Below are positions 1-64,000 of a stretch of DNA of 64,000 nt, piece after piece. How positions within the stretch are numbered: position 1 is the first letter of the stretch; each line of letters starts with the position of its first letter. The stretch lies in the NCBI GenBank assembly GCA_963997635.1, contig CAXEND010000001.1, positions 80,005-144,004 of the forward strand, written 5' to 3'. The notes beneath the pieces were generated by a model. It worked only from the letters and a program-made list of their open reading frames with translations. It searched no databases and was not told where the DNA came from. Source of the stretch: an uncultured Rhodospirillaceae bacterium. GTDB taxonomy: Bacteria; Pseudomonadota; Alphaproteobacteria; UBA828. The position numbers were made by a program, and so were the translations under genes.

Positions 1-631
1 AGCTCGAGTTATATATGGATTTAGGATCTCTGTTGTATTTGGATTAACTTTAACATTGATTAGTTCTATAATTGGTATTGCTGCTGGAGCTATACAAGGA
101 TTCTTTGGCGGGTGGATTGACCTAAGTTTTCAGAGGTTTATTGAAATATGGTCTGGATTACCACAATTATTTCTCTTCATTATTTTAGCGGCAATAATTG
201 AACCCAGTTTTTGGTTGATTCTTGGATTAATGCTTTTATTCCAATGGATGTCACTTGTGGGAGTTGTTAGAGCTGAGTTTCTTAGAGTACGTAATTTTGA
301 TTATATTCGAGCTGCAAGAGCTTTGGGCGTTAGAGATTCTGTAATTATAGTTCGTCATGCATTACCTAACGCAATGGTTTCTGCATTAACTTTTTTACCA
401 TTTATACTCAATGGCTCGATTACAACTCTTACAGCACTTGATTTTCTGGGTTTTGGATTACCTGTAGGATCACCATCCTTAGGAGAGTTATTGCAGCAGG
501 GAAAGTCAAATCTTCAAGCACCTTGGCTAGGTTTTACTGCGTTTTTAGTAGTAGGCATAATGTTAAGTTTACTGATTTTTATGGGTGAGGCCATTCGAGA
601 TGCGTTTGATCCCCGCAAACTTATTAATTAG
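1..631 (+). CDS. ABC transporter permease, C-terminal part of a DppC/OppC/YejE-type membrane subunit (5' end outside window)
   Basis: Reading frame of ORF 56..631 stays open back to position 2, so the gene is cut by the window edge. The sequence is hydrophobic and multi-TM with a conserved permease C-terminus (EAIRDAFDPR). A dual-domain ABC ATPase follows 6 nt downstream. Confidence 0.7.
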   Translation, partial: ARVIYGFRISVVFGLTLTLISSIIGIAAGAIQGFFGGWIDLSFQRFIEIWSGLPQLFLFIILAAIIEPSFWLILGLMLLFQWMSLVGVVRAEFLRVRNFDYIRAARALGVRDSVIIVRHALPNAMVSALTFLPFILNGSITTLTALDFLGFGLPVGSPSLGELLQQGKSNLQAPWLGFTAFLVVGIMLSLLIFMGEAIRDAFDPRKLIN

Positions 632-637
632 GTTAAA

Positions 638-2254
638 ATGACACTTTCCTCAAAAAAATTACTCAGAGTTCGTGATCTTAGGATAGGTTTCAAGGTGAGC
701 GGGGAGGTCAAAGAAGTTGTTAGTGGCATTTCGTTCGATGTAAATCAAGGCGAAACGGTAGCAATTGTTGGTGAGAGTGGTTCTGGAAAGACTATATCTG
801 CACTTTCTACAATGCAGCTTTTACCTTATCCAGTTGCTTTTCATAAAACTGGAAGTATTAAATTTAATGATACAGAAATAATCGGAGCAAATAAAAAAAC
901 TATACGATCAATCCGTGGTGATAAGATTGCTATGATATTTCAGGAGCCAATGACTTCTCTAAACCCTTTGCACACTATAGGTAGGCAAGTTACAGAGTCA
1001 CTCTTAGTCCATAAAAAATTACGTAAGGAAGAAGCAAGACGACAAACTCAATCCCTCCTTGAGATGGTTTCATTAAATGAAGCTGCGGATAGGATGAATG
1101 CTTATCCTCATGAGCTTTCTGGAGGGCAACGTCAACGTGTTATGATAGCAATGGCACTTGCTTGCGAGCCTGACCTGCTTATAGCTGATGAACCTACAAC
1201 TGCTTTGGATGTCACTGTTCAAGCAGAAATACTATCTTTACTAAAAAAATTAAAATCACAAATGGGTATGTCTATCCTACTAATTACCCATGATCTAAAT
1301 ATTGTTCGTTACATGTCTGATCGAATGTATGTAATGAAGGATGGATTAATTTTAGAACAAGGAAATACAGAAAAAATTTTCTTATCTCCCGATAATAAAT
1401 ATACCCAGCTTCTTATTGATTCAGAATTAAGGGAAGGTCCTCCTGTTTCGAATAAGGAAGAAAAAATATTGTTAAAAGCGGAAATGATAAATGTTTCATT
1501 CCCAATTAAAGCAGGAATACTTGGACGAACAGTGTCAAAAATCAATGCAGTAAATAATGTTTCGATATTAATTCGTGAGGGTCAAACTCTGGGCTTAGTA
1601 GGTGAGAGTGGTTCGGGGAAAACAACATTGGCTCTTGCCTTATTAAGGCTTCAAAATAGTAAGGGGTCAATTTTATTTGATGGAAGTTCTATTGATAAAT
1701 TCGGCTTTAAGTCAATGAGACCATTACGAAGAAAGATGCAAATTGTATTTCAAGATCCTTTCAGTTCAATGAGCCCCAGAATGTCAGTCTCACAAATTAT
1801 TTTAGAAGGTATGGCAGTACATAAAATTGGCGAGAATATTCATGAACGTGAGAAATTAATTATTGAATCGCTTGAAGAAGTTGGAATTGATCCGGATATA
1901 CGTGATCGCTACCCCCACGAGTTTTCTGGTGGACAACGTCAGAGAATAGCAATTGCGAGAGCTTTAGTTTTAAAACCTCAATTCTTAGTACTTGATGAAC
2001 CAACATCTGCATTGGATATGTCAGTTCAGGCACAGATAATTGATCTATTAAGAGAGTTGCAATATCGCAGAAGATTGACGTATTTATTTATCAGTCACGA
2101 TTTAAGAGTTATACGATCCATTTGCCATGATGTAATAGTCTTGAAGGGGGGAGAAGTGGTAGAACATGGTTCTTCAAGGGAAATATTTAAAAACCCAAAA
2201 ACAATTTATACTAAAGACCTACTAAGTGCTGCTTTTAAGATGAAAACAATATAA
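638..2254 (+). CDS. ABC transporter ATP-binding protein with two fused ATPase domains (YejF/DppDF-like)
   Basis: Two Walker A motifs (GESGSGKT twice) and two ABC signature motifs (LSGGQRQR, FSGGQRQR) in one 538-aa protein. Confidence 0.85.
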   Translation: MTLSSKKLLRVRDLRIGFKVSGEVKEVVSGISFDVNQGETVAIVGESGSGKTISALSTMQLLPYPVAFHKTGSIKFNDTEIIGANKKTIRSIRGDKIAMIFQEPMTSLNPLHTIGRQVTESLLVHKKLRKEEARRQTQSLLEMVSLNEAADRMNAYPHELSGGQRQRVMIAMALACEPDLLIADEPTTALDVTVQAEILSLLKKLKSQMGMSILLITHDLNIVRYMSDRMYVMKDGLILEQGNTEKIFLSPDNKYTQLLIDSELREGPPVSNKEEKILLKAEMINVSFPIKAGILGRTVSKINAVNNVSILIREGQTLGLVGESGSGKTTLALALLRLQNSKGSILFDGSSIDKFGFKSMRPLRRKMQIVFQDPFSSMSPRMSVSQIILEGMAVHKIGENIHEREKLIIESLEEVGIDPDIRDRYPHEFSGGQRQRIAIARALVLKPQFLVLDEPTSALDMSVQAQIIDLLRELQYRRRLTYLFISHDLRVIRSICHDVIVLKGGEVVEHGSSREIFKNPKTIYTKDLLSAAFKMKTI

Positions 2255-2268
2255 CTCTGGAGAATATT

Positions 2269-2308
2269 ATGAATAAGAAAATGGAAAAATTTATATTTTC
2301 TTATTCAT
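2269..2308. terminator. Perfect 14-bp inverted repeat (atgaataagaaaat / attttcttattcat) with 12-nt loop between convergent genes; candidate bidirectional terminator
   Basis: Read directly from the sequence. It lies between the yejF-like stop (2254) and the dapE stop (2301-2303) and overlaps the dapE stop codon. Confidence 0.4.
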
Positions 2309-3458
2309 TGAAATATGACTCTAGGGTTTTGGAATAAATCTGAGTCAATAATTCCAAGTCATCTAAAGAAACGCATTCATCAATTTTGTGCATTGTTTTT
2401 CCCGAGAGTCCAAATTCTACTACGGGACATATATCTTTTATGAATCTAGCGTCTGATGTTCCCCCATTAGTAGATAATTTAGGGGTACGACCAGTGATTG
2501 TTTTGATTGAATCGGTTAATATTGAGCTAAGTCTTCCAGGTTCAGTTAGAAAAGCATCTCCTGAGGAATTAGTATCTAGAACAAAATTATTTGTTATTTT
2601 AGAAAAACCTTTATTCAACAAATCTACAAGTGTTTCGGATGTATGTTGATCATTATATCTTATATTAAATTTTGCTATTGCTTTTTCGGGTATTACGTTA
2701 GTCGCAAGGTTACCTACATCTATGCTTGTAATTTCTATGTTTGATGGTTGAAAAAACTTGGTTCCTGAATCAAGAACACTTGCATTAAGCCAATCTAACA
2801 TTGAAACTAAATATGGTATTGGGTTATCGGCTAATTCTGGATAGGCTGCATGTCCTTGTGTTCCATTAACTATTAAAGTGGCATTGAGGCTACCTCTGCG
2901 GCCTATTTTTATCATATCACCAAGCTTTAGAGGGTTTGTAGGTTCCCCAACAAGGCATGCATCTGGTCTCTGAGAATTTTTTTCCATCCATTTAAGAACT
3001 TTACGAGTTCCATTAATTGATGGGCCTTCTTCATCACCTGTAATTAGTAAACTTATAGATCCATTTCTTGATTCGTTTGCTCTTTTTTCAATATAACGGG
3101 CTACAGCTGCTACAAAAGCAGCAATCGCTCCTTTCATATCAACAGCCCCTCTACCAAATAATCTTTGACCGTATATATCTGCCTGAAATGGGGGATGTGA
3201 CCACCTAGTGGCTTCACCTTCAGGGACTACATCCACGTGTCCTGCAAAACAAAAATGAGGTGATTCTGTTCCAAGTCTAGCGAATAAGTTGTCTACATCT
3301 TCAGTACCTTCTTCTGAAAATGGTAGTCTCCAGCATTCGAAGCCAAGCAAATCAAGTGCTGTCACAAGAGTGTCCAGAGCACCACCATCATTTGGTGTTA
3401 CGCTCTGACATTTGATCAAAGCTCTAGCAAGAGTTAATGGGTCTTTATAATCACTCAA
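2301..3458 (-). CDS. dapE: Succinyl-diaminopimelate desuccinylase (M20 peptidase family)
   Basis: 385 aa; M20 metal-binding motifs (FAGHVDVVP, GRGAVDMKG); N-terminus typical of DapE; adjacent to dapD. Confidence 0.85.
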   Translation of the reverse strand: MSDYKDPLTLARALIKCQSVTPNDGGALDTLVTALDLLGFECWRLPFSEEGTEDVDNLFARLGTESPHFCFAGHVDVVPEGEATRWSHPPFQADIYGQRLFGRGAVDMKGAIAAFVAAVARYIEKRANESRNGSISLLITGDEEGPSINGTRKVLKWMEKNSQRPDACLVGEPTNPLKLGDMIKIGRRGSLNATLIVNGTQGHAAYPELADNPIPYLVSMLDWLNASVLDSGTKFFQPSNIEITSIDVGNLATNVIPEKAIAKFNIRYNDQHTSETLVDLLNKGFSKITNNFVLDTNSSGDAFLTEPGRLSSILTDSIKTITGRTPKLSTNGGTSDARFIKDICPVVEFGLSGKTMHKIDECVSLDDLELLTQIYSKTLESYFNE

Positions 3459-3463
3459 GGCAT

Positions 3464-4306
3464 TTAACTTCGTAATAGTTCGTTTATTGATGTCTTTGAT
3501 CTGGTTCGAGCATCAACTTGCTTGACAATAACAGCGCAATATAGGCTTGGTCCAGATGCACCATTTCCTAAGCTGCCAGGGAGTGAGCCGGGGACAACGA
3601 CAGAATATGGAGGAACTCTGCCATAAAAAATTTCTCCGTTTTCTCTATTCACAATTCGAGTGGAAGCTCCGATATATACTCCCATTGATAGTACTGCTCC
3701 TTTTTCAATAATTACTCCCTCGGCTACTTCGCTACGGGCTCCAATGAAGCAGTCATCCTCAATTATCACGGGGTTAGCTTGTAGTGGTTCCAGCACACCT
3801 CCAATACCAGCACCGCCAGAAATATGACAATTTTTACCTATTTGTGCACAACTCCCAACAGTTGCCCAAGTATCAATCATAGTCCCTTCGTCAACATATG
3901 CACCTAGATTAACAAATGAAGGCATTAGTACAACACCAGGTGCAATATAGGCAGAGTGTCGAACTGTCGTGTTTGGTACTGCTCGAAACCCAGCTGTCTG
4001 GAATTGCTCATTAGTCCAGCTTGAAAATTTTGATTGTACTTTATCAAACCATGAAGTATTTTCACCGGGCCCCCCTGGAATCAAGGCCATGTCATTAAGT
4101 CTAAATGATAGGAGTACAGCCTTTTTTAACCACTCATTAACATGCCAATCATCGTTAATTTTTTCAGCAACCCTATAATTTCCACAATCTAATCCAGCTA
4201 AGGCTGCATTAATTGCGTCTCGAGCTTTGCCGCCAGTTTTTGGTGATAAATTATCTCTATCATTCCAAGCATGTTCTATCTTTTGCTTTAACTTCTCAGT
4301 TTCCAA
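3464..4306 (-). CDS. dapD: 2,3,4,5-tetrahydropyridine-2,6-dicarboxylate N-succinyltransferase
   Basis: 280 aa; hexapeptide-repeat acyltransferase C-terminal half; N-terminal region typical of DapD; dapD-dapE adjacency. Confidence 0.85.
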
Positions 4307-4415
4307 AGTTATCTCCTTAATAATATTAATATTTGGAATATTAATAAAAATTTCATTCTAATCTCTGGCATATTACTAATCAACAGTGTGATTCATAGTT
4401 ACATCTAATTTAGAG

Positions 4416-5102
4416 TTAAGATGTACTAATTGAGTTAAGCCATACCCCAAGATTTTTTGTCTGGTAATGAGCCTCTACACCATCACTACCCGGAAGTGCC
4501 CAAGTATCGTTATTTTTTATCCATACAGTGGTCATTCCCATTTCTTTTGCTGGTCCTAAGTTTCGGAGTATGTCTTCAAAAAATATTGCTGTATTAGGAT
4601 CGAAGTCATGTTTTTTTATAAATATTTTGTAGGCTTCTGGATTTGGTTTAGGGATATAGTCGGCTGCTACAATGTCAAAAATTTCTGAGAAATGGTTTTC
4701 AAGGCCAAGCTGAATTAATACTTTGCTTGCGTAAGATGAATCTGCATTGGTAAAAACAATTTTACGTCCATCAATATTATTTAAAGCATTATCTAGATCG
4801 TTTGCCAGACTCAGAGTTGAGAAGTCAATATCATGAACATATGCTAAAAATTCATCAGGGTTTATTTTGTGCTCGAGCATAAGTCCACGAAGTGTTGTCC
4901 CATATTTATGGAAAAAATCTTTTTGGACAATTCTTGCTTCAGTAATAGGTATATTTAAATTTTTTGAAATATAGAGACCTATTCGTTTACTGACTTGGTC
5001 AAAAAGTTTTGAATTTGATGGATAAAGTGTATTATCCAAATCAAAAACCCATGTTTCAATTTCGTCTAATAATTTATATTTTGGATGGTTTTTTATACTC
5101 AT
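4416..5102 (-). CDS. HAD-superfamily hydrolase, probable pyrimidine 5'-nucleotidase type
   Basis: HAD motif I (WVFDLDNTLY) near the N-terminus; size 228 aa. Confidence 0.6.
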   Translation of the reverse strand: MSIKNHPKYKLLDEIETWVFDLDNTLYPSNSKLFDQVSKRIGLYISKNLNIPITEARIVQKDFFHKYGTTLRGLMLEHKINPDEFLAYVHDIDFSTLSLANDLDNALNNIDGRKIVFTNADSSYASKVLIQLGLENHFSEIFDIVAADYIPKPNPEAYKIFIKKHDFDPNTAIFFEDILRNLGPAKEMGMTTVWIKNNDTWALPGSDGVEAHYQTKNLGVWLNSISTS

Positions 5103-5240
5103 TTTTTAAATTTAATTGCAAAAATTTTTAGTTTTTAAGGCAGATAATATTCATCTTATTATTTGAATTATAAAATAAATAATATTTATCAAGGATAAAC
5201 CAAGGCTATTTGGTTGGAGACAAGGAATATGTCTAGAAGA

Positions 5241-6167
5241 TTAATTTTTAGCATCATTTTTTAACATAGTACCTGTGCCATGCTCAGTAAATATTTCTAG
5301 TAATAGAACATGAGTTACCCGTCCATCTAAAATATGTGCAGCGCCAACATTTTGCTCAATGGCGTTAATACAAGTTTCTACTTTTGGTATCATTCCATCA
5401 CTAACGACTGCGTTGTCCAAAAGTTTTTTTGCTTCTAATGTATTCATATGATTAATTAGATTATGGTTAGAGTCTAAAACACCTGGCACATCTGTCATCA
5501 TAATTAATTTTGCAGCGGACATTGCAGATGCTATGGCACCTGCACAAGTATCAGCATTGATATTGTACGTTTTCCCATCTATCCCGATGCCTATAGGTGC
5601 AACGACTGGAATAAAATCAGATTTTGCTAATGTTTTTAGAACATTAACCTCAATATCTTTCGGCTCTCCAACAAAACCCAGATTAGCATTTGTTTCAGTA
5701 TTGGATGATGAGTCATATACTTTTCTTTTAAGTTTCCTGCAGGTGATAAGATTTCCATCCTTACCAGATAAACCTATTGCTTTACCCCCAACTGCAGATA
5801 TTTTACTTACGATTTCTTTGTTAATATTCCCAGACAATACCATTTCAGCAATTTTCATAGTTTCAGAGTCTGTCACCCTATGACCGTCTATGAATTTTGA
5901 TTCTATTCCTAGACGTTCTAACATATCGCCTATTTGAGGGCCTCCTCCATGAACTACTATTGGGTTAATGCCTACATGTTTTAGTAAAACCACATCGCGG
6001 GCAAAATTATTAGCAAGACTATCGTCACCCATCGCATGCCCACCATACTTAATGACAAAAGTATGACCGGAGAAATTTTTAAGGTAAGGTAGGGCCTCAG
6101 AAATTGTACTTGCAGTTCTTAGCCATCGCTTTTTGTTTGCTATATTTTGATTGTTATTATCAGTCAT
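5241..6167 (-). CDS. argB: Acetylglutamate kinase
   Basis: Amino-acid kinase family, N-terminal FVIKYGGHAM motif, 308 aa. Confidence 0.9.
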   Translation of the reverse strand: MTDNNNQNIANKKRWLRTASTISEALPYLKNFSGHTFVIKYGGHAMGDDSLANNFARDVVLLKHVGINPIVVHGGGPQIGDMLERLGIESKFIDGHRVTDSETMKIAEMVLSGNINKEIVSKISAVGGKAIGLSGKDGNLITCRKLKRKVYDSSSNTETNANLGFVGEPKDIEVNVLKTLAKSDFIPVVAPIGIGIDGKTYNINADTCAGAIASAMSAAKLIMMTDVPGVLDSNHNLINHMNTLEAKKLLDNAVVSDGMIPKVETCINAIEQNVGAAHILDGRVTHVLLLEIFTEHGTGTMLKNDAKN

Positions 6168-6177
6168 AGAATTCAGT

Positions 6178-6741
6178 TTAATATGTTGCAGCTAAATCTG
6201 CTAGGTCTGTTAGGTGGTTTTGTAGATTAAGAATCCCATGACCAGTTTTTGAACTGGTTGCCACAACGGATGGGTATGCCGCAGGTCTTTTTCGAAGAAT
6301 ATTCTCAATCATATCAATTGTTTTTGATAATACATTAGGTTTTAACTTATCTGACTTAGTAAGGATAATTAAATATGATACAGCCGCTTCATCAAGTCCA
6401 TCCATGATTGCAAGGTCGCTTTTCATTGCTCCACGTCTTGAATCGATTAGCAGGCAAGTTCTTCTTAGATTCGGACGACCTTTCAAATAAGAATCAATTA
6501 GTCTTGTCCATTGTTTAACTAAAGTTTTTGGTGCTTTTGCATATCCAAAACCAGGAAGATCAGCAAGAATAAGTCCATTGTTTAATTTAAAAAAATTAAT
6601 CTCCCTAGTTCTACCGGGGGTACGTGATGTTCGAGCCAAGTTTGTTCTGTTTGTTAAAGAGTTAATCAAACTAGATTTTCCCACGTTTGACCTTCCTGCA
6701 AAAGCAACTTCTGGTAAAGTTGTTTCTGGTAGCCCTTCCAT
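6178..6741 (-). CDS. engB: Ribosome biogenesis GTP-binding protein EngB/YihA
   Basis: P-loop GRSNVGKSSLINSL; size 187 aa; conserved position downstream of yidC. Confidence 0.9.
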   Translation of the reverse strand: MEGLPETTLPEVAFAGRSNVGKSSLINSLTNRTNLARTSRTPGRTREINFFKLNNGLILADLPGFGYAKAPKTLVKQWTRLIDSYLKGRPNLRRTCLLIDSRRGAMKSDLAIMDGLDEAAVSYLIILTKSDKLKPNVLSKTIDMIENILRKRPAAYPSVVATSSKTGHGILNLQNHLTDLADLAATY

Positions 6742-6797
6742 ATCTACAGCTCCAGTTATGAACTGGCAGTCTCCAGAAAAAAAACGACGGCCCCGAT

Positions 6798-9065
6798 TTA
6801 TTTTTTCTTTCGAGATCTTTTGTTTGATTTTTGGCCCCGATTCTTCATTTGTTTTTCTTTATCTGCTGATGCATGGGACTTAACGTCTCTATCTTTTGTC
6901 TGATCATCTAATTTTTTATCAAGACTAGCTTTTACTGCTTCTTTGGCTGCACGTGCAGCCCTTTCTGCACGTCGTTCTTTACGACTAACCTTTGGTTCAT
7001 TCTGAACCTCAGGTAATTTCTCTGATTTGGCTGGCCGACGTTTTGTTACTTTTTTCCCTCGTTTTTTTGCATTTGCTCTTCGTTGAAATTCTCTTTTTCT
7101 TTCAGCTAGTTTTTCATCTTGTTTCTTTCTTCTTTCGGTCGCCTTTTCTTTAGCTTCTTCCCCTGTTTGTAAAATCCTATCGATTAGTGTTTTTTTGCCG
7201 CCTCTTGCTTTTTCGCTAGCTTTTTTATCTCTAGCAAGTTTTGCATCTAGTGCTGCAATAGCTTCTTCGCGTTCTTTTCCTGTGCCTTCCTTTAGTAATT
7301 TTAGATGTTCTGCCTCCTTCCTTAATGAATCTCTTGTTATGCCCATACGATTCATAATTAGCCATTGTTGGGCAATAGAAAGGACATTATTCCACGTCCA
7401 ATAAACTACTAAACCTGCAGGGAATTGACCAAACAAGAATAAAAAAACGAAGGGCAATGCCATCATGACTTTTTGTTGTATTGGGTCTATTGGTTGAGGA
7501 TTCAGTTTCAGCTGGAGAAACATCGTAATTCCAAACAATATTGGCCAAATTCCGATCAATAAGAAACTTGGTGCTCCCCAATCTAAATAACCAAATGCGG
7601 TAATTAATGCAGATGGGTCAGGCGCGGCTAAATCATTGATCCACCAGAAAAATGGTGCATGTCTCATTTCTATTGTTACAAATAAAACGCTATAAAGTGC
7701 AAAGAATATTGGAATTTGGACAAGTATAGGTAAACAGCCAGCTAAGGGGTTGGCCCTTTCACGTCTGTAAAGTTGCATCATTTCTTGATTCAGACGTTGC
7801 TTGTCTTCTCCAAATCGAAACCTGAGAAGTTGCATCTGAGGTTGAAGCTTCCGCATGCGGCTCATAGAACCGTATGCTTTATTTGCAAGTGGAAATAAGA
7901 TTACTCGCACACATATTGTTAATAAAAGAATCGCAACACCAAAGTTCCCAGTTAAACCAAAGAAAAAATCTAAAGCATAAAAAAGAGGTTTTGATAAAAA
8001 CCATACAAATCCAAAGTCAACAGCTAGATCAAAGCTTTCAACTCCAAATTTTTCTTCATACATATCCAAAATCGAAACTTTTTTTGCTCCGGCAAATAAG
8101 TGAGTTGTTATGTTTTTAGAAGTTTCTTTTGGTTGTAACTCGATCAATTTTTGCTCTGTAAGGTAGACATCATAACGGTTTTTATGCCCTGTCTTGGGTT
8201 GATCGTGTTCTGAATGTACCGAAATCTTGCGATTTTGCTCAGGAATTAATGAAGACAAGAAGTATTTTGATGTAATACCTATCCAACCTCCAACACCTTT
8301 TTGATTGAAACCTTGACCATCTTCCATGTCTCCATAATCAGACTCAAGTTGTAGCTCACCGACACGCCCAAGTGCACCATCTTGGAATATTCCCCAGGGT
8401 TTGTAATAGACGGAATCATCAAATGGGTCATAACGGCGGAGTAGGCCAGTTGGCTTGAATTTAAAGGGGGTCGAACGATAGTTTTCTACGGTTTGAATTA
8501 TTGTGAATGCAAACTCATCATCTACACTAATTTCCTGCTTAAAAATTTGTCCATTGTTATTATCCCAACTCAGTATAATGGGATTATTTAGAGTTAGTTT
8601 TGTGCTATTTGTCTCCCAAATTGTATCTTTGTCAGGAAAAATTTCATTAGCTTTCCCTGTCCAGCTAATACTTGCGTAATATCCTGATTTAGTATTTTTA
8701 GGCGAAAAAATTGTAATTTCTGGGCTATTTTCATCAATTGTTTCGTTATAGTTTTTTAATCTTATATCATCAAATAAGGCACCTTTTAGTGAGATTGACC
8801 CATGCAATCGGGGCGATTCAATTATAACGCGATCAGATCCTTTAATGGCCACATCACGAGGTAAAATTTCGAATAGTTGATCGGATTCGCTTTTGGCGGT
8901 TGTATCAATTTTTTCATTTTTCTCATCTAAAGAGCTTTGGCCTTCTATATCCGTATTTTCAGGAACATATTGAGGTGTTGGAACAAGAAACTGCCATCCA
9001 ATTAAAATTATTGCTACTAGACCAATAGCAATAATAATATTTCTTTTATCTCCACCAAAAAACAT
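6798..9065 (-). CDS. yidC: Membrane protein insertase YidC with an unusually long (~180 aa) Lys/Arg/Glu-rich C-terminal tail
   Basis: N-terminal TM, large periplasmic domain and conserved 5-TM core. The 755-aa length is due to a highly basic low-complexity C-terminal extension ending ...KRSRKKK. Confidence 0.9.
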   Translation of the reverse strand: MFFGGDKRNIIIAIGLVAIILIGWQFLVPTPQYVPENTDIEGQSSLDEKNEKIDTTAKSESDQLFEILPRDVAIKGSDRVIIESPRLHGSISLKGALFDDIRLKNYNETIDENSPEITIFSPKNTKSGYYASISWTGKANEIFPDKDTIWETNSTKLTLNNPIILSWDNNNGQIFKQEISVDDEFAFTIIQTVENYRSTPFKFKPTGLLRRYDPFDDSVYYKPWGIFQDGALGRVGELQLESDYGDMEDGQGFNQKGVGGWIGITSKYFLSSLIPEQNRKISVHSEHDQPKTGHKNRYDVYLTEQKLIELQPKETSKNITTHLFAGAKKVSILDMYEEKFGVESFDLAVDFGFVWFLSKPLFYALDFFFGLTGNFGVAILLLTICVRVILFPLANKAYGSMSRMRKLQPQMQLLRFRFGEDKQRLNQEMMQLYRRERANPLAGCLPILVQIPIFFALYSVLFVTIEMRHAPFFWWINDLAAPDPSALITAFGYLDWGAPSFLLIGIWPILFGITMFLQLKLNPQPIDPIQQKVMMALPFVFLFLFGQFPAGLVVYWTWNNVLSIAQQWLIMNRMGITRDSLRKEAEHLKLLKEGTGKEREEAIAALDAKLARDKKASEKARGGKKTLIDRILQTGEEAKEKATERRKKQDEKLAERKREFQRRANAKKRGKKVTKRRPAKSEKLPEVQNEPKVSRKERRAERAARAAKEAVKASLDKKLDDQTKDRDVKSHASADKEKQMKNRGQKSNKRSRKKK

Positions 9066-9083
9066 ATCTGTAGATGGCTCCCT

Positions 9084-9368
9084 TTACGGTCTTTGCTTCG
9101 TATTTGATTGATAAATAGATACTATAATTTTAGTAAATGGTTTTTCGGGGACAGGGTCAAAACCAGAGCCACCCCATGGTTGACATCTGATAATTCTGTA
9201 AAATGTATATATAATACCAACAAAAAACCCATGCTGTTTTAATGCATCAATAGAATATTGTGAACAAGATGGGTGAAACCTACATGACGGTGGTAGCCAT
9301 GGTGAAATAGATAATTGATAGAGCCTTATTAGCAAAGTCAGTAGTAAAACAGAGGCTTTCATAATCAT
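9084..9368 (-). CDS. yidD: Membrane protein insertion efficiency factor YidD
   Basis: Conserved YidD core (LIRLYQLSISPWLPPSCRFHPSCSQY...CQPWGGSGFDPVP). The ORF track extends to 9419, but YidD proteins are ~70-90 aa, so an internal Met start (MIMKAS...) is preferred. Confidence 0.8.
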   Translation of the reverse strand: MIMKASVLLLTLLIRLYQLSISPWLPPSCRFHPSCSQYSIDALKQHGFFVGIIYTFYRIIRCQPWGGSGFDPVPEKPFTKIIVSIYQSNTKQRP

Positions 9369-9435
9369 TTTTGGTTCCTTGGCAAGAATCTTTGTCGCAA
9401 AAAATATCATTTTAGGCAATTATTGCATAAAAAAA

Positions 9436-9807
9436 TTATTTTTTTGTCTGCATTATTTTTGCAGCCTCAGTTTTTTCAAGTGCTTTTTTTAGATCTGCCT
9501 GAAGGTCTTCAAACCTTCGGGTTAAAGTAGCTTTACGTGCAATAACAACATAATCATTACCATTTTTAGCAGAAAAAGGCATAACATGAGCGACAGCCGC
9601 ACGCAATCTTCGCTTTGCACGATTTCTCTTTACCGCTCCTCCAATTTTTTTAGAAGCTGTATAACCAACCCTTAGTGGTGTTCCTTCTAAAAGATCTTCT
9701 TTAAGTGTTTGGTCAACTTGTAGAATTAATCCTAGCGATACCCATTTACGTTTTTTTGCCGCAATACGAACAAAGTCGGATCTGCGGCGAATATGCCCGA
9801 TCCTCAT
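9436..9807 (-). CDS. rnpA: Ribonuclease P protein component
   Basis: 123-aa basic protein sitting between rpmH and yidD in the canonical order. Confidence 0.85.
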   Translation of the reverse strand: MRIGHIRRRSDFVRIAAKKRKWVSLGLILQVDQTLKEDLLEGTPLRVGYTASKKIGGAVKRNRAKRRLRAAVAHVMPFSAKNGNDYVVIARKATLTRRFEDLQADLKKALEKTEAAKIMQTKK

Positions 9808-9818
9808 GCTATATTACC

Positions 9819-9953
9819 TTATACAGAGAGGCGTTTTCGGCCTCTGCTACGTCTACGAGACAAAACTCTTCGTCCACCCACGGTTTTCATGCGTGATCGA
9901 AACCCATGACGTCTTGATCTCACGGTTATGCTTGGCTGAAAAGTACGTTTCAC
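9819..9953 (-). CDS. rpmH: 50S ribosomal protein L34 (absent from the supplied ORF track; GTG start)
   Basis: Manual translation of the minus strand gives [44 protein letters not shown] (44 aa), a textbook L34 sequence. Stop codon at 9819-9821, GTG start at 9951-9953. Confidence 0.9.
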
Positions 9954-10139
9954 AACGGCAACTCCCACTTAGCACTTGCTTTGATTAAAAATGTATTTTT
10001 ATTTTTTTAAATATACAAGGCAGCGCTGTATAAGCTGAGGTGATGTTTAAGTCAATGATTTTCTTAAACCTTTACTACTGCGATTTTTCAATGTTGAAGA
10101 AGTAGAAGTTTACATGAAGTAATTAAAATATTCACTGGT

Positions 10140-11315
10140 CTAACGGGCGTAAATTCTAACTTCATTTGTTTGAACACTTGAGCTCGTGGTTGAAGCAAGA
10201 GATATTCGATCACTTGGTAGCCCCATTTCAGCAAGAGCTCTCATTACAGTTTGAGCATGACCCTTAGCAGTATTACTCGCCAAAGCTACTTCAGCAGGTG
10301 TTCCTTGGTTGGGTGCTATTGCAACTAAGTCGAATGCACTTTGTGGTCTTCTTTCAAGAACAGCTGAGAGAGTACTATACAAAGCCTGCTTAAATTCTAC
10401 ATTTTGTCTATCGAATCTAATTACAATTATAGGCCGACGCTCATCTATAGTTTCATCTAGCTCAGTCGAGTGTGGTATGGCATTAGACTTTAATGGTGGT
10501 ATATAACCAGTTTGATTAGACAGGCTAGGACCTAAGTATTCTCCGTTTTTTATAGCTAGTGCCAAAGTAGTTAAATTTCGCCTTTCACTATTTACATAAT
10601 TAGTATACCTATCTGTCGTTTCTCTTAATCCACCTAGTAGTCTATTTATTAAAACTACTGTTCTATTAGTTTCATCTTCTATCAGAGCAAGTTGTCTATG
10701 ATCCTCGTCTACTGCACCTTGAAGCCCATATGTTGCTCTCACAGACTCTAGGAGATAAGCTGCCATTGCAGAGTCTGCGGCTACTTGGTTGCCAAGACTA
10801 TTCAGTGCAGCAATATCAGTCAGTAATCTATCTAATTCACTTTGAGCAGCATTCCACTGGCTGGAGAGAATAGGATTGCCTGGTGTTGACCCTACTTGGA
10901 GTCTGGCAGTTATTGCAGCGGCTGTGGCATAATAGCTTTGTGCGTTTTGTCTTGCTGTATTTCTAACAACAACATACTGCGCTCTACGTGTACCTATAGA
11001 GCTTTGAAGGGTTTCTAATTCAACTCTCTGTTGTTGGACTTTACTGCCAACATATGTTCCTGTTCTAGAAACAGAATTTATTAACCCATCTGCTTCTTGA
11101 ATGGTTTGAGCTCTCACAGGTTCAGAGCGAGGGGGGTTGTTTTCTGGCTCATCAAATATTACATCAGCAGCTTCATCTATTTCAGAAGCCGCTATTACTA
11201 TTTGCTGGCCTGATGGCTCATCACCTGTGAGGGATGGCCATATATCGCCCATTGAGCATCCGGTTAGCAAAAGTGCTGCTGCAGATACGTATGTTATTGA
11301 TCGGAAGGAAGCCAT
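10140..11315 (-). CDS. Hypothetical lipoprotein
   Basis: Signal peptide with lipobox (LLLTGCS); no recognisable catalytic motifs; Ala/Gln/Thr-rich. Confidence 0.5.
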   Translation of the reverse strand: MASFRSITYVSAAALLLTGCSMGDIWPSLTGDEPSGQQIVIAASEIDEAADVIFDEPENNPPRSEPVRAQTIQEADGLINSVSRTGTYVGSKVQQQRVELETLQSSIGTRRAQYVVVRNTARQNAQSYYATAAAITARLQVGSTPGNPILSSQWNAAQSELDRLLTDIAALNSLGNQVAADSAMAAYLLESVRATYGLQGAVDEDHRQLALIEDETNRTVVLINRLLGGLRETTDRYTNYVNSERRNLTTLALAIKNGEYLGPSLSNQTGYIPPLKSNAIPHSTELDETIDERRPIIVIRFDRQNVEFKQALYSTLSAVLERRPQSAFDLVAIAPNQGTPAEVALASNTAKGHAQTVMRALAEMGLPSDRISLASTTSSSVQTNEVRIYAR

Positions 11316-11604
11316 TAATCTTCAACCGTCTGTAATTGAGTTTACACTATTTGGAGCTATATAATAGAACAACATTCAGCTCCTTCAAGTCTAAAAATGA
11401 TAGTAACTCTATAGTCAATACCTAACAATACCCTTTTAAGGTTAAATTATATTATAAATATAAGTTATTTCATAACTTATAACTAATAAAGACAATTTGT
11501 ATAGGGTATAAGTTAAAGAAGATTGTCACACTTGCAGCGTTCTATTGATTTAGTTAGTGTCATTTTTCTTAAAAGTAAGTCAAAAAAGCATTTTTATACT
11601 ACAT

Positions 11605-11681
11605 GCGCCCGTAGCTCAGCTGGATAGAGCACCAGACTACGAATCTGGGGGTCGGGAGTTCGAATCTTCCCGGGCGCGCCA
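11605..11681 (+). tRNA. tRNA-Arg (anticodon ACG)
   Basis: 77-nt cloverleaf folded by hand: acceptor gcgcccg/cgggcgc, D-arm gctcagctggatagagc, anticodon loop cuACGaa, T-arm ggGAGTTCGAATCttcc, encoded CCA. Confidence 0.9.
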
Positions 11682-11741
11682 TTTTGTAAGGAAATGTGTT
11701 TAGGTTTTAGTTATTAGTTATGGTGATGACTAACTTAGTAT

Positions 11742-11818
11742 GCGCCCGTAGCTCAGCTGGATAGAGCACCAGACTTCGAATCTGGGGGTCGGGAGTTCGA
11801 ATCTTCCCGGGCGCGCCA
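11742..11818 (+). tRNA. tRNA-Arg (anticodon TCG)
   Basis: Identical to the preceding tRNA except one base in the anticodon (cuTCGaa). Confidence 0.85.
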
Positions 11819-11878
11819 ACTATCCAGATTTTAAGACTATTCTCTATCCAAAAAGCATACGTTTATTAAAATAAGAAA

Positions 11879-12169
11879 TTAGCCACTAGCTAATACTTCA
11901 CCTGCTTGAACTGAAACTAATGACATGGAGAATTCGGCTGCTGCTTCACTACGTATTTCAGATATTTTTTCCGCTGCGATTTTAGCGGTTTCACCGTCTG
12001 GATAATGAGTGACTACCATCATGGACAGATCACCTGTTCGAACCATGCTTACAGTTGTTGCTCCTAAAGCCTGAATCATAGGTACAAATTTATCTTGTGC
12101 TATACCAAGCATAGAATCATCCCAACTTTCCAAATTCCAGTTAGATACTGTAACGTATGACATGATCAA
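11879..12169 (-). CDS. Small hypothetical protein (96 aa)
   Basis: ORF with plausible coding composition; no firm family assignment. Confidence 0.4.
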   Translation of the reverse strand: MIMSYVTVSNWNLESWDDSMLGIAQDKFVPMIQALGATTVSMVRTGDLSMMVVTHYPDGETAKIAAEKISEIRSEAAAEFSMSLVSVQAGEVLASG

Positions 12170-12262
12170 ACCTCCTTATCTGAACTCTTGAGTCCTTAAT
12201 TAATAATTAAATTATAAAAATTGAACCTTAAATGCATAAATTTAAATTAATAGAAAATTTTT

Positions 12263-13384
12263 CTATTTATTAAATCGATTTGGACTTAGTGCTGTAATAA
12301 GTTCGGAATCTTCAGTTGTTTGGCTATAAGTGTTTCCAAGTATTAGGTCTGAAGAAAGTTTGCCCAAATAGGGAGCAGTCTGAATTCCGTATCCGCCTTG
12401 GCCAGCTAACCAAAAAAAATTTTTATGTTTTTTATCAAATCCTACTACAGGATCTCTATCGGGGGTAAATGTTCTTAACCCAGCCCAACTTGATTGTATT
12501 GATTTTACTTTAAAATCAAGAGCAGCTGTAATTCGGTCCATGCCTATTGCAATATCAATTTCTTCTGCATAAACATCCCTCGGGATATCTTCTGTTTCAT
12601 CAGCAGGTGATCCAATAATAGACCCCGTTTCTGGCTTTATATAAAACTCTTCCTCACAATCAATAACAACAGGCCAATCTTTATAATCCCAATTATCTGG
12701 TTCAAATGAAAAAGCAGTTCTTCTTAAAGGTTTTAAGCCCAGCTTTTTGCATCCTGCTAATTGCCCGATTTCATCGGCCCAAGCACCTGCTGCATTGACA
12801 ATTTTATTACAGAATATTCTGACAGTGTCACAAACAACTTCATAATGTGTCCCTATCTGTTCTATTTTTTTTACACGTTGTGAGAGAAGTATTTTTCCTC
12901 CACATGCACGAAGTTGGTTAATATAATAATGATGAAGAGTCGATACATCTATGTCTTTCGCATCGGGGTCGAATAAAGCTTCAGATACATATTGAGACTT
13001 TATTGCTGGAACTAATTTTTGTGCTTCTTCTATATTCATGTGGGTTAAATTAGAGAGTTTAGAGAGTTCTTTACGAAGATTATTCATGGCTTGATGTTGA
13101 TGTTTTTTTGCTATAAATAAAAAACCCCTTTGACTTAAAATAGCTTGAGAAAGCTCGTCTTCTGCCTTTTTAAACAGAGGTGAGCTCATAGCTGTTATAT
13201 CTCTGATAACCTTGGAACCGTACATTGGGGCATAAACGGCAACCGACCTTCCAGTTGAATGGAATCCTGGGTGTTCTTCAGCTTCAACCACAACTACTTT
13301 TGTTTTGCTTGTTAAATTTGCAGCAACCGAAGCTCCAGCTATACCCCCTCCAATTACTAAGACATCAACAGAAAGTTTATCCAT
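12263..13384 (-). CDS. FAD-dependent oxidoreductase (D-amino-acid/glycine oxidase-like DAO family)
   Basis: N-terminal Rossmann dinucleotide-binding motif VLVIGGGIAGASVA; 373 aa. Confidence 0.75.
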   Translation of the reverse strand: MDKLSVDVLVIGGGIAGASVAANLTSKTKVVVVEAEEHPGFHSTGRSVAVYAPMYGSKVIRDITAMSSPLFKKAEDELSQAILSQRGFLFIAKKHQHQAMNNLRKELSKLSNLTHMNIEEAQKLVPAIKSQYVSEALFDPDAKDIDVSTLHHYYINQLRACGGKILLSQRVKKIEQIGTHYEVVCDTVRIFCNKIVNAAGAWADEIGQLAGCKKLGLKPLRRTAFSFEPDNWDYKDWPVVIDCEEEFYIKPETGSIIGSPADETEDIPRDVYAEEIDIAIGMDRITAALDFKVKSIQSSWAGLRTFTPDRDPVVGFDKKHKNFFWLAGQGGYGIQTAPYLGKLSSDLILGNTYSQTTEDSELITALSPNRFNK

Positions 13385-13393
13385 AGTTTGTAA

Positions 13394-14071
13394 TTAATCC
13401 GCAATTAAAATAGCCCTAACCGGAGATGCATCTGCCCCGTTTAGTTTTAAAGGTAAGCACATTAAGGTATAATAACCCTCAGGTACTTTGGAGAGATTGA
13501 CCGCTTCAAGAACAATTACATCTTTTCCAAGAACTTCTAAATGGCTATGAAAATGTTCAACTCCATATTTTTCAATTGAAATATAATCTATACCAACTAA
13601 CGATGCACCACATTCATTAACTCTTTTCGCGGCTCCAGGGCTTAGATAAACAAAATCGGCAACAAATTCCCCTGAATTTACTAGCCCTTCAGTTGAATTT
13701 CGTGTTTTAAATAACACTCCTTCACCTGGTCTAATTTTCGACCAGTCGACATCAGTTTCAGAAACTTCAATAGGGTTTGTTACTTCTATAACTTGTACAC
13801 GTTTGATAAAATCTGTTACTGCAAACTCATCGAGTTTTTTACCTTCAGAGTAAAAATGATATGGAACATCAAGATGCGTTCCACTATGACAGCTCATTTC
13901 TAGACGTGACAAGTTGCAAAAAGAATCTCCTGCATTCATTATTAGATTTCTGCTGTAAGGAGTGTCTCCAGGATAGTCGATTGACTCCGTTCCCAACTCA
14001 ACGCTTATATCATAAATTTTTTTCTCAAGAATTTGATTCATTTTATTTTTCCCCTTTGATAGACTTATCAA
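13394..14071 (-). CDS. Cyclase-family protein (kynurenine formamidase-like)
   Basis: Signature HSGTHLDVPYHF motif of the putative cyclase / arylformamidase family. Confidence 0.75.
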   Translation of the reverse strand: MISLSKGKNKMNQILEKKIYDISVELGTESIDYPGDTPYSRNLIMNAGDSFCNLSRLEMSCHSGTHLDVPYHFYSEGKKLDEFAVTDFIKRVQVIEVTNPIEVSETDVDWSKIRPGEGVLFKTRNSTEGLVNSGEFVADFVYLSPGAAKRVNECGASLVGIDYISIEKYGVEHFHSHLEVLGKDVIVLEAVNLSKVPEGYYTLMCLPLKLNGADASPVRAILIAD

Positions 14072-14474
14072 ACCTATTGTCTATTTCACATCCCATAGCT
14101 GTTGCAAGAGCATTAGTTTTGTTAGCTAAAAGAATTACTTCCATGAGCTCTGAATAAATCTCTTCTGTCATGCCAGCTTTTCGAGCTGCAAAAGTGTGAG
14201 TATGAATACAATAATTACAGTTATTCATAATAGAAACTGCTACATATATCATTTCTTTATATAGGTATGGAATTTTGCCTTCTGACATAATTTCTTTAAC
14301 TTGTGACCATGTTTCATCCAACTGTTTTTCATTATGCGACAGGTCTTCCCAAAAGTTATTTATGTAGTCAGTTTTTCTTGTCTCTCTTATGTCACTAAAA
14401 ACCCGCTCAACTTTTTCATTACTTTTTCTGTCTATCGTAGTCATGTCATTCTCCTCTTGTATAGTTTTGGGCAC
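14043..14474 (-). CDS. Carboxymuconolactone decarboxylase / AhpD-like family protein
   Basis: 143 aa with a CxxC-H motif (CNYCIHTH) characteristic of AhpD-like proteins; 3' end overlaps the next gene by 29 nt. Confidence 0.65.
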   Translation of the reverse strand: MPKTIQEENDMTTIDRKSNEKVERVFSDIRETRKTDYINNFWEDLSHNEKQLDETWSQVKEIMSEGKIPYLYKEMIYVAVSIMNNCNYCIHTHTFAARKAGMTEEIYSELMEVILLANKTNALATAMGCEIDNRFDKSIKGEK

Positions 14475-14604
14475 TAATTCAAGAAATTGTATTGCAGAAG
14501 TTGAAAATTATATTCTTCTTGGTGTAGATGTTTTTTTGTGAGTAAATGTATAGAAATCTTTAGATATTATGCTTTATAAAGTTATGTATATATTTAAGAG
14601 TATG

Positions 14605-15636
14605 TTATACATCTAGAATCATTCTCCCAAAAAAATCCCTGCTTTCCATAACCCTATGAGCCTCTGAGGCTGCTTCTAAAGGAAATATTTTATGAATAAC
14701 TGGTTTTAATTGCCCATTAGCCATCAAGCTAAGAACCTTATTAACTTGAGCCTTTGTTGAACGTCCTGCACCATGAATTGTAATATGTTTTCTAAAAAAC
14801 TCCACAAAGTCTATTTCAACACGTTCTCCACCGTGAGCTCCTATAGTCGCCATACGACCACCGTCTATAATTGAGTCAATTGTTTGAGACAAAATTTTAC
14901 CTCCGACCATCTCCAAAGCACAATCTACGCCCTTACCTTCTGTTATTGATTTACAGAATTCGCCTATATCCTGATGGGTATAATTTATAATTTCATCTGC
15001 TCCAAGTTCTTTGGCTTTTTCCAGTTTTTCATCATTACCGGCAGCTGCAATAACCTTTGCCCCTGCTAATTTAGCTATCTGTATTGCGGCGGTTCCTACT
15101 CCACCTCCTGCAGCAGTTATTAGAACTGTTTCCCCAACTGATAAATGTGCTACTTCAATAAGAGCTTCCCAAGCTGTAGCAAATGGTATTTGTCCTGCAA
15201 CAGCATTTGTAAAAGATAATGAATCAGGAATTCTAATTAAATGATGGGGTTTGCATCTTACATATTCTGCATATCCTCCCCATACTGTAACGCCAAGTAT
15301 ATCAGCTGTGTCACAAATATTCTCTTTTCCATCTTGGCAATTTCTACAGCTCCCACAGGACAACATAAAATGTGGAGAAACTTTATCACCTGTCGAAAAG
15401 CCACTTACACCTTTTCCTATATCTGCGATTTCTCCACATGCATCAACACCCATTACCCAAGGAAAGGATTGGCTGATACCAAACAAACCCTTACGTAAAT
15501 CTGTATCGCAATGGTTTATAGCACTAGCCCTTATTCTGATTGTAACTTCACCAGGCCGTGGCTCAGGGGTGGGAACATTCTTATATTTCAGCACTGTAAC
15601 ATCTTGCGAATATTCATTAATTATAGCTGCTTTCAT
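14605..15636 (-). CDS. Zinc-binding alcohol dehydrogenase family oxidoreductase (MDR)
   Basis: GroES-like N-terminus with Cys-rich zinc sites (CGSCRNCQDGKENIC) and a Rossmann motif (AAGGGVGTAAIQ). Confidence 0.8.
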   Translation of the reverse strand: MKAAIINEYSQDVTVLKYKNVPTPEPRPGEVTIRIRASAINHCDTDLRKGLFGISQSFPWVMGVDACGEIADIGKGVSGFSTGDKVSPHFMLSCGSCRNCQDGKENICDTADILGVTVWGGYAEYVRCKPHHLIRIPDSLSFTNAVAGQIPFATAWEALIEVAHLSVGETVLITAAGGGVGTAAIQIAKLAGAKVIAAAGNDEKLEKAKELGADEIINYTHQDIGEFCKSITEGKGVDCALEMVGGKILSQTIDSIIDGGRMATIGAHGGERVEIDFVEFFRKHITIHGAGRSTKAQVNKVLSLMANGQLKPVIHKIFPLEAASEAHRVMESRDFFGRMILDV

Positions 15637-15678
15637 AATTGAAACTCCAAGGTATTTTAATAGATTGTCTGGTATTAA

Positions 15679-16632
15679 TTATGGAAAGTCTTTCTTTGGT
15701 TGTTTGCCATTGACCAGTAATTGTGTGGCTCGAAGAACAGATGTGTGTTTATAGGCTAACTCATGAAGATTGTCTGCATAGCCCCCACCAATAACACAGG
15801 CTACAGGAATTTTAGATTTCCAACATAATTCCAGAGTAATATAGTCACGTATGATTAGACCGCTATTACTAAGTTGTAATTTGCCCAGCTTATCATCCAA
15901 GTGAGGGTCTACACCGGCATTAAAAAATACTATATCTGGATTTGATTTTTGTATTGCCACGGGCAAATTGGTTTTTAGACATGAAATATATTTATTATCG
16001 CCAGTTCCTTCTGGTAAACCAAAGTCCATGTTACTAAATTGTTTTTTATCAGGATAATTTTGTTCACAATGAATTGAAAATGTAAAAACAGATGGATCAT
16101 GAGAAAAAAAACAAGCAGTACCATCCCCTTGATGAACATCTAAATCGATTATCAAAGCTTTACGTATTATAGATTCTTTCTGTAATACTTTTACTGCAAC
16201 AGCGACATCATTAAATAGGCAGAAACCAGCTGCATGTCCAGGGTGCCCATGATGACTTCCGCCAGCTAGATTAAATGCAATACGGTTTTCTATTGCGAGG
16301 CGACCAGTAAGGATTGTGCCACCAACAGCAGCTAGTGCTCTTCTCACTATTTCATCACTACACTGAAATCCCAGTTTACGCTCAGCTGATTTGTCTAATT
16401 GTTTTTTTAGAACGTTGTCTATGTAGTCACTGTCATGGGCAAGACATAATTCTTTCCTAGATGCAGCATTTGGAGTAAATATTCTTGTTTCGTCTAATAA
16501 TCCATTATTAAGAAGAATTTTCATAATTAATTCATTTTTTCCCATTGGAAACCGATGCCCTCCAGGTGGATCAATAGTATAATCTTTATGAAACACTACT
16601 GGAAAAATAACTTGCTTCAAATCATTACTCAT
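15679..16632 (-). CDS. Histone deacetylase-family amidohydrolase (acetoin utilisation/acetylpolyamine amidohydrolase-like)
   Basis: Conserved HDAC motifs (GGSHHGHPGHAAGFCLFNDVAV, IDLDVHQGDG). Confidence 0.8.
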   Translation of the reverse strand: MSNDLKQVIFPVVFHKDYTIDPPGGHRFPMGKNELIMKILLNNGLLDETRIFTPNAASRKELCLAHDSDYIDNVLKKQLDKSAERKLGFQCSDEIVRRALAAVGGTILTGRLAIENRIAFNLAGGSHHGHPGHAAGFCLFNDVAVAVKVLQKESIIRKALIIDLDVHQGDGTACFFSHDPSVFTFSIHCEQNYPDKKQFSNMDFGLPEGTGDNKYISCLKTNLPVAIQKSNPDIVFFNAGVDPHLDDKLGKLQLSNSGLIIRDYITLELCWKSKIPVACVIGGGYADNLHELAYKHTSVLRATQLLVNGKQPKKDFP

Positions 16633-16659
16633 AAAGGTTTTATTTTCTATAATTTTTAA

Positions 16660-17007
16660 TTAAATTATTGACAACACATTTTCAGGAGGGCGTCCAATAA
16701 CAGCCTTATTGTTAATGACTACAATTGGTCTTTCTAAAACAGATGGATGTGCGGCCAAAGCTTCAATTAATTTTTTGCGTGAGAGTTTCTGATTATCTAG
16801 GCCAGCCTTCTTATAATCAGGTTCCTTTTTACGCATTATATCGCGAGGCTCCATACCTAACATATCGAGTAGGTTTTCAATAGTTTTAACATCAAGAGGG
16901 GTTTTTAGATATTCAATTATTTCAGGGGACAATTTATTTTCATTAAGTAATTTAAGTGTTTCACGAGATTTTGAGCAGCGTGCATTATGATAAATTATAA
17001 CTGACAT
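16660..17007 (-). CDS. ArsC/Spx-family protein (arsenate reductase-like thioredoxin fold)
   Basis: 115 aa; N-terminal YHNARCSKSR motif typical of the ArsC family. Confidence 0.75.
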   Translation of the reverse strand: MSVIIYHNARCSKSRETLKLLNENKLSPEIIEYLKTPLDVKTIENLLDMLGMEPRDIMRKKEPDYKKAGLDNQKLSRKKLIEALAAHPSVLERPIVVINNKAVIGRPPENVLSII

Positions 17008-17269
17008 TTTTAATCCTTTATTTTTTATTTATTTAGAATTTAGTATTGTATATATGAATTATTATATTTTACTCGTTTAGGCTTATCAGGCGTTTTTTGT
17101 TTTTAATGGTATCCAAGTAAGTTACCAATTATTAAACATTATGTTGGCTCCCACAAAAATATTAATTCATTTCACTGGTAGTGATAGTTGCGATGTACAT
17201 ATGAGTAAATTATTATGAAAGTATGCTTTATGCGTATTTTTTCATATAAAAATACTGTGTTGTTAAAGA

Positions 17270-18073
17270 TTGGAGAGATTCTTTATGGAAACTAGTCGAG
17301 TAATTGGTATGTTCAACTGGTATGGCCTAAGGACTCTTTACTTTAAAGAATGCAGACGTTTTTTAAAGGTTGCACTTCAAACTATTTTTGCCCCAACAGT
17401 CACCGCTATGCTTTTTCTAGCAATCTTTTCTCTTGCTTTAGGAAAGGCTGTTACTGAAATTAATGGTGTGGCATTTCTAACATTTATGGCACCAGGCCTA
17501 ATAATGATGACTATAATGCAAAATAGTTTTGCCAATACTTCATCGTCTTTAATGCTTGCAAAAGTTCAAGGAAGCATATCCGATATTTTGATGCCTCCAT
17601 TTAAGCCCTTAGAACTTTTAGTTGGTATATCTGGGGCTGGTATAACACGTGGTTTAGTTTGTGGGCTAGTTTTATCTCTTGTACTTTTGCCTTTTGTAAG
17701 GTTAGATGTATGCCAAATATTTGCATTAATTTATTTTGCATTCATGGGTGCTTTATTTCTATCCCTAGTAGGCATCATTACAGCAATCTGGGCCGAGAAA
17801 TTTGATCAGCTTGCAGCGGTAACCAATTTCTTGATTACTCCGCTCGCTTTTTTATCAGGTACGTTTTATTCTATTCATAGGTTGCCAGAACCTTTTTTTA
17901 CTGCCAGTCAACTTAATCCATTTTTTTATTTAATCGATGGATTTCGGTATGGACTCATCGGGACAGCCGATGGATCATTAATTGCAGGAATAATTGTCGT
18001 TTTTATCATCAACCTTGTTCTTGGGGTTGTAGTCCACCATGTTCTGAGAAAGGGTTGGCGTTTGAAAACATAA
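17270..18073 (+). CDS. ABC-2 type transporter permease
   Basis: Six-TM hydrophobic protein of ~260 aa with ABC-2 family features; no ATPase partner in the immediate neighbourhood. Confidence 0.6.
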   Translation: MERFFMETSRVIGMFNWYGLRTLYFKECRRFLKVALQTIFAPTVTAMLFLAIFSLALGKAVTEINGVAFLTFMAPGLIMMTIMQNSFANTSSSLMLAKVQGSISDILMPPFKPLELLVGISGAGITRGLVCGLVLSLVLLPFVRLDVCQIFALIYFAFMGALFLSLVGIITAIWAEKFDQLAAVTNFLITPLAFLSGTFYSIHRLPEPFFTASQLNPFFYLIDGFRYGLIGTADGSLIAGIIVVFIINLVLGVVVHHVLRKGWRLKT

Positions 18074-18143
18074 TGTTTTCTGGGCTTAACCTTGTGTAGG
18101 TATAGATTTATAATTATTTGCCCATTCTTGACGGAGAATTGAA

Positions 18144-19313
18144 ATGTCTTCTAATGTAATGACCAATTATGGTCGAATTGATATTAGTTTTGATAAGGGT
18201 ATTGGGTCTTATCTTTACACTAAAGACGGCTCCCGATATTTAGACTTTGCAAGTGGTATAGCTGTAACTTGTTTGGGTCACTCGCATCCATCATTACTAG
18301 CTGCTATCAAAACACAATCAGAGAAGCTTTGGCATGTGTCGAATTTATATAATATTGATTCTCAATCACGTTTAGCAGAAAGGCTTTGCAAAAATTCCTT
18401 CGCGGAGCGGGTTTTCTTCTGTAATTCTGGCGCTGAAGCAGTTGAGGCAGCACTTAAATTATCTCGTATATATCATGACAATTCAGGGAATCCAGATCGC
18501 TGGAGGGTGATTTCTTTTAATAACGCATTTCATGGAAGAACTTTCGCTACAATCGCAGCAGCGGGACAACCTAAGCATTTAAAGGGTTTTGAACCAAAAG
18601 TTAGGGGTTTTGATCATGTAGAATTTGGTAACATTGATGCTGTTAAATCCGCTATAACTAATGAAACCGCTGCAGTTCTTGTTGAGCCTGTGCAAGGTGA
18701 GGGTGGAATACATGTTGCTAGCAAATCTTTTCTGCAAGATTTACGAGAAATTTGTAATAAACATGGACTACTATTAATTTTTGATGAAGTTCAGTGTGGT
18801 ATGGGCAGAACTGGTCGTATGTGGGCCTATGAATGGTCAGAAATAAACCCTGACATTATAACTGTTGCAAAGGCATTGGGTGGTGGTTTTCCCATAGGTG
18901 CTTGTATGGCAACTGAGGAAGTTGGAAGTGCATTTATACCAGGAACCCATGGGTCGACATTTGGTGGAAATCCAATGGCTACTACAATTGCAAATGCTGT
19001 TTTGGATGAAATACAAAGTGTTGGTTTTTTAGAAAATGTTGTTGCAAAGGGTGAATACCTTACTGAGAAATTAGAACTAATTTGTAAAAATAGCTCTGTG
19101 ATTGAAGAAGTTAGGGGTAAGGGCCTTATGATAGGGTTACAGTTCTCGGTGCCATCACTAGATGTAATGGCAGCACTAAGAAACAAAAAACTTTTAACTG
19201 TTATAGCTGAAGGTAATACTCTAAGGCTTTTACCACCATTAACCGTGGACAGGGCTGAGATTGACGAGGCTTGTGAAGCAATTGAGGTTACAACAAAGGA
19301 GTTTGATACTTGA
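18144..19313 (+). CDS. argD: Acetylornithine aminotransferase (class-III PLP aminotransferase)
   Basis: Class III aminotransferase motifs (LIFDEVQCGMGRTG, Lys in TVAKALGGG); followed by argF with a 4-nt overlap. Confidence 0.9.
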   Translation: MSSNVMTNYGRIDISFDKGIGSYLYTKDGSRYLDFASGIAVTCLGHSHPSLLAAIKTQSEKLWHVSNLYNIDSQSRLAERLCKNSFAERVFFCNSGAEAVEAALKLSRIYHDNSGNPDRWRVISFNNAFHGRTFATIAAAGQPKHLKGFEPKVRGFDHVEFGNIDAVKSAITNETAAVLVEPVQGEGGIHVASKSFLQDLREICNKHGLLLIFDEVQCGMGRTGRMWAYEWSEINPDIITVAKALGGGFPIGACMATEEVGSAFIPGTHGSTFGGNPMATTIANAVLDEIQSVGFLENVVAKGEYLTEKLELICKNSSVIEEVRGKGLMIGLQFSVPSLDVMAALRNKKLLTVIAEGNTLRLLPPLTVDRAEIDEACEAIEVTTKEFDT

Positions 19314-20227
19314 CAACAAAACGTAATTTTTTAGACCTTGATGCTTTTGAAGCCCAAGAGTTGCGCAGAATAATTGAATGTGCTCAAGCACTAAAGGAAA
19401 ATCCTAAATGTTGCGACACACCTCTATTTGGGAAGACTTTAGCTATGATATTTGAAAAACCTTCTACTCGTACTAGAATTTCATTTGATTTAGCGATGTC
19501 TCAACTTGGGGGGAAGGTAGTTTCTTTATCAACAAAGGAATTACAGCTCGGGCGAGGTGAAACGTTAGGTGATACAGCTCGTGTTCTATCACGTTATGTA
19601 AATGCCATTTTGCTACGAACTGATAGTCATGAGTCTCTTGATGAATTTGCGTCAGCATCCAGTGTGCCTGTAGTAAACGGTTTAACAGATAAATCACATC
19701 CCTGTCAGTTATTAGCTGATGTAATGACTTTTGAGGAACATTTAGGTTCGATTGAGGGGAAGGTTGTTGCTTGGTTGGGAGATGGTAACAATGTTGCTGC
19801 GACATGGATCCAAGCTGCAACACAATTTAATTTTGAGATCCGTATTGCTTGCCCACAGACTTTACAACCAAATCCAGAGGTCCTTCTATGGGCTGAGAAA
19901 AGAGGTGCAAAAGTGTCTGTAACTGAAGATCCGTTATCAGCCTTAGAGGGAGCAAACTGTGTAGTGACCGATACTTGGGTTTCGCTATCTGATGACCAAG
20001 ATAAATCAGTGGATATTCTTAAGCCATTTCAGGTAAATAGTAGTAAAATGTCGTTGGCTAATTCAGATGCCATATTTATGCATTGTTTGCCTGCTAAACG
20101 TGGTCAGGAAGTTACCGAAGATGTTCTAGATGGACCAGCTTCTGTAGTTTTTGATGAAGCCGAGAATCGTATGCATGTACAGAAAGCTATTTTACTTTGG
20201 TGCTTAGCTCCAGAAAAACTGGGTTAA
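19310..20227 (+). CDS. argF: Ornithine carbamoyltransferase
   Basis: STRTRISF carbamoyl-phosphate binding motif and HCLP motif; 305 aa. Confidence 0.9.
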   Translation: MTTKRNFLDLDAFEAQELRRIIECAQALKENPKCCDTPLFGKTLAMIFEKPSTRTRISFDLAMSQLGGKVVSLSTKELQLGRGETLGDTARVLSRYVNAILLRTDSHESLDEFASASSVPVVNGLTDKSHPCQLLADVMTFEEHLGSIEGKVVAWLGDGNNVAATWIQAATQFNFEIRIACPQTLQPNPEVLLWAEKRGAKVSVTEDPLSALEGANCVVTDTWVSLSDDQDKSVDILKPFQVNSSKMSLANSDAIFMHCLPAKRGQEVTEDVLDGPASVVFDEAENRMHVQKAILLWCLAPEKLG

Positions 20228-20230
20228 AAA

Positions 20231-21196
20231 ATGGTGTCAATTGGCAGAAGTGAAGATGGAGTATTACCTTTTAGCTTGTCTTCTTCTCAAATACGTGGAC
20301 GTTTAGTCAAACTAGGCACTTCTTTAAATCAGGCATTAAAGAATCATTCATATCCTCCGCTTATCCAACAGTTAATGGGAGAATTAATGGCACTAGGTGT
20401 TATGTTAGCATCAACCATAAAGTATGAAGGCAAACTGACTCTACAAACAAATTCAGATGGTCTAGTCAAAGTGATGTTAGTTGATATTACTAGTGCTGGA
20501 TTAATTCGTGGATATGCCTCTTTTGATAAGAGATCAGAAAAAGATTTCATTTTTGATCAGGACTCGCAACATATATCTATTGTTGAGATTATGGGAAATG
20601 GTCATATTGCTTTCACGGTAGACCAGGGAGCAGAGATGGAGAGATTTCAAGGAATTGTATCATTGGAGGGAGATACTCTTTCCTCTTGTGCTAGACATTA
20701 TTTTATGCAGTCTGAACAAATTGAAACAGATATTTTTCTAACAGCAGGTTATTACAAAGGCATAATCCGTTCTGGTGGCTTGATGCTACAACGTATGCCA
20801 GATTCTCAAAACAAAGACGGTGTTATGAAACCAAGCCAACCGATAGGAGGCAGTGTCAGACAAAAAGAGGGTTTATCAAATTTTGAAGAAGATTGGAATC
20901 GAGCTACCATATTAATGAATAGTGTAAAAAACAGGGAACTTTTAGATCCAAAAATTGATGCCCAGTCAATTGTATACAGACTATTTCATTTGGATGGAGT
21001 TCGTGGTTATCCTGAGAGAGAGATTAGGTTTGGATGCCATTGTTCTCGTGAAAGAGTTATTGCAACTTTAAGTAATTTTTCTCAAGTTGAGATTTCCAAT
21101 ATGTTTGTCGATGGTAAAATCACGGTGAAATGTCAATTCTGCAATTCAGAAGAAAGCTTTACACAGCAGTCAATTGATGCCTCAATTTTAAATTGA
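20231..21196 (+). CDS. hslO: Redox-regulated chaperone Hsp33
   Basis: C-terminal zinc centre CHCSRERV...CQFCNSE; argD-argF-hslO synteny. Confidence 0.9.
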   Translation: MVSIGRSEDGVLPFSLSSSQIRGRLVKLGTSLNQALKNHSYPPLIQQLMGELMALGVMLASTIKYEGKLTLQTNSDGLVKVMLVDITSAGLIRGYASFDKRSEKDFIFDQDSQHISIVEIMGNGHIAFTVDQGAEMERFQGIVSLEGDTLSSCARHYFMQSEQIETDIFLTAGYYKGIIRSGGLMLQRMPDSQNKDGVMKPSQPIGGSVRQKEGLSNFEEDWNRATILMNSVKNRELLDPKIDAQSIVYRLFHLDGVRGYPEREIRFGCHCSRERVIATLSNFSQVEISNMFVDGKITVKCQFCNSEESFTQQSIDASILN

Positions 21197-21253
21197 TTGA
21201 AGTTGATACAGGATTATTTATCGACCTATAATTAACTATAGGAGACCACTTCT

Positions 21254-21853
21254 ATGCACTTACAATCAAAGCCCTTATTAATTAGTTTTTTGTGCGGTTT
21301 TTTTATTTTTTTAGCATCCTGTACTACCACAATTGAAAAGCCAAAATTTAGGGATATTTCCTTTAAACACCTTCCCCCAATAGTTTTTAATGTATCTCAA
21401 ATTGAGATTGTCAGAGATTTTCAATCTACTCTTTTGGAACCTAATGTAGAACATTTTTTCCCATTAACCCCTAAAGTCGCAATTAAGCAATGGCTAGAAG
21501 ATAGAGTGAAAGCAAATGGTTCGCAAAGTTCTATTCAAGTAAGTATTTTAGATGCCAGTGCTGAGATAAAAAAATTGGAAACAAATAGAGATTTGGAGGG
21601 GCTATTCACAACTGAACAGGCGGAAAGAATTGACGCACGAATTGAAGTTAGATTTGATTTAGTAGATGATAAAGGAAAATTAGGTCCATACACTATCGCT
21701 GAGGCAAAAAGATCACGGACAATTGCAGAGGGTGCATCATTGTATGAAAGAGATCGGATATACTTTGATTTAACATTGGCTTTAATGAATGACTTTAACG
21801 CAAGCATGGAACAGGCATTAAGAAAATATTTAGGAAAATATATTTGGCAGTAA
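21254..21853 (+). CDS. Hypothetical lipoprotein
   Basis: Signal peptide with lipobox (LASCTT); 199 aa; no family assignment. Confidence 0.5.
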   Translation: MHLQSKPLLISFLCGFFIFLASCTTTIEKPKFRDISFKHLPPIVFNVSQIEIVRDFQSTLLEPNVEHFFPLTPKVAIKQWLEDRVKANGSQSSIQVSILDASAEIKKLETNRDLEGLFTTEQAERIDARIEVRFDLVDDKGKLGPYTIAEAKRSRTIAEGASLYERDRIYFDLTLALMNDFNASMEQALRKYLGKYIWQ

Positions 21854-21860
21854 GATTGTT

Positions 21861-23048
21861 TTAGTTATCGTCATACATTTTATCATAACAGCAAAATTCT
21901 GACAATTTCCTTAGAAAACCCTCACATTCTGATACCTGTTTAAGTTCTATAAATTCGTTTGGTTTATGTGCTTGTTCGATACTTCCTGGGCCACAAATAA
22001 TTGTAGGAACTCCAGCACTTTGGAATTGTCCAGCTTCTGTTCCAAATGACACAACACCCGTAGAGTTATCTTTTGCGATGTTAAGTGCTAATTCTTCTGC
22101 AAATGAATTCTTTTCTGCACGTAATCCGGGAACTATTGTGCGTTGGATTGTATCTACGCTTGCATTAGCAAAGTTCTTTCTCATAGATGGTAAAATATCT
22201 GTATCTACAAACATTTTAAATTTATTATATATTTCTTCTGGGTCCTCCTCTGGCATTAATCTGTATTCCCAACTAAAGGTACACTCCTTGGGTATAATAT
22301 TTTGTGCAGTGCCACCTTGGATAGTACCAACATGGATTGTTGTGTAAGGTGGTTCAAATTCACTTTGTGAATCAGACATAGTATTACTTATTTCATTTGA
22401 GAGGTCTGAAAGATAGGTTATCAGTCGCGAAGCGTATTGCACTGCATTAACCCCTTTATGTGTAGCACTTGAATGTTGCTCAAGGCCATAAACAGTGGTT
22501 CTAAACCCATGAACCCCTTTGTGTGCATTTACTACCTTCATATTTGTTGGTTCCCCGACAAAACAAGCTAAAGGCATTACTTGTGCCTTACCAAATTGTG
22601 CTATCATACGTGGAGCACCAAGGCAGCCAATTTCTTCATCATATGAGAAAGCAAGATGAATAGGAATTTTTAAACTTTGAGCTAAAAAATACGGGACTAA
22701 ACTTAATGTAATTGCAATGAAGCTTTTCATGTCAGAAGTGCCACGTCCATATAGGCGACCGTTTTTTTCTGTTACATCAAAGGGTTTGGTTTCCCAGCTT
22801 TGTCCATCAACTGGAACCACGTCAGTATGTCCAGAGAGGACGACACCAGGGGTTTCTTCAGGCCCAATAGTTGCAAATAAATTAGATTTATTTGCTGTTG
22901 GATCTGGAATAAGTGTTGATTCGACTCCATGTAAAGATAGATAACGTTGAATAAAGTCAATAAGGTGCATATTTGTTTTAGAGCTTGTTGTGTCAAAAGC
23001 AACTAATTGTTGAATCATCTCAACAGAGGAATAAAATTTCTTTACCAT
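21861..23048 (-). CDS. M20-family metallopeptidase, probable acetylornithine deacetylase (ArgE-like)
   Basis: M20 motifs (SGHTDVVPV, GRGTSDMK, DEEIGCLGA); 395 aa; ArgE versus another M20 enzyme cannot be resolved by eye. Confidence 0.65.
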   Translation of the reverse strand: MVKKFYSSVEMIQQLVAFDTTSSKTNMHLIDFIQRYLSLHGVESTLIPDPTANKSNLFATIGPEETPGVVLSGHTDVVPVDGQSWETKPFDVTEKNGRLYGRGTSDMKSFIAITLSLVPYFLAQSLKIPIHLAFSYDEEIGCLGAPRMIAQFGKAQVMPLACFVGEPTNMKVVNAHKGVHGFRTTVYGLEQHSSATHKGVNAVQYASRLITYLSDLSNEISNTMSDSQSEFEPPYTTIHVGTIQGGTAQNIIPKECTFSWEYRLMPEEDPEEIYNKFKMFVDTDILPSMRKNFANASVDTIQRTIVPGLRAEKNSFAEELALNIAKDNSTGVVSFGTEAGQFQSAGVPTIICGPGSIEQAHKPNEFIELKQVSECEGFLRKLSEFCCYDKMYDDN

Positions 23049-23176
23049 CTTATTTCCTTTATTTGTACTGACTAGGTTTGCTTCATTTAATGAGATTAAT
23101 TTATCACATACAAGCTAAAGCGATATATTGACATCTATATACCACTAGCTAGGTTAGCCGATTAAGAAAAACGGAA

Positions 23177-24439
23177 GTGTCTAGAATGAAAACTCAAAAA
23201 AAGTGGTTGTTATTGGTCTCTCCAATTGTTGTTTTGATTATAGGATTACTAATAGCAGGATATCTTCAAGCTACAAAACCAAAACTTGAGCCTTTGGAGG
23301 TAGTTGAGAGAGAATGGTTAGTAGATATAGAAATTGTTTCACGCGGTGATCAGGTATCTCTTGTTAAAGCCTATGGTGAGATTTTACCTCAGCGAGATGC
23401 TGAAATGAGAGCATTAGTTTCTGGACAAGTAATCGAGATAAATCCAAATTTTAAAGATGGGGGGAATATCTCTGCTGGTGAGATGTTAATTCAAATTGAA
23501 AAATTTGATTACGAATCAAAAATGCGTGAGTCAAAAGCTCAACTTAATGCTTCCAAGGCGTTATTAGAGGAATACATTGCTCAATTAAGAGCTGAAGAAA
23601 AAGCTAAGATAGAAAATAGAGTCCAATTAGATTTGGCGGTTCGTGAATTGGAAAGAAGAGAAAAACTGTTTTCTCAAAAGGTCGTATCGCAAAAACATTT
23701 AGAAGATGCTGCTAAAATTGTCAGTGATCGAACTCGTCTTGAAGCATTATCAACTGAGAACGTGGAAGTGATTAAAGCCAGATTGAAAAGACAAAAATCA
23801 ATAATTTCCAGTAATGAAATAAGCCTTCAACGCTCAGTTCGTGACTACCAAAATACAACATTAATTGCACCTTTTGATGGTTACTTAACTTCAACATCAG
23901 TCGCTGTAGGCAAGCGATTATCAATAAACGATCGAGTTGCTAGGCTTTTGGATTTAAAAAACATGGAGGTTATGTTTCATCTTCCAGACGGTGAGTATGG
24001 TAAACTTCTTTATGCTCAGGAAGATGGATTGACAGGTCGTTTGTTAGAGGTTGTTTGGAGGTTTGGGGAGAAAACCAAGAAGTATACAGCAATTATTGAG
24101 AGAATTTCCAGTGAAATAGAGGCAGAAACAGGTGCAGTTCGTATTTATGCCCAACTAATTAATTCTGACGATAAAATTATAATTCGTCCGGGTGCTTTCG
24201 TGGAAGTCATAATAGAAGGCCCTGTATTCCCTGAGTCAGTTAAGCTTCCAGAAAATGCGGTGCATGAAAATGATGTTGTTTACGTTTTAGTAGGCGAGCG
24301 TTTAGAGAAACGTAATGTAAATATTCTTTCAAGGACGGGGAGGGAAATTATAGTAGCCGGTGAATTAAATGAGGGAGATAAAGTTGTTATTACCCGTTTT
24401 GCCGAGATAGGACCTGGATTAAAGGTTCGTTCAGAATGA
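23177..24439 (+). CDS. RND efflux periplasmic adaptor (membrane fusion protein, HlyD family)
   Basis: N-terminal TM anchor and long coiled-coil region; immediately upstream of an RND permease. Confidence 0.8.
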   Translation: MSRMKTQKKWLLLVSPIVVLIIGLLIAGYLQATKPKLEPLEVVEREWLVDIEIVSRGDQVSLVKAYGEILPQRDAEMRALVSGQVIEINPNFKDGGNISAGEMLIQIEKFDYESKMRESKAQLNASKALLEEYIAQLRAEEKAKIENRVQLDLAVRELERREKLFSQKVVSQKHLEDAAKIVSDRTRLEALSTENVEVIKARLKRQKSIISSNEISLQRSVRDYQNTTLIAPFDGYLTSTSVAVGKRLSINDRVARLLDLKNMEVMFHLPDGEYGKLLYAQEDGLTGRLLEVVWRFGEKTKKYTAIIERISSEIEAETGAVRIYAQLINSDDKIIIRPGAFVEVIIEGPVFPESVKLPENAVHENDVVYVLVGERLEKRNVNILSRTGREIIVAGELNEGDKVVITRFAEIGPGLKVRSE

Positions 24440-24476
24440 AATTCCAAAAAAAATATAGGGCTTTTGGGGGGCTGCT

Positions 24477-27400
24477 GTGAATCTTGGTTATTCTGGTCTT
24501 ATAGGTTTGTTTACTAAACACCGCACAGCTGCCAATCTATTAATGTTATTTTTTATAATGATTGGTGTAGTGGCTTTTGGGAAACTCAATACCCAATTCT
24601 TTCCATCTTTTAGTATAAATTGGGTTACCATCTCTATTGCTTGGCCAGGGGCAGCAGCAGAGGATATTGACTCAAATATTATTGGACTTATTGAGCCAGA
24701 AGTTAGGTTTATTGATAGTGTAAAAAGGGTAGTTTCAACATCGTCTCAAGGTTCAGGTTGGCTTGCCATAGAATTTGAATCTTCAGCGGATATGCAGACG
24801 GCCTTGGCTGACGTTGAAACATCGATAGCACAAGTAACAAATTTACCTAAGGATTCAGATAAACCTATTGTACAGAGAATTTATAATTATGAAACAATTT
24901 CAAGAATTGTTGTCTCTGGTCCCTTTGAGGAATCATCTCTAAAGGCACTCGCAAAAGATTTACGGGAAGGGATGCTTAATTCTGGGATCGATAAAGTTGA
25001 TTTATTCGGTGCAAGAGAGGAAGAAATTTGGGTAGAGGTTCCCTCAGAGATTATGCAACAAATGGGTTTAACTCCCTCTATTATTGCACAGCGAATTGCA
25101 GATTCTTCAATTGATGTCCCATCGGGAGTAACCCCTGGATCTAACCAAAAGCAGATTAGAAGTCTTGGAATAGCTAAAGATGTGGACTCCATAAATACTA
25201 TTAATGTTAAGACATCATCCAATGGTCAACGAATAACATTGGGTGATATTGCAAAGGTTACAAACTCGTTTGAAGAAAATTCTATTGAGACTCTTAGAAA
25301 GGGTAATTCAGCAATAGAACTTCATGTTAGAAGAGCACTAACATCAGATGCTCTTGAGCAGTCATCAAAACTTGATTCATTCCTTGCTAATACTTTGCCT
25401 ACGTTACCCGATACTCTTAAGGTTGAAAGATATAGCGATACAGCCGAAATGATCGAGGATCGTATCAATCTTTTGCTAAGAAATGGTGCGGGTGGTTTGG
25501 CATTAGTTGTGGTGATACTTTTTGTTTTTTTATCTGGTCGTGTTGCATTCTGGGTGGCAGTAGGTATTCCAGTATCTTTAATGGCAACTTTAGGTGTGAT
25601 GCTTCTGTTTGGGCAGAGCATTAACATGGTAAGTTTGTTTGCAATAATTATGGCTTTGGGCATCATTGTGGATGATGCAATAGTTGTTGGTGAACATGCT
25701 GTAACTAGACGAAGTAAGGGTGATGATCCAGCCACTGCTGCAGAAATAGGTGCAAAAAAAATGTTTTGGCCTGTAATAGCTGCATCTTTAACAACTATTG
25801 CTGCTTTTATCCCATTATTACTTATTTCTGACATAATCGGACAAATTATTTACGCCATACCTATGGTAATAATTGCTGTTATAATAGCAAGTTTAATAGA
25901 GAGTTTTTTGATTCTACCTGGTCATCTAAGGTTCGCTCTAAAAAAAGACCCTGCTCAAGAAAATCTTTTTGCACGTTGGTTTAACCCGAAATTTAATGCT
26001 TTTCGTGATGGGTTTTTCAATCAAACTATAAGAGCATGTTTAAAATGGAGATATCTAACAGTTGCGAGTGCCTTGAGTCTTGGAATATTGGTTTTAGGAT
26101 TGATTGCTGGTGGTCGATTAGACTTTGTATTTTTTCCATCACCAGAATCAGATACAGTTTATGCTAATGTTGTTTTTGCAGAAGGTACAAATCGCAACCA
26201 AACTAGGGAAATGATTAGTGAACTTGAAAGATCTCTTTCAGTAGTAGAGCAAAGATTTGGTATGAGTTCAGGTGAGTTGGTAGTAATGAGCTTAGGCCAA
26301 ATTGGTCAATCAGTAGGTCGAGCTGATGATCCTGTTATGACTAATGGAGATCATATAGCTGCTATGCGAGTTGAACTTGTTCCTTCTGACACTAGAAATA
26401 TTCGCACGCACGATTTTGTTAAAACATGGCGTAAAGAAGTAAAAATGAGACCAGGGATAAATTCTTTTTCAATAGTCGAAGAACAGGCTGGCCCTCCAGG
26501 ACGTGAAATAGATATTCGTATAATAGGTGATGACCTTTTGTTATTGAAACAAGCAGCAAATGAAATCAAAGAACTTTTAAATAGATTCCCAGGAGTAAGT
26601 GATCTTAAAGATGATTTGCCGCGTGGAAAAACAGAGATGATTATGGAGCTTAAAAATAGAGGTAAGCTTTTAGGTTTCTCCACTGAGGAAGTTGGTCGCC
26701 AAGTCAGAAATTATTTTGAAGGATCAATAGCTGCGAGAATACCTAGCGATGACAAGGAAATAATTGTACGCGTAAGGTTACCATCGAGCCAACGAGGTGA
26801 AAATGATTTAAGACAATTATTTCTTTTGGCTCCAAATGGAAAGAGAGTTTCTATTTCGGAGATTGTAAAATTTCATGAAACTCAGGGATTTGCTTCAGTC
26901 AAGAGAGAGGATGGGTCACGGACTGTATCTGTTTCAGGAGAAATTGACGAAAACATTAGTAATATGGATGAAGTTCTAGAAAGTCTTCGTAAGGAAGGGC
27001 TTGCTGATATCTCTGCTAAATATAATGTAAAGATCAACTTTAAGGGTAAGGCTGAGGAACAAGCGACCACTATGGCTGACATGAAAGTTGGAGGAATAGT
27101 TGGTTTAGTTGCCATTTATCTAATTCTTGCTGCATTATTTTCTAGTTATTCGATGCCAATTTTTGTTATGTCAGTGATACCTTTTGGTGTGGTTGGAGCT
27201 ATATTGGGTCATCTATTTCTGGGTCATGATATAACTATACTGTCCATGGTTGGTTTATTAGGGCTTTCTGGAATCGTTGTTAATGACTCCATTATCCTTG
27301 TCAGGTCTGTTCAAGATCGCCTTAAGGAAGGAGAACCTCTTTATGAGTCTTTGGTTAATGGTGCACGTGATCGATTAAGGGCTGTAATTTTGACTTCGGT

Positions 27401-27602
27401 AACAACAATTTTTGGTTTATTACCCTTATTATTTGAGACTAGTCTCCAAGCTCAATTCTTAAAGCCAATGGCGGTAACTATAGTTTTTGGTTTGATAGGC
27501 TCAACATTTATTGTTTTAATTCTTGTGCCTTCTTTATTAGCTATACGCTCAGATATAGCTCAGTTAGTTAATCGCGCCAAAAATGTGGAACAAGCAGGAT
27601 AA
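24477..27602 (+). CDS. RND-family efflux permease (AcrB/AcrD/AcrF-like)
   Basis: 1041-aa protein with 12 TM segments and two large periplasmic loops, typical of AcrB-type transporters. Confidence 0.9.
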   Translation: MNLGYSGLIGLFTKHRTAANLLMLFFIMIGVVAFGKLNTQFFPSFSINWVTISIAWPGAAAEDIDSNIIGLIEPEVRFIDSVKRVVSTSSQGSGWLAIEFESSADMQTALADVETSIAQVTNLPKDSDKPIVQRIYNYETISRIVVSGPFEESSLKALAKDLREGMLNSGIDKVDLFGAREEEIWVEVPSEIMQQMGLTPSIIAQRIADSSIDVPSGVTPGSNQKQIRSLGIAKDVDSINTINVKTSSNGQRITLGDIAKVTNSFEENSIETLRKGNSAIELHVRRALTSDALEQSSKLDSFLANTLPTLPDTLKVERYSDTAEMIEDRINLLLRNGAGGLALVVVILFVFLSGRVAFWVAVGIPVSLMATLGVMLLFGQSINMVSLFAIIMALGIIVDDAIVVGEHAVTRRSKGDDPATAAEIGAKKMFWPVIAASLTTIAAFIPLLLISDIIGQIIYAIPMVIIAVIIASLIESFLILPGHLRFALKKDPAQENLFARWFNPKFNAFRDGFFNQTIRACLKWRYLTVASALSLGILVLGLIAGGRLDFVFFPSPESDTVYANVVFAEGTNRNQTREMISELERSLSVVEQRFGMSSGELVVMSLGQIGQSVGRADDPVMTNGDHIAAMRVELVPSDTRNIRTHDFVKTWRKEVKMRPGINSFSIVEEQAGPPGREIDIRIIGDDLLLLKQAANEIKELLNRFPGVSDLKDDLPRGKTEMIMELKNRGKLLGFSTEEVGRQVRNYFEGSIAARIPSDDKEIIVRVRLPSSQRGENDLRQLFLLAPNGKRVSISEIVKFHETQGFASVKREDGSRTVSVSGEIDENISNMDEVLESLRKEGLADISAKYNVKINFKGKAEEQATTMADMKVGGIVGLVAIYLILAALFSSYSMPIFVMSVIPFGVVGAILGHLFLGHDITILSMVGLLGLSGIVVNDSIILVRSVQDRLKEGEPLYESLVNGARDRLRAVILTSVTTIFGLLPLLFETSLQAQFLKPMAVTIVFGLIGSTFIVLILVPSLLAIRSDIAQLVNRAKNVEQAG

Positions 27603-29028
27603 GAGCAGTAAATAACTCTAACCTTCCTATCAACATGGCAAATGATAGTAACCATTTAGCTGCATCAGGTAATGGCTGAAAGTTTCCTGAAGGACCAATT
27701 ATATCGCCAAGACCAGGTCCAACGTTGGCGATTGCTGTTGCAGCACCAGATAGACTCGTCACATAGTCTAATCCCATAAGGGATAATGCTAAAGCGACAG
27801 TGCCAAAGCTGACAATAAATAAAAAGAAAAAACCCATGACTGCTCCTGGAACTTCATCAGGGACAGGGCGACCGTTAAACTTCATGGTAAAAATCCCATG
27901 AGGTTGAATTAACTTCAGCATTTGAACACGGGCAGTTGTATATAAGACGTGAATACGAAAAACTTTTATTCCTCCGGTAGTTGCACCAGTACAGCCACCA
28001 ACAAGCATAATAAGAGTGAATAAAGGCAGAACAAATGCACCCCATAGATTAAAGTCTGTTGAGGAATATCCTGTTCCTGTCATTACGGATATGGCATTAA
28101 AGCTTGCAAGTCTCAAGGCGTGTTCAAAATCTTCACCTCCTTGTGTTGACAACCAACCTGTTAGTGCAAGTATGGTAGCTATTGCAATTCCTAAAAACCA
28201 CCTTACTTGGGTATCTTTAATTAATGCTCTAAATCCTCCTCTAACTGCTTGAAGGTATAGAACAAAAGGTAGAGAGCCTAAAATCATGAAGACAGTTGAT
28301 ATTCCTTCAATAGCAGGACTATCAAAATGCCCAATAGATTCATCTAATGTGGAAAAACCTCCCGTTGCAATAGTAGTCATAGAGTGGCAAATAGACTGGA
28401 AAAGGGTCATTCCTGCTCCCCAGTATGCAATACAGTTAATTACGGTTAGGCCGAAATAAACCATAAAAATTGCACCAGCTAATGCAGCTGCTCTTGGTAA
28501 AACCTTGTCGGATTGATCAGAACTTTCTGTACGAAATAATTGCATTCCTCCTACTTGGAGGACTGGTAGAATTGCTATAGCGGTAACAATTATTCCTATT
28601 CCCCCTAACCATTGTAATAATGCTCTCCATAATAATATACCTGGTGGAGCTTTATCTAAATCAGAAATAACTGTTGAACCAGTAGTTGTTAAGCCACTCA
28701 TCGCTTCAAAGTAGGCATCTGCATAACTTAACCCTAAGTCACTAAAAACAAATGGTAGAGCAGCAAAGGCAGGAATGATTATCCAACTAAAGGTAGTAAG
28801 TACAAATGCCTGACGCACTGAGATTGCAGTTTTACTTGTTCTGCTGACTAATGTAAGACACCCGCCTAGGAAAAGGGTAAATAGGGCAGCTGCCAAAAAA
28901 ACTTGCCAGTCTGGATTATCAGCTATTCTGTCGGCGATTGCTGGAACCATCATAGCAAGCGCGAGTGTTACCAGCAAAATGCCGATCACTAGAAAAACAG
29001 GACGAAAATCACGCACAGAGCCCATCAT
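27568..29028 (-). CDS. trkH: TrkH-family potassium uptake protein
   Basis: 486-aa polytopic membrane protein with repeated selectivity-filter-like glycine motifs (TTTGST, TGTGYS, TGGFS); 3' end overlaps the RND gene by 35 nt on the opposite strand. Confidence 0.85.
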   Translation of the reverse strand: MMGSVRDFRPVFLVIGILLVTLALAMMVPAIADRIADNPDWQVFLAAALFTLFLGGCLTLVSRTSKTAISVRQAFVLTTFSWIIIPAFAALPFVFSDLGLSYADAYFEAMSGLTTTGSTVISDLDKAPPGILLWRALLQWLGGIGIIVTAIAILPVLQVGGMQLFRTESSDQSDKVLPRAAALAGAIFMVYFGLTVINCIAYWGAGMTLFQSICHSMTTIATGGFSTLDESIGHFDSPAIEGISTVFMILGSLPFVLYLQAVRGGFRALIKDTQVRWFLGIAIATILALTGWLSTQGGEDFEHALRLASFNAISVMTGTGYSSTDFNLWGAFVLPLFTLIMLVGGCTGATTGGIKVFRIHVLYTTARVQMLKLIQPHGIFTMKFNGRPVPDEVPGAVMGFFFLFIVSFGTVALALSLMGLDYVTSLSGAATAIANVGPGLGDIIGPSGNFQPLPDAAKWLLSFAMLIGRLELFTALILLVPHFWRD

Positions 29029-29089
29029 GGGGCTCCTATTTCCTATATGAGTTTATGCTTTGCCGTTATACGGCATGCATTTGCTTGTT

Positions 29090-29740
29090 TTAGCCTACGC
29101 ATTTGGATTTTCCAATCATATTGAGAAATTCTTGTCGAGTAGATTGATCATCACTGAAACTTCCTAACATTCTACTGGTTACCATACTGACCCCTGGTTT
29201 TCGTATGCCTCGAGTGGTCATACATTGATGTGCAGCTTCAATTACTACAGCTACTCCTCTTGGCTTTAGCACATCATTTATAGTGTCAGCAACTTGAGCA
29301 GTAAGAGCTTCTTGAATTTGCATTCGCTTGGCAAACACTTCAACTAGACGTGCGAGCTTAGAAATACCAACAACACGTTTGTTTGGAAGATAACCAATAT
29401 GTACAACTCCAATTATCGGAACTATATGATGTTCACAGTGTGATTCAAGACGAATGTCCTTCAAAATTACCATGTTATTATAGTTAGATATATCCTCATA
29501 GGTAGCCCCTAAGATGGTAACAGGATCTTCATTATACCCAGCAAAGAACTCTTCATAAGCTCTTACCACGCGTGAAGGAGTACCAATCAAACCTTCTCTA
29601 TTTGGGTTGTCTCCAGCCCATTTGATAAGAGTTTTTACTGCTTCTTCAGCCTCTTCGCGGTTCGGTCTTATTAGTGTCGAAGTTAATTTCTCTTCATTTT
29701 CAATGTTATCTTTAGTCAAACTAGGTCTCCTGTTTATCAA
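29090..29740 (-). CDS. folE: GTP cyclohydrolase I
   Basis: Conserved [10 protein letters not shown] zinc-binding motif; 216 aa. Confidence 0.9.
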
Positions 29741-29830
29741 ACTACAATGTATTTAAAAAACCATTACCTATATTAACTGCCTATCTAACTCCCAATATCA
29801 GTGAAAGCAAGTTATAAAAAATATAGTTGC

Positions 29831-30223
29831 TCAATTTATATGGGTACGAACATTCGGACTGTCGAGGGAAAAAGCAGGAATTTTTACATTAAAACGGTCA
29901 CCATTGGTAGTCTCCATCTCATATGTACCAGCCATTATTCCTGTTGGTGTAGTTAAGGGGCAACCACTTGTATATTCAAACATTTCACCAGGTTCTAATA
30001 CAGGTTGTTCTCCTACAACTCCTGGACCACGAACTTCTTGAATGCGGCCGAAACCATCCGTAATTTTCCAGAATCTATTGATGAGCTGAACTGTTCGAAC
30101 ACTTTGATTTTGAATTCTTACATGATAAGCAAACACAAAGCGTCCTTCATCAGGATCTGATTGTTCCTCAAGATAAAAGGGTTCTACAGAAACTTCTATT
30201 TCTTGTGTTGTTTCGTAATACAT
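29831..30223 (-). CDS. apaG: ApaG (DUF525) protein
   Basis: 130 aa; conserved ApaG core (FAYHVRIQNQS...FWKITDG). Confidence 0.85.
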   Translation of the reverse strand: MYYETTQEIEVSVEPFYLEEQSDPDEGRFVFAYHVRIQNQSVRTVQLINRFWKITDGFGRIQEVRGPGVVGEQPVLEPGEMFEYTSGCPLTTPTGIMAGTYEMETTNGDRFNVKIPAFSLDSPNVRTHIN

Positions 30224-30298
30224 TTGCCTAAAAAATTACCTTCTTGAATACTGCTGCTAATGAACCCGACTCTTCTTATTTGGCTAATAATTTCTAAT

Positions 30299-31498
30299 TT
30301 ACAAGCTATTAATTGCTTGTCTTAGATCAACAATTAAGTCGTCTGTGTCTTCTAATCCAACCGAAAGTCTAACTAATGAGTCACTAATTCCTAATTGAAT
30401 TCTGTTATCTTCACTTAGACGCTGGTGAGTTGTAGTTGCAGGATGTGTAATTAAACTTTTTGAGTCACCTAAATTATTTGAAATATCAATTATTTTTAGT
30501 TCATTAAGAACTTTAAATGCTTCTTTTCTTCCGCCTTCAATTTCAAAAGATACAACAGTTCCACTATTACTCATTTGTTTTTTTGCAAGATTATATTGTG
30601 GATGAGTTTCTAAGCCTGGATATATTACACTCTGTACATTCGTAGAATTACTTAGAAAGTAGGCTATTTTTTGAGCACTTTCACACATGTATTTAACTCT
30701 TAGATGCAGTGTTTCTAAACCTTTTGTCATAACCCAGGCATTGAAAGGGCTCATAGTAGGTCCTGTATTCCTGTAAAAGGGGACTAGTTGATCTGAAATC
30801 CACTTCTCACTTGATAGTATTGCACCACCTAAACAGCGACCTTGCCCATCAATATGTTTTGTAGTTGAATAAACGACTATATCGGCACCTAATTCAAGTG
30901 GCTGTTGTAGTGCTGGGGAAGAAAAAACATTATCAATTATAACTTTTGCACCAATGGAATGAGCAATATCAGATAAAGTGCAAATATCTACGATTTCAAG
31001 TGTTGGGTTAGAAGGGCTCTCAAAGAATATACACTTTGTATTTTTCTTAAGTGCTGATTGCCATTCATCTAATGAACGTCCATCTACCAAAGTAACCTCA
31101 ATTCCATATTTTGGTAATAATTCAGTAATTATGTAATGACAGCTACCAAATAATGACCTTGAGGAGACAACATGGTCACCTGATTTAAGCTGACACATAA
31201 GTGATGCAAACACGGCTGACATGCCAGAAGCAGTTGCCCTACAATCTTCAGCACCTTCAATAGAAGCCAGTCGATTTTCAAAAACACGTACTGTGGGGTT
31301 CCCAAATCGAGAATATACAAAGCCTTCGCTTTCTCCAGAAAATCTTGCTTCAGCCAGCTCGGCAGTCTCATAAACAAATCCAGAAGTAGCGTAAATAGCT
31401 TCGGCGGTTTCACCAAATTTTGAACGATCAAGGCCGCTACGTACGGCTCTTGTTGCTAACCCCCAATTATTTTTACAATTACTTTTATCGTCTCCCAT
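30299..31498 (-). CDS. metZ: O-succinylhomoserine sulfhydrylase / trans-sulfuration PLP enzyme
   Basis: Cys/Met-metabolism PLP-dependent family (PLP lysine region STTKHIDGQG); 399 aa; an upstream candidate SAM riboswitch supports a methionine-biosynthesis role. Confidence 0.7.
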   Translation of the reverse strand: MGDDKSNCKNNWGLATRAVRSGLDRSKFGETAEAIYATSGFVYETAELAEARFSGESEGFVYSRFGNPTVRVFENRLASIEGAEDCRATASGMSAVFASLMCQLKSGDHVVSSRSLFGSCHYIITELLPKYGIEVTLVDGRSLDEWQSALKKNTKCIFFESPSNPTLEIVDICTLSDIAHSIGAKVIIDNVFSSPALQQPLELGADIVVYSTTKHIDGQGRCLGGAILSSEKWISDQLVPFYRNTGPTMSPFNAWVMTKGLETLHLRVKYMCESAQKIAYFLSNSTNVQSVIYPGLETHPQYNLAKKQMSNSGTVVSFEIEGGRKEAFKVLNELKIIDISNNLGDSKSLITHPATTTHQRLSEDNRIQLGISDSLVRLSVGLEDTDDLIVDLRQAINSL

Positions 31499-31525
31499 AG
31501 TATATTACCCCGTTATCAACACAGC

Positions 31526-31625
31526 AAAAAAAAACTCTGACCAAAAGTCAGAGCTTTAAAAAGCATGAGACCTTTTAGCCGTTTATTTTACGTGGCCGCA
31601 AGCCGGTCGACTCAAATCGCCACAA
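31526..31625 (-). promoter_or_regulatory. Candidate SAM-II-type riboswitch with intrinsic-terminator expression platform in the metZ 5' leader
   Basis: Minus-strand leader reads GCGAUUUGAGUCGACCGGCUUGCGGCCACGUAAAAUAAACGGCUAAAAGG, carrying the GAUUU...GGCUUG...GCUAAAA elements of SAM-II-like aptamers. It is followed by hairpin GCUCUGAC-UUUUG-GUCAGAG plus a U9 run, 28 nt before the metZ start. Confidence 0.4.
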
Positions 31626-31697
31626 GTATCATCAAACATTTAAAATGTTGTTGCGTCAAGAGGGTCTTAGCCATTTAAAAATTTATTGATTAATATA

Positions 31698-32687
31698 TTA
31701 ATTGCATGACCCCCCACCTAAAATGCAGAAACTGGAACAGTTTGGGTGATTAAGGGTTATATCTTTATTAGCTTTAGTAAGCGTTGATCCTAGTTCGAAA
31801 TTTTTTTCGTAGGGTATAAGTGTACATGGCATAACGACAGTTTCTTGTGATTCGCGTTTCTTTACTATCATACGTGAACGGGCACACATGATTTTGTCAA
31901 TTGAAATATCGAGAATATCAAGGCAGTTCTTAGTAATTTTTTGTGTTGTTCCCTCAATAGGCATTTCTGGGAATATGACTAGATGTTCATTATTATATGG
32001 ATCTAACCTGAGTTTTAAAGAATTAAAAAAGTCTTGAAATCCATCTCTTATTTTTTCTTCAGGTTCATTCCAAAGTTTTCTAGCTGCTATAGTAAAGTTA
32101 AATCCATGATCGTTAAGCCAATTCAAACCTAAACACATTGAATTCCATGAATTTTTACCTCTTTCCTCAGCAAAATATTTCTCCTTATAATGGTCGATGG
32201 ATATGCGTAGCTTAATTAAATCACCATAAGTATCCTGTAGTAATAACAAGTCCTTATATTTTTTCATCATAGGTCGCATTGCATTAGTAAGTATTAAGGA
32301 TGAAAACCCCCTATTGAGTGTTTCCTCAATTAACTGCATAATATTTGGGTTCATAAATGGCTCTCCACCTGTAAAACCAATTTCTTTCGTAGGCATATTA
32401 TATTTACTAATTTCTTCAAAATAGGGGATAATATCTTCTAATGTTGGGTAAAGTAGCCGGTTATTTGTAGGACTAGACTCAATATAGCAGTGAGGGCATG
32501 ATAAATTACACAGGGTGCCAGTATTAATCCAAAGTGTTTCAAGGCTATTCAAGTTAACTATTGGAGGTGTATCTGAATCTGAATAATCTTCACTAGGTTT
32601 TTCAGATAAAGTACTTTTATAATCATCGGAAGCTGGTTTATTGTTTAATGTCATTGAGATATCTTCTTTTTTATTTATGTATAGCAA
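31698..32687 (-). CDS. Radical SAM protein with C-terminal Cys-rich domain (possibly ArsS/DUF3641-like)
   Basis: CxxxCxxC motif (CNLSCPHC) about 60 aa from the N-terminus; C-terminal CSSFCILGGGSC; family assignment tentative. Confidence 0.55.
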   Translation of the reverse strand: MLYINKKEDISMTLNNKPASDDYKSTLSEKPSEDYSDSDTPPIVNLNSLETLWINTGTLCNLSCPHCYIESSPTNNRLLYPTLEDIIPYFEEISKYNMPTKEIGFTGGEPFMNPNIMQLIEETLNRGFSSLILTNAMRPMMKKYKDLLLLQDTYGDLIKLRISIDHYKEKYFAEERGKNSWNSMCLGLNWLNDHGFNFTIAARKLWNEPEEKIRDGFQDFFNSLKLRLDPYNNEHLVIFPEMPIEGTTQKITKNCLDILDISIDKIMCARSRMIVKKRESQETVVMPCTLIPYEKNFELGSTLTKANKDITLNHPNCSSFCILGGGSCN

Positions 32688-32780
32688 AAATGAATTAGAT
32701 TTTTACCAAAAAATATTTTCTCTATAATCTTGCTTGTTGGTTCACGAAAGTTAGAAAATGTTATTAGTATAGCTTTGTAA

Positions 32781-32854
32781 GCGGATGTATCTCAATGGTA
32801 GAGTAGAAGTTTCCCAAGCTTAAGACGAGGGTTCGATTCCCTTCATCTGCTCCA
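32781..32854 (+). tRNA. tRNA-Gly (anticodon CCC)
   Basis: 74-nt cloverleaf: acceptor gcggatg/catctgc, anticodon loop uuCCCaa, T-arm gagggTTCGATTccctt, encoded CCA. Confidence 0.8.
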
Positions 32855-32905
32855 ATGCGGCAGTTTTTTAATTTTGATTAGATCTAAAATGTATGGGATA
32901 GAGTT

Positions 32906-34108
32906 GTGAATCTTGATCGTCAGAGATTGTTATTTTTAAATATAGGGCATACTTTTGATCACCTATTAATGCTTCTTTTCCCAACCATTGTTTTAGGGCT
33001 AGAGGATGAGTTTAATCGTCCGTATGGAGAGCTTATATCTTTATCAATACCTGGGTTTATCGCATTTGCTGCAGGAACACCTTTGGCAGGTTGGCTAGGA
33101 GATCGGTGGAGCCGTAATGGCATGATGGCGATTTTTTTTATAGGGATTGGTATAGCCACAATTATTACTGGATTTGCCCAGAACACTTGGCAAATTGCAG
33201 CTGGTTTAGGTTTAATTGGAGTCTTTGCGTCAATATATCATCCAGTCGGTTATTCTATTTTAGTGGAGGGGAGAGACAAAGTAGGTCGTTTGCTGGGGGT
33301 AAATGGGGTCTTTGGAAATTTTGGTGTTGCAGGTGCTGCTCTTGTAGCCGCAGTCTTAATGGATTTAGTTAGTTGGCGTGTCGCGTTTGTTGTTCCTGGT
33401 GCTGCTGCTATGTTGGTTGGGTTCATTTTTATATGGCATTGCTGGAAATACCCGTCACCACCTCGTAAAAAGTTTGAAGATAAGGTAATTGAGAATCAGT
33501 CTCTCGAGATCCGGCGCAGATTAATAATACGGATACTTTTATTAATGACTTTTTGTGTTGTCTTATCAGGTGTTATTTATCAGGGAATATTAATTGCATT
33601 ACCAAAAATTTTTGATGTGGGTCTAGGTAAACTTACAACAACTGATATGGATACAGGAATTCTTGTATCTGGAGTAATTGCCCTTGCAGCATTTGCACAA
33701 ATTGGTATCGGGTGGCTGGTTGATAGATACTCACCAAAGCTAATTTGGGTATTACTTGTAATCGCTCAATTACCATTCATGGCTTTGATGAGTTTTGTAA
33801 GTGAAGCTGGAATGCTTGTAGTCTCTTTAGCTATGATGGTACTTATTATAGGAGAAGTACCTGTTCAAGATGTTTTGATTACCAGATATACAGTGGACTC
33901 TTGGAGATCTAGAATTTTTGGAATTAAATTTCTTCTTGCGTTAGCGCCAGCATCTCTTGCACCAATACTTGTTGCCTTTCTTCATGGGTCTGACGGAAGC
34001 TTTACTTGGTTGTATGTAGTCCTAGGAGTAAGTGCATTGGTAATAGCCTTATTTGTTTTCCTTTTACCGGATCCAAAAATCTTGTCGGGTCAGATTAATA
34101 AAAGTTAG
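32906..34108 (+). CDS. MFS transporter
   Basis: 400-aa protein with 12 predicted TM helices and an MFS-like motif (GWLGDRWSRNG) in loop 2-3. Confidence 0.8.
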   Translation: MNLDRQRLLFLNIGHTFDHLLMLLFPTIVLGLEDEFNRPYGELISLSIPGFIAFAAGTPLAGWLGDRWSRNGMMAIFFIGIGIATIITGFAQNTWQIAAGLGLIGVFASIYHPVGYSILVEGRDKVGRLLGVNGVFGNFGVAGAALVAAVLMDLVSWRVAFVVPGAAAMLVGFIFIWHCWKYPSPPRKKFEDKVIENQSLEIRRRLIIRILLLMTFCVVLSGVIYQGILIALPKIFDVGLGKLTTTDMDTGILVSGVIALAAFAQIGIGWLVDRYSPKLIWVLLVIAQLPFMALMSFVSEAGMLVVSLAMMVLIIGEVPVQDVLITRYTVDSWRSRIFGIKFLLALAPASLAPILVAFLHGSDGSFTWLYVVLGVSALVIALFVFLLPDPKILSGQINKS

Positions 34109-34200
34109 GATGTTTAATTTAATATTACAAAGATTGTAATTTTAGGGAATCAAAGGGCTTAGATTGATGTGTAAGTATTTTATATATGTGGGGATAAAGT

Positions 34201-34905
34201 TTGGAACAGTTTAGTGATTCATTTGTGGCGGCACTTAGCATGATCTTTGGTGCTGATCCTGGGTTAGGAGAAGTAGTATTACTGTCACTGAAGGTGAGTG
34301 GTAGTGCCGTTGCTCTGGCGATTTTTTTTGGTCTACCTCTTGGTGCATTCTTAGCCTTATATCGTTTTCCAGGGAGAGGCCTTACAATCATCTGTGTAAA
34401 TGCCTTAATGGGCCTACCACCAGTTGTTATTGGTTTGCTTGTATACATCATTTTTTCTCGTGCTGGCCCTCTCGGGGTTTTTGGATTGCTTTATTCACCA
34501 TCAGTAATGATTATAGCTCAGTTGCTTTTGGTACTTCCAATTATTGCTGCCCTATCAAGGCAGCATTTTGTTGACTTGTGGCATGAATATGGAGATCAAC
34601 TAATGTCTCTGGGCTCAAATCGTTGGCGAGCGGTCCCAACATTGCTGTGGGAAGGGCGAGTTAACTTAGTAACAGTAGGGCTAGCGGGATTTGGAAGAGC
34701 AATTGCTGAGGTTGGAGCCGTGATGATCGTTGGTGGCAATATTGACCATTATACCCGTGTAATGACAACTGCAATAACATTAGAAACTAGTAAAGGTAAT
34801 TTATCACTAGCATTGGGATTGGGAATAATTTTATTATTATTATCAGTATTTGTTAATTTGGGAGTCTCACTTGCTAGAGCTGTAACTATTAGGCAGGGAG
34901 TTTAA
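34201..34905 (+). CDS. tupB: Tungstate ABC transporter permease
   Basis: ABC permease with EAA-like loop; first gene of a permease-ATPase-TupA-like binding protein cluster. Confidence 0.7.
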   Translation: MEQFSDSFVAALSMIFGADPGLGEVVLLSLKVSGSAVALAIFFGLPLGAFLALYRFPGRGLTIICVNALMGLPPVVIGLLVYIIFSRAGPLGVFGLLYSPSVMIIAQLLLVLPIIAALSRQHFVDLWHEYGDQLMSLGSNRWRAVPTLLWEGRVNLVTVGLAGFGRAIAEVGAVMIVGGNIDHYTRVMTTAITLETSKGNLSLALGLGIILLLLSVFVNLGVSLARAVTIRQGV

Positions 34906-34911
34906 TACTAG

Positions 34912-35676
34912 ATGAATTTTTCAGGTGTCCTACCACTTTCCTTCAATGACGTTTCTTTATCTCTTGAAGGAAGAGTAGTTCTTGACAATGTCAGCTTAGA
35001 TATTTTGCCTCATGAACGTACTATTATTCTTGGGCCAAACGGTGCTGGAAAGACTACACTGCTACGTTTATGTCATGGTTTAATTAGTGCCGATAGTGGA
35101 GAAGTTTGTTGGCAAGGACCTCAGGCAGGTATGCGTTCACGGCGTCAGGCAATGGTTTTTCAAAGGCCAATAATGCTGAGACGTTCTGTACGCGCAAATA
35201 TTGCATATGGTTTAAAATTTACTGGTCTTTCATATAGACAAAAAAAAGAGCGTGTTGCTGAGGTTATAGAAGTAACTGGATTAAATGATTTAGCTAATAG
35301 GTCAGCACGATTACTATCTACTGGAGAACAGCAAAGAGTTGCAATAGCTAGAGCGTGGGCTTTAGGCCCGGAGATACTATTTCTTGATGAACCTACAGCG
35401 AGTTTGGATCCTGGTGGGACCAGAGCAATTGAACGTCTTGTGGAATTTGTTAGTGGAGCTGGTACAACGGTAGTTCTTACAACTCAGGATTTATCGCAAG
35501 CACGAAGACTTGCTGAGAGGATTATATTTTTCCATAATGGAAAGGCCATTGAAATTGCTGACGCTAAATCCTTTTTTATGCGACCAAAAAGCAGAGAGGC
35601 CAAAGCTTTCTTAGAGGGTGAAATATTATGGCAGAATAAAACAGATTATAAGGGTTTGCAGCTGTGTGTCGGATAG
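34912..35676 (+). CDS. tupC: Tungstate ABC transporter ATP-binding protein
   Basis: Walker A GPNGAGKT, signature LSTGEQQR, Walker B ILFLDEP; 254 aa. Confidence 0.75.
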   Translation: MNFSGVLPLSFNDVSLSLEGRVVLDNVSLDILPHERTIILGPNGAGKTTLLRLCHGLISADSGEVCWQGPQAGMRSRRQAMVFQRPIMLRRSVRANIAYGLKFTGLSYRQKKERVAEVIEVTGLNDLANRSARLLSTGEQQRVAIARAWALGPEILFLDEPTASLDPGGTRAIERLVEFVSGAGTTVVLTTQDLSQARRLAERIIFFHNGKAIEIADAKSFFMRPKSREAKAFLEGEILWQNKTDYKGLQLCVG

Positions 35677-36503
35677 TTTTTTTTTATTTTTTTTCAATTT
35701 TTATTTTATTCTACACACTCGGAATTAGCGAAGTTCTTGCAGGCAGGAATATTAAGCTTGCAACAACAACCTCTACAGAAAACTCAGGACTGCTAAAAAG
35801 ACTGTTGCCTGTTTTTGAAAATCGTAAGGATATTAAGGTATTAGTCATTGCTGTTGGTACAGGTCAAGCTCTAAAAATAGGAAAAGATGGGGATGCTGAT
35901 GTTCTGCTTGTGCACGACTCTGTTGCAGAGAAAGAATTCATGCAGAAGGGCTTTGGAATTTCTCGTAGAGAGGTTATGTCTAATGACTTCATTATTGTTG
36001 GTCCCCAAGGTGATCCTGCAAGGATAAAGGGAGGGCGTGACGCAGTAAAAGCATTTAAGAAAATTTATTCTAATTCTATTAAGTTTGTCTCACGTGGTGA
36101 TGATAGTGGTACACACAAAGCAGAGAAAAGACTATGGGAAACTGCAAGCAATATTTTACCATGGAATGTAACTTCAACAAGTTGGTATAATGAAGTAGGT
36201 GCTGGTATGGGCCAGACGTTAAATATAGCAATAGGAATGGGAGCTTATACTATTGTTGACAGAGGTACTTGGCTTGCTTTTAAAAATAAGAGGGAACATA
36301 TAATTATGGTTGAAGATAAAGAAACTCTTCACAACCCATACAGCGTGATTTTAATAAATCCAAATATACACCCACACACTAAATCCGAAGATGCAAAACA
36401 GTTTTATGATTGGGTGATTGGTGAAGAAGCACAGGAAATTATTTCTGAATACCGGATTGACGGAGAAAGGCTATTCTTGCCAAATATTGATATTTATAAA
36501 TGA
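35664..36503 (+). CDS. tupA: Tungstate-binding periplasmic protein
   Basis: Strong match to the TupA signature block (LATTTSTENSGLL...VIAVGTGQALKIGKDGDADVLLVHD...FIIVGPQGDPARIKG) after a signal peptide. Confidence 0.75.
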   Translation: MCRIVFFYFFSIFILFYTLGISEVLAGRNIKLATTTSTENSGLLKRLLPVFENRKDIKVLVIAVGTGQALKIGKDGDADVLLVHDSVAEKEFMQKGFGISRREVMSNDFIIVGPQGDPARIKGGRDAVKAFKKIYSNSIKFVSRGDDSGTHKAEKRLWETASNILPWNVTSTSWYNEVGAGMGQTLNIAIGMGAYTIVDRGTWLAFKNKREHIIMVEDKETLHNPYSVILINPNIHPHTKSEDAKQFYDWVIGEEAQEIISEYRIDGERLFLPNIDIYK

Positions 36504-37849
36504 TAATTTTTTATGCAAAAAAATCTCATTACTTTTTTTCTAACCTTGGTTTAGGAATTAATATTTTCCTTCCTAGTAAGATTATTTGGTTAATTAATTT
36601 TATATTAATTTTTATATTCATATTAATGGTCGAGCAGACCAATCCTAGGGCCCAGAAAAATGATGGGCTGGGTAAAAATCTTTTTAATCTTGTTTGGACT
36701 GATTCAATTGACGAATCATTAGATGGAAATGGGCTTGGTCCTCTTTATAACGCTTCGAGCTGTGTTTCTTGTCATCCAAAAAATAGTCGTGTTGGCCCTC
36801 CTAGATTAATAGGTGAAAAAGCGCTAGGAATGTTAGTTCGTATTTCAGTAAAAAATAACTTAAATCAAGAAGTCCCTCATCCAAAATATGGGACGCAAAT
36901 AAATACTTTCTCAGTAAAAGATTTTCCTGCTGAGGGGGTAATATATGTTACATGGGAATATAAGAATGGGACATATGGAGATGGTGAGAGCTGGCAATTA
37001 CGTCGTCCAGTACTGCTTTTTTCAGAACTTGCTTATGGGCCTATAGATAGCTCTGTATTACGTTCTGCAAGAGTACCACCTAGTCTTAATACTTCAGGGA
37101 AAATTGAAAAAGTTAATGATTCTTCAATAATTACTGGTGCGGATCCTGACGATTTAGATGGAGATAATATATCTGGACGTCCAAATTTTGTTCGGTCAAA
37201 AATAACTGGTTCTAACCAAATTGGTCGATTTGGATGGAAAGCTGGGAAATATAACCTTAAAGAACAAGTGGCAACAGCTTTAATTGAGGATATGGGTATT
37301 ACAAACTCTATATACCCAAAGCAAATATGTCCCCCGATTGATATCAATTGTAAAACTAAAAACAATAACAGAACTAGTTTAGAATTGAATGATAAAGGCC
37401 TGTTATCTCTAGTTAAGTATATTTCTAATATTGATAAAGAAAACTCAAATATAATAAATAACCAAGCATCAAGTATAGAAAAGCTAGGTAAATCATTATT
37501 TATAAGAAGTAGTTGCGACAGTTGTCACGTTCCACATCTTAAAGGAAAAAATGGAGAAAATGTCGTGTTATATTCGGATTTACTACTTCATGATATGGGT
37601 GAGGGCTTAGCGGATCAAAGGCGTGAATTTGAGGCCACAGGAAGAGAGTGGAGAACTGCACCTCTAGTGGGTCTTAGTAACCTTTTTTCTCCAAATAATA
37701 AGATATCACTCTTACATGATGGTAGAGCGCGTGGATTTTCAGAAGCTATTTTATGGCATGGTGGAGAAGCGATGGACTCAAGAGAAAACTTTAGATTAAT
37801 GGAAAAAAAGGAGAGAGAAGCACTTCTAAGTTATTTAGAATCTTTATGA
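36500..37849 (+). CDS. Di-heme cytochrome c, DUF1111-like putative peroxidase/thiol oxidoreductase
   Basis: Two CxxCH motifs (CVSCH, CDSCH) about 250 aa apart; N-terminal hydrophobic anchor; ATGA start/stop overlap with tupA at 36500-36503. Confidence 0.55.
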   Translation: MIIFYAKKSHYFFSNLGLGINIFLPSKIIWLINFILIFIFILMVEQTNPRAQKNDGLGKNLFNLVWTDSIDESLDGNGLGPLYNASSCVSCHPKNSRVGPPRLIGEKALGMLVRISVKNNLNQEVPHPKYGTQINTFSVKDFPAEGVIYVTWEYKNGTYGDGESWQLRRPVLLFSELAYGPIDSSVLRSARVPPSLNTSGKIEKVNDSSIITGADPDDLDGDNISGRPNFVRSKITGSNQIGRFGWKAGKYNLKEQVATALIEDMGITNSIYPKQICPPIDINCKTKNNNRTSLELNDKGLLSLVKYISNIDKENSNIINNQASSIEKLGKSLFIRSSCDSCHVPHLKGKNGENVVLYSDLLLHDMGEGLADQRREFEATGREWRTAPLVGLSNLFSPNNKISLLHDGRARGFSEAILWHGGEAMDSRENFRLMEKKEREALLSYLESL

Positions 37850-37854
37850 AATAT

Positions 37855-39684
37855 TTATGTTGGCTTAGTTTTTTTCTCTCTTAAAGCTCGTTTCCTATCA
37901 TTAGGATCTAATAAATGTTTTCTGAGACGTATTGATCTAGGCGTTACTTCTACTAACTCATCATCAGCAATATAAGCAATGGCAGATTCTAAGGAAAATT
38001 TCTTAGGTGGACTAAGTTTGATTGCCTCGTCTTTTCCCGCCGCACGAATATTTGTTAGTTGTTTTGTGCGCATTGGATTTACCTCCAGATCATTTCTCCT
38101 AGAATGTTCACCCAAAATCATTCCGTTGTATACTTTGTCTCCCGGAGAGATAAATAGAATTCCTCTTTCTTCGAGGTTAGAAAGAGCGAAAGGGATGGCG
38201 GAACCATTAGAGATAGATACAAGCACCCCAGATAGACGCATATGTATTTCTCCAAAATATGGCTCATAACCACAAAAAATACGATGTATTACACCAGTTC
38301 CACGTGTAGCTGTCATAAACTCACCATGATAGCCAATAAGTCCACGTGAAGGTGCCCGAAATATTAAACGTGTCTTTTCATTTCCTGAGGGTGTCATATT
38401 TATTAATTGACTTTTTCGTTTGCTAAGACCTTCAACAACTATACCAACGAAATCATTATCTAAATCAATGAGTATTTCTTCTACAGGTTCTTCTCTCTTC
38501 CCATTTAAAGAGTTAACTCTTTCAATAATCTCAGGCCTACTCACTGAGAATTCATATCCTTCTCTTCTCATTGTTTCAAAAAGGACACCAAGTTGAAGTT
38601 CGCCGCGTCCAGAAACATTATAACTTCCTGGTTTTTCAGAATCAGTTACAGAGATAGCAACATTATGTTCAGACTCACGAATTAGCCGATCCCCTATAAC
38701 ACGAGACGTTACGTAAGTTCCTTCAATACCAGAGATAGGGGAGTCGTTGATAGAGACAATAACCGACATAGTAGGTGGATCAATAGGTTGAGATTTTAGA
38801 GGTTTTATTGAATCGGGTGCAGCGAGAGTATGAGATACAGAGGCTTTAGTAAAACCAGCAATAGCAATGATGTCACCTGCACTTGCCTTCGGGATAGGGA
38901 TTCTTTTTAGGCCACTGTATGAAAAAAGTTTATTTATTCTACCATTTTCAATAATTTTCCCGTCACGATTGAGTGCAGTAATATTATCGCCTTCCATAAC
39001 AGAACCGTTGTAAATACGACCTGTTAGAATTCTTCCTAAGTAAGGGTCTACCTCCTGGATAGATACTAATAACTCAAACGGGTGAATAGAGTTTCCCTGA
39101 GGCCTAGGAACATGTTTAATTATTAGTTGGAATAGTGGTTTAAGGTCGTGATTAGGTTTGTCAATATCTTTTGTAGCCCATCCATCTCGCCCTGAGGCAA
39201 AGAGAACTGGGAAATCTAATTGTTCGTCATCCGCCCCTAAAGAGTCAAATAAATCAAAAACTTCATCTAACACTTCGGAACTTCGTGAGTCAGATCGATC
39301 AATCTTATTTAAAACAACTATAGGTCTTAATCCCAGTCTAAGTGCTTTATCAAGTACAAATTTTGTCTGAGGCATTGGACCTTCAGCGGCATCTACTAAA
39401 ATTATAACTCCATCAACCATATCAAGAATACGTTCTACTTCACCTCCAAAATCTGCATGTCCAGGAGTATCAACGATATTGATACGAGTGTTTCCAGAGA
39501 TAATGGATGTGCATTTTGATAAAATTGTGATGCCTCTTTCTTTCTCTATATCCCCTGAGTCCAATGCTCTCTCTGAAATCCGTTCATTTTTTCTAAGTGT
39601 ACCACTTTCATATAACATGCTATCAACAAGAGTTGTTTTCCCATGATCAACATGTGCTATTATGGCTATATTTCGTAATTCCAT
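37855..39684 (-). CDS. typA: Translational GTPase TypA/BipA
   Basis: G-domain motifs (AHVDHGKTTL, DTPGHADF, NKID); 609 aa; EF-G-like domain order. Confidence 0.9.
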   Translation of the reverse strand: MELRNIAIIAHVDHGKTTLVDSMLYESGTLRKNERISERALDSGDIEKERGITILSKCTSIISGNTRINIVDTPGHADFGGEVERILDMVDGVIILVDAAEGPMPQTKFVLDKALRLGLRPIVVLNKIDRSDSRSSEVLDEVFDLFDSLGADDEQLDFPVLFASGRDGWATKDIDKPNHDLKPLFQLIIKHVPRPQGNSIHPFELLVSIQEVDPYLGRILTGRIYNGSVMEGDNITALNRDGKIIENGRINKLFSYSGLKRIPIPKASAGDIIAIAGFTKASVSHTLAAPDSIKPLKSQPIDPPTMSVIVSINDSPISGIEGTYVTSRVIGDRLIRESEHNVAISVTDSEKPGSYNVSGRGELQLGVLFETMRREGYEFSVSRPEIIERVNSLNGKREEPVEEILIDLDNDFVGIVVEGLSKRKSQLINMTPSGNEKTRLIFRAPSRGLIGYHGEFMTATRGTGVIHRIFCGYEPYFGEIHMRLSGVLVSISNGSAIPFALSNLEERGILFISPGDKVYNGMILGEHSRRNDLEVNPMRTKQLTNIRAAGKDEAIKLSPPKKFSLESAIAYIADDELVEVTPRSIRLRKHLLDPNDRKRALREKKTKPT

Positions 39685-39954
39685 TTTTTGGTTGTCATAT
39701 AGCTAGTTAAGAATGCAAAGATGTTATTTTCGTCTATTGCAGTAAATTACTTCTATAACTATTATTGCTACCCTCTTTAGAGTGTTAAATCGAATATTTT
39801 ATAAATTAAGCCGATGGGCTTGAAAGTTGTTACTTAGATTTATGCATGTTTATACGGGATGCGGGGCGCTCTCCCAAAGAATGGCATGATTGGTCATTTA
39901 TACAGAAGTTTCTATGGAATAAAAACCTGAAGAAATATTTAGGAGGCCCCTTTT

Positions 39955-40875
39955 GTGCAATTAAGAATATGTCAAGAGAATGCTAATTATTTATGGCAGC
40001 GCTGGCTGATATTTTTTATTGTGTTAGTGATATTATTTATAGTTCTCATACCTACCTCTGACAACCTACATGCAGAAAATAAAGGACATGAAAATAAGGG
40101 AAATTTAGTCGTCTTTGCTGCCATAAGTATGATTAATGCATTAGAAAATTTAGCAGAACAGTTTTCGCGTAGCGAAGGAATTAAAGTTGTAACAGTATTT
40201 GCATCTTCTTCACGATTAGCAAAACAGATTCAATTTGGGGCACCAGCTCATGTGTTTATTTCTGCTAACGTGAAGTGGATGGATTCTTTGTTGGATAAAG
40301 GTTTAATAGAAAAAAATAGCCTTGTTAAAGTTGTTAGTAACAAGTTGGTTCTAATAAAGCCATTTCATGAATTGGATTATGCAGAAAATCATGAAAACAA
40401 TATAATTGAGTTTTTACCAGATAAGAAAATAATTTACCTTGATTCAGAAACTAATATTTTTGAAATGCTAGGTGAAAAAAGACTAGCTATAGGCAACCCA
40501 GACTATGTTCCAGCTGGAATGTATGCTTTAGAGGCATTAAAAAAACTAGGTCTTTGGCATGAAGTAGCCAACAAAATTGCTCCTATGCCAAATGTGCGTT
40601 CGGTATTATCAGTTGTAGAGCGTGGTGAGGCCCCTATAGGTATAGTCTATAATAGTGACGCCAAGACAAGTAATAAAATTAAGGTTATAGGTGAAATTTC
40701 ACATAATGATCATCAAAATATTATATATCCTGGTGCTGTAACATCTGATGCTCCGCCTATAGCCCACAAGTTTCTGAAATATCTTTTAGGATATGAAGCA
40801 CAAGCAATATTTTCCAAGAATGGTTTTATTATTTGCTCAAATAATAGCTCAGAGGTATTAGAACTAAAATGTTAA
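39955..40875 (+). CDS. modA: Molybdate ABC transporter substrate-binding protein
   Basis: ModA-like core (VVFAAISMINAL...); GTG start at 39955 preceded by AGGAGG 8 nt upstream; followed by modB and modC. Confidence 0.85.
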   Translation: MQLRICQENANYLWQRWLIFFIVLVILFIVLIPTSDNLHAENKGHENKGNLVVFAAISMINALENLAEQFSRSEGIKVVTVFASSSRLAKQIQFGAPAHVFISANVKWMDSLLDKGLIEKNSLVKVVSNKLVLIKPFHELDYAENHENNIIEFLPDKKIIYLDSETNIFEMLGEKRLAIGNPDYVPAGMYALEALKKLGLWHEVANKIAPMPNVRSVLSVVERGEAPIGIVYNSDAKTSNKIKVIGEISHNDHQNIIYPGAVTSDAPPIAHKFLKYLLGYEAQAIFSKNGFIICSNNSSEVLELKC

Positions 40876-41558
40876 CTGCTTTAGAATGGGAAGCAATACA
40901 ACTTAGTCTGAGAATATCCTTCTGGGCTGTATTTATAAGTTTACCATTTGGCGTTGGGATTGCTTGGGTCTTAGGACGTTATAATTTCCCTGGCAAGTCG
41001 TTCTTGGATGCATTTGTAAATGCTCCATTGGTTATCCCTCCTGTTGCATTAGGATACATTTTGCTTGTTTTATTTGGTCGAACGGGATTATTTGGTAGGG
41101 TTTTAGAGGATTGGTTAGGTGTTAGCCTTGTGTTTACATGGGAAGGAGCTTCTCTTGCTTCAGCAATAGTATCTTTCCCTTTACTAGTGCGATCCATCAG
41201 AATATCAGTCGAGAATTTAGATCAAGGGCTTGAAAAAGCAGCTAGAACTCTTGGTGCCAACCCAATCAGGACTTTTTTTACTATTAGTTTGCCTTTGATA
41301 TGGCCCGGCATGCTAGCAGGAATTACATTAGCCTTTGCAAGGTGTGTAGGAGAATTTGGTGCGACTATAACTTTTGCATCTAATATTCCTGGAGAAACTC
41401 GTACATTACCTTTGGCTCTATACACAGTTATTGAGATGCCTGGAGGCGAATCAGCAGCTCTAAGGCTTATGATATTTTCGGTTGTATTAGCATTTATAGC
41501 TCTCTTCTTATCAGAATTTCTTGCTCGCAGATCGAGAAAAAAATTTAGGAGTAATTAA
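40869..41558 (+). CDS. modB: Molybdate ABC transporter permease
   Basis: 229-aa permease with EAA loop (LEKAARTLGANPIRTFFTISLPL). Confidence 0.85.
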   Translation: MLTALEWEAIQLSLRISFWAVFISLPFGVGIAWVLGRYNFPGKSFLDAFVNAPLVIPPVALGYILLVLFGRTGLFGRVLEDWLGVSLVFTWEGASLASAIVSFPLLVRSIRISVENLDQGLEKAARTLGANPIRTFFTISLPLIWPGMLAGITLAFARCVGEFGATITFASNIPGETRTLPLALYTVIEMPGGESAALRLMIFSVVLAFIALFLSEFLARRSRKKFRSN

Positions 41559-41560
41559 GG

Positions 41561-42649
41561 TTGATAAATCTTGAAGTTGAAGCAAGGACTCGCCTGGGTA
41601 GTTTTAACCTTGATGCAGAATTTCATGCACTAGGGGGTGAAGTGACAATTCTGTTTGGTCGTTCAGGTGCTGGAAAAACAACTGTTATGGAGTCTATAGC
41701 GGGTCTAAGAAATTTATCAGATGGAAAAATAAGTTTAGGGGATAGGGTCCTGTTTGATAGTTGTGCTGGGGTTAATCTTAAACCAGAGAGAAGAGGAATC
41801 GGATATGTCTTCCAAGATGCAAGACTCTTTCCTCATTTAACAGTTCGTGAAAATCTTCTTTATGGGCGACGTCGTTTGACGCTCCAACCTTATAAAGGTG
41901 ATTTTAATAAGATTATTGATTTGTTAGACATTGCAAGTATCCTTTCTAGATTCCCTTCGACCCTCTCAGGTGGAGAAATGCAACGAGTTGCAATTGGGCG
42001 TGCATTTCTCTCAAATCCTGATGTTCTTCTTATGGATGAACCATTAGTTTCATTAGATGACTTGCGTAAAGATGAAATTCTTAAATATATATCACAATTA
42101 AAAGACATAGTTTCCATCCCTATAATTTATGTTACCCATTCAGTTGATGAAGTTTTAAAACTAGCAGATAAAGTAATTTTAATGTCTGATGGAAACGTTC
42201 AAGCATCTGGTACCCCTAACCAAGTTATGGGTAGACCTGATCTTGAACCATTTGTTATAGATGGTGCTGGAGGCACAGTAGTTGATACAGTTGTAGATTT
42301 TCAAGATAAGTCTCATTCTCTTACGAATTTAGCTTTCCCGGGTGGTAATCTTTTAGTGCCTAGAATTGATGCAAGTCGAGGTACTCATATAAGAGTGCGT
42401 ATTCGTTCACGTGATGTGGCGTTAGCTACTGTCAGACCAGAATCAATCTCTGTGCTGAATATGCTTGGTGTTAAGATTGTTTCTATCAGCCCCCCTCGAG
42501 GGGCGGTAGTTGATGTTGTGCTTGATGCAAAAGTACCTCTAAGGGCTCAAATAACCCAGAAATCAGCTTTAGAACTTAATTTGAATGAAGGTATGGAAGT
42601 TTTTGCACTAATAAAGACAGTGGCAGTAGAGGGCCAAGAACATGTATAA
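41561..42649 (+). CDS. modC: Molybdate ABC transporter ATP-binding protein with C-terminal TOBE domain
   Basis: Walker A GRSGAGKT, signature LSGGEMQR, plus a ~120-aa C-terminal Mo-binding TOBE-like extension. Confidence 0.85.
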   Translation: MINLEVEARTRLGSFNLDAEFHALGGEVTILFGRSGAGKTTVMESIAGLRNLSDGKISLGDRVLFDSCAGVNLKPERRGIGYVFQDARLFPHLTVRENLLYGRRRLTLQPYKGDFNKIIDLLDIASILSRFPSTLSGGEMQRVAIGRAFLSNPDVLLMDEPLVSLDDLRKDEILKYISQLKDIVSIPIIYVTHSVDEVLKLADKVILMSDGNVQASGTPNQVMGRPDLEPFVIDGAGGTVVDTVVDFQDKSHSLTNLAFPGGNLLVPRIDASRGTHIRVRIRSRDVALATVRPESISVLNMLGVKIVSISPPRGAVVDVVLDAKVPLRAQITQKSALELNLNEGMEVFALIKTVAVEGQEHV

Positions 42650-42732
42650 TATAATTTGTATGTGTAAAATAGACTTTGAGTTATGTTAAAATTCTATGAG
42701 ATTAATTCATATAATAGATAGGCAGGTATATC

Positions 42733-43014
42733 ATGGCATCAGCAACACCCACGCAACTGATAGATAATGACCGAGTAAGAGTTACTGAATGGAGATTTGG
42801 GCCTGGGGAGTCTACTGGTTATCACCGACATGAATTTGATTATGTTGTCGTACCAACAACTACAGGGGATCTACTTTTAAAAGAAGCGGATGGGGATCGT
42901 ACTGTTAGAATTGAGACTGGAGTCCCATACTTTAGAAATGAGGGAGTAGAGCATGATGTTATAAACCCAAGTCAAGAAAACGAAATTGTATTTGTAGAAG
43001 TTGAAATCAAATAA
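42733..43014 (+). CDS. Small cupin-domain protein
   Basis: 93 aa with a two-His cupin-like motif (GYHRHEFDYVVV ... GVEHDVIN). Confidence 0.5.
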   Translation: MASATPTQLIDNDRVRVTEWRFGPGESTGYHRHEFDYVVVPTTTGDLLLKEADGDRTVRIETGVPYFRNEGVEHDVINPSQENEIVFVEVEIK

Positions 43015-43069
43015 TTCAGGTTTTGTTAAGAAATACTAAAACTTTAATTATCAGGAGTCAGTTCAAGAG

Positions 43070-45286
43070 GTGAGTTTTTTACGTCGTGTTTTCCGTAGGT
43101 TTGGTTGGGTGCATCTCATTGCACTTGGCTTATTAGCTGCACTCATTGTTCTTAGAGTAGCAGACCCAGCACCTCTACAACTTCTTAGATCAAAAATATT
43201 TGACTTTTATCAACAGGTTGAACCAAGAGAGCGAAGTAGACAGCCCGTAGCAATAGTAGATATTGATGAGGAAAGTTTAAGGGACGTTGGTCAGTGGCCT
43301 TGGCCAAGGACAACTGTTGCACGGCTTCTTAATAATCTACGCAAATATGGGGCTGCAGGAGTGGCTTTTGACGTAGTGTTTGCTGAGCCAGATCGTACAT
43401 CTCCAAATCTAGTAGCAAAAAATATACGAGGCCTTGGAAAAAAAGCACGCCAAGAGCTGGAACGACTTCCTAGCAATGATGAAACATTTGCGAGGATTAT
43501 CAAGCGGAGTCCAGCAGTACTTGGTCAGGCCACAATAAATAGAAAAATTGTAAAAACAGAGAGAAAATCTTTAAAAGCGACATTTGGCTATAAGCAACCA
43601 AAAGGGGTTCAAGCAAAGAATTTTATGCTTTCGTATCCTGGCATTACTAGAAATTTAGAAATACTTGAGAATGCTACTCCTGGTATTGGAGTATTTACTT
43701 TTAAGCCTGCAGTTGATGGAATTGTTAGGCAAGTACCACTAGTTGTAAGAGTTGATAATCGGGTATATCCGACACTTTCTTTAGAACTCCTAAGAGTAGC
43801 CACAAAACAAAAAACTTTTGTTGTCAAGGCTAATCAGGCAGGGCTTCAATCTGTTGTTGTTGCAGGTCTAGAAATTCCTACTGACCAGAATGGACAAGTA
43901 TGGATGAAATTCGCCAAGCACGATAGAAATTTATATATTCCAGCAAAAGATGTATTAAACAAGACTATTTCAAAGGAACGTATTGCGGGGCATCTTTTAT
44001 TTATTGGAACTTCTGCTGCTGGCCTTCTTGATATTAAAGCAACTCCAGTTGACCCAGCAATTCCTGGTGTAGAGGTTCATGCTCAGCTTCTTCAGAATAT
44101 AATGGATAAAATATATTTGATTCGACCAGGTTGGGCTATTGGTGCTGAGGTTATAGCTTTAGGATTATCCGGATTACTCTTAATTGGCCTTATACCATTT
44201 TTAGGCTCGCTATGGACTTTAATTATTGGATTGACATCTATAATTGGATTAGTAGCGATAACTTGGTGGGCATACCAATCTTCAGGAATGCTCCTAGATT
44301 TAATTTATTCAGCGTTTTCGGTTTTCTTAATATATGTAGTTTTGACATTTTTAAATTACATGAGAGAAGAAAGAGAAAGACGGCAGGTCAAAGGTCAATT
44401 TAGTCATTATTTATCTCCAGATTTAGTAAAGCAGTTAGCTGATGATCCAACTCGATTAACTCTTGGCGGAGAGATGAAAGAAATGACTCTATTATTTGCT
44501 GATATTAGAGGCTTTACAACCATTAGTGAGCAATTTGATGCTGAAGGCTTAACACGCTTTATAAATCGATATTTGACACCTATGACTGAGGTGATATTAC
44601 AACGAAGAGGGACTATAGATAAATATATGGGTGATTGTATAATGGCATTTTGGAACGCCCCCATAGATGATCCTGATCATGCAAAAAATGGGGTTAGATC
44701 AGCACTCGCTATGTTCGAAGAGAGTGATAAGATGAATGAAGTATTGAAAGCTGAAGCAAAAGACGAAGGGAGAAAATATATACCTCTACGCATTGGTGCA
44801 GGACTCAATACGGGTGTCTGCTGTGTAGGTAATATGGGATCTGATATGCGTTTTGATTATTCTGTTTTAGGTGATGACGTTAACCTAGCAGCAAGATTAG
44901 AGGGACAATCAAAGACTTACGGCGTTAATATAGTCATAGGTGAAAAGACCTATAATGCTGTTCAAGATTTTGCTTGTCTTGAGCTTGATCGTATCCAGGT
45001 GAAAGGGAAAACTGTACCTGTCGATATATTTTGTGTCTTAGGAGATGAAAAGAGAGCACAAAGTCCAGAATTTAGAGCTATCAAATCACTTAATGAAAAT
45101 ATGATAACTGCTTATCGAAAACAGCAGTGGAAATTAGCTAATCAAAGAATTGAAGAATTAAAGGAAATTGACAAAAATAAAGAGCTAGAAGTTTTATGTG
45201 AACTTTATGAGCAAAGAATATCTTACTACAAAGAAAATCCGCCCGGCGATAAATGGGACGGATCCTTTATTGCTACTACAAAGTAA
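43070..45286 (+). CDS. CHASE2 sensor-domain adenylate/guanylate cyclase (class III)
   Basis: N-terminal TM, ~300-aa periplasmic domain, three closely spaced TMs, then a class III cyclase domain (LLFADIRGFT ... GDCIMAFW ... GLNTGVCCVGNMGS). Confidence 0.8.
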   Translation: MSFLRRVFRRFGWVHLIALGLLAALIVLRVADPAPLQLLRSKIFDFYQQVEPRERSRQPVAIVDIDEESLRDVGQWPWPRTTVARLLNNLRKYGAAGVAFDVVFAEPDRTSPNLVAKNIRGLGKKARQELERLPSNDETFARIIKRSPAVLGQATINRKIVKTERKSLKATFGYKQPKGVQAKNFMLSYPGITRNLEILENATPGIGVFTFKPAVDGIVRQVPLVVRVDNRVYPTLSLELLRVATKQKTFVVKANQAGLQSVVVAGLEIPTDQNGQVWMKFAKHDRNLYIPAKDVLNKTISKERIAGHLLFIGTSAAGLLDIKATPVDPAIPGVEVHAQLLQNIMDKIYLIRPGWAIGAEVIALGLSGLLLIGLIPFLGSLWTLIIGLTSIIGLVAITWWAYQSSGMLLDLIYSAFSVFLIYVVLTFLNYMREERERRQVKGQFSHYLSPDLVKQLADDPTRLTLGGEMKEMTLLFADIRGFTTISEQFDAEGLTRFINRYLTPMTEVILQRRGTIDKYMGDCIMAFWNAPIDDPDHAKNGVRSALAMFEESDKMNEVLKAEAKDEGRKYIPLRIGAGLNTGVCCVGNMGSDMRFDYSVLGDDVNLAARLEGQSKTYGVNIVIGEKTYNAVQDFACLELDRIQVKGKTVPVDIFCVLGDEKRAQSPEFRAIKSLNENMITAYRKQQWKLANQRIEELKEIDKNKELEVLCELYEQRISYYKENPPGDKWDGSFIATTK

Positions 45287-45354
45287 ATTTTTCAGGAAAA
45301 GATTATAACTCCTCAGCTGTGAATGTCTGGGTTGTGAGAAATTAGTAAATAAAA

Positions 45355-47082
45355 TCACTCGTAGGGCCAAAGTCGAGCAAAGTTTTCATCTTCATTAACA
45401 GAGATTATTTTCTGATTCTGTGTAGATCCAAGAACATTAGAATTATTCTTTTTAGACTTCGCAACAATAGGTTTTATAACCTTGGTTAATCCGCTTTCAT
45501 TTTTTGTAGAGAATAATTGTGATTCTTCAGTCAATATCTGAGTTTTTTGAGAGATGTTAATTTCTTTTATTTTCTTACCTGTATTTTGATGTTTAGCTAA
45601 AGGTAGAGTAACCTTTTGTTTAACAGTAAGTTTTTCATTAGTTGTAGTTTCTTTTATATTAATAGAAGTTTTTGTTTTTGTAGGCTTATCTAAAAGAGAA
45701 ATTTTATTTTTTTTTGGCAAAGATGCTAAATTTGTAGAATTTTCAAGCGTTAAGCGTCCCATCGTAACCATTAGTCGATATACTGCGATGCGTGCATCGT
45801 GTTGAGCAGATACTAAGTTAATTCTGGCGTTAAATAACTCACTTTCTGCACCTAAAACATTTATGACGGTCTCTTTTCCTGCATCGCGTAATTTTTTTCT
45901 AGCTTCAAACACTTCAGCTGCAATGTTTACTGCATTCTGTAATAATGAGACTCTTTCTCTTGCTGTTTTTAGTCCTGACCAGGCTAGACGTGACTCTTCG
46001 GTGATTTTTCTTTTTACAAAATTACCAGAGTCAATTGTTGCCTTATGATTAAATGCAGCTTGTGCAGCTCCTGCACGTGTGGCAAACCCATTAAATATGG
46101 TCCATGAGGCGTTTACTTTTGCTTTATAGTCTCGTCTAGTACCTCGAGTTCCACTCAGGTCATCTTCATAATTCCATTCGCCTGTGACGTCGATAGTTGG
46201 GAAATAGTCTGCCTTTGCTATACGTTTTGCAGCGTTAGCGATTGATGTTTGTGAGCTAGCGCTGAGAATTGCTGGGTTTTCAGATAATGCTATTTCTATT
46301 ACTTCCTCCACTGTTTCAGGTACAAGGCCAAGAGGTGGGGTGGGCATGACTAGATTCTGGGGATATGGTGCGTGACCAAAAACTTGTTCGTAACGGCTTA
46401 TAGAATCTTCAAGTTGCCCTTCAAAAGAAACTCTACGTTCTTTAGCTACTTGAAGTGTAGATTTTGATTGTAATACATCAACTGCAATCCCAGCTCCTCT
46501 TCTTACTCGTTCATCTTCTAATTCTAGCTGAAGTCGAATAGTTTCTTCATTATTGCTAGATAATCTGAATAATTTAAAGTTACGCATTACTTCTAAATAG
46601 ATAGAAATTGCCTCAAAAAGAATTCCTTGTTTACTTGTTTCTGCCGAATGTTGTGCAGCAATCATTCCCGCTTCTGCCGTTTCGTTATTTGCATCATTTC
46701 TGAATCCATTAAAAATTACTTGCGTAACGGTAATTTTTGCATTTCGTGCTTGCCCAGTTGTAAAGGGACTAGTGTTAGGGTCTGTGGCTGATCGTCTTCC
46801 AGGGCTATCTATACGTTCATAGCCAAAGTTTCCTGTTGCTTGGATTGTGGGTAAATATTCTGCCAAGGCAGATTTAATACCTTCTTTTGCAGAAAAAACA
46901 CCTGCTTCTGCAGCTTTAATTTGTGGATGATTCTCGAGGATTCCTGATAACTCCTCCTTAAGTGTTTCGCTGGAAGATGAAGATACTGACACTAAAGTTG
47001 CACTTGCAGTTAGTATGCTGATCCATAAACTTTTATGAATTAAGTTCCTCATTAAGCTTGCTCCAATAGAACTACTCGACAA
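45355..47082 (-). CDS. TolC-family outer-membrane channel protein with ~130-aa low-complexity C-terminal extension
   Basis: Signal peptide; TolC-type duplicated helical/beta repeat architecture (ENHPQIKAAEAGV...YLPTIQATGNFGY); C-terminal K/T/N-rich tail; last gene of the cytochrome operon. Confidence 0.75.
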   Translation of the reverse strand: MSSSSIGASLMRNLIHKSLWISILTASATLVSVSSSSSETLKEELSGILENHPQIKAAEAGVFSAKEGIKSALAEYLPTIQATGNFGYERIDSPGRRSATDPNTSPFTTGQARNAKITVTQVIFNGFRNDANNETAEAGMIAAQHSAETSKQGILFEAISIYLEVMRNFKLFRLSSNNEETIRLQLELEDERVRRGAGIAVDVLQSKSTLQVAKERRVSFEGQLEDSISRYEQVFGHAPYPQNLVMPTPPLGLVPETVEEVIEIALSENPAILSASSQTSIANAAKRIAKADYFPTIDVTGEWNYEDDLSGTRGTRRDYKAKVNASWTIFNGFATRAGAAQAAFNHKATIDSGNFVKRKITEESRLAWSGLKTARERVSLLQNAVNIAAEVFEARKKLRDAGKETVINVLGAESELFNARINLVSAQHDARIAVYRLMVTMGRLTLENSTNLASLPKKNKISLLDKPTKTKTSINIKETTTNEKLTVKQKVTLPLAKHQNTGKKIKEINISQKTQILTEESQLFSTKNESGLTKVIKPIVAKSKKNNSNVLGSTQNQKIISVNEDENFARLWPYE

Positions 47083-47214
47083 CAGTTGCTGATTTTATAC
47101 CTTACGAATCTATTAATAAATGAAATTTAGCAGAAGAACTTTATTTCACAAGTCACTAGGGTTTACGGCGTAATTTTATAGACCTTTTAAACTTCTATAT
47201 TCGGTTAGATATTT

Positions 47215-48495
47215 TTATGCGTCTAGAGTTAAATTACCTTTTGGTATTGCAATACAAGCAAGGCATGAACCCTCCTCTGGTTCAGCTCCCGGTGCATTTA
47301 GATATTCAACTTCACCATCCTTGATTGCTGTTATACAAGTCCCACAATTTCCTGCTCTACAGCCAAAATCTATATCTACATCATTATCTTCAGCAAAATC
47401 AAGTATTGCTCCGGAATCTGGATCCCAATCTAAAGTTTTACCAGATTTGGCAAATGTAAGTTTTAACCCTGCACTAGATATTGAGGCTTCTGTCGCCTCT
47501 TTGTTGGCTTCTGTTTTTGTTTTTTTAACTGTAGCAGGACCAAAAGCTTCAAAGTGAATATGTTTATTCGGCACACCCCACGCTTCTAGGTCAGGCACAA
47601 CGGTATTCATCATCGGTGGTGGGCCACACATATAGAAGTCATAATTACTTGAGGGTAAGACTTTCTTAAAAAGTTCTACAGAAACTCTTTCTGCATAAGC
47701 ATAGTCTTCGCCTTCGGTATCTTCCTCACCTGGTTTGGAGAAGCATATACACATATGAATATTTTCATGCTCTTTTCCAATTTGTTTTAGATGGTTAGCC
47801 ATCACAGCTTCTTTGCTGTTTCTTACTCCATAAAAAAACCAAGTTTCACGTTTTGATCCAGATTCAACAATATCATTTAACATCGAGAGTACTGGTGTTA
47901 ATCCGATACCTCCACCAATGAGAACAACGGGGGTTTGTTTTGTTCTATCAAGAAAAAAATGACCGCCTGGAGCCTTTATATCAAGGATATCACCCTCATT
48001 AATTTTATCATGGAAAAAATTTGATGAAAGGCCTGGTGGAGCATCTGGTTCGTCACGTGGCGGGGGGACACGTTTGATTGAACAGCGGTAGTAGTCTGGG
48101 TGGTTTGGACTGTCTGAAAGCGAGTAACATCTAATAACTTGTTTTTTTTGTTCAGGTATATCAAGTCCAAATGTGAGATATTGACCAGGGTTAAATGGTG
48201 GTAATGGCTTTCCATCATGAGGTGAAAAATAAAATGAGCAAATATCACCACCTTCAGGGATTTTTTTCTTGACCTGGAATTTACGAAATCCGTTCCAAGA
48301 GAGTTCCTCAGACTCTTTCTCGAACTTACGGCGATCCATAATTCTTTCAATTTCTTCACGAAATATTTTATCTTGTAGTGCAGAGCTTTTTGCCAGTAAA
48401 GCTTCACGTCTAAAATTGCCAACACCTGTAAAGAAAAGTGTTGCGGCAAGAATAGCTAGAAAGACTAGAGCGACAATATGAATAGCAGTTTCCAT
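47215..48495 (-). CDS. Membrane-anchored oxidoreductase: FNR-like flavin/NAD(P)-binding domains plus C-terminal plant-type 2Fe-2S ferredoxin domain
   Basis: N-terminal TM helix; flavin motif RCYSLSD; NAD(P) motif GGGIGLTPVLSML; C-terminal CRAGNCGTC...C cluster motif. Confidence 0.75.
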   Translation of the reverse strand: METAIHIVALVFLAILAATLFFTGVGNFRREALLAKSSALQDKIFREEIERIMDRRKFEKESEELSWNGFRKFQVKKKIPEGGDICSFYFSPHDGKPLPPFNPGQYLTFGLDIPEQKKQVIRCYSLSDSPNHPDYYRCSIKRVPPPRDEPDAPPGLSSNFFHDKINEGDILDIKAPGGHFFLDRTKQTPVVLIGGGIGLTPVLSMLNDIVESGSKRETWFFYGVRNSKEAVMANHLKQIGKEHENIHMCICFSKPGEEDTEGEDYAYAERVSVELFKKVLPSSNYDFYMCGPPPMMNTVVPDLEAWGVPNKHIHFEAFGPATVKKTKTEANKEATEASISSAGLKLTFAKSGKTLDWDPDSGAILDFAEDNDVDIDFGCRAGNCGTCITAIKDGEVEYLNAPGAEPEEGSCLACIAIPKGNLTLDA

Positions 48496-48566
48496 ATTCC
48501 GCGGCCCTCCCTAGAGCCGATAATCTGTTATAAGTCTAAATTAATTAAAAATTTGAATTATTAGCG

Positions 48567-50108
48567 TTAAAATTTGCGGCGTATTTCAAAGCGTGCTCCG
48601 GAAATGTTTTGCTCCTCTGTTCTCCATCCGTGCATTGCATCAGCTCTAAATAACCAAGCTTCATTGATATTTTGCTGGTAGCGTAAACCCAAGGCATATT
48701 CATCTCCGCGAAGGCTCCTACCTACCTCATTTTCTCCTTCAATGACTTGGTTTGTAGCTGCTTCAATGACGATTTGACGATCTAAATTGAAGAGATAACT
48801 AACTCCTATAGCTCCACCAAATGCATTCTGTCCGGTATCATTGAGTTTAGGAAATCCTGTTAACCCATCTGTTTCAAAGTTAATACCAGTATTCTTTAAT
48901 AATCCATCTGCTCTAGCTGCTGATTGAGGCCTGTCAATGCCTACAAAAAAGTTACCATAAGGGACCAGTGTTGAGGGTAGACTTGTAATCAGGGAGTTCT
49001 CAACTAATAAAATTAAACCATCAGCCGTATCTTGCAAGTTATTGTCTCTATCTTGTCCAAAAGACCATATTGCTCTTATGCTATTAGAAAGCAATGCTCC
49101 GTATCTTTTTGTATATGCAATTGTAGCACTATTATATGACTCGTCGTCGAATCCACCTTCTCCATCTAATCTAGCAAAACCAGCTTCCCAGTATGCTTCC
49201 ATAGCTTCTACAAATGTAGCTACTCCAAAGATATTGACGTTATGATCAGCATTTGCATTTTGATCATCTTTGAAAGCTTGATTTGTAACTTTGTCAAAGC
49301 CATAGAAAAAAGATATATCCATATTGGTTATGTCCAATAATGGACTGTTGAGTGAGGGAATAGCAGTTGCTACACCTGTGAAAGCATCCTCAATCCATAT
49401 CCCATTTTGGAATAAGAGTGGCATAAGGCCTAATGAAAAGGGAACGTCAAGACTGGAGTATTCACCGCTAAAGCCAGCGTAAAGTGCACCTGCATCTCCT
49501 TCAAAAAATAGTGCATCTAAATTTCCATCGATTTGTGCATCACATTTCTTATTGGGGTCATTATTTGGTGCATCGTCACCAAAAAACTCGCAACGGCTAA
49601 ACTCACCTTGTCCATCAAGTGGCCTTAAAATAGCATGGATTCTCTCAGTTCCAGTGAATTTATAATCAATATCTAAATTAAGCCTAGTAGCAACCTGTCC
49701 TACCTCAACATTTCCATTGTCATTAAAAGCCAGTGCACTACGCCAATCTCCATAAACATATAGCTCTGTGAAAGTAGGGTTCAACTCTCCAAGAGCATCA
49801 CCTCCTTCAACTAATGGTCCACCAGAATAAAGAGGATTTCCAATCTCTAATAGAGGTCTTGTGACAGGATAGGCTGATTTGCCACCATAAATTTGAAGTT
49901 GGGCTTCAATATCATACTCTTCTTCTGGGTAACTTGGATCAGCTCTAAATACACCTGCGTCATGTTCGACAATTTTTGAGCGTGTATCTTTTTTGATCTC
50001 GGCACCATTGGCAAGATTTTGTTCTGCAGCAAATGAAAATGTTAAACTTGCGGCAATACAAAATGGCAATAAATGGTATCCAGGAAAGTTTTGAATGATT
50101 TTTTTCAC
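48567..50108 (-). CDS. Putative outer-membrane beta-barrel protein (porin-like)
   Basis: Signal peptide; C-terminal Phe (…ARFEIRRKF); alternating hydrophobic beta-strand pattern. Sits between multiheme cytochrome genes and an oxidoreductase, 7 nt downstream of the pentaheme gene. Confidence 0.5.
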   Translation of the reverse strand: MKKIIQNFPGYHLLPFCIAASLTFSFAAEQNLANGAEIKKDTRSKIVEHDAGVFRADPSYPEEEYDIEAQLQIYGGKSAYPVTRPLLEIGNPLYSGGPLVEGGDALGELNPTFTELYVYGDWRSALAFNDNGNVEVGQVATRLNLDIDYKFTGTERIHAILRPLDGQGEFSRCEFFGDDAPNNDPNKKCDAQIDGNLDALFFEGDAGALYAGFSGEYSSLDVPFSLGLMPLLFQNGIWIEDAFTGVATAIPSLNSPLLDITNMDISFFYGFDKVTNQAFKDDQNANADHNVNIFGVATFVEAMEAYWEAGFARLDGEGGFDDESYNSATIAYTKRYGALLSNSIRAIWSFGQDRDNNLQDTADGLILLVENSLITSLPSTLVPYGNFFVGIDRPQSAARADGLLKNTGINFETDGLTGFPKLNDTGQNAFGGAIGVSYLFNLDRQIVIEAATNQVIEGENEVGRSLRGDEYALGLRYQQNINEAWLFRADAMHGWRTEEQNISGARFEIRRKF

Positions 50109-50115
50109 GGCTCTT

Positions 50116-51957
50116 CTATCCTTTTACTTCAAATTCAACCGTGTAGGCGTCAATGTCTAGCATCCATTCGTTCATTGCACGCTCCATTTCTTTTGTGGCG
50201 CCAACAAACCTCATGAAATAGATTGGCTCAGCTCTACTTCTCATCCTGATAGCCAATTTATATGTGCCTGGTTGTTTTATGAGCTTTCCTGGAACTGAGT
50301 AATCAGCATCACGGCTAGATAATGGGGGAAGACTTCGCCCCTCCATTCGAACAAAGGGTGGGTGATTTATAACGGTTGTAGGCTGTGATGCTGGCCGTAG
50401 GAATGGAAGCTGGTCTACATCAAAGTTTACCGGCAAATACATCTCACGATCTGTCCCTTTTACGTTTGTAGTTAAGAATTTAGTCTGTAAATTAACTAAT
50501 TGGTCATCATATGGGACCTTTCCAGATAAAACGTCTGCACTATGAAGGTCTGCCATATCTCCTGCAGAGTCGGTATATCCAGATTCCCAAATATTTGTTC
50601 CATCAGGTCCTATCAGTGCAACATTAACCCAGAGTTCTGGCTGAGCACCAAGAGAGCCTGAAGGTAGATTATGTCCCGAATTAGTGTTTGAAATTGTGTA
50701 AGTGAAGTCGAGATCATGGCCAATTTGAGGGTTGTCATCAAAGAATGGCCCATCGATGTGGGAACCATTTTCCATGACTTGTCTCCTCAATTCGCGTTTT
50801 TCTTCTATAAGCCCAATGTTATAGTTTATAATTTCCCTAGCTTCTTCCCTGTCAAAACGATCTTCCCAGACTTCTGGAAATTCTATTTCTTCTATTTCTC
50901 CAGAATCAACTAATTCTTCATAATTATCTTCCCAATCTTCTTCTCCCCATGGAGCTCGATAGTTAAACTGAAGCCATTCTTCCATGGTCCAGTTTTCAGC
51001 GTCTGGGTTATGAGGGAAAATACCAGGGTGTGCAATAGGGTATCCTGGACCTGCAAAGGCATGACTATGTCTAATCCTGTCAGGATTTACAGCACGCCCA
51101 TCTACAACCGCAGCTGGACCAGTTTTGAAATGACCTGCAACCCCAGGTTTGTAACTCATATGGCAGTCTTGACATGACACACCTTGAGCATGGGCAGGCG
51201 AATCACGATACTGATCCCAAACTACTTCAAGCTTAATTCCTAAATTAACAGCAACCTGATGACATGAAACGCAAAATTCTGATTGATTGAGCTGTGTAAA
51301 AATTTTGCCTTCATTATGAATTTGATTTCCGCGCTCATCAGAATTAGTGGCAACTTTCCAAGTGCTAGCATTCTCGACCACTTCTTTAATCCCATCGCCT
51401 CCTAAGACGCCGTATACAGGTTCAAATATTTCCCCCATCACAATATTTCTGGAACCATTTGCTTTTCCATATGCTGTATTTACGCGGTGGCAGGTAATAC
51501 AAGTAATACCTTCCCGGCTAACTTGTTTACGTTCCCACATAGGGAGTTCCCTAGCTTCGCCCATTTGTGTGCTTACTGTTGCATGGCAGCGAACACAGAA
51601 TGTATTTATTGTGGGAGCAAGTGAGTTAATTGCATTTTCAAATTTATGAAACATTGGAGAAAGTGAGGCGTAGGCATGGTTTGATGAAGCCCATTCTCTG
51701 TAGATATCCTCATGGCATGATTTACATTTTGATGCACTGGGAAATAAATCTTCATTCAAAATATCTGTGTGCATTTTATCGGCATCAATTGTTTCATTGT
51801 CACTTGCTTCTAAATCTCCAGAAACTGATGAGAATGCAAATAGTCCAATGAGACATAAAAAGACTGAAATTTTAGTTAAGGTTTTTTTCATCATAATTGT
51901 AGTTTTCTCATGATCAGAGAAAATACTGTTTTTAAATAATATACTTAACTTAGTCAT
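50116..51957 (-). CDS. Secreted pentaheme cytochrome c with large heme-free acidic C-terminal domain
   Basis: Five CxxCH motifs (CKSCH, CVRCH, CITCH, CVSCH, CQDCH) within the first ~265 residues, then ~350 residues with none. Alternative start at 51894 (MMKKTL..., classic signal peptide) would remove the 8-nt overlap with the decaheme gene. Confidence 0.8.
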   Translation of the reverse strand: MTKLSILFKNSIFSDHEKTTIMMKKTLTKISVFLCLIGLFAFSSVSGDLEASDNETIDADKMHTDILNEDLFPSASKCKSCHEDIYREWASSNHAYASLSPMFHKFENAINSLAPTINTFCVRCHATVSTQMGEARELPMWERKQVSREGITCITCHRVNTAYGKANGSRNIVMGEIFEPVYGVLGGDGIKEVVENASTWKVATNSDERGNQIHNEGKIFTQLNQSEFCVSCHQVAVNLGIKLEVVWDQYRDSPAHAQGVSCQDCHMSYKPGVAGHFKTGPAAVVDGRAVNPDRIRHSHAFAGPGYPIAHPGIFPHNPDAENWTMEEWLQFNYRAPWGEEDWEDNYEELVDSGEIEEIEFPEVWEDRFDREEAREIINYNIGLIEEKRELRRQVMENGSHIDGPFFDDNPQIGHDLDFTYTISNTNSGHNLPSGSLGAQPELWVNVALIGPDGTNIWESGYTDSAGDMADLHSADVLSGKVPYDDQLVNLQTKFLTTNVKGTDREMYLPVNFDVDQLPFLRPASQPTTVINHPPFVRMEGRSLPPLSSRDADYSVPGKLIKQPGTYKLAIRMRSRAEPIYFMRFVGATKEMERAMNEWMLDIDAYTVEFEVKG

Positions 51958-53923
51958 TATTAGTTACTCTCAGATTAAATCCTGTTTCATTATGATAGAG
52001 GTGGCATAACTGACAATCTTGCCTTACTTGTCCTTCATTATGACACTGAGTGCATGTTTCTTTATCTATCGAATCAAAGTTACTCTCAAATATATGCGGG
52101 TTGTTATCACTAAATGAAGCACCATAGTTAGCTTGGACATTTAATTTGTGGCAAGTTTGGCAGCCCGCTTCTGGATCAGCCAAATTTATACCACTTGGAT
52201 TGAGTATGTTTAAATGGGCTCCATGTGAATAAAACGTATGTGGTCTACTCTTTGAATTATTAAAGTTCCACTGTACATGTAAAGGGTTTGTTTCAGTTTC
52301 TGAAACAGAATGACACTTCGTACAGGCTCCAAAACCTTCCTTAGGATTAAGTAATTCGTCCCTCATAAACTCCCCAGACTCTTCAACATCCTCATCATCA
52401 TCAAGCACACTTAGAGCACCAAAGTTAATCCAAGCACGGACTACCGGATCTCCATGTCCAATAGGTTTATATTTTAACTCAACACCTTCTGCGTACCAAC
52501 CCCCATAATTTGGGTCAGAAGGTGACTCATATTCTTCATTAGATGCCCAAGCACATGCCACCTCTCTAGTAAGTGTTGGGCTCAGACCAGAGAGCATCTT
52601 TTTTGCGCCTTCGGCTCCAACTACTTCGGCAATTGTTTCCTCAAGAACTTCAGAGCCGTCTTCTAATAGACCTACAATCAAAGTCTGCAGTGGCTCTGTG
52701 TATTCAGAAGAGTCATCAATTGGTGTTCTAAGCAGATATGAACTGATAGCTGCTGGTTCGTCAAAAGAAACTGGTTCATATTCTTCTTCATCACCTATTA
52801 AAATTTCTTCATCAAGCATGTCTAATTCTTCTGCTTCAATTGCTTCACGCACTGTTGCTATATTATCTTGTATTTCTTCCCAAGCTTCAAGTGTGGGGCC
52901 ACAAGTTTCAGATACAAAATCTAAGTCAATAAAATTATCATCAAATTCAGGAAGCCTAAGTAATACTAGTTCACGACGAGGAATTGCATCATTATGGCAA
53001 CTTGCACATGCAGTTTGATATCCGACCGGCTTTACAGATTGCACGGCATCACTTACTTCATGACATGAAGTGCAGTTTGTTGGGGCAATATCTTCTAGTC
53101 TTTGATCTTTAAAATGTTGAGTTATATGGCTTGAATGATCAAAGCGTATTGCCGTACGTTGATCATGTGGAAAATCATCCGCAAAGTTTGGATGATTATT
53201 TGCAAAAGAAGAAATTTCTCTTTCATGGCAAGTATTACATTTTGCATCAGAAATAGCAGTTATATCAAAATCTTCTCCTTTGTGTTCAGAATGGCATGCA
53301 ATACAACTAAAATTATTGCTATGGGTGTTGGTCTTATTTGCATTGGAAGAAATATTGTGGGCCAGAAATGGTTCACCTACAAATGTGTGGCAATTTAAAC
53401 AATTTTTTGAAATATTGTTCTCTTCGAATGCAGCAAGAAACCATTCTCCAGCATCCTTTGCATGGGGTTCGTGGCAGGCAACACAACCGCTAGAGGAGGT
53501 AAAATTTGCGTGGCCGTCTGTTAATGGGCCAGCAGATGAAATTACATTATGTCCAGATCCATCACTTCCAAGGGTTAACATCAGGGCAATAACAGATATT
53601 ACAATTGCAAATGCACTTATAGCCATTAAACCTCTTAGGCTTCTAATACTTCTGCGTGGGCGACACGGTGGCTGATGTTGAGAGCATTTACCATCTGATC
53701 CAGGGCCATTGTCACATGGGCCTCCAAATAGTGTAGATCGCCTACATTCAAAGCGATCACCAACTTGTGCTGGTTGGCATTCATAGATACCACCACATTT
53801 GCCACTATTATCAGGGCCAAATTCACAAGGCTTCCCCCATTCAGCTGCTCTCCCACAACGAAATTTACGATTGGGTCGTTCGTAGCGGCTGATGTCATGC
53901 CTGAATTTATTTGGATCCATCAT
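51950..53923 (-). CDS. Membrane-anchored decaheme cytochrome c with cytoplasmic duplicated 4-Cys N-terminal module
   Basis: Ten CxxCH motifs (CVACH, CLNCH, CIACH, CNTCH, CTSCH, CASCH, CTKCH, CQTCH, CTQCH, CQLCH). Single TM helix preceded by an Arg-rich stretch. Start taken as ATG 53923, forming an ATGA overlap with the upstream stop, rather than the ORF-track start at 54007. Confidence 0.8.
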   Translation of the reverse strand: MMDPNKFRHDISRYERPNRKFRCGRAAEWGKPCEFGPDNSGKCGGIYECQPAQVGDRFECRRSTLFGGPCDNGPGSDGKCSQHQPPCRPRRSIRSLRGLMAISAFAIVISVIALMLTLGSDGSGHNVISSAGPLTDGHANFTSSSGCVACHEPHAKDAGEWFLAAFEENNISKNCLNCHTFVGEPFLAHNISSNANKTNTHSNNFSCIACHSEHKGEDFDITAISDAKCNTCHEREISSFANNHPNFADDFPHDQRTAIRFDHSSHITQHFKDQRLEDIAPTNCTSCHEVSDAVQSVKPVGYQTACASCHNDAIPRRELVLLRLPEFDDNFIDLDFVSETCGPTLEAWEEIQDNIATVREAIEAEELDMLDEEILIGDEEEYEPVSFDEPAAISSYLLRTPIDDSSEYTEPLQTLIVGLLEDGSEVLEETIAEVVGAEGAKKMLSGLSPTLTREVACAWASNEEYESPSDPNYGGWYAEGVELKYKPIGHGDPVVRAWINFGALSVLDDDEDVEESGEFMRDELLNPKEGFGACTKCHSVSETETNPLHVQWNFNNSKSRPHTFYSHGAHLNILNPSGINLADPEAGCQTCHKLNVQANYGASFSDNNPHIFESNFDSIDKETCTQCHNEGQVRQDCQLCHLYHNETGFNLRVTNND

Positions 53924-54735
53924 AATGCATACACATTTACGACTATTACGTGCCAAAAAATCAGTGCTAATACTGCAGCTGCTAATGGCACATGAGCTAG
54001 AAGCCAATATTTCATCATCGATTGACAGGCAAAATGAAAATCAATTTTCGATTTATATTTAGCAAGGTCGTTGAGATTATTTAGATATTCACGCTCAGCT
54101 TCGCTTAAATAACGTGACACTGTCTGGTAACTTTGGTTTATCCAATGTTCTGCTGCTGCACCGCCAAGAGTATGGCTAAGGAAAAACCTTGGACGCTGAA
54201 AATACCAGCGTAGTGATTCCATATAATGCCGAGCAAGAGTGTCACTACCTGTATTTTCTGTACAGGCAATTGTTATAGATTCTGATTTTTCTCTTAACTC
54301 TGAAAGTTCTGCTGGTATACGTTCATAAATAATTTCTAATTCAGTCTGAACAAGGCGTTTAGGGTATATTTTTTGTATAATGTATCCAAAAATTCCACTG
54401 ATGGTAACTAGATAAAATACTATCGCAAGTGCTTGTTCATATGCACCAGTTGGCCATACATTTCCTGTGTGAATGAAAAACAGACCCAGAGCTGCTATAC
54501 CGCCAACCACGTGAACTGCAAGCCAATAAGCAGATCTTCCAAAGGGAACCATAGATAGTTTTTTTCGTGCATTAAAAGTAGCTAGCCCTAGCATTAAACC
54601 AAAAAGCACATATCCTGTTATAAATTCTGGCTGACCAAGATTAATATTTGAAATTGAAGAGTATGTAGCAAAGGCAGCAATAAAAGCTGCACTAAATACC
54701 CACAGAATAATATAACGTGTGGTTACAGCATTCAT
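53920..54735 (-). CDS. Integral membrane protein, putative di-heme cytochrome b (NarI/DsrM-like)
   Basis: About 5 TM helices. Two TM segments each carry a His pair 13-14 residues apart (HVVGGIAALGLFFIH; HVPLAAAVLALIFWH), as in bis-heme b proteins. Start and stop are translationally coupled to both flanking genes. Confidence 0.5.
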   Translation of the reverse strand: MNAVTTRYIILWVFSAAFIAAFATYSSISNINLGQPEFITGYVLFGLMLGLATFNARKKLSMVPFGRSAYWLAVHVVGGIAALGLFFIHTGNVWPTGAYEQALAIVFYLVTISGIFGYIIQKIYPKRLVQTELEIIYERIPAELSELREKSESITIACTENTGSDTLARHYMESLRWYFQRPRFFLSHTLGGAAAEHWINQSYQTVSRYLSEAEREYLNNLNDLAKYKSKIDFHFACQSMMKYWLLAHVPLAAAVLALIFWHVIVVNVYAL

Positions 54736-56405
54736 ACCTTAACCCCTGTAAAGGTCTCCTCACCCTGAAAGTTAACACGCCTAAGTGCATCATGCGGGCA
54801 TGCTCTTACACATGCTGGTCCACCTGGGTTGTTTGAACACAGGTCACATTTTGTAGCCTTGCTGATAGGCTTTTGTGTGCCTGGATCCCTGAGTGGTTGA
54901 CCCTTTAAATCTCGAATTTCAACTAATCTTATATTATTGTATGGACAAGAATTTGCGCATGTCCCACAGCCTATACATGTATCATCATTAATTACTACTG
55001 CCCCAGAATCTAGAGAACGATGGATTGCCCCTGTCGGGCATCCAATCATGCAAACTGGATCTTCGCAATGCATGCATGCGTTTGTAACCATCCAATTATC
55101 AAATGTTCTACCATGCCTTATAAACCTTGGATTTCCACCATGTGTAGAGGCACAGGCTCTAACACAATCGTCGCAGCGAACACAACGCTCAAGGTCAATA
55201 AGCATTGCCATAGTACCATTAATAAAGCGTTGATCCAGTGCCCATTCCATTGGGGCATCTGCTTCCATTGATTTTGATAAAGATGGTGTTAACAGTGGTT
55301 TAGGGTTATCCTTAATTTTTGGGAAAACATATTTTTCTATAATAGGTGCGGGAACTCTGAGTATATCTACGTAACCAAGAGCAGAAAGAGAAGTTTGAAG
55401 TGATTGTTCCCCAGTAGTTTTATTGGCCCATAATTCATCAAAGCCAAAATAATCTCCTGCTCCTAGATACGTTAGTGTGCGTTGTCCCGTCCCCATTTTT
55501 ATTGATACTCTTGCAAAACCAGCTCGAACCATTAGTAGACCATCCGGATAATTACCTTGTTTAGCTATAATTGGTTCTTCAGCAGATTTTCCTTGTTCAC
55601 GCATACGTTTATATGAAACGTTCCAATCAAAACTACCAAAAGTTTCAAAAAGTGTTGAGTTAGCTACTTCCTCCAATTCTTCTGGTTCTAGATCAGAAAA
55701 TAAAGGTGTTTCCTTCAAGTGAACTTTTAATGCATTTTCTCTGTAGCGTTCATCAATTTTACGGCGCCATTCAGTGTCATATTTTCTGATCTCTCTCAGA
55801 CCTTGCCACCTAATCTCTAGAAGTTCAGCGTCATTTTCAGCAAAAATACTGGCAGTTCTTGGCACACGTCCTAGAGCTGCTAATTCTCCAAAAAGTGCAC
55901 CAGATTCAAGTTCTGCTGTTTGATGGCTATTTAGAACAGCGGGAATATCTTGAATAAAAACATGCGATGATGTCAGATCCCCAGAGTCTGGATCACGGAG
56001 TGCTTGTGATCCATAACGTGAAGTATCTCGTAATTCTGGTTCTGATGAATTTGTCCAGAGCTGGCTTAGTGCCTCAATAAAATTACGTTTTTTAGTAGAC
56101 TCTCTGCCTATCATTGAGCGAGGTAGACTTGGGTTTATAACCACCCTCACTTTCCCGCTAATTACAAGGAACGCTGAGTTCCCATAGTCTCCTTCTCGAA
56201 CTACTATATCTCCTGATTTGTATTTCATAATTCTGGTATCGTTTTCTAAGATACCAGAAAGTGGGGTATGCTTTGGAAAACTTTCAGAGTCTATCGCTCT
56301 AAATTCTGGTAAATTTAGAAGTTTTTCAACTTCTGTTTCAGTCATTTCGGGGCCAAAAGGTGCTTCCCATCGCTGCGGGCGTGCCATCATTGCAACTGTA
56401 GACAA
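54732..56405 (-). CDS. Cytoplasmic protein with two cyclic-nucleotide-binding domains fused to a four-cluster [4Fe-4S] ferredoxin module (DmsB/NrfC-like)
   Basis: Two cNMP-binding-like segments (…GDIVVREGDYGNSAFLVISGKVRV…; …GLLMVRAGFARVS…GAGDYFGFDEL…). Four cluster motifs (CVRCDDCVRAC; CMHCEDPVCMIGCP; CIGCGTCANSCP; CDLCSNNPGGPACVRACP). No signal or TAT peptide. Confidence 0.8.
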   Translation of the reverse strand: MSTVAMMARPQRWEAPFGPEMTETEVEKLLNLPEFRAIDSESFPKHTPLSGILENDTRIMKYKSGDIVVREGDYGNSAFLVISGKVRVVINPSLPRSMIGRESTKKRNFIEALSQLWTNSSEPELRDTSRYGSQALRDPDSGDLTSSHVFIQDIPAVLNSHQTAELESGALFGELAALGRVPRTASIFAENDAELLEIRWQGLREIRKYDTEWRRKIDERYRENALKVHLKETPLFSDLEPEELEEVANSTLFETFGSFDWNVSYKRMREQGKSAEEPIIAKQGNYPDGLLMVRAGFARVSIKMGTGQRTLTYLGAGDYFGFDELWANKTTGEQSLQTSLSALGYVDILRVPAPIIEKYVFPKIKDNPKPLLTPSLSKSMEADAPMEWALDQRFINGTMAMLIDLERCVRCDDCVRACASTHGGNPRFIRHGRTFDNWMVTNACMHCEDPVCMIGCPTGAIHRSLDSGAVVINDDTCIGCGTCANSCPYNNIRLVEIRDLKGQPLRDPGTQKPISKATKCDLCSNNPGGPACVRACPHDALRRVNFQGEETFTGVKV

Positions 56406-56582
56406 CTTATTTCCCCCTTGACTAAAACTTCATAAAGCCAAATTCATTTAACTGGTATTAACCACTAATAAAACACAAATCTTCTAGCCTGAATAAATAG
56501 AGTAAAAACTAATGAATATCTTTTCCTAGCATTAGGTCCAATAAACCTTAGACTTTAGCTATTTAGTCCATTAAGCATTTAA

Positions 56583-57518
56583 TTATTTAAACTCGGTAGG
56601 AAGTAAGCCTCCGACAGTTCCAGATAGATCCTGATCTTTTATAGCTGCAGTTAATGCTACTGCATTTTCTCTGTTTGGGTTTTCTATTAATGTTTTCGCT
56701 GCATCAACTCCAGAAAGAGCTGCTCGAGCGGCTTCGGCACGGGCTTGTTGGAATTCAATAAATTTAGGAGAACCAGACCTACTTATTGCTATTGTAGCCG
56801 ATACAAGCTTAGCAGCTTGTCCTACTACAAATGCACGGCTCATTTCGGCAGGTGTCATTTCGGCATTTTTTGTCATATCTGGCGGATAAAAACGATGTCT
56901 TATACTACCTTGGCTATATTTGACGTATTCCCAGTCAGGTTTAGCGGGATGACCATTTTCTAGCATTATAGCTAATTTTTCTGGATCTATGTTTGCATTT
57001 GCAAGTCCATGACACTCATTACAGTTTTCTGCTATTCCATAGCGGTCAAAAGACCATCGCATTCCAGCAGCCGTTGCTGCAACAATTCTTTCATCCTTCG
57101 GCTCTGCTCTATTATTATGAATTGTAAACCAATCAGACGATGCCCCGTGACAGCTTTCGCAGGACGGGCCAGCTTTTGGTTTTGCTTTTGCGGCGGATGC
57201 TGCGTCTTTGGCTACCAAGGTATAGTGGCATTGAACACATGTTTCATTCTTTTTCATGCTTTTATTACCAGTAGCCTTTGCGAGTGCTTTTGCTAACTTA
57301 CTTTTATGGACTTTTTTAAAGGATTTTGCGTGTTTGGTTTCTTCCCAAATCTGAAACTCAGCTTTGTGGCATTCAGCACACTTTTTGGGTCCTTGGTTAA
57401 ATGGCTCTGCCATAGATTGTCCAGATAAAATTACAGCTCCACCAAGTATTAAAAACATACCAGCTATTGCTGCGACTATTATTTTATTTTGCAATGAGAA
57501 CATCTTTGCCTTCCCCAA
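56583..57518 (-). CDS. Membrane-anchored tetraheme cytochrome c
   Basis: N-terminal signal-anchor; four CxxCH motifs (CAECH, CVQCH, CESCH, CNECH); Ala/Lys-rich C-terminal region; first gene of the operon. Confidence 0.75.
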   Translation of the reverse strand: MGKAKMFSLQNKIIVAAIAGMFLILGGAVILSGQSMAEPFNQGPKKCAECHKAEFQIWEETKHAKSFKKVHKSKLAKALAKATGNKSMKKNETCVQCHYTLVAKDAASAAKAKPKAGPSCESCHGASSDWFTIHNNRAEPKDERIVAATAAGMRWSFDRYGIAENCNECHGLANANIDPEKLAIMLENGHPAKPDWEYVKYSQGSIRHRFYPPDMTKNAEMTPAEMSRAFVVGQAAKLVSATIAISRSGSPKFIEFQQARAEAARAALSGVDAAKTLIENPNRENAVALTAAIKDQDLSGTVGGLLPTEFK

Positions 57519-57749
57519 CTAACGATTCCCCATAATTGTTGCTTATGATGCGTGATTCTTGGCTGTCCATCAACCCCAATAAATGTTTAAAAATCAAGTT
57601 TATTCAATATTTCTACATATTAAATCCTATTAAATCTATTTATTTTAACTTAAAAAACCTAAATTATAGGTTCAAAATTAACATAATTCCTTATTTTCAA
57701 TCTAAAACTAGGATATTTTGCTTATTTCAGTGGCCAAATCAAAAGTTTA

Positions 57750-59417
57750 CTAAATTGGGAATTCGATTTTACCTAATCTAGCTGAAAGTTTCATATTTTC
57801 TCTATAATCAATTGGTATTGCAATAACAGCTGGGCCATCTTGCTTATATGCAGTTTTTAGAGCTGGTAAAAGTTCATCAGAACTTTTAAGGGTTTTTCCC
57901 CACGCACCGAAAGATTTGGCCCACAACTCAATATTTGGATTCGTGAACTTTAGATCACTATGTCGCCCGTTGAAAGAATTCTGTTGCTTCCATTTGATTA
58001 ACCCATATTCGCCATCCATCCAAACTAAGGCAACAACATTTAATTTATATCTTACCGCAGTTTCAATATCCTGAGCATTCATATGAAACCCTGCATCTCC
58101 ATTTATAGATAAAACTTTTTTATCGGGGCAAGCAATTTTAGCACCTATAGATCCTGGGAATGCAAAACCCATCGTACAGAAACCATTTGAAATTAGACAA
58201 GTATTAGGTTTGTCGCACTGGTAGTAGCGGGAAATCCACATTTTATGTGCTCCAACATCTGACAATAAGATATCATCAGGACCCAAAAATTCCCGAACAT
58301 CATATAAAACCTTTTGTGGCTTCATAGGAAAGGCCTTAGAACGTTTTTCTTTTTGAAGGTCAGAACTTATTGTTTTTCTTAAGGCGGCCCTTTTCTTAAT
58401 ATCAAATAGCGGCAGAGGAATATTTCTTTTCTCTGTTCGTTTAGTTAATTCTTCATTCATTTGCCAAAGGGCGTCTGCAATATCTCCTGCAACATCAACA
58501 GCTGGTTGGTAATGATCATCAACTTCTGCAGGCCAAAAATCTATATGGATAATTTTCTTTTTTGATCCAGCATTCCAGAAAGCTGGAGCGTATTCCACCA
58601 AATCATAACCAGCAGATATAATTACATCTGCTTCACGCATAGCTGCAATTATATGGTCTTTGCCTTGAAGTCCAACTGTGAAAAGAGAATGTTGATCAGA
58701 GCGTGGAATTGCACCTTTCCCCATAAATGTATTTACGACCCCTATACCCGTAAGTTCGGCAAAACGACGAAGTTGTTCAGAAGCTCTTTTTCTTACTGCT
58801 CCATTGCCAGCCAAAATCAAAGGATTTTTTGCTCTCATTATTATGTCTACAGCCTTTGCCACAGCTTTGTGATCTGCACCGGGTCTGCGGGTTACATAGG
58901 GCTTAATTGGTTTTTCAATGGTCTTGTGCTCAGCGATATCTTCCGGTAGTTCAATTAGAACAGCACCAGGTTTTTCTGTTTCTGCTACCTTAAAGGCTTT
59001 TCGAACTATTTCTGGAATATTGTCAGGGTGATAGACTGATTGTGCCCATTTAGTGATTGGCTTAAACATGGCTATAGAGTCCATATTTTGATGGCTTTCT
59101 TTGTGTAAACGTTCAGTATCCGCTTGGCCAATCAAACAGACAAGAGGTGCTCTATCCATATTTGCATCAGCAACACCAGTTACCAGATTTGTGGCTCCTG
59201 GTCCTAAGGTTCCTAAACAAACTCCAGCCTTTCCAGTAAGACGTCCATACACATCCGCCATGAATGCGGCAGCCTGTTCGTGTCTGCAGAGAACAAACTT
59301 AATTTTTGAATTCATCAAAGAGATCATTACGTCTGCATTCTCTTCTCCGGGAATACCAAAGATATGGGTCACCCCTTCATTTTCTAGACATTTGACAAAA
59401 AGGTCTGAAGCTTTCAT
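57750..59417 (-). CDS. Thiamine-pyrophosphate enzyme, acetolactate synthase-like (catabolic AlsS-type)
   Basis: TPP-enzyme N-terminal block (VTHIFGIPGEE…LGPGATNLVTGVADA) and C-terminal TPP-binding region. Start placed at ATG 59417, preceded by GGGAGA, rather than the ORF-track start 59483. Confidence 0.75.
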   Translation of the reverse strand: MKASDLFVKCLENEGVTHIFGIPGEENADVMISLMNSKIKFVLCRHEQAAAFMADVYGRLTGKAGVCLGTLGPGATNLVTGVADANMDRAPLVCLIGQADTERLHKESHQNMDSIAMFKPITKWAQSVYHPDNIPEIVRKAFKVAETEKPGAVLIELPEDIAEHKTIEKPIKPYVTRRPGADHKAVAKAVDIIMRAKNPLILAGNGAVRKRASEQLRRFAELTGIGVVNTFMGKGAIPRSDQHSLFTVGLQGKDHIIAAMREADVIISAGYDLVEYAPAFWNAGSKKKIIHIDFWPAEVDDHYQPAVDVAGDIADALWQMNEELTKRTEKRNIPLPLFDIKKRAALRKTISSDLQKEKRSKAFPMKPQKVLYDVREFLGPDDILLSDVGAHKMWISRYYQCDKPNTCLISNGFCTMGFAFPGSIGAKIACPDKKVLSINGDAGFHMNAQDIETAVRYKLNVVALVWMDGEYGLIKWKQQNSFNGRHSDLKFTNPNIELWAKSFGAWGKTLKSSDELLPALKTAYKQDGPAVIAIPIDYRENMKLSARLGKIEFPI

Positions 59418-59637
59418 TGCATATCTCCCTAATAAAAATGTTATATTAGAGTATCGCTGACATTTTTCGATCGTCAACAGCAAGTATTAAAAAGTATCAA
59501 CATTTAGGGTAGTAATTAAATTTATTTTGATGTTTTCTTATGTAAATACGGATTTATTTTGTATAAATTTGTATTTTATCTCTTCATTAGTTTATTGTTC
59601 AATCTTGATGATTAAACTCACTTATTAGGTTGTAATT

Positions 59638-60639
59638 ATGAATTCAGGTAAAATGTATAAAGCCTTTGTTGTCGATTCTAGTGATTCTGGTACAGCTGGA
59701 GCAGTTAAAGAACTTAATCACTCTGATTTGCCTGAAGGTAATGTTACAGTTCGTATTTTATGGTCTAGCCTTAACTATAAAGATGGTTTGGCTATCACTG
59801 GTTTTGCACCAATCATTCGTAATCTTCCCATGACAGCTGGTATTGATTTTGCTGGTATAGTTGAGTCTTCAGATACCTCAGATTTCTTCGTTGGGGAACA
59901 CGTTATATTGACAGGATGGGGGCTTGGTGAGCGACATCCGGGTGGCTTTTCCCAACAAGCAAGAGTAAATAGCGGATGGTTAGAAAGAATTCCTGATGGC
60001 CTTGACGCAAAAACGGCAATGGCATTAGGGACTGCTGGATTTACATCGATGCTATGTGTTCTTGCACTTGAAAGTGCAGGAATAAAACCTGAAAAAGGGC
60101 CAGTTCTCGTTACGGGAGCTGCAGGCGGTGTTGGAAGTATTGCTGTCGCAATTCTTAGTAATCTTGGTTATGAGGTTACTGCAGTTACTGGAAGGCATTC
60201 GGCTTACACTTTTCTTAAAAGTTTAGGTGCTAGTAATATAATTTCCAGAGAAGAGTTATGCTCCAATAATAGAAAACCATTGATGTCTGAGAGGTGGGCA
60301 GGAGCGATTGATCCTGTAGGTGGTGACATCCTAAGCCATATTTTGAGTGAGTTGAAGTATGGGTCAGCTGTTGCCGCATGCGGATTAGCAGGTGGATCTA
60401 AAATTAATACTACAGTCTTACCGTTTATTTTGAGAGGAGTAAGTCTTTTAGGGGTTGATTCCGTAATGTGCCCAAGCTCATTAAGGAGGAATGCATGGGC
60501 AAGACTTGCAACTGACATGCCTAAAAATAAGCTAGAATCAATTACTGTTGTAGAGCCAATGAAAGCATTACCTGACCTTGCTCAAAAAATTTTGAATGGG
60601 CAGATTCAGGGTCGGGTGGTCATCGATGTTAATTCATGA
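59638..60639 (+). CDS. MDR-family NAD(P)H-dependent oxidoreductase, YhdH/AcuI (acrylyl-CoA reductase)-like
   Basis: YhdH-type N-terminus (KAFVV…VTVRILWSSLNYKDGLAITG) and Rossmann motif GAAGGVGS; 333 aa. Confidence 0.7.
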   Translation: MNSGKMYKAFVVDSSDSGTAGAVKELNHSDLPEGNVTVRILWSSLNYKDGLAITGFAPIIRNLPMTAGIDFAGIVESSDTSDFFVGEHVILTGWGLGERHPGGFSQQARVNSGWLERIPDGLDAKTAMALGTAGFTSMLCVLALESAGIKPEKGPVLVTGAAGGVGSIAVAILSNLGYEVTAVTGRHSAYTFLKSLGASNIISREELCSNNRKPLMSERWAGAIDPVGGDILSHILSELKYGSAVAACGLAGGSKINTTVLPFILRGVSLLGVDSVMCPSSLRRNAWARLATDMPKNKLESITVVEPMKALPDLAQKILNGQIQGRVVIDVNS

Positions 60640-60667
60640 TGTGATTATTTTTCAACCAATGAAAATT

Positions 60668-62128
60668 TTATAACGACTTAGAATTTATCACCATCATTTT
60701 TTCTATCTGCATTTCCTGCATTGTATGGTGTATGCCCCCAATCCCTTGTCCTGATTGTTTTAGGCCTGCAAAGGGCATCCAGTCAACTCTAAATGCGGTA
60801 TGATCATTAATCATCACAGCTGAAGCATCAAGTTGTTTATAACAGTAAGTGGCAGTGTCTATATTACCTGTAAATACTGCCGCCTGAAATGCAAACTCTA
60901 GAGAGTTTGAACGTTTAATAGCTTGGTCAATACTTCTGTATGGATAAATGCAAATTACTGGACCAAAAATTTCTTGAGAACTAACTTTTGCCTTAGAAGG
61001 AGGGTTAAATAGCACCGTGGGTGCATAGCACGTTTTAGACAAACGATAGCCTCCAGTTAAAACTTTTGCACCACCATTTACAGCATCTTTGACCCATTCA
61101 TCCACTCTATCAACTTCACGAGGTCTAATTAATGGGCCTATATCAGTTGAAGCTTTCGTGGGATCGCCAACTTTCATAGACTTCGCTTCTTTTGATAGTC
61201 CCTTGGCAAGCTTATCAGCAATTGAATAATGGACAAAAATTCTTTGTACCGATACGCAAACCTGCCCAGCATGATAAAATCCACCTTTTGTAAGTAAGGG
61301 TATAGCCATAGACAAATCTGCATCCTTAGTTACAATTACAGGTGCAACACCTCCATGCTCTAGAGCACACCTTGTCCCTGATGACAATTTTGAGCGTAGA
61401 TACCATCCTACCGGTGCACTGCCAATAAAACTAAAAAAGTCGACTCTTTTGTCTGTTACCAAAGCTGTTGATACATCCCGACCAGCAGTAACTACGGGTT
61501 GACACCATTCGTCAGGAAGACCCGCAGACCTTAAAATTTTTACGAATCTTAGGCATGATAATGGAGTATCTTCACTTGGTTTAACTATTACGGGGCAACC
61601 TGCGGCTATTGCTGGTCCCACTTGGTGAACAATTAGATTAAGTGGGTGGTTAAATGCACTTACTGCCACTACTACTCCAATCGGTTCATGGCTGGTAAAA
61701 GCCATTCGGTTAGTAGAGGAACGAGAAATTCCCATAGGGATTTCTGTTCCGGCTTGTGTGCGGAGTGTTTCAATGCAGAGTTTAACACCATCGATTGCAC
61801 GTGAAACCTCATGGTGAGAATCAACTAATGGTTTGCCTCCTTCTCGGGCACTTTCTCTAGCAAGGTAATCAAATTTTTTTTCCATAATTTTGACAACTCG
61901 TTCCAGGATATCAATTCTTTTCCATGCTGGAATCCATTTTTCTTTATTTTTATATAGACCTTGAGCATTATCTAATGCATGCATAACTGTTTGCATGTCA
62001 GCTCTAGCTGCAGTTCCGATTTTTCTTCTGTTAAAGGGGGAAACTACTTCAACAGATTGAGCATTAGACTTTACTCCTGGCACCATTAAAGGATAATTTT
62101 CAGTCATATTTTTTCTCCCCTGCATCAA
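60668..62128 (-). CDS. Aldehyde dehydrogenase family protein
   Basis: ALDH family size and motifs (catalytic-region FQAAVFTGNID… and NAD-binding glycine motifs); 486 aa. Confidence 0.8.
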   Translation of the reverse strand: MMQGRKNMTENYPLMVPGVKSNAQSVEVVSPFNRRKIGTAARADMQTVMHALDNAQGLYKNKEKWIPAWKRIDILERVVKIMEKKFDYLARESAREGGKPLVDSHHEVSRAIDGVKLCIETLRTQAGTEIPMGISRSSTNRMAFTSHEPIGVVVAVSAFNHPLNLIVHQVGPAIAAGCPVIVKPSEDTPLSCLRFVKILRSAGLPDEWCQPVVTAGRDVSTALVTDKRVDFFSFIGSAPVGWYLRSKLSSGTRCALEHGGVAPVIVTKDADLSMAIPLLTKGGFYHAGQVCVSVQRIFVHYSIADKLAKGLSKEAKSMKVGDPTKASTDIGPLIRPREVDRVDEWVKDAVNGGAKVLTGGYRLSKTCYAPTVLFNPPSKAKVSSQEIFGPVICIYPYRSIDQAIKRSNSLEFAFQAAVFTGNIDTATYCYKQLDASAVMINDHTAFRVDWMPFAGLKQSGQGIGGIHHTMQEMQIEKMMVINSKSL

Positions 62129-62195
62129 GATTTATTTGGTGCTTTAATATTTGTAAGTGTTTTGGATTTAGTAGGTGCAGAGTTACTTAAGCTAA

Positions 62196-62666
62196 TTACC
62201 CAAATTTAATTTTCAAAATTTCGTAACCATGTATACCATTCGGGGTAGTTATCTCTACTGCGTCACCAACTTCTTTGCCAATAAGTGATCGTGCAAGTGG
62301 TGATGCTATGGACAGACGACCTTCATTTACTTCGGCCTCATCTGCACCAACTATCTGGTAGATGCTCTGTTTATCAGTTTCTTCATCTAACAGCGTCACC
62401 GTTGCACCAAACTGAACTCTTTCTCCCTTAAGATTTGATATATCTATCACTTCGGCAAGTGCAATTTTAGTTTCTAATTCACTTACCCTAGCTTCTATCA
62501 TACCCTGTCGTTCTTTTGCTGCATGATATTCTGCATTTTCTGATATATCTCCATGCTCTCGAGCTTCTGCTATTTCTTGAATTACACGAGGACGCTCCTC
62601 TTTTAATCGCAAAAGCTCTTCTTTTAGCCTAGCGTGTCCTTCTGGTGTCATTGGTAGTCGTTGCAT
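62196..62666 (-). CDS. greA: Transcription elongation factor GreA
   Basis: 156 aa; coiled-coil N-terminus with the conserved acidic tip (…DISENAEYHAAKE…); FKBP-like C-terminal domain; greA-carB synteny. Confidence 0.9.
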   Translation of the reverse strand: MQRLPMTPEGHARLKEELLRLKEERPRVIQEIAEAREHGDISENAEYHAAKERQGMIEARVSELETKIALAEVIDISNLKGERVQFGATVTLLDEETDKQSIYQIVGADEAEVNEGRLSIASPLARSLIGKEVGDAVEITTPNGIHGYEILKIKFG

Positions 62667-62842
62667 ATTAATCTTCCAACAGTTTTAATTTAGGTTTCTC
62701 TAATTTGATAGCTTATTTAAGTAATGCCAACTTATTAAAAACAATATCACAGCACTCTGCTATAGCAATGTTACGAGAGAATTTTAATATTTACTTTTTA
62801 TTCTGCTAGAATAGTGATGCTTTAATAAGGTTTCAACGTGTT

Positions 62843-64000
62843 TCAGTAAAGTTGTAAAGGTCTAACACTTAACTCATGACGGTTTAATGCTGTCAGAGCT
62901 TCAGCCATTGCCCGTGAAGCAGCGACTGTTGTAAAATAAGGAAGTTTATATTCTAAAGTTGCACGACGCAGTGTATAGCTGTCGGAAATTGCCTGAGATC
63001 CTTCAACTGTGTTAACTACAATTTGTATATCACCATTTTTTATAGCATCTACACAATGTGGCCGTCCTTCATATACTTTGTTAACAGTCTCGACTCTAAG
63101 ACCTGCAGACTTTAGAGCCTCTGCAGTCCCTTTTGTGGCGAGTAAATTAAAACCAAGGGAATTGAGCTGTTTTGTAACTTTGATAATATCCTTTTTATCC
63201 CTATCACGAACAGAAATAAAAGCTGTTCCACTTACAGGAAGATCCATACCTGCACCTAACTGAGCTTTTGCATAAGCTAAACCAAAATCGCTATCAATTC
63301 CCATTACTTCCCCAGTTGATTTCATTTCTGGCCCTAGGAGTGAATCAACACCGGGAAATCTGGCAAATGGAAACACAGCCTCCTTTACAGCTATATGTTT
63401 AGTTGGTTGTGGAACTAAATCAAATTCTCCAAGTTTTTTTCCTGCCATGACTAAAGAAGCGACTCTTGCAACAGGCATACCTGTTGCCTTTGCAACAAAT
63501 GGAACAGTTCGGCTTGCCCTGGGGTTTACTTCAATAATGAATACTTCTTCATCTTTTACTGCAAATTGAACATTCATTAATCCTTTTACATTCAGAGCTT
63601 TTGCAAGTGCTTCAGTCTGATTGCAAATTTCCCTTATTGTACTCTTATTTAGTGAATATGGTGGAAGTGAGCATGCACTATCCCCGGAATGTATTCCAGC
63701 TTCCTCTATATGCTCCATGATACCAGCAACGTATACAGATTCACCATCAGAGATAGCGTCAACATCTACTTCAATAGCCTCTTGGAGGAAACTATCAATT
63801 AATACTGGACTATCGCCAGAAACTTTTACAGCCTCAGACATATAACGTGAGAGATTCTCTTCGTCAGAGATAATCTCCATAGCTCTGCCGCCAAGTACAT
63901 AAGAAGGCCTTACAACTATAGGATATCCGATCTTTTTAGCTATATCTTTTGCTTCATTTGTGGAGAGGCAGGTGGCATTAGCTGGTTGTTTTAGATTCAA
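62843..64000 (-). CDS. carB: Carbamoyl-phosphate synthase large subunit, C-terminal portion (N-terminal part beyond window end)
   Basis: Second ATP-grasp domain end and MGS-like allosteric domain; C-terminus …[10 protein letters not shown]. The ORF runs to the window edge with no start. Confidence 0.85.

Follow-up and report, generated by a model that had tools for sequence, protein, structure and literature searches.

What controls metZ in this genome, and does the short region in front of the gene respond to S-adenosylmethionine (SAM)? The window, that is, the whole 64-kb stretch of DNA that was analysed (GC content about 37%), carries on its minus strand a gene at 30299–31498 that had been read as metZ in an earlier note on this DNA, and its product indeed reaches 577.4 bits against TIGR01325, with a cut-off of 510, identifying it as O-succinylhomoserine sulfhydrylase. 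The gene upstream of it on the same strand (31698–32687) had been taken for a radical SAM protein, and a match to PF04055 with 63.6 bits agrees. Between the two lies an intergenic region of 199 nt (31499–31697) which, read on the minus strand, holds an aptamer, a hairpin and a run of nine U. As set out below, we consider it very probable that this region is a SAM-II (RF00521) riboswitch that turns off the transcription of metZ when SAM is abundant. All features described lie on the minus strand of the window unless stated otherwise.

A regular SAM-II aptamer in the metZ leader

The scan of the 64-kb window with all Rfam families at gathering thresholds returned three tRNAs and one riboswitch, and no rRNA genes were found. 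The riboswitch match is to RF00521 (SAM_alpha, i.e., SAM-II); it extends from 31633 to 31555, covers the model at full length (positions 1–79 of 79) and scores 59.3 bits versus a gathering score of 36, with an E value of 8.6e-11 that applies to both strands of the whole window. The end of the aptamer is 56 nt away from the metZ start, and this position in the leader of a methionine/SAM gene is as expected for SAM-II. The earlier note had spoken of a SAM-II-like element; with a full-length match of this strength the wording can be corrected, and the metZ leader carries a regular member of the SAM-II family. The class is already known, the context is canonical, and standard annotation models detect the aptamer. 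Infernal searches with RF00521 and RF01826 had been named as the way to check the proposal, and they place SAM-II well above its curated threshold and give nothing for SAM-V.

Other families were considered in a permissive local scan. SAM-V (RF01826) has a similar SAM pocket in a pseudoknot with a triplex; no match to it appeared in 31400–31800 even at E values up to 10. The SAM-II long-loop variant (RF01726) reached 22.2 bits versus a gathering score of 44 and is a cross-match from the shared core, and the rimP leader, PyrR and several miRNA and sRNA models gave chance matches with E values of at least 1.5, far under their gathering scores.

The anatomy of the aptamer was drawn from the covariance-model alignment, per-sequence anchoring and the residue roles described for the crystal structure 2QWY (PMC3303485). 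Stem P1 comprises 6 bp including one U·G and is formed by UGUGGC (31619–31624) and GCCACG (31591–31596), the 5′ strand pairing with 31596–31591. Loop L1, GAUUUGAG (31611–31618), is invariant across relatives and contains a UUU (31616–31614) equivalent to U10–U12, which form the third strand of a triplex and contact SAM in the crystal structure (PMC3303485). In the pseudoknot, the P2a strand GACC (31605–31608) pairs with GGUC (31572–31569; placed by per-sequence anchoring) in a stem of 4 bp, and this is followed by P2b, also of 4 bp, with the 5′ strand UUGC (31598–31601), whose invariant residues correspond to U20, U21, G22 and C23. In the crystal structure, the SAM adenine is stacked between U21 and G22, the second U and the G of this strand (PMC3303485). 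An A-rich linker, L3 (UAAAAUAAACG, 31580–31590), has 11 nt as in most relatives and leads to the P2b 3′ strand GCUAAAA (31573–31579), of which GCUAA is invariant across relatives. Here, GC (31579–31578) pairs with 31599–31598 and AA (31576–31575) with the UU at 31601–31600, leaving U31577 unpaired in P2b; this is the equivalent of U44, which pairs with the adenine of SAM in the crystal structure (PMC3303485).

The elements quoted in the earlier note, GGCGAUUUG (31621–31613), GGCUUGC (31604–31598) and GGCUAAAA (31580–31573), are thus all found on the minus strand. Furthermore, every nucleotide of the pocket and the triplex is kept (the L1 UUU at 31616–31614; U20, U21 and G22 at 31601–31599; U44 and A45–A47 at 31577–31574; 2QWY numbering), and the L1 UUU, the UU|GC and the GCUAAAA match the 2QWY pocket nucleotide for nucleotide. 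From this conservation we infer that the leader RNA binds SAM.

The leader and its pairing across relatives

A scan for relatives of MetZ with one genome per species returned 71 loci. The closest protein, 78% identical, is encoded at locus L001 in a marine metagenome-assembled genome (MAG) labelled Gammaproteobacteria, followed by proteins from alphaproteobacterial MAGs with identities of 55–62%; the closer relatives generally stem mostly from alphaproteobacterial MAGs, and many of the remoter matches belong to Actinomycetota. SAM-II riboswitches as a family have their hosts among alphaproteobacteria, with a few in other Proteobacteria and in Bacteroidetes. When proteobacterial-type loci were scanned with Rfam, RF00521 was present directly upstream of metZ in 15 of 36.

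The pairing proposed for P1, P2a and P2b was compared on ten distinct aptamer sequences. Taken together, 95.5% of the cells were paired, versus 16–50% when the 3′ partners were slid by one to three columns; broken down by stem, the values were 93% for P1, 95% for P2a and 100% for P2b. In the trimmed alignment A2, a gap inside P1 in three rows accounts for three unpaired cells at columns 6/30. Two P2a pairs show compensatory changes, one of them being A-U in the window, L001 and L004 versus G-C elsewhere, and P2b is invariant across relatives and therefore uninformative on covariation. The earlier note had made its proposal depend on the formation of an H-type pseudoknot, which is well established for the SAM-II family (PMC1273637); in the window P2 can form, and the compensatory changes in relatives speak for it. 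The comparative pairing therefore supports the aptamer structure, in a sample that is small and made up of related sequences and so does not amount to independent proof.

Copies from very close relatives were available as well. The exact MetZ protein also occurs on Tara Oceans metagenome contigs and in the MAG GCA_002728135.1, and these share with the window a gene order of MFS transporter, radical SAM, riboswitch-metZ, apaG, folE and trkH. Among four strain-level copies from different ocean samples (L072–L075), the leader differs at no more than three positions, which is too few for covariation. One of the differences, in L072 at the position matching window 31591, is a change from G to T on the 3′ side of the outermost P1 pair and converts U·G to U·U; the other two are SNPs that both lie downstream of the terminator.

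These comparisons bear on the idea that the element is a decayed or repurposed relative of SAM-II which does not bind SAM or binds another ligand, metZ being regulated in some other manner. The one trait that would fit is the shortened P2a, with only 4 bp in the window versus 5–6 bp in relatives. Against it stand the conservation of all pocket nucleotides, an RF00521 score 23 bits above the gathering threshold, the near invariance of the leader among strain-level copies from different ocean samples and the canonical gene context, and we regard loss or replacement of the ligand as very improbable.

Several relatives deviate from the common SAM-II plan. In seven leaders (L009, L007, L011, L014, L008, L003 and L062), the UU and the GC of the P2b 5′ strand are separated by one additional C (UUCGC), which falls on the stacking site of the SAM adenine seen in the crystal structure or directly beside it; on RF00521, these leaders still outscore the window with 61–67 bits. 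In two SAM-II aptamers located upstream of metZ (L046:2817–2930 and L013:756–850), L3 carries a GC-rich insertion of 36–38 nt, apparently a hairpin, that sits between the P1 3′ strand and a GCUAAGA tail; their Rfam alignment is partial and, with 36.6–37.3 bits, just over the gathering score. The Pelagibacter loci have metZ without a SAM-II leader. SAM-V, which gave no match in the window leader, occurs in marine alphaproteobacteria, including near metZ in two of these loci (L023:2476–2540, L023:1271–1335 and L043:2499–2564). The SAM-V elements there precede metZ by a few hundred nucleotides and are on the other strand; presumably they serve divergent genes.

Putative promoter, terminator and the proposed switch

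Putative promoter elements were read from the sequence and the spacing. A candidate −35 box, TTGACG (31654–31659), is followed after 17 nt by a candidate −10 box, TTTGAT (31631–31636), and transcription probably starts at about 31630–31624, a few nucleotides before P1. In the window, and likewise in 12 of 15 leaders from relatives, which represent several lineages, a TTGAC box precedes the P1 GTGG by 35–40 nt. A simple promoter scan did not list the TTTGAT box because it requires an A at position 2. A near-consensus promoter a few nucleotides ahead of P1 was likewise reported when SAM-II was first described (Corbino et al. 2005, PMC1273637).

Downstream of the aptamer, an intrinsic terminator hairpin (31532–31556; 11 bp, loop UUU) was found by an independent terminator scan and by folding with ViennaRNA, in line with the earlier suggestion that the leader contains an attenuator. 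The hairpin had been described as having 8 bp and being followed by nine U. This holds for the core, CUCUGACU/GGUCAGAG, with 8 bp including a closing U·G, and for the tract, which has exactly nine U at 31534–31526; the hairpin grows to 11–12 pairs through basal A-U and G·U pairs (31557/31556–31532/31531), and the first three U of the tract can pair with the stem base. On its own, the hairpin has a predicted energy of −13.3 kcal/mol. The gap from the last U (31526) to the metZ ATG (31498) is 27 nt rather than the 28 nt given before. According to the terminator scan, 31556–31532 with its U9 tract is the only terminator-like site on the minus strand within 31300–32900.

How SAM could act on this terminator is suggested by a segment that has two possible partners. 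The stretch GGCUAAAAGGUC (31569–31580) would be the P2 3′ strand when SAM is bound and the 5′ strand of an anti-terminator when it is not. The candidate 3′ strand of the anti-terminator is GACUUUUGGUC (31539–31549), which runs from the distal half of the terminator 5′ arm through the loop and into the 3′ arm, of which it covers the first 4 nt. This pairing emerged from folds of transcript prefixes, the lengths of which were counted from 31640 and which considered nested structures only, the pseudoknot being outside the folding energetics. At prefix lengths of 98–106 nt, the minimum free energy (MFE) structure pairs GGCUAAAAG(G)UC (31580–31569) with GACUUUUGGUC (31549–31539). At 106 nt the anti-terminator and terminator states are iso-energetic in the model (−27.3 kcal/mol each), and at 109 nt the nested-structure model favours the terminator by 3.6 kcal/mol without ligand (−30.9 vs. 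−27.3 kcal/mol). The duplex between tail and terminator has a predicted energy of −11.1 kcal/mol, a value reached by 0.3% of shuffles. When the P2 strands were blocked as a mimic of the SAM-bound state, the terminator formed in every fold of at least 107 nt, with a partial hairpin only at 104–106 nt. Since the full-length leader is predicted to form the terminator even without ligand, the anti-terminator can act only kinetically; a SAM switch is plausible on these models but must be a kinetic one. The full-length MFE structure also contains an alternative local hairpin, UAAAAGGU/GCUUUUUA (31557–31577), which in nested-structure predictions ties up the P2 3′ strand as well. This hairpin is perhaps a transient intermediate, and in such models it could capture the switching strand while leaving the terminator free to form.

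The same layout recurs in relatives. All 12 distinct leaders that were checked share the terminator, and each of them shows complementarity between the P2a 3′ strand and the terminator 5′ arm, the terminator hairpins having been specified by hand for this comparison; the fractions of shuffles that match the complementarity range from 0.002 to 0.11 per sequence and are individually modest. The sequence of the P2a 5′ strand, although it varies between lineages, recurs in the terminator 5′ arm (CCGACC in L004, CCGGCC in the L009 group, CCCGGCU in both L013 and L046), so that strand and arm compete for the same 3′ strand. In L001, the predicted anti-terminator is longer, with 15 bp, and has a slightly different register.

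Based on this arrangement, we propose the following course of events. Transcription would start a few nucleotides before P1 from the TTGACG-17-TTTGAT promoter, and the nascent RNA would fold P1. If SAM is present, the 3′ strand GCUAAAAGGUC would fold into the P1 loop, and the ligand would become enclosed by the resulting P2a/P2b pseudoknot and L1 triplex. Because the pseudoknot would hold the 3′ strand and make it unavailable, the hairpin 31556–31532 with U9 would form, RNA polymerase would stop 27–35 nt before the metZ start, and a riboswitch RNA of about 100 nt would be released. Without SAM, the 3′ strand would pair with GACUUUUGGUC in the upper part of the terminator as an anti-terminator and delay the folding of the terminator, such that polymerase would read into metZ and possibly into apaG-folE-trkH.

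Some SAM-II riboswitches are translational, among them metX and Sinorhizobium meliloti metA, and it might be argued that the element studied here likewise controls mainly translation and hides the ribosome-binding site, the hairpin with U9 being a constitutive attenuator or pause site; that the full-length nested prediction forms the terminator with or without ligand would be compatible with this view. The putative Shine-Dalgarno sequence, GGGG (31508–31511), lies 9 nt before the ATG and 3′ of the terminator, however. At 57 nt downstream of P2 and past the terminator, it lies outside the pseudoknot, unlike its counterpart in metX. In addition, what the P2 3′ strand can pair with is the terminator and not the Shine-Dalgarno region, and the terminator design is conserved in relatives. 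Mainly translational control is therefore highly improbable, and termination of transcription in response to SAM is the reading that we follow.

Genetic neighbourhood and comparison with known SAM-II systems

The gene preceding the riboswitch encodes a protein for which a generic PF04055 domain is the only assignment; no NCBIfam equivalog threshold was reached, the best match being to the Rv1681 family with 76 bits versus a cut-off of 380. Since this gene lies 5′ of the riboswitch and its probable promoter, it is not controlled by the riboswitch, and it is a neighbour rather than a target. Beyond adjacency, nothing speaks for the riboswitch and the radical-SAM gene being functionally linked. 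A homologue adjoins the metZ leader in L001 (60% identity), and in other relatives it is located about 1.7 kb further away; it lies further upstream of metZ in L003, L007, L008 and L062. The adjacency of the two genes is ordinary synteny.

The hairpin with U9 could have an additional role that does not exclude the one in metZ control, namely as a conditional terminator for the radical-SAM gene, which would result in SAM-gated read-through into metZ. The two genes are on the same strand, 199 nt apart, and no other terminator-like site is present on the minus strand between the stop of the radical-SAM gene (31698) and the riboswitch, with the proviso that weak or Rho-dependent terminators can escape a simple scan. 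The conserved TTGAC box with its constant spacing to P1, found also in relatives without an adjacent radical-SAM gene, argues for a dedicated promoter, and we consider the additional role unlikely. Very unlikely is a further-reaching scenario in which the terminated RNA of about 100 nt, released at high SAM, is a stable trans-acting sRNA of this streamlined marine bacterium and the same terminator gates read-through from the radical-SAM gene. If true, it would tie a SAM-consuming enzyme and the synthesis of a SAM precursor to a single sensor.

In the downstream direction, the terminator scan found no terminator-like site on the minus strand in 27400–30400, so the riboswitch might influence more than metZ. 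The order metZ-apaG-folE(-trkH), which occupies 27568–31498 on the minus strand of the window, is conserved in many alphaproteobacterial loci. On the plus strand, a tRNA gene (32781–32863, 59.6 bits) is divergent from the radical-SAM gene, and its 3′ end overlaps a terminator-like hairpin (32847–32863) that is followed by a T-run; a tRNA is also present upstream of the metZ region in several relatives.

The system resembles three SAM-II riboswitches described before and differs from each of them. The founding member is the metA element of Agrobacterium tumefaciens (Corbino et al. 2005, PMC1273637), and SAM-II was defined in 2005 by just such leaders of methionine genes, in which a promoter, P1, the pseudoknot and a terminator follow one another (PMC1273637). 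The leader analysed here shares with it P1 and the P2 pseudoknot, the promoter (putative here) a few nucleotides before P1, the terminator between P2 and the open reading frame and the methionine/SAM gene downstream; it differs in that the gene is metZ and P2a is shorter, with 4 bp. The second is the experimentally studied metZ riboswitch of Sinorhizobium meliloti (RZ sRNA; Scheuer et al. 2022), for which termination of transcription upon SAM binding has been predicted and for which an RNA of about 100 nt is more common in rich medium, a condition that the authors equate with high SAM (PMC9373788). Both have the same aptamer family, metZ downstream and a Rho-independent terminator, and an RNA of about 100 nt would be expected here as well. 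Unlike in S. meliloti, the host is an uncultured marine bacterium with a genome of about 37% GC, the terminator is AU-rich, and the predicted anti-terminator uses the AAAAG of the pocket strand together with P2a. With the metX SAM-II riboswitch from the Sargasso Sea (2QWY), the element has in common the marine origin and the same pocket nucleotides (L1 U10–U12, U20/U21, G22, U44, A45–A48), but metX is translational with the Shine-Dalgarno sequence inside P2a, whereas in the window the putative Shine-Dalgarno sequence is far downstream and a terminator is present.

Across the relatives, a simple design rule becomes apparent, with the P2a 5′ strand repeated in the terminator 5′ arm; the rule fits the general model of riboswitch function and opens no new question. 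For the SAM-II family, the leader adds one more natural sequence, in which P2a is short and the expression platform AU-rich. For the organism, the value of the finding lies mainly in annotation: it marks metZ as a gene that is, very probably, feedback-regulated by SAM via transcription termination.

What the first reader, a model, noticed from the sequence alone, without database searches (positions are those of the whole stretch)
43070..45286. CHASE2 sensor nucleotide cyclase encoded convergently, 69 nt from the operon that contains the cNMP-binding FeS protein
A membrane sensor cyclase (extracytoplasmic CHASE2 domain plus class III cyclase) ends at 45286. The TolC gene of the cytochrome operon ends at 45355 on the opposite strand. 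Co-localisation of a cNMP-producing sensor with a cNMP-binding redox subunit (54732-56405) suggests a dedicated second-messenger circuit controlling electron flow in response to an extracellular cue.
Basis: inference. Interest (0 to 1): 0.6.

Follow-up and report, generated by a model that had tools for sequence, protein, structure and literature searches.

The report
Sensor adenylyl cyclase beside cytochrome island
The gene is a real membrane sensor enzyme that most likely makes cyclic AMP, but it sits next to the cytochrome gene cluster mainly because that cluster was inserted beside an older cyclase–TolC gene pair, so a dedicated signalling circuit is possible but not shown.

Summary
The ORF at 43070-45286 (+) is real. 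It encodes a 738-aa protein with an N-terminal TM helix, a periplasmic CHASE2 domain, a TM bundle and a class III cyclase domain. All six catalytic residues are present and invariant in 22 orthologues. The substrate pair is Lys518/Ser598, as in class IIIb adenylyl cyclases (best solved match P. aeruginosa CyaB), so it should make cAMP, not cGMP.

The neighbouring "cytochrome operon" is the published ptd cluster (here ptdDEFGABC, 47215-57518), whose function is unknown. Its PtdE subunit has a canonical cNMP phosphate-binding cassette, with Gly-Glu and Arg kept in 84/84 homologues, so the receptor half of the idea holds.

The dedicated-circuit half is weak.
- TolC is the cyclase's own conserved neighbour, not a ptd gene.
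- A related genome (L005) keeps BipA-cupin-cyclase-TolC-ADH-GreA-CarB but lacks ptd.
- Among 80 PtdE-anchored genomes from many phyla, the CHASE2 cyclase appears only in the nearest alphaproteobacterial relatives.

Two observations keep the idea alive: the adjacency persists down to 56% cyclase identity, and a distant CHASE2 paralogue (L147) and an FHA-cyclase (L069) also lie beside ptd.

Verdict: an ordinary member of a known cyclase family, and a plausible but unproven cAMP input to ptd.

The parts
43070..45286 (+). CHASE2 receptor adenylyl cyclase gene (738 aa, GTG start; AGGAG lies 12 nt upstream)
   Evidence: ORF. Pfam CHASE2 plus Guanylate_cyc. Full-length orthologues at 49-87% identity in 22 sequences.
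43094..43186 (+). N-terminal transmembrane segment (aa 9-39)
   Evidence: Kyte-Doolittle 19-residue scan.
43136..44179 (+). Periplasmic CHASE2 sensor domain (aa 23-370)
   Evidence: PF05226, E 3.9e-57. Invariant motifs such as GQWPWPR and GTSAxGLxD across orthologues.
44129..44362 (+). Membrane-spanning bundle after CHASE2 (aa 354-431, probably three helices)
   Evidence: Hydropathy segments 354-402 and 405-431.
44474..45013 (+). Class III cyclase catalytic domain (aa 469-648). Residues: D478 (44501-44503), K518 (44621-44623), D522 (44633-44635), S598 (44861-44863), N605 (44882-44884), R609 (44894-44896).
   Evidence: PF00211, E 6e-22. Alignment to P. aeruginosa CyaB 3r5g, E 7e-41. These residues are invariant in A2.
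45047..45283 (+). Conserved C-terminal tail of about 80 aa, with no Pfam match, ending WDGxFxATxK
   Evidence: Invariant Y682, W687, L709, R716, P725, W729, G731, A735, K738 in 22 orthologues. No Pfam hit.
45287..45354 (.). 68-nt convergent intergenic spacer between the cyclase and tolC
   Evidence: Sequence. No terminator-like hairpin beyond chance: fold z = 0.19 and nothing in the scan.
45355..47082 (-). tolC-family outer-membrane channel gene. The likely true start is ATG at 47052. It carries a K/T/S-rich C-terminal extension of about 115 aa. It is the conserved neighbour of the cyclase.
   Evidence: TIGR01844 and PF02321. Translation. Retained next to cyclase orthologues with and without ptd.
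47215..57518 (-). ptd cluster, in the order ptdD (56583-57518), ptdE (54732-56405), ptdF (53920-54735), ptdG (51950-54007), ptdA (50116-51957), ptdB (48567-50108), ptdC (47215-48495). This is context, not part of the cyclase unit.
   Evidence: Pfam. CXXCH counts of 4, 10 and 5 and four invariant His in PtdF. Published description in bioRxiv 10.1101/2023.11.21.568154.
55851..55889 (-). Phosphate-binding cassette of PtdE CNB-1 (GELAALGRVPRTA, aa 173-185). This is the only cNMP-receptor motif in the 64-kb window and the candidate target for cAMP.
   Evidence: Six-frame regex scan. Conservation in 25 and in 84 homologues. Alignment to PKG/PKA cassettes.

Best explanation
The gene encodes a homodimeric, membrane-anchored receptor adenylyl cyclase. 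A periplasmic CHASE2 domain senses an unknown extracytoplasmic cue. The signal passes through the TM bundle to a cytoplasmic class IIIb-type catalytic domain that converts ATP to cAMP. Each chain carries all six catalytic residues, so the dimer has two symmetric active sites. This much is shown at sequence level; enzymatic activity and the ligand are inferred. The gene is a vertically inherited core gene of a marine and freshwater alphaproteobacterial lineage. Its stable genomic partner is the convergent tolC gene. The ptd cytochrome cluster beyond tolC is an accessory, widely distributed island that sits between tolC and the ADH-GreA-CarB backbone in this lineage. cAMP from this cyclase probably feeds a cell-wide pool. 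PtdE, whose first CNB domain is intact in every homologue examined, may be one reader of that pool. The adjacency reflects lineage history rather than a dedicated two-gene circuit.
For: - Architecture and catalytic residues.
- AC type: K518/S598, compared with E/G in the Cya2 guanylyl cyclase 2w01. Class IIIb is defined by replacement of the substrate Asp with Thr (PMC2613629).
- Core-gene status: more than 6,600 homologues with E <= 1e-20 were returned. Full-length relatives at 49-64% identity are common in sequences labelled Alphaproteobacteria or Rhodospirillales, including Terasakiella and Caenispirillum.
- TolC as the conserved neighbour: it lies convergently after the cyclase in window, L001, L004, L005, L094 and the P0044 contig. 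The same pair flanks ptd in L010, L014, L017 and L018. It is also convergent in distant relatives L120, L128, L132 and L144 (41-47% identity), with a remnant in L006.
- ptd presence or absence on one backbone: L005 carries BipA, cupin, cyclase, TolC, ADH, GreA and CarB at 54-66% identity in the same order, without ptd or the TPP gene. L010 carries ptd between TolC and Lactamase_B_2/TPP.
- ptd without the cyclase: at least 578 species genomes encode PtdE. Of 32 loci with at least 6 ptd genes and at least 2.2 kb on both flanks, only L017 and L018 have the CHASE2 cyclase.
- An RND pump elsewhere in the window (23177-27602) gives TolC an obvious separate role.
Against: - In 64 kb, the only class III cyclase and the only cNMP-binding motif lie 9.4 kb apart.
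- The adjacency survives to 56% cyclase identity, in the P0044 contig.
- A CHASE2 cyclase from a different branch of the family lies 5 kb from ptdC in L147. L020 and L022 probably share this layout, because their gdh genes are 92% and 85% identical to L147's.
- An FHA-cyclase lies 11 nt after ptdG in a planctomycete, L069.
- PtdE-anchored loci reach only about 2 kb past ptdC in the alphaproteobacterial gene order, so cyclases 2-6 kb away would have been missed.
- Whole genomes were not available, so I could not test whether L005 has ptd elsewhere or how many other cyclases or CNB proteins exist.
Confidence: 0.6

Rival explanations
1. Dedicated circuit. The CHASE2 cyclase senses an extracellular cue and makes cAMP. 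cAMP binds CNB-1 of the cytoplasmic FeS protein PtdE. This switches electron flow along the path NAD(P)H, PtdC (FNR-like, 2Fe-2S), PtdE (four [4Fe-4S] motifs), PtdF (two b haems), periplasmic PtdD/PtdG, and the outer-membrane PtdA/PtdB.
For: - The PtdE CNB-1 cassette is canonical and universally kept. It aligns with PKG/PKA cassettes, and the tandem-CNB fold matches PKG I beta 4z07.
- The cyclase is predicted to be active and to make cAMP.
- It is the only producer-receptor pair in the window.
- The adjacency is kept in window, L001, L004, L010, L014, L017, L018, L019, L094 and the P0044 contig.
- Cyclases of other types recur beside ptd in L147 and L069.
- The electron path is supported by four invariant His in PtdF (76/76), the absence of a signal peptide or TM segment in PtdE, and an N-terminal TM anchor on PtdC.
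Against: - The cyclase, with intact catalytic residues, persists where ptd is absent from the same backbone (L005) and in L006, L093 and Terasakiella.
- ptd occurs without any nearby cyclase in most lineages.
- In the L147 subfamily the conserved unit is TPR-FecR-cyclase-GAF/HD. L176, L153, L154, L158 and L170 lack ptd.
- About 589 kb of ptd flanks hold only two unrelated cyclases, roughly background.
- The genes are convergent, so they are not co-transcribed.
- The RTA cassette does not discriminate cAMP from cGMP (own knowledge: HCN channels also have RTA).
Confidence: 0.25
2. The cyclase belongs functionally with the outer-membrane protein encoded next to it. [quoted passage not shown]
For: The convergent cyclase-tolC pair is kept from 41% to 100% cyclase identity. 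The Terasakiella locus has a Crp-like regulator (cNMP_binding plus HTH_Crp_2) 6 kb from the cyclase, and a T1SS ABC/HlyD pair immediately upstream. The S. meliloti precedent is in PMC13001267.
Against: TolC is a general efflux and secretion channel, not an NsrA homologue, and the window has an RND pump that needs it. No Crp-like protein is encoded in the 64-kb window. TolC is lost or degraded next to the cyclase in L006 and L093. Persistence of a convergent pair may be neutral.
Confidence: 0.1
3. The enzyme is a guanylyl cyclase, or is catalytically dead and serves only as a CHASE2 receptor scaffold.
For: The specificity position carries Ser rather than the Asp (IIIa) or Thr (IIIb) of characterised ACs. 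No enzyme of exactly this K/S type was found characterised in the searches done here.
Against: The Lys (not Glu) is invariant. The metal Asp pair, Asn and Arg are all invariant. The best solved match is a bona fide AC at E 7e-41, whereas the GC Cya2 has E and G at the two positions.
Confidence: 0.05

Closest known systems
Sinorhizobium meliloti CyaD1 / CyaD2 / CyaK (CHASE2 receptor adenylate cyclases acting through Clr)
   Same: Both are alphaproteobacterial and have the same CHASE2 plus class III cyclase architecture. Both presumably sense an extracytoplasmic cue and produce cAMP (PMC13001267; Pfam).
   Different: No Clr/Crp-like regulator or NsrA-type gene was found in the window. The ligand is unknown. 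The organism is a free-living marine bacterium rather than a plant symbiont. No direct sequence comparison with CyaD1 was done.
Pseudomonas aeruginosa CyaB catalytic domain (PDB 3r5g), class IIIb adenylyl cyclase
   Same: It is the best solved-structure match (E 7.4e-41 over aa 18-208 of the query fragment). The motifs FxDIRGFT, IDKxxGD and DY[TS]xxGxxVNLAxRLE are shared.
   Different: CyaB has Thr at the specificity position where the window protein has Ser. From memory, CyaB has a different N-terminal membrane sensor (MASE2) rather than CHASE2. The conserved 80-aa C-terminal tail is specific to the window's family.
ptdABCDEFG porin-cytochrome cluster of Alphaproteobacteria order UBA11136 (Elbon et al., bioRxiv 10.1101/2023.11.21.568154)
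   Same: The neighbouring cluster matches gene for gene: pentahaem PtdA, porin PtdB, FAD/NAD(P) oxidoreductase PtdC, tetrahaem PtdD, cNMP-binding FeS PtdE, ferric-reductase-like PtdF and decahaem PtdG.
   Different: The paper does not mention a cyclase, TolC or CHASE2. It credits PtdE with two 4Fe-4S clusters, whereas 16 invariant Cys in four CxxCxxCxxxC(P)-type motifs suggest four. The cyclase is not part of that cluster.
TPR-FecR-CHASE2 cyclase-GAF/HD_5 gene group (L147, L170, L176)
   Same: The cyclase has the same full-length architecture at 46% identity. In L147 it also lies near ptdC.
   Different: It sits on a different branch of the family tree. It is co-directional with its own conserved partners (FecR-like, TPR-like, GAF-HD), none of which flank the window's cyclase. 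ptd is absent in L176, L153, L154, L158 and L170.

Membership tests
Class III nucleotidyl cyclase (PF00211) | Catalytic domain scoring above the curated cut-off | tested here: met
   78.6 bits against a cut-off of 21.9, aa 469-648. 43 PDB cyclase sequences match at E <= 1e-5.
Class III nucleotidyl cyclase (PF00211) | Two metal-binding Asp plus transition-state Asn and Arg in one chain (homodimer type) | tested here: met
   D478, D522, N605 and R609 align with CyaB 3r5g and are invariant in 22 orthologues.
Adenylyl (not guanylyl) cyclase, subclass IIIb | Substrate Lys present, with the substrate Asp replaced by Thr | tested here: inconclusive
   K518 is invariant. The second position is Ser598 (invariant), a conservative variant of the Thr that defines IIIb (PMC2613629). 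The GC Cya2 has Glu and Gly at these positions. The AC assignment is strong, but strict IIIb membership rests on treating Ser as equivalent to Thr.
Adenylyl (not guanylyl) cyclase, subclass IIIb | cAMP synthesis in vitro and stimulation by CO2 or bicarbonate | not testable with these tools
   This needs an enzyme assay.
CHASE2 sensor proteins (PF05226) | CHASE2 domain flanked by an N-terminal TM and a C-terminal TM bundle, followed by a cytoplasmic output domain | tested here: met
   194 bits against a cut-off of 26.3, aa 23-370. TM segments at aa 9-39 and 354-431. The cyclase output domain follows.
S. meliloti CyaD1/D2/K-Clr-NsrA pathway | Crp-family cAMP-dependent regulator (Clr) acting as the receptor | tested here: not met
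   The 64-kb window has no CRP-like hit and no phosphate-binding cassette other than PtdE's. The rest of the genome was not available.
S. meliloti CyaD1/D2/K-Clr-NsrA pathway | NsrA-type outer-membrane beta-barrel required for signal perception | not tested
   No NsrA sequence was at hand. The adjacent outer-membrane gene belongs to the TolC family.
ptd porin-cytochrome cluster | The cyclase or TolC is a conserved component of the cluster | tested here: not met
   Neither is in the published definition. A TolC hit was found in 5 of 57 informative PtdE-anchored loci and the CHASE2 cyclase in 4 of 57 (L014, L017, L018, L019; L069 has an unrelated FHA-cyclase). The cyclase and TolC occur together without ptd in L005.
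ptd porin-cytochrome cluster | PtdE carries a functional-looking cNMP site | tested here: met
   In CNB-1, G173, E174 and R183 are kept in 84/84 sequences, T/S184 in 73/84 and A185 in 77/84. CNB-2 has the Arg in only 31/84, and it is Ser in the window.

The most novel reading that the evidence does not exclude
cAMP made by a periplasm-sensing CHASE2 cyclase binds the tandem-CNB module of PtdE and directly gates an NAD(P)H-driven, quinone-independent electron conduit across both membranes (PtdC, PtdE, PtdF, then the multihaem/porin complex). That would be a second messenger acting allosterically on a respiratory or extracellular electron-transfer FeS subunit rather than on transcription.
Probability: 0.2. 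Interest if true: 0.7.

Novelty: new member of a known kind. Interest (0 to 1): 0.32.

Why it matters
On its own, the cyclase is one more CHASE2 adenylyl cyclase. The useful result concerns ptd, a cluster highly transcribed in ocean oxygen-deficient zones and of unknown function. Its PtdE subunit carries a universally conserved cyclic-nucleotide site, so ptd is probably under second-messenger control in at least 578 species. This cyclase is one concrete candidate source in one lineage. That makes direct experiments possible, such as cAMP or cGMP binding to PtdE and the effect of the nucleotide on NAD(P)H-to-cytochrome electron transfer. The negative result also matters, because it shows that gene adjacency here mostly reflects the insertion history of an accessory island.

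Tried and rejected
- Promoter and terminator scan of 42600-48700, and folding of the 68-nt spacer. Nothing exceeded chance, so these give no evidence on whether tolC is transcribed with ptdC.
- NCBIfam scan of the cyclase: no family matched.
- Supplementary tables of the ptd paper, searched for cyclase, Crp, TolC and CHASE2: nothing found. No follow-up paper on ptd was found.
- Placing the partial cyclases of L017, L018 and L019 in the family tree using only the C-terminal 253 columns. The tree was unresolved, with all distances between 0.35 and 0.39. I therefore do not claim which subfamily they belong to.
- AlphaFold2 model of PtdE from 25 sequences. Mean pLDDT was 58.5 and the FeS half was below 50. 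I used it only to confirm the tandem-CNB resemblance, not for any mechanistic detail.
- Guanylyl cyclase reading: rejected on the basis of the Lys and the alignment to Cya2.
- "Three CNB domains" in PtdE: rejected. There are two, and the first is split by an insert.
- The reading that the ptd-cyclase link is totally absent outside the window's clade. I softened this after finding L147, L019 and L069, and after realising that PtdE-anchored loci reach only about 2 kb past ptdC.
Full report
**Observation**

The ORF at 43070-45286 (+) is real. It has a GTG start preceded by AGGAG, encodes 738 aa and ends with TAA. Pfam finds CHASE2 (E 3.9e-57, aa 23-370) and the class III cyclase domain (E 6e-22, aa 469-648). 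A hydropathy scan places one TM segment at aa 9-39 and a TM bundle at aa 354-431. This is the usual CHASE2 topology, with the sensor outside the cytoplasm and the cyclase inside. A TolC-family gene ends at 45355 on the opposite strand, 68 nt away. The protein at 54732-56405 (-) does combine cNMP-binding and 4Fe-4S domains.

**What the cyclase is**

The catalytic domain's best solved relative is the adenylyl cyclase CyaB of P. aeruginosa (3r5g, E 7e-41). In that alignment the window protein has:
- FADIRGFT, which carries metal Asp478;
- IDKYMGD, which carries substrate Lys518 and metal Asp522;
- DYSVLGDDVNLAARLE, which carries Ser598 at the Asp/Thr specificity position, plus Asn605 and Arg609.

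The guanylyl cyclase Cya2 (2w01) has Glu and Gly at the two specificity positions. All six residues are invariant in 22 full-length orthologues at 49-87% identity. Class IIIb is defined partly by replacement of the substrate Asp with Thr, and every prokaryotic IIIb enzyme tested so far responds to inorganic carbon (PMC2613629). Ser is a conservative variant of that Thr. I therefore call the protein an adenylyl cyclase of IIIb type. Activity and CO2 response are inferred, not shown. An 80-aa C-terminal tail ending WDGxFxATxK is conserved in the family and matches no Pfam model. The closest characterised proteins with the same architecture are the S. meliloti CHASE2 cyclases CyaD1/D2/K. These signal through the Crp-like regulator Clr and the outer-membrane protein NsrA (PMC13001267).

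**What the neighbouring "operon" is**

The minus-strand cluster 47215-57518 is the ptd cluster, described in 2024 from Alphaproteobacteria order UBA11136 in an oxygen-deficient zone (bioRxiv 10.1101/2023.11.21.568154). Its components are pentahaem PtdA, porin PtdB, FAD/NAD(P) oxidoreductase PtdC, tetrahaem PtdD, cNMP-binding FeS protein PtdE, ferric-reductase-like PtdF and decahaem PtdG. Its function is unknown. In the window the order is D-E-F-G-A-B-C. CXXCH counts are 4, 10 and 5.

Several features bear on how electrons might move through it:
- PtdF has four His invariant in 76/76 homologues (H75/H89 and H248/H262), the pattern expected for two transmembrane b haems.
- PtdE has no signal peptide or TM segment.
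- PtdC has an N-terminal TM anchor.
- PtdE has 16 invariant Cys in four ferredoxin-type motifs.

Together these fit an inferred path from cytoplasmic NAD(P)H through PtdC, PtdE and PtdF to the periplasmic and outer-membrane cytochromes. The paper does not mention a cyclase, TolC or CHASE2.

**Is the receptor intact?**

PtdE has two CNB domains. CNB-1 is split by a poorly conserved insert of about 60 aa, which is why Pfam reports three stretches. The CNB-1 phosphate-binding cassette is FGELAALGRVPRTA. Across 84 homologues from loci labelled Alpha-, Beta- and Gammaproteobacteria, Nitrospinota, Planctomycetota, Verrucomicrobiota, Elusimicrobia, Acidobacteriota and others, conservation is as follows:
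- Gly173, Glu174 and Arg183 are kept in 84/84;
- Thr/Ser184 is kept in 73/84;
- Ala185 is kept in 77/84.

The cassette aligns with those of PKG and PKA. A low-confidence AF2 model (mean pLDDT 58.5, with CNB parts at 70-90) matches the tandem CNB-A/B of PKG I beta (E 9e-16). CNB-2 has the Arg in only 31/84, and it is Ser in the window. An RTA cassette does not tell cAMP from cGMP (own knowledge).

**Co-occurrence, from the cyclase side**

Contexts of orthologues fall into two groups.

With cyclase, convergent TolC and then ptd:
- P0002 (87% identity);
- P0006 (64%);
- P0034 (61%, from a Lake Tanganyika sample);
- P0044 (56%).

Without ptd:
- P0041 (59%, L005), which has cyclase and convergent TolC followed by Lactamase_B_2, ADH, ABM, GreA and CarB;
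- P0045 (54%), which has no ptd and only a 113-aa TolC fragment;
- P0047 (53%), which has neither;
- Terasakiella (51%), which has an MCP gene and then a convergent TolC, a Crp-like regulator 6 kb away, and no ptd.

A tblastn comparison shows that L005 shares BipA, cupin, cyclase, TolC, ADH, GreA and CarB with the window at 54-66% identity and in the same order. L010 has ptd between TolC and Lactamase_B_2/TPP on that same backbone. ptd is therefore a presence/absence block inside a conserved backbone. The cyclase keeps all its catalytic residues where the block is missing. Among 80 more distant CHASE2 cyclases from metagenomes (40-64% identity), four again have a convergent TolC immediately downstream, and only one (L147) has ptd genes within 10 kb.

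**Co-occurrence, from the ptd side**

A scan of one genome per species found at least 578 genomes with a PtdE relative, and 80 loci were fetched. Fifty-six carry all seven ptd genes. Of 32 loci with at least 6 ptd genes and at least 2.2 kb on both flanks, only L017 and L018 have the CHASE2 cyclase. Over all 80 loci it occurs in L014, L017, L018 and L019. All four are among the closer alphaproteobacterial relatives by PtdE identity (65-69%), although L013 (73%) and L015-L016 (67-68%) rank as high or higher without a detected cyclase. L014, L017 and L018 also have a TolC hit, and L017 and L018 share the TPP gene, whereas L019 shows neither. A profile for the cyclase domain finds only two other cyclases in about 589 kb of ptd flanks. 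One is an FHA-cyclase lying convergently 11 nt after ptdG in a Tepidisphaeraceae genome (L069). The other lies 10 kb away in L065. By my rough estimate this is about background density.

**A caveat that cuts the other way**

In the alphaproteobacterial gene order, the PtdE-anchored loci reach only about 2 kb beyond ptdC. L147 shows what could be missed. Its order is ptdA-B-C, gdh, a TPR protein, a FecR-domain protein, a CHASE2 cyclase (46% identical to the window's, co-directional) and a GAF-HD_5 protein. The gdh genes after ptdC in L020 and L022 are 92% and 85% identical to L147's, so those genomes probably share the layout. In L019, gdh lies between ptdC and a convergent cyclase.

In a full-length neighbour-joining tree, the L147 cyclase sits on a different major branch from the window's clade. 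This looks like a second, separate juxtaposition. Within that branch, however, the conserved unit is TPR-FecR-cyclase-GAF/HD. L176 (63% identity to L147's cyclase) and L153, L154, L158 and L170 have no ptd within 10 kb. The recurrence is suggestive but narrow.

**Other points**

Within the 64-kb window there is no second cyclase and no second phosphate-binding cassette. The window also encodes an RND pump (MFP 23177-24439, AcrB 24477-27602), which gives TolC an independent role. Promoter and terminator scans and folding of the spacer give nothing above chance.

**Conclusion**

The cyclase is an ordinary, probably active member of the CHASE2 class III adenylyl cyclase family. It is a core gene whose stable neighbour is tolC. 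The ptd island next to it very likely responds to a cyclic nucleotide through PtdE in every lineage that has it, and in this lineage the adjacent cyclase is one reasonable source.

Comparative evidence does not support a dedicated, co-inherited two-component circuit:
- each partner occurs widely without the other;
- the genes are convergent;
- each cyclase subfamily has other, more constant neighbours.

My probabilities are about 0.6 for incidental adjacency with a general cAMP role, 0.25 for a real functional input to PtdE, 0.1 for a TolC/outer-membrane-linked role, and 0.05 for a non-AC or inactive enzyme.

Noticed in passing
window 45355-47082 and cyclase loci L005, L008, L094, L120, L128, L132, L144: A convergent CHASE2-cyclase/tolC gene pair recurs from 41% to 100% cyclase identity, with or without ptd. 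[quoted passage not shown] Whether the TolC pairing has any functional meaning is open.
   Followed up: partly
window 45047-45283: The cyclase family has a conserved C-terminal tail of about 80 aa (invariant Y682, W687, R716, P725, W729, G731, K738, ending WDGxFxATxK). It matches no Pfam model and its function is unknown.
   Followed up: partly
window 54771-55208 (PtdE aa 400-545): PtdE has 16 invariant Cys in four ferredoxin-type motifs, like the four-cluster DmsB/NrfC/PsrB subunits. The ptd paper credits it with two 4Fe-4S clusters.
   Followed up: partly
window 53920-54735 (PtdF): Four His (H75, H89, H248, H262; each pair 14 residues apart) are invariant in 76/76 homologues. This fits a di-haem-b transmembrane electron conduit between cytoplasmic PtdE and the periplasmic cytochromes.
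   Followed up: yes
window 45355-45700 (TolC C-terminus): TolC carries a Lys/Thr/Ser-rich low-complexity C-terminal extension of about 115 aa. TolC length next to cyclase orthologues varies from 435 to 660 aa. The listed TTG start at 47082 is probably wrong, since ATG at 47052 gives a normal signal peptide.
   Followed up: partly
L147 6817-14029; L176 5998-14014; L170: A separate conserved gene group exists: a TPR-like protein, a FecR-domain protein, a CHASE2 cyclase and a GAF+HD_5 phosphohydrolase. It looks like a self-contained cyclic-nucleotide module, comprising sensor accessories, a cyclase and a possible phosphodiesterase.
   Followed up: partly
L069 10308-11486 (-): In a Tepidisphaeraceae (Planctomycetota) genome, an FHA-domain class III cyclase lies convergently 11 nt after ptdG. 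Other planctomycete ptd loci (L050, L058, L066, L071, L080) lack it.
   Followed up: partly
L006 12410-12748: A 113-aa TolC fragment (58% identical to the window's TolC C-terminal part) sits directly after the cyclase orthologue. It appears to be a decayed remnant of the ancestral pair.
   Followed up: no
window 34201-37849; L004 8855-9913; L005 5408-9876; L094 5955-8918; L008 197-1602: Phosphate-related genes (PstS-like PBP_like_2, PhoX, PhoB-like response regulator, PhoU, LMW phosphatase) repeatedly lie upstream of the cyclase orthologues. In the window, a PBP_like_2/ABC set with a di-haem DHOR protein lies 5-9 kb upstream.
   Followed up: no
window 51950-54007 (PtdG): The listed TTG start at 54007 overlaps ptdF by 88 nt and gives an odd Ser/Cys-rich N-terminus. 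The real start is probably further downstream, before the signal-anchor at aa 121-152.
   Followed up: no
L011 10001-15671; L012 10001-15776: Reduced ptd versions exist that contain only PtdE, PtdF, one multihaem cytochrome and the PtdC-like reductase, with no porin or pentahaem protein. This suggests that the four-gene inner-membrane module is the core unit.
   Followed up: no
L020, L022, L031, L049, L147, L019: A glutamate dehydrogenase gene often follows ptdC in marine Alphaproteobacteria, in place of tolC.
   Followed up: partly

What the first reader, a model, noticed from the sequence alone, without database searches (positions are those of the whole stretch)
48567..50108. Outer-membrane beta-barrel as candidate porin partner of the multiheme cytochromes
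A 513-aa protein with a signal peptide, a C-terminal aromatic residue (…RRKF) and amphipathic beta-strand periodicity is embedded between the pentaheme gene and the reductase gene. This parallels MtrB/PioB/OmbB porin components of porin-cytochrome complexes, although it is shorter than MtrB-type barrels.
Basis: inference. Interest (0 to 1): 0.55.

Follow-up and report, generated by a model that had tools for sequence, protein, structure and literature searches.

The report
PtdB outer-membrane barrel beside pentaheme cytochrome
The gene encodes an 18-stranded outer-membrane barrel that always sits next to a five-heme cytochrome gene in a conserved gene cluster of marine bacteria; a 2023 preprint already named it PtdB and called it a putative porin-cytochrome partner, but nobody has tested what it does.

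Summary
A 513-aa ORF lies at 48567-50108 (-), with a signal peptide, an invariant C-terminal RRKF and a confidently predicted beta-barrel. It sits between a pentaheme gene and an FNR/2Fe-2S reductase gene.

The cluster matches, gene for gene and heme for heme (5/4/10), the ptdABCDEFG operon of bioRxiv 10.1101/2023.11.21.568154, where this protein is the "porin" PtdB.

New here:
- The pentaheme gene is directly upstream in 74 of 74 related loci. That includes a second cluster type with a replaced NAD(P)H module, and loci where only the A-B pair remains.
- PtdB is unusually conserved for an outer-membrane protein. Extracellular loop L7 is nearly invariant, and a 67-residue periplasmic N-terminal extension is also conserved.

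Most likely PtdB is the outer-membrane partner of PtdA at the end of an NAD(P)H-fed chain across the cell envelope. The barrel is too narrow for an MtrA-style threaded cytochrome. A plain substrate channel feeding PtdA remains a serious rival.

The parts
48567..50108 (-). ptdB: 513-aa outer-membrane 18-stranded beta-barrel (the finding)
50025..50108 (-). Signal peptide of PtdB (aa 1-28), signal-peptidase-I type
   Evidence: Read from the sequence. Helix 13-32 in the model with low pLDDT. This region is variable across homologs, mean conservation 0.28.
49776..49976 (-). Conserved periplasmic N-terminal extension of PtdB (aa 45-111); candidate docking surface or plug
   Evidence: Mean conservation 0.65 with many invariant residues (F54, P58, Y60, Y65, Q70, I73, Y74, G75, K77, P85, Y94, G97), yet pLDDT is only 50-65. 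Distant homologs carry LysM/FimV_N or NTF2-like domains N-terminal to it, which places this end in the periplasm.
48825..48932 (-). Extracellular loop L7 of PtdB (aa 393-428), the most conserved element of the protein (NTGINFETDGLTGFPKLDDTG motif)
   Evidence: Mean conservation 0.86 over 36 residues, against 0.44-0.58 for loops L2, L5 and L9. That it folds into the lumen, as L3/L7 do in OccD channels, is inferred and not seen directly.
50116..51957 (-). [quoted passage not shown]
50323..50508 (-). Nearly invariant segment of PtdA (aa 484-545) that stays unstructured in the monomer model; candidate interface
   Evidence: Invariant columns are dense across aa 484-545. pLDDT is below 50 for aa 491-541. 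An interface role is inferred.
51950..53923 (-). ptdG: decaheme cytochrome with a Cys-rich cytoplasmic N-terminus and one membrane anchor. The likely start is the ATG at 53923, which overlaps the ptdF stop as ATGA.
   Evidence: 10 CxxCH motifs. The ORF and the hydrophobic segment GLMAISAFAIVISVIALMLTLG. The L001 ortholog is 659 aa and overlaps ptdF by 4 nt.
53920..54735 (-). ptdF: 271-aa integral membrane protein with two His pairs 14 residues apart (H75/H89, H248/H262); candidate di-heme-b carrier of electrons across the inner membrane
   Evidence: Read from the sequence. No Pfam hit. The variant-2 counterpart is 23% identical (E 9e-10) and has His pairs at similar spacing in the corresponding hydrophobic segments. 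The preprint calls it ferric-reductase-like.
54732..56405 (-). ptdE: cyclic-nucleotide-binding domains plus a multi-cluster 4Fe-4S ferredoxin module
   Evidence: Pfam cNMP_binding 2.6e-23; Fer4_11/Fer4_7. DmsB/HybA-like hits below the family cut-offs.
56583..57518 (-). ptdD: 311-aa tetraheme cytochrome, c554-like
   Evidence: 4 CxxCH motifs. Cytochrome_C554 4.8e-16.
47215..48495 (-). ptdC: membrane-anchored FAD/NAD(P)H oxidoreductase with a C-terminal 2Fe-2S ferredoxin domain
   Evidence: NAD_binding_1 5e-20, Fer2 2.6e-13, FAD_binding_6. Match to the reductase part of flavohemoprotein, 1e-77 but below the cut-off.
45355..47082 (-). TolC-family outer-membrane protein directly downstream; linked to the cluster only in the closest relatives
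   Evidence: TIGR01844 1.2e-70, above the cut-off. Present downstream of ptdC in about 16 of 80 loci.
43070..45286 (+). CHASE2-sensor adenylate/guanylate cyclase, convergent neighbour; possible source of the nucleotide sensed by PtdE
   Evidence: The L001 ortholog carries CHASE2 + Guanylate_cyc. Conserved next to the cluster in about a dozen related loci. The regulatory link is inferred.

Best explanation
The ORF is PtdB, the outer-membrane component of the ptd (penta/tetra/deca-heme) gene cluster. It is an 18-stranded beta-barrel, exported by Sec and inserted by BAM, and it works as the dedicated partner of the periplasmic pentaheme cytochrome PtdA.

Together they form the outer end of a chain that carries electrons from cytoplasmic NAD(P)H out across the cell envelope:
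1. PtdC (FAD and 2Fe-2S) and PtdE (4Fe-4S, gated by a cyclic nucleotide) on the cytoplasmic side.
2. PtdF, a membrane protein with two His pairs for two b-hemes, across the inner membrane.
3. PtdG, a membrane-anchored decaheme cytochrome.
4. PtdD, a tetraheme cytochrome.
5. PtdA docked on PtdB.

An 18-strand barrel has a backbone diameter of about 3.3 nm and probably has loop L7 folded inside. So the most likely mode is not a cytochrome threaded through the barrel as in MtrAB. More likely it resembles Cyc2, but with cytochrome and barrel as separate proteins. PtdA would dock on the periplasmic mouth, using the conserved N-terminal extension of PtdB and the invariant unstructured segment of PtdA. 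It would then exchange electrons with a small or chelated external substrate that enters the channel.

Shown: barrel fold, strand number, gene linkage, conservation pattern, cofactor motifs. Inferred: the physical complex, the direction of electron flow, the docking geometry and the substrate.
For: - Barrel fold with 18 strands. All top structural neighbours are 18-strand outer-membrane channels.
- ptdA lies directly upstream in 74/74 loci. In the window the gap is 7 nt, with the ribosome-binding site inside ptdA.
- The A-B pair persists in a second cluster type in 8 loci. There PtdC is replaced by a Pyr_redox domain fused to the cNMP/4Fe-4S protein, the decaheme carries an FHA domain instead of the Cys-rich N-terminus, and the heme counts 4/5/10 are kept.
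- The pair also persists alone in Geminicoccaceae-type loci.
- PtdB is about as conserved as the non-cytochrome redox proteins PtdE and PtdC: mean pairwise distance 0.43, against 0.42 and 0.44.
- Lumen-facing residues are more conserved than lipid-facing ones (0.81 vs 0.70), and L7 scores 0.86.
- PtdB's strongest partial correlation of distance matrices is with PtdA (0.47). The other strong links (E-F 0.59, D-G 0.46, C-G 0.39, C-E 0.34, A-D 0.25) trace the proposed chain.
- PtdA has ordinary signal peptides and no lipobox, so it is periplasmic like MtrA/PioA rather than a surface lipoprotein like MtrC.
- There are six invariant non-motif His in the heme domain for five hemes, which is compatible with all-hexacoordinate electron-transfer hemes.
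- The preprint reached the same porin-cytochrome reading independently and reports high ptdAB transcription in an oxygen-deficient zone.
Against: - No complex has been modelled or measured.
- The closest folds are substrate-specific diffusion or export channels, not cytochrome sheaths.
- Eighteen strands with an in-folded loop leave little room for a heme domain.
- PtdA's closest solved relative, T. tepidum c552, was solved as a standalone chain; from my own recollection it is a soluble protein of unknown function.
- Operon adjacency is also typical of channel-plus-periplasmic-enzyme pairs.
- The distance-matrix correlations are confounded by shared ancestry and by gene adjacency.
- The PtdA model is of low confidence (pLDDT 64.5).
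- The position of L7 inside the lumen could not be checked, because the tools do not return coordinates.
Confidence: 0.5

Rival explanations
1. PtdB is a substrate-specific diffusion channel of the OccD/OprD, AlgE or LamB type. It admits a small soluble substrate, such as an oxyanion, a metal chelate or a redox shuttle, into the periplasm, where PtdA reduces it as a free enzyme. No electrons cross the outer membrane and no stable complex forms.
For: - The lumen-facing positions are rich in conserved Arg (14 Arg + 2 Lys against 15 Asp/Glu), like the charged ladders of specific channels.
- A long conserved L7 is how Occ channels build their constriction (established knowledge; the conservation is).
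- PtdA resembles the T. tepidum c552, which was solved as a standalone chain.
- According to the preprint, PtdA falls in the same COG as NrfA.
Against: - No sequence membership in any channel family.
- The conserved 67-residue periplasmic extension, and the matching invariant but unstructured segment in PtdA, are not needed for a passive channel.
- PtdA has enough invariant His for five bis-His hemes, so no obvious open catalytic heme.
- The conservation is far above what diffusion channels usually show.
Confidence: 0.3
2. PtdB is a true MtrB/PioB-type sheath. The heme domain of PtdA is threaded through the barrel and forms an insulated wire that reaches the cell surface.
For: - The gene order, cytochrome then barrel, matches mtrA-mtrB, pioA-pioB and mtoA-mtoB (established knowledge; the order here is).
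- Strict adjacency.
- PtdA gives sub-threshold hits to DmsE/MtrA-family decaheme models.
Against: - 18 strands against 26 in MtrB. By standard barrel geometry the backbone diameter is about 33 Å against about 47 Å.
- No PF11854 match.
- PtdA is a 613-aa two-domain globular protein with five hemes, not a slim decaheme rod.
Confidence: 0.07
3. PtdB is an export or anchoring barrel, like AlgE or Wzi. It would either secrete or tether a polymer, or translocate and hold PtdA on the cell surface.
Against: No polysaccharide-synthesis genes are conserved near the pair. In L062 a glycosyltransferase lies nearby, but it is not conserved. No known precedent for a folded heme protein passing through an 18-strand barrel.
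Confidence: 0.05
4. PtdB is a general porin, and its position next to the cytochrome gene has no functional meaning.
For: None beyond the generic barrel fold.
Against: 74/74 adjacency across Alpha- and Gammaproteobacteria and MAGs labelled Verrucomicrobiota, and across three different genomic contexts. Translational coupling.
Confidence: 0.02

Closest known systems
PtdB of the ptdABCDEFG operon (Elbon et al., bioRxiv 10.1101/2023.11.21.568154)
   Same: Same seven gene products and same local order (D-E-F-G-A-B-C on one strand). Same heme counts: penta (PtdA), tetra (PtdD), deca (PtdG). Same flanking FAD/NAD(P) oxidoreductase, cNMP/4Fe-4S protein and membrane protein. The preprint likewise calls the protein between the pentaheme gene and the oxidoreductase a porin.
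   Different: Nothing essential; this is an ortholog. The preprint gives no strand number, fold class, conservation analysis or variant clusters. It calls PtdG periplasmic, whereas here it has a membrane anchor and a cytoplasmic Cys-rich N-terminus. It also says all carriers come from saline habitats, whereas the loci here include MAGs from Lake Baikal, other lakes and groundwater.
MtrAB / PioAB / MtoAB porin-cytochrome complexes (MtrB_PioB, PF11854; structure 6R2Q)
   Same: The cytochrome gene is immediately upstream of an outer-membrane barrel gene. The cytochrome is a Sec-exported, non-lipoprotein multiheme protein. The cluster context includes further periplasmic and inner-membrane multiheme cytochromes.
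Cyc2 fused cytochrome-porin of iron oxidisers
   Same: A small barrel (16 strands predicted in the literature) that cannot sheath a multiheme wire. The heme sits at or in the periplasmic side of the channel and reacts with a soluble substrate entering the pore. This is the mechanistic model favoured here.
   Different: In Cyc2 the monoheme domain is fused to the barrel. PtdB has no CxxCH motif, and none of 10 long homologs inspected carries a cytochrome fusion. The partner is a separate pentaheme protein, and the presumed direction of flow is outward rather than inward.
OccD/OprD-family channels, AlgE and Campylobacter MOMP (18-strand outer-membrane channels)
   Different: 8-12% identity and no Pfam match to OprD, Alginate_exp or LamB. 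There is an extra conserved 67-residue periplasmic N-terminal extension. Strict linkage to a cytochrome gene. Far higher conservation across orders.
Fre-MsrQ(YedZ) and NOX/FRE ferric-reductase-type transmembrane electron transfer (for the inner-membrane part of the chain)
   Same: A cytoplasmic NAD(P)H flavoprotein feeds a membrane protein whose paired His residues in transmembrane helices can hold two stacked b-hemes, delivering electrons to the periplasmic side.
   Different: PtdF gives no Pfam Ferric_reduct match. An extra cNMP-binding 4Fe-4S protein is interposed. The acceptor is a chain of multiheme cytochromes. This resemblance rests on sequence motifs and the preprint's annotation and was not tested structurally here.

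Membership tests
Outer-membrane beta-barrel protein (Sec/BAM substrate) | N-terminal signal peptide, C-terminal aromatic residue, and an even number of antiparallel amphipathic strands closing a barrel | tested here: met
PtdB of the ptd operon (bioRxiv 10.1101/2023.11.21.568154) | Encoded between the pentaheme+beta-sandwich gene (ptdA) and the FAD/NAD(P) oxidoreductase gene (ptdC), with ptdD (tetraheme), ptdE (cNMP + 4Fe-4S), ptdF (membrane) and ptdG (decaheme) in the cluster | tested here: met
   Gene order and domains. Heme counts 5/4/10. PtdA beta-sandwich. The same layout in most of 80 related loci.
PtdB of the ptd operon (bioRxiv 10.1101/2023.11.21.568154) | Direct sequence similarity to the PtdB proteins listed in the preprint's Tables S7/S8 | not tested
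   The supplementary tables were not opened. Indirect support only: an ETNP oxygen-deficient-zone alphaproteobacterial MAG locus (L018) carries a 56%-identical ortholog in a full cluster.
MtrB/PioB porin family (Pfam PF11854) | Significant match to the MtrB_PioB profile | tested here: not met
   No Pfam family at E<=0.1 for the window protein. None of the 41 family members hits PF11854 even at E<=10.
MtrB/PioB porin family (Pfam PF11854) | Large barrel (26 strands in MtrB, 6R2Q) wide enough to sheath a decaheme cytochrome | tested here: not met
MtrB/PioB porin family (Pfam PF11854) | The partner gene immediately upstream encodes an MtrA/PioA/DmsE-type decaheme cytochrome | tested here: not met
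   The upstream protein has 5 CxxCH motifs. It scores 33.9 bits against a 192.2-bit cut-off for the DmsE family. Its best structural match is the pentaheme c552, 5ze8.
OprD/Occ channel family (Pfam PF03573) and AlgE (PF13372) | Sequence-profile match to the family | tested here: not met
   No hit. 8-12% identity in the structural alignments.
OprD/Occ channel family (Pfam PF03573) and AlgE (PF13372) | Monomeric 18-strand barrel with inward-folded loops (L3/L7) forming a narrow specific pore | tested here: inconclusive
Cyc2-type fused cytochrome-porin | A heme-binding CxxCH motif in the same polypeptide as the barrel | tested here: not met
   0 CxxCH motifs in PtdB. The N-terminal extensions of 10 long homologs contain no CxxCH.
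Porin-cytochrome complex (functional class) | Physical complex of barrel and cytochrome that passes electrons across the outer membrane | not testable with these tools
Only indirect support is available: 74/74 adjacency, the A-B distance-matrix partial correlation of 0.47, and conserved low-confidence segments in both proteins.

The most novel reading that the evidence does not exclude
PtdA-PtdB is a structurally new class of porin-cytochrome module: a small 18-strand barrel with a docked pentaheme protein, working like Cyc2 but as two separate chains. It would end a non-respiratory electron-export chain that is fed by NAD(P)H, gated by a cyclic nucleotide and bypasses the quinone pool. Pelagic marine and lake bacteria would use it for something other than energy conservation, for example reductive release of iron from colloids and organic ligands, or extracellular superoxide production.
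Probability: 0.2. Interest if true: 0.8.

Novelty: already known. Interest (0 to 1): 0.4.

Why it matters
The ptd cluster is very widespread. There are thousands of PtdA and PtdB homologs in ocean, lake and groundwater metagenomes, and ptdAB is reported as highly transcribed in the largest oxygen-deficient zone. Its function is nevertheless entirely unknown.

If PtdAB really moves electrons across the outer membrane, extracellular electron transfer would be a common trait of free-living planktonic heterotrophs, not a speciality of sediment metal reducers. That would bear on marine iron and manganese redox cycling and on reactive-oxygen production.

The results here narrow the experiments. The core unit to express and purify is the PtdA-PtdB pair. 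The barrel is too small for the Mtr paradigm. The electron input looks like NAD(P)H rather than quinol.

For this scan, however, the finding repeats an interpretation that is already published.

Tried and rejected
- **Family scans.** Pfam and NCBIfam scans of the protein, and Pfam scans of all 41 aligned homologs, gave no family. There were only near-noise hits to YfaZ and OMP_b-brl in 3 of 41.
- **Sequence search of the PDB.** Nothing meaningful; the best hit was E 0.29.
- **Fold search against the AlphaFold database (afdb50).** The library was not available.
- **Natural cytochrome-barrel fusions.** Many distant homologs are 600-1255 aa. The 10 inspected have Pro/Gln/Ser-rich low-complexity regions, or LysM/FimV_N or NTF2-like N-terminal domains, and no CxxCH motif. 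So there is no Cyc2-like fusion among them.
- **Co-folding PtdA with PtdB.** Not attempted.
- **Residue covariation to place L7.** Not attempted. L7 is almost invariant, so it carries no covariation signal, and only about 350 sequences were in hand.
- **Lumen diameter.** It could not be measured because model coordinates are not returned. Only the textbook estimate from strand number was used.
- **"A-B only" loci.** Most loci that looked A-B only in the first synteny pass turned out to carry a divergent second version of the whole system. Only the Geminicoccaceae-type loci truly have the pair alone within ±10 kb.
- **Distance-matrix correlation.** It gave a pattern that fits the proposed chain. 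I treat it as suggestive only, because shared ancestry and gene adjacency inflate such correlations and no significance test was run.
Full report
**1.

The minus strand carries a 513-aa ORF at 48567-50108 with a GTG start. Its N-terminus (MKK..., hydrophobic core...SFAA|EQ) reads as a signal-peptidase-I signal peptide. It ends in ...EIRRKF. In an alignment of 41 homologs K512 and F513 are invariant and R510/R511 nearly so.

The gene starts 7 nt after the stop of a 613-aa gene with five CxxCH motifs, and an AAGGA ribosome-binding site lies inside the end of that gene. It is followed by a 426-aa FAD/NAD-binding plus 2Fe-2S reductase gene. The protein is not a chance ORF. It has more than 2,576 homologs at 50-89% identity, all unnamed and without Pfam domains. 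A profile search of 1.84 billion representatives finds 827 clusters.

**2. What the protein is**

AlphaFold2 on the 41-sequence alignment gives mean pLDDT 78.5 and pTM 0.72, with antiparallel strands over aa 112-512. Reading the strand list back from the C-terminal Phe gives 18 strands with both termini on the periplasmic side. Each strand alternates a hydrophobic face with a polar face.

- Sequence identity in these alignments is 8-12%.
- Neither the window protein nor any of the 41 homologs matches MtrB_PioB, OprD, Alginate_exp, LamB or any other Pfam or NCBIfam family. A sequence search of the PDB finds nothing.

So it is an outer-membrane barrel of the 18-strand architectural class and forms a sequence family of its own. 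Standard barrel geometry (my calculation from strand number, not a measurement) gives a backbone diameter of about 33 Å, against about 47 Å for a 26-strand barrel.

**3. Conservation pattern**

The protein is unusually conserved for an outer-membrane protein.

- Across 36 loci that carry all seven cluster proteins, its mean pairwise distance is 0.43. That is the same as the non-cytochrome redox proteins PtdE (0.42) and PtdC (0.44), and much lower than the decaheme PtdG (0.60).
- By element, the most conserved part is the 36-residue extracellular loop L7 (aa 393-428, mean 0.86, motif NTGINFETDGLTGFPKLDDTG). Loops L2, L5 and L9 are variable at 0.44-0.58.
- Lumen-facing strand positions are more conserved than lipid-facing ones (0.81 vs 0.70) and are rich in Arg.
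- A 67-residue segment before the first strand (aa 45-111) is conserved at 0.65 with many invariant residues, yet it is modelled with low confidence.
- Distant homologs add LysM/FimV_N, NTF2-like or Pro/Gln-rich regions N-terminal to it. This fits a periplasmic location for that end.

I infer that L7 folds into the lumen, as L3/L7 do in Occ channels, and that the N-terminal extension is a docking surface or plug. Neither could be checked, because coordinates are not returned.

**4. The surroundings**

The seven genes on the minus strand are:

| Gene | Size | Features |
|---|---|---|
| ptdD | 311 aa | Tetraheme, c554-like |
| ptdE | 557 aa | Cyclic-nucleotide-binding domains plus a 4Fe-4S module |
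| ptdF | 271 aa | Membrane protein |
| ptdG | 685-aa ORF | Decaheme |
| ptdA | 613 aa | Pentaheme |
| ptdB | 513 aa | The barrel |
| ptdC | 426 aa | FAD/NAD + 2Fe-2S reductase |

This is exactly the ptdABCDEFG operon described in bioRxiv 10.1101/2023.11.21.568154. That preprint names PtdA (pentaheme with C-terminal beta-sandwich), PtdB (porin), PtdC (FAD/NAD(P) oxidoreductase), PtdD (tetraheme), PtdE (cNMP domain with 4Fe-4S clusters), PtdF (ferric-reductase-like membrane protein) and PtdG (decaheme). [quoted passage not shown] No other paper in the library uses the name.

**5. Linkage to the cytochrome**

A scan of one genome per species returned 80 loci.

- ptdA is directly upstream of ptdB on the same strand in all 74 loci that have more than 600 nt of upstream sequence. 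Most of them carry the full D-E-F-G-A-B-C set.
- Eight loci (L032, L039, L052, L063, L064, L066, L070, L072) carry a second version of the system. It has a tetraheme c554-like gene, a pentaheme PtdA and PtdB on one strand. Divergently it has a decaheme with an N-terminal FHA domain, a PtdF-like membrane protein (23% identity, E 9e-10), and one 812-aa protein that fuses a pyridine-nucleotide-disulfide-oxidoreductase domain to the cNMP and 4Fe-4S domains. The NAD(P)H-oxidising module has thus been replaced by a non-orthologous one while the heme counts 4/5/10 and the A-B pair are kept.
- In Geminicoccaceae-type loci (L061, L062, L069, L076, L079) the A-B pair stands alone within the ±10 kb fetched. 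The neighbours examined in L062 are unrelated genes.

The A-B pair is therefore the conserved core.

In a comparison of pairwise distance matrices, PtdB's largest partial correlation is with PtdA (0.47). The other large values (E-F 0.59, D-G 0.46, C-G 0.39, C-E 0.34, A-D 0.25) link the proteins in the order expected for an electron path, and not simply in gene order. This is suggestive only.

**6. The partner**

PtdA homologs have ordinary signal peptides and no lipobox. PtdA is thus a periplasmic protein like MtrA or PioA, not a surface lipoprotein like MtrC.

The heme domain has six invariant His outside the CxxCH motifs, enough for five bis-His hemes. A nearly invariant stretch (aa 484-545) is unstructured in the monomer model. 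Together with the conserved, low-confidence N-terminal extension of PtdB, this suggests an intermolecular interface. That is inference.

**7. How it most likely works**

Cofactor motifs indicate this chain:
1. NAD(P)H passes electrons to the FAD and 2Fe-2S of PtdC.
2. They pass to the 4Fe-4S clusters of PtdE, which carries cNMP-binding domains.
3. PtdF carries them across the inner membrane. It has His pairs H75/H89 and H248/H262, 14 residues apart in hydrophobic helices, with His pairs at similar spacing in the variant-2 protein.
4. PtdG takes over. It is a decaheme with one membrane anchor and a cytoplasmic Cys-rich N-terminus.
5. The electrons then pass through PtdD and PtdA to PtdB.

The input module resembles Fre-MsrQ or NOX-type transmembrane electron transfer (established knowledge) rather than a quinol dehydrogenase. 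Outward flow from NAD(P)H would not conserve energy.

The barrel is small and probably constricted, so I favour a Cyc2-like arrangement with separate chains. PtdA would dock at the periplasmic mouth, and a small or chelated external acceptor would enter the channel.

I put about 0.5 on the electron-conduit partner reading. I put 0.3 on the rival that PtdB is simply a specific diffusion channel supplying a substrate to a free periplasmic PtdA. I put 0.07 on a true Mtr-style threaded sheath, and little on export/anchoring or on a meaningless adjacency.

**8. Comparison and verdict**

- Membership in the Ptd family is met on every feature tested. Direct sequence comparison with the preprint's own PtdB entries was not made.
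- Membership in the MtrB/PioB family fails on profile match, strand number and partner type.
- Membership in Occ/AlgE families fails on sequence and is inconclusive on pore architecture.
- A Cyc2-type fusion is excluded.

The finding is real and correctly located, and its interpretation is reasonable but already published in silico. It needs correcting in one respect: the barrel belongs to the 18-strand channel class, not to the Mtr class.

Additions from this work:
- the fold class;
- the 74/74 linkage;
- the second cluster type with a swapped NAD(P)H module;
- the minimal A-B unit;
- the unusual conservation of L7 and the N-terminal extension;
- the membrane anchoring of PtdG;
- occurrence in freshwater and groundwater MAGs.

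Interest is moderate (0.4). The system is widespread and unexplained, but the finding itself is not new.

Noticed in passing
window 43070-45286 (+): A 738-aa CHASE2-sensor adenylate/guanylate cyclase lies two genes beyond ptdC, past the TolC-family gene, in convergent orientation. It is conserved in that position in about a dozen related loci. PtdE carries cyclic-nucleotide-binding domains, so this cyclase may control the chain.
   Followed up: partly
window 45355-47082 (-): A TolC-family outer-membrane protein (TIGR01844, above the cut-off) with a long low-complexity C-terminal tail lies directly downstream of ptdC on the same strand. It is linked to the cluster only in the closer relatives (about 16 of 80 loci).
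   Followed up: partly
window 51950-54007 (-), N-terminal ~150 aa: The decaheme PtdG has a Cys-rich N-terminal segment (about eight Cys) followed by one hydrophobic membrane anchor. It is therefore anchored in the inner membrane with a cytoplasmic domain, not simply periplasmic as the preprint states. The true start is probably the ATG at 53923, which overlaps the ptdF stop (ATGA). In the second cluster type this N-terminus is replaced by an FHA domain.
   Followed up: partly
L039 6187-16587 (also L032, L052, L063, L064, L066, L070, L072): A second architecture of the ptd system. The separate PtdC reductase is absent, and an 812-aa protein fuses a Pyr_redox FAD/NAD domain to the cNMP and 4Fe-4S domains. 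The heme counts 4/5/10 and the PtdA-PtdB pair are retained. In L039 and L032 a CHAT-domain protein lies next to it.
   Followed up: yes
L062 7813-11431 and L079 7786-11410: In Geminicoccaceae-type MAGs the PtdA-PtdB pair occurs alone within ±10 kb. In L062 the neighbours are CO/xanthine-dehydrogenase-like subunits, a membrane transporter and an FAD-linked oxidase.
   Followed up: partly
window 53920-54735 (-): PtdF has two His pairs, each 14 residues apart within hydrophobic helices (H75/H89 and H248/H262). This is the classic signature of two stacked b-hemes. It has no Pfam match.
   Followed up: partly
P0241, P0244, P0251, P0323, P0344 (distant PtdB homologs): Many distant homologs are 600-1255 aa, with the barrel at the C-terminus. 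Their N-terminal additions are LysM + FimV_N, Cds6_C NTF2-like domains, or very long Pro/Gln/Ser-rich low-complexity regions. None contains a heme motif.
   Followed up: yes
L013, L077 (Lake Baikal); L011, L038, L046, L065 (lake water-column MAGs); L024, L048 (groundwater): ptd clusters occur in freshwater-lake and groundwater MAGs. The preprint describes the carriers it shows as coming from saline environments.
   Followed up: no
window 50323-50508 (-) (PtdA aa 484-545): A nearly invariant 60-residue stretch of PtdA is predicted without structure in the monomer model (pLDDT about 28-36 for aa 491-540). It may fold only in a complex.
   Followed up: no
window 31555-31633 (-): An alphaproteobacterial SAM riboswitch (RF00521, 59.3 bits) suggests the window comes from an alphaproteobacterium. 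The closest genome locus (L002) is nevertheless labelled Gammaproteobacteria.
   Followed up: no
window 39955-42649 (+): Three genes look like a molybdate-type ABC importer: a periplasmic binding protein, a permease, and an ATPase with a C-terminal TOBE-like region. They lie near the cluster, and L001 has syntenic genes with PBP_like_2 and ABC_tran + TOBE domains.
   Followed up: no

Follow-up and report, generated by a model that had tools for sequence, protein, structure and literature searches.

PtdA, a five-haem cytochrome encoded in a 64,000-nucleotide stretch of DNA (the window) from an uncultured Rhodospirillaceae bacterium, is most likely a redox enzyme of the periplasm rather than an electron wire, and is probably the terminal, catalytic subunit of the Ptd system. 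Our leading reading, to which we assign a probability of roughly 45%, is that it is a channel-fed periplasmic reductase, supplied in this genome by an NAD(P)H-driven transmembrane chain of haem and Fe-S proteins. The protein has the active-site scaffold of the polysulfide reductase MccSep without its catalytic residues, its partner PtdB models as a substrate-type barrel, and A and B form a conserved unit; on these grounds the working hypothesis moves from an extracellular electron conduit to a channel-fed periplasmic enzyme. In the largest oceanic oxygen-deficient zone (ODZ), the Alphaproteobacteria that dominate nitric-oxide transformation transcribe few genes more strongly than ptdA and ptdB. 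The results point to specific residues and to cultured hosts (Marinobacter sp. CHS3-4, Hyphomicrobium sp. 2TAF46 and Kordiimonadales IMCC3096).

The ptdA Gene and Its Cluster

The gene is ptdA of the ptdABCDEFG cluster, which is already known and was named in 2023; the identification follows from the presence of all seven genes and their match to the published operon description (bioRxiv 10.1101/2023.11.21.568154). The architecture given in an initial annotation of this DNA holds. Gene and operon were on record before it, under the names PtdA and ptdABCDEFG. All seven genes lie on one strand, in the order D-E-F-G-A-B-C:

56583 to 57518, minus strand: ptdD, a basic (pI 9.0) tetrahaem c554-like periplasmic cytochrome (family search, sequence)
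54732 to 56405, minus strand: ptdE, a cytoplasmic protein with cNMP-binding domains and a 4Fe-4S ferredoxin module (family search)
53920 to 54735, minus strand: ptdF, a membrane protein with invariant His pairs H75/H89 and H248/H262 (sequence, alignment)
51950 to 53923, minus strand: ptdG, a decahaem cytochrome that has one TM helix and, at its N terminus, a cytoplasmic region with 8 Cys (sequence)
50116 to 51957, minus strand: ptdA, the ORF as called, 613 aa, with the stop codon counted in
48567 to 50108, minus strand: ptdB, an outer-membrane beta-barrel of ~18 strands that ends in Phe and always follows ptdA (model)
47215 to 48495, minus strand: ptdC, an Hmp-reductase-like FAD/NAD(P)H reductase, anchored in the membrane and with a 2Fe-2S domain at its C terminus (family search)

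The companions of PtdA in the cluster are a FAD/NAD(P) reductase, a tetrahaem cytochrome, a cNMP/4Fe-4S protein, a ferric-reductase-like membrane protein and a decahaem cytochrome. PtdC matches the reductase half of Hmp with 262 bits and also has a Fer2 domain; PtdE matches cNMP-binding and Fer4 domains; and the His pairs of PtdF would allow it to bind two b haems. CxxCH counts are 5 for PtdA, 4 for PtdD and 10 for PtdG, giving 19 c-type haems over the three cytochromes. PtdD has a plain signal peptide and PtdG is anchored in the inner membrane. A scan for promoters and terminators across 45 to 58 kb gave counts at or below shuffle expectation, so no operon boundaries are drawn from it.

The cluster was described in marine ODZ Alphaproteobacteria UBA11136 by Elbon, Stewart & Glass, who favoured a role in extracellular electron transfer (bioRxiv 10.1101/2023.11.21.568154). 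Their preprint gives no function, barrel size or link to MccSep, and a literature search for another name or a characterised function of PtdA returned nothing beyond it. Whereas the published host is an ODZ organism, the present one is a Rhodospirillaceae-type bacterium from oxic Tara surface/DCM water.

The ORF lies on the minus strand with the boundaries and length initially called, and the 7-nt gap to the barrel gene is as reported (ptdA stop codon, 50116 to 50118; ptdB GTG start, 50108). A split of the gene by a frameshift, a concern raised at that stage, is ruled out by more than 100 orthologues of 577 to 613 aa, with which PtdA is colinear throughout. The suggested alternative start, M22 at 51894 (or M23 at 51891), is more plausible than the one called: from M22/M23 the protein opens with a canonical Sec signal peptide (MMKKTLTKISVFLCLIGLFAFSSVSG, followed by DLEAS), and in the orthologue alignment the 21 residues before M22 are not conserved even in an 89%-identical relative. 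No lipobox was found in the N terminus when the signal peptide was read from the sequence.

Domain Architecture of PtdA

Exported by Sec and carrying five haems, PtdA is built as cap and stem, like Thermochromatium tepidum c552 and MccSep, and has in addition two lineage-specific insertions. Its parts are the following:

51817 to 51894, minus strand: probable true start M22 and Sec signal peptide (sequence and orthologue N-terminal alignment)
51058 to 51816, minus strand: five-haem domain, residues 48-300 (family match, alignment)
51712 to 51726, minus strand: haem 1 motif, C78KSCH82 (sequence)
51583 to 51597, minus strand: haem 2 motif, C121VRCH125 (sequence)
51487 to 51501, minus strand: haem 3 motif, C153ITCH157 (sequence)
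51259 to 51273, minus strand: haem 4 motif, C229VSCH233 (sequence)
51160 to 51174, minus strand: haem 5 motif, C262QDCH266 (sequence)
50764 to 51057, minus strand: residues 301-398, the C-terminal ~100 residues of insertion 1 (alignments, AlphaFold2 model)
50833 to 51000, minus strand: Glu/Asp/Trp-rich segment, residues 320-375 (composition)
50119 to 50763, minus strand: Ig-like beta-sandwich (residues 399-613), whose homologue in T. tepidum c552 and in MccSep is the "stem"
50653 to 50676, minus strand: loop G428-H-N-L-P-S-G-S435 (alignment with MccSep)
50323 to 50508, minus strand: lineage-specific insertion 2, residues 484-545 (conservation, AlphaFold2 model)

The protein has exactly five CxxCH motifs (C78, C121, C153, C229 and C262), all before residue 267 and hence N-terminal, as first noted; five are present in 119 of 120 orthologues. 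The sole non-haem Cys, C35, lies within the signal peptide, leaving the mature protein with none, and a non-haem Cys occurs in just 2 of the 120 orthologues. PF13435 (Cytochrome_C554) covers haems 1 to 3 (residues 77-157; 45.7 bits vs. a threshold of 20.8). After haem 4 comes an invariant segment, G240-I-K-L-E-V-V-W-x-Q-Y-R251, in the place where MccSep has the stretch with the Cys ligand to haem 2. Eight non-motif His are conserved across the 120 orthologues (H63, H94, H104, H214, H299, H310, H429 and H532), so that five bis-His haems are possible, in which case there would be no open coordination site. AlphaFold2, which models the haem domain without haems, performs poorly on it (mean pLDDT 68; below 50 in the region of haems 2 and 3), and the pocket proposed below therefore rests on sequence alignment, not on coordinates.

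The haem-free C-terminal remainder (residues 267-613, 347 aa) contains no haem motif, and a search of the whole protein against Pfam and NCBIfam matched no family over residues ~290 to 613, all matches falling in the haem domain. The acidic segment picked out in the initial annotation is present (22 of 56 residues, or 39%, are Asp or Glu; five Trp; pI 4.05, compared with 9.0 for PtdD) but is not a module of its own. It is part of insertion 1, a lineage-specific helical insertion of ~110 residues that begins at about residue 276 and is absent from T. tepidum c552 (Protein Data Bank [PDB]: 5ZE8) and MccSep. Residues 301-398 comprise the AHPGIFPHN end of a His-rich motif, the acidic Trp-rich helices and a long helix (367-398); the start of the motif, H299AFAGPGYPI, is just upstream of residue 301, within the part listed above as haem domain. 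Insertion 1 is modelled confidently by AlphaFold2. A disordered, low-complexity linker is ruled out for the acidic stretch by a pLDDT of 88 to 96 over residues 330-370 and by invariant Trp, Arg, Phe and Pro residues; the stretch is also kept in distant PtdA-like proteins.

The suggestion that the C-terminal half is more than an inert linker is borne out by its conservation. Across 46 orthologues, mean identity is 0.77 in the beta domain vs. 0.63 in the haem domain, and reaches 0.88 in the loop and 0.90 in insertion 2, which is the most conserved stretch of PtdA and yet has a pLDDT of ~30. With the beta domain, loop and insertion 2 all above the haem domain, this conservation is enzyme-like and favours catalysis.

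Comparison with Known Multihaem Proteins

PtdA resembles the low-potential pentahaem c552 of T. tepidum (5ZE8) in joining a five-haem α-helical domain and an Ig-like domain in one chain, at 14% identity. Neither PtdA insertion (about 110 and 45 residues) is present in the 435-aa c552, whose haem 4-haem 5 linker contains a Cys that PtdA does not have and whose residue matching PtdA Ser435 is Ala. T. tepidum is a purple sulfur bacterium, and its c552 has no known catalytic activity.

The same arrangement of five-haem cap and Ig-like stem, with an adjoining porin gene, is found in MccSep/ExtKL, the newly solved polysulfide reductase of Geobacter sulfurreducens (PDB: 9WT8; PMC13510729) and the one relative of PtdA that has been characterised. 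It too has five CxxCH motifs, and hhalign gives a probability of 98.4% over the haem domain. MccSep has been shown by experiment to be a soluble periplasmic enzyme and is a tetramer; the porin beside it, ExtI, is reported to be a selenite-uptake channel. Its active site consists of haem 2 and a loop of the Ig-like domain that carries the catalytic selenocysteine (PMC13510729). The two proteins share this GHxxPxG stem loop, which in MccSep reaches haem 2: GHNLPSGS of PtdA aligns with G318-H-S-I-P-D-G-U325, with Ser435 replacing Sec325, and is invariant in 120 orthologues. On the alignment, haem 2 of PtdA corresponds to catalytic haem 2 of MccSep, a position taken in c554 and MccA by the catalytic haem of the N-terminal module (PMC9250108). 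The hexapeptide PTQC(239)CT, which holds the distal haem 2 ligand C239 of MccSep, is absent from PtdA. Because PtdA lacks both the Cys that ligates the haem and any Sec or Cys in the loop, where Ser435 stands for Sec325, its chemistry differs from that of MccSep, and the Se/S chemistry of the latter cannot apply. Membership of PtdA in MccSep/ExtKL is ruled out by these two differences and by a score of 38.5 bits against the NCBIfam ExtKL model NF040886 (cut-off 250). A search for full-length MccSep homologues returned fragments only, ending just before the UGA (Sec) codon and many of them N-terminally incomplete, so the stem beyond Sec was compared through the PDB match alone.

These comparisons bear on the function first suggested for the C-terminal half, catalytic or mineral-binding. 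The catalytic role is plausible: in MccSep the Ig-like domain gives the catalytic selenocysteine to haem 2, and G428-S435 is the aligned loop of PtdA. Mineral binding finds no support, given a signal peptide without lipobox, the periplasmic location of MccSep and a PtdB that models as an ~18-strand substrate channel.

Other multihaem families are more distant. c554, MccA and OTR have a catalytic or five-coordinate haem within the PF13435 module (PMC9250108). The c554/MccA module is common to haems 1 to 3 of PtdA, which differs from that group in having five haems (vs. four or eight) and an Ig-like domain, and in lacking the Cu-binding Cys pair of MccA. NrfA is ruled out, in agreement with the initial annotation: a motif scan of the whole 613-aa protein found no CxxCK, and there is no match to the NrfA model, just a marginal 14-bit local match to 1oah. 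Membership in the HAO/octahaem group, also rejected at the outset, is ruled out by five haem motifs rather than eight, with no HAO family match. MtrCAB/Pcc-type conduits have in common with ptd an outer-membrane barrel beside multihaem cytochromes and a decahaem protein in the cluster. Assignment of ptd as an MtrAB-type conduit is ruled out by the barrel, of about 18 strands where MtrB has 26, and by the lack of a surface lipoprotein cytochrome; in addition, PtdA consists of two domains, and the decahaem PtdG has an inner-membrane anchor.

PtdB and the Conserved A-B Pair

The PtdB model (pLDDT 80.8) has about 18 strands. Its best structural matches are the 18-strand channels MOMP, OprD/Occ, ChiP and AlgE (E 1e-10 to 1e-8), and MtrB is absent from the top 50. 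PtdB models as a substrate-type channel, not as an MtrB-like cytochrome sheath; the lumen of an ~18-strand barrel is too narrow for a haem domain.

Orthologues of PtdA (56 to 89% identity) are found in at least 565 species genomes, and hosts of PtdA-PtdB, which include marine and soil bacteria, belong to the Alpha-, Beta- and Gammaproteobacteria, Verrucomicrobiota and Planctomycetota. Conservation within the cluster is highest for PtdA, at 55 to 81% identity vs. 23 to 54% for PtdG and 23 to 62% for PtdD. Among 85 loci examined, A is followed by B in every one with enough downstream sequence, including loci without other ptd genes. The conserved unit is the A-B pair, not the whole operon. Several genomes, Marinobacter and Ca. 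Uabimicrobium among them, have A-B without nearby C-G genes, and the NAD(P)H supply chain is therefore not universal.

Proposed Mechanism and Alternatives

In the reductase reading, PtdA would be periplasmic and placed at, or close to, the inner mouth of PtdB, through which a small soluble substrate would enter or the product leave; the precedent of the periplasmic MccSep with its neighbouring porin ExtI supports this arrangement. The reaction would take place at haem 2, in a pocket between the haem cap and the Ig-like domain putatively lined by the invariant residues K242, E244, Y250, R251, H429 and S435 and by the conserved insertion 484-545. Electrons would pass in this genome from cytoplasmic NAD(P)H to PtdC (FAD, 2Fe-2S) and PtdE (4Fe-4S, cNMP-binding), and PtdF (two b haems) would move them through the inner membrane to the decahaem PtdG and the basic tetrahaem PtdD, the latter perhaps docking on the acidic Trp-rich insertion of PtdA; this direction of flow is drawn from domain types alone. 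As substrate class, a small inorganic anion or an N, S or metal species is the most reasonable. In a bolder version, tentative and as a whole somewhat unlikely, PtdA would be the first member of a multihaem enzyme class of its own, with the haem-2/Ig-loop site of MccSep taken over but furnished with a Cys/Sec-free set of residues (Lys242, Glu244, Tyr250, Arg251, His429 and Ser435) and possibly with a non-haem metal bound by the surplus conserved His H299, H310, H316 and H532. Its electrons would come from a quinone-independent, NAD(P)H-driven, cyclic-nucleotide-gated export chain, a split bacterial analogue of the NOX/FRE ferric reductases, and its substrate would be a globally relevant solute that enters via its own channel, such as an N-oxide, iodate, a sulfur oxyanion or a metal chelate.

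The naming authors proposed that PtdAB is a porin-cytochrome conduit: PtdA, whole or in part, would be lodged in or on PtdB and would reduce acceptors outside the cell, whether Fe(III), Mn(IV) or others in insoluble or complexed form. This appears unlikely. An outer-membrane barrel, 19 c-type haems and a transmembrane electron route do resemble porin-cytochrome clusters, and the 7-nt spacing and universal pairing of A and B suggest a physical complex. PtdA also shows weak Pfam similarity to domains II/IV of MtrC/MtrF (31.2 bits vs. a cut-off of 30), and its most conserved segment, 484-545, is modelled as disordered, like an interface that folds only on its partner. Against this stand the ~18 strands of PtdB, which match OprD/Occ, AlgE and MOMP and not the 26-strand MtrB; the absence from the cluster of a gene for a lipoprotein or surface cytochrome (the signal peptides of PtdA and PtdD are plain, and PtdG is an inner-membrane protein); and a homologue, MccSep, that is a soluble periplasmic enzyme. 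Furthermore, the 55 to 81% identity of PtdA across phyla is typical of enzymes, whereas surface electron-transfer cytochromes diverge fast.

PtdA might instead work oxidatively, on a reductant arriving via PtdB (for example a sulfur species, Fe(II), Mn(II), hydroxylamine or NO), with the respiratory chain receiving the electrons through PtdD, PtdG or general cytochromes c. We consider this quite unlikely: FNR-type NAD(P)H reductases with 2Fe-2S recur as partners, in two domain orders, and normally donate electrons from NAD(P)H; reduction of NAD(P)+ from most such donors would be uphill; and PtdA lacks the Cys-ligated haem of the thiosulfate-/sulfur-oxidising TsdA and SoxAX (PMC13510729). The genomes with A-B and no NAD(P)H module, in which generic periplasmic cytochromes must be the partners, nonetheless fit an oxidative role, as do relatives from sulfur metabolisers (the purple sulfur bacterium T. 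tepidum; MccSep, which acts on polysulfide) and the transcription of sulfide- and sulfur-oxidation genes by the ODZ Alphaproteobacteria that strongly transcribe ptdAB. The N-terminal module is, moreover, c554-like, and c554 serves an oxidative pathway (PMC9250108). Little credence is likewise given to PtdA as a non-catalytic carrier with five bis-His haems, in which the Ig-like domain and insertions would serve for docking (on PtdB or partner cytochromes) or oligomerisation and the chemistry would lie elsewhere. Eight conserved His suffice for every distal position, c552 is without known activity, both MccSep catalytic residues are missing from PtdA and the Ig-like fold is generic. However, the loop homologous to the MccSep active-site loop (in 120 orthologues) and GIKLEVVWxQYR are both invariant, more than a docking surface usually needs; family searches reveal no other candidate catalytic subunit in the cluster; and PtdA is its most conserved component.

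Related Loci

The ptd cluster is syntenic with Minwuia and other genomes. Among distant PtdA-like proteins, gene context was read for P0176 (33% identity), which also carries an A-B-C trio; the contigs of P0173 and P0218 are too short. In Hyphomicrobium, an analogous Fer2-FAD-NAD reductase and D-, F- and G-like genes lie beside A-B. The identical 613-aa PtdA is already public on a Tara Oceans station 032 DCM scaffold, and the named member of its 90%-identity cluster is annotated "cytochrome C [Rhodospirillaceae bacterium]".

A ptd gene cluster surrounds the cytochrome gene

The pentahaem cytochrome singled out in the initial annotation is real and is PtdA, a member of a family already described and named; as an object it is therefore not new. 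A literature search begun at 5ZE8 (Thermochromatium tepidum pentahaem cytochrome c552), the only solved sequence relative of PtdA, led to a preprint that names the ptdABCDEFG cluster (bioRxiv 10.1101/2023.11.21.568154). There, PtdB is a porin and PtdC an FAD/NAD(P) oxidoreductase; PtdD and PtdG carry four and ten haems respectively, PtdE binds cNMP and contains 4Fe-4S clusters, and PtdF is a membrane protein resembling ferric reductases. Its authors call the function "completely unknown" and propose extracellular electron transfer or nitrogen cycling. Beyond this 2023 preprint, we found no other paper naming or characterising the system, which is both abundant and widespread and reaches high transcript levels in oxygen-deficient waters. 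The window carries exactly the seven-gene set on a single strand in the order D-E-F-G-A-B-C, also seen in Minwuia and one close relative:

56583-57518, minus strand: ptdD, four CxxCH motifs
54732-56405, minus strand: ptdE, cNMP-binding and 4Fe-4S domains
53920-54735, minus strand: ptdF, membrane protein with His pairs
51950-53923, minus strand: ptdG, ten CxxCH motifs
50116-51957, minus strand: ptdA, 613-residue ORF
48567-50108, minus strand: ptdB, ORF after ptdA, modelled as a barrel
47215-48495, minus strand: ptdC, FAD/NAD(P)H reductase with 2Fe-2S domain

The features first read from the ptdA sequence hold. All five CxxCH motifs are N-terminal (C78, C121, C153, C229 and C262), residues 267 through 613 contain no haem motif, and CxxCK is absent; the only Cys outside the motifs is C35, within the signal peptide. 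The Glu/Asp/Trp-rich segment spans residues 320 through 375 (39% Asp+Glu, five Trp, pI 4.05), and the barrel ORF begins 7 nt past the ptdA stop codon. Database searches give PtdA more than 3,400 matches, the best 120 at 58 to 89% identity; those of the best 120 with at least 560 residues align colinearly throughout, and five CxxCH motifs occur in 119 of 120 aligned sequences (window PtdA plus 119 relatives), which disposes of a hidden frameshift. The alternative start flagged earlier, M22 (51894), is more likely the true one: it yields a textbook Sec signal peptide without a lipobox (MMKKTLTKISVFLCLIGLFAFSSVSG|DLEAS), and the 21 residues ahead of it are unconserved even in an 89%-identical relative. 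Public data already include an identical PtdA sequence, from a DCM scaffold of Tara Oceans station 032; the named member of its cluster carries the annotation "cytochrome C [Rhodospirillaceae bacterium]".

The C-terminal half matches an Ig-like stem

Within PtdA, Pfam and NCBIfam find matches for the haem domain alone (residues 77 through 157, c554 module); similarity to ExtKL is weak, its score of 38.5 bits lying below the cut-off of 250. A profile built from an alignment that takes in distant PtdA-like proteins matches 5ZE8 across both domains (E = 1.1e-21) and the newly solved Geobacter sulfurreducens polysulfide reductase MccSep (ExtKL; PDB 9WT8; E = 1.8e-5); hhalign against the MccSep-family alignment gives 98.4% probability. 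These profile matches identify the C-terminal half as the Ig-like "stem" of a cap-and-stem pentahaem family. Relative to 5ZE8, residue counting gives PtdA two additional lineage-specific insertions: ∼110 residues between haem 5 and the stem, containing the acidic Trp-rich stretch, and ∼45 residues within the stem.

In an AlphaFold2 model built on 46 orthologues (mean pLDDT 68), the haem cap is ill-defined, as expected of a model without haems. The helical region, including helix 367-398, is confident, as is the β-sandwich of residues 399 through 613 apart from 493 through 540 (pLDDT ∼30). Mean identity to the window residue among the 46 orthologues is 0.63 in the haem domain, 0.67 in insertion 1, 0.77 in the β domain and 0.88 in loop 424-447. 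Residues 484 through 545 (50323-50508, minus strand) are the most conserved stretch (0.90) yet the least confidently modelled; R504, E505, M506, D513, D515, R521, H532 and R537 are invariant, and the stretch probably folds only against haem or a partner protein. Residues 459 through 470 (50548-50583, minus strand) carry a motif resembling a Ca2+-binding loop (S-G-x-x-D-x-x-G-D-x-x-D) that is kept across the wider PtdA-like family (distant-relative consensus SGDLDPNGDxRD).

Searched alone against 1.84 billion representative proteins, residues 320 through 613 return only 238 matches (E ≤ 0.001). Of those listed with at least 400 residues, nearly all share the five-haem module, with identical motif spacing, and the two domains therefore form a fixed unit; the few exceptions lack some or all CxxCH motifs and may be truncated. 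The conservation of 0.77 to 0.90, against 0.63 in the haem domain, and this constant pairing rule out the idea that the C-terminal half is a linker.

PtdA lacks the catalytic residues of MccSep

All MccSep haems but one (1, 3, 4 and 5) have bis-His ligation; the ligands of haem 2 are His and Cys239, and the Ig-like domain extends its catalytic selenocysteine, U325, to this haem (PMC13510729). The HMM alignment, with numbering checked against that paper, pairs MccSep G318-H-S-I-P-D-G-U325 with PtdA G428-H-N-L-P-S-G-S435, so that Ser435 replaces Sec; H429 and S435 are invariant among 120 aligned orthologues. The MccSep hexapeptide bearing the Cys ligand, PTQC(239)CT, is an insertion relative to PtdA, which instead has an invariant G-I-K242-L-E244-V-V-W-x-Q-Y250-R251. 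PtdA thus keeps the interdomain loop, but with both defining catalytic residues (Cys239, U325) absent it falls outside the MccSep enzyme family. As judged from the alignment, the conserved basic/acidic segment should sit at the distal pocket of haem 2. In the related c554/MccA/OTR module, too, the five-coordinate catalytic haem belongs to this N-terminal portion (PMC9250108). Haem 2 of PtdA could be open or bis-His, its eight conserved non-motif His being more than enough for five bis-His haems.

PtdB resembles 18-strand substrate channels

With one genome per species, PtdA relatives occur in at least 565 species, including the cultured Marinobacter sp. CHS3-4, Hyphomicrobium sp. 2TAF46, Kordiimonadales IMCC3096 and Ca. 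Uabimicrobium. We compared the seven window proteins with 85 loci by tblastn. Wherever downstream sequence suffices, ptdB directly follows ptdA; the other genes vary in arrangement (D-E-F-G-A-B-C, A-B-C-D-E-F-G, a divergent G-F-D operon by A-B, or A-B alone), and a remote PtdA-like protein, at 33% identity, likewise has the A-B-C trio. Of the components, PtdA shows the strongest conservation (55 to 81% identity; B, 40 to 70%; G, 23 to 54%; D, 23 to 62%).

PtdB matches no Pfam family. Its AlphaFold2 model (45 orthologues, pLDDT 80.8) comprises ∼18 long strands and ends in Phe, and the structures it matches best are substrate channels of 18 strands (Campylobacter jejuni MOMP, OprD/Occ proteins, Escherichia coli ChiP and AlgE; E = 1e-10 to 1e-8, TM-score up to 0.68); MtrB is absent from the top 50. 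Ahead of the barrel, ∼70 residues of low model confidence (41 through 110; 49779-49988, minus strand) contain invariant F54, P58, Y60, Y65, Q70, Y74, G75, K77, P85, Y94 and G97 and could be a plug or a PtdA-docking element.

Proposed electron supply

PtdC joins a 2Fe-2S domain to an Hmp-type FAD/NAD(P)H reductase and, as read from its sequence, has an N-terminal hydrophobic helix. PtdE pairs cNMP-binding domains with a DmsB/NrfC-like 4Fe-4S module and has no export signal. PtdF has two invariant His pairs of 14-residue spacing (H75/H89, H248/H262) on two hydrophobic helices, a pattern that fits two b haems. PtdG has ten haems, one TM helix and a cytoplasmic region with eight conserved Cys. PtdD, a basic c554-like tetrahaem protein (pI 9.0), could plausibly dock on the acidic PtdA insertion (pI 4.05). 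In Hyphomicrobium, a Fer2-FAD-NAD reductase of other domain order and D-, F- and G-like genes adjoin A-B. Together, these domains and counterparts suggest that electrons pass from NAD(P)H to the periplasm by a route independent of quinones, one that is missing near A-B in some genomes.

The ∼95 cytoplasmic residues preceding the PtdG helix (53639-53923, minus strand) hold C23, C33, C43, C49, C60, C70, C80 and C87; the spacing recurs in Minwuia at 36% overall identity, and the region could be an Fe-S or Zn domain. The Hyphomicrobium sp. 2TAF46 locus (1746-8284) has a variant layout with a divergent operon and no PtdE; beside the reductase, reversed in domain order relative to PtdC, it encodes a c554-like cytochrome, a PtdF-like protein, an 814-residue multihaem protein and a CcmH-like TPR protein.

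Proposed role of PtdA

We tentatively favour (probability about 0.45) a periplasmic catalytic pentahaem oxidoreductase with its active site between haem 2 and the Ig-like domain. PtdB would be its dedicated ∼18-strand substrate channel, electrons in this genome would pass from NAD(P)H via PtdC, E, F, G and D to PtdA, and the chemistry would differ from that of MccSep. There is a precedent in Geobacter, where MccSep is a soluble periplasmic enzyme and the adjoining porin, ExtI, reportedly serves as a channel for selenite uptake. Through its link to MccSep the system becomes experimentally tractable; the existence and architecture of ptd are already published.

That PtdA and PtdB form an extracellular electron conduit is unlikely, being weakened by the size of the PtdB barrel and by a cluster without any surface cytochrome. 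We give somewhat less credence still to a purely electron-carrying PtdA. An oxidative role seems just as doubtful.

Neighbouring genes

Immediately after ptdC, and co-oriented with it, comes a TolC-family outer-membrane protein gene (45355-47082, minus strand) with a ∼120-residue Lys/Thr/Asn/Ser-rich C-terminal extension past the TolC domain; it is syntenic in five marine relatives (L002, L006, L008, L009 and L016), and most of the remoter loci examined lack it. Just past it, two genes beyond ptdC, is a CHASE2-sensor adenylate/guanylate cyclase (43070-45286, plus strand), which adjoins the cluster in close relatives too (L002), not in Minwuia; with the cNMP-binding domains of PtdE (54732-56405, minus strand), it hints that cyclic nucleotides control the ptd electron chain. 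A DHOR-family di-haem oxidoreductase (putative peroxidase; 36500-37849, plus strand) lies ∼12 kb from the cluster, adjoining a gene for a BipA GTPase, with a ModABC-like transporter (39955-42649) nearby.
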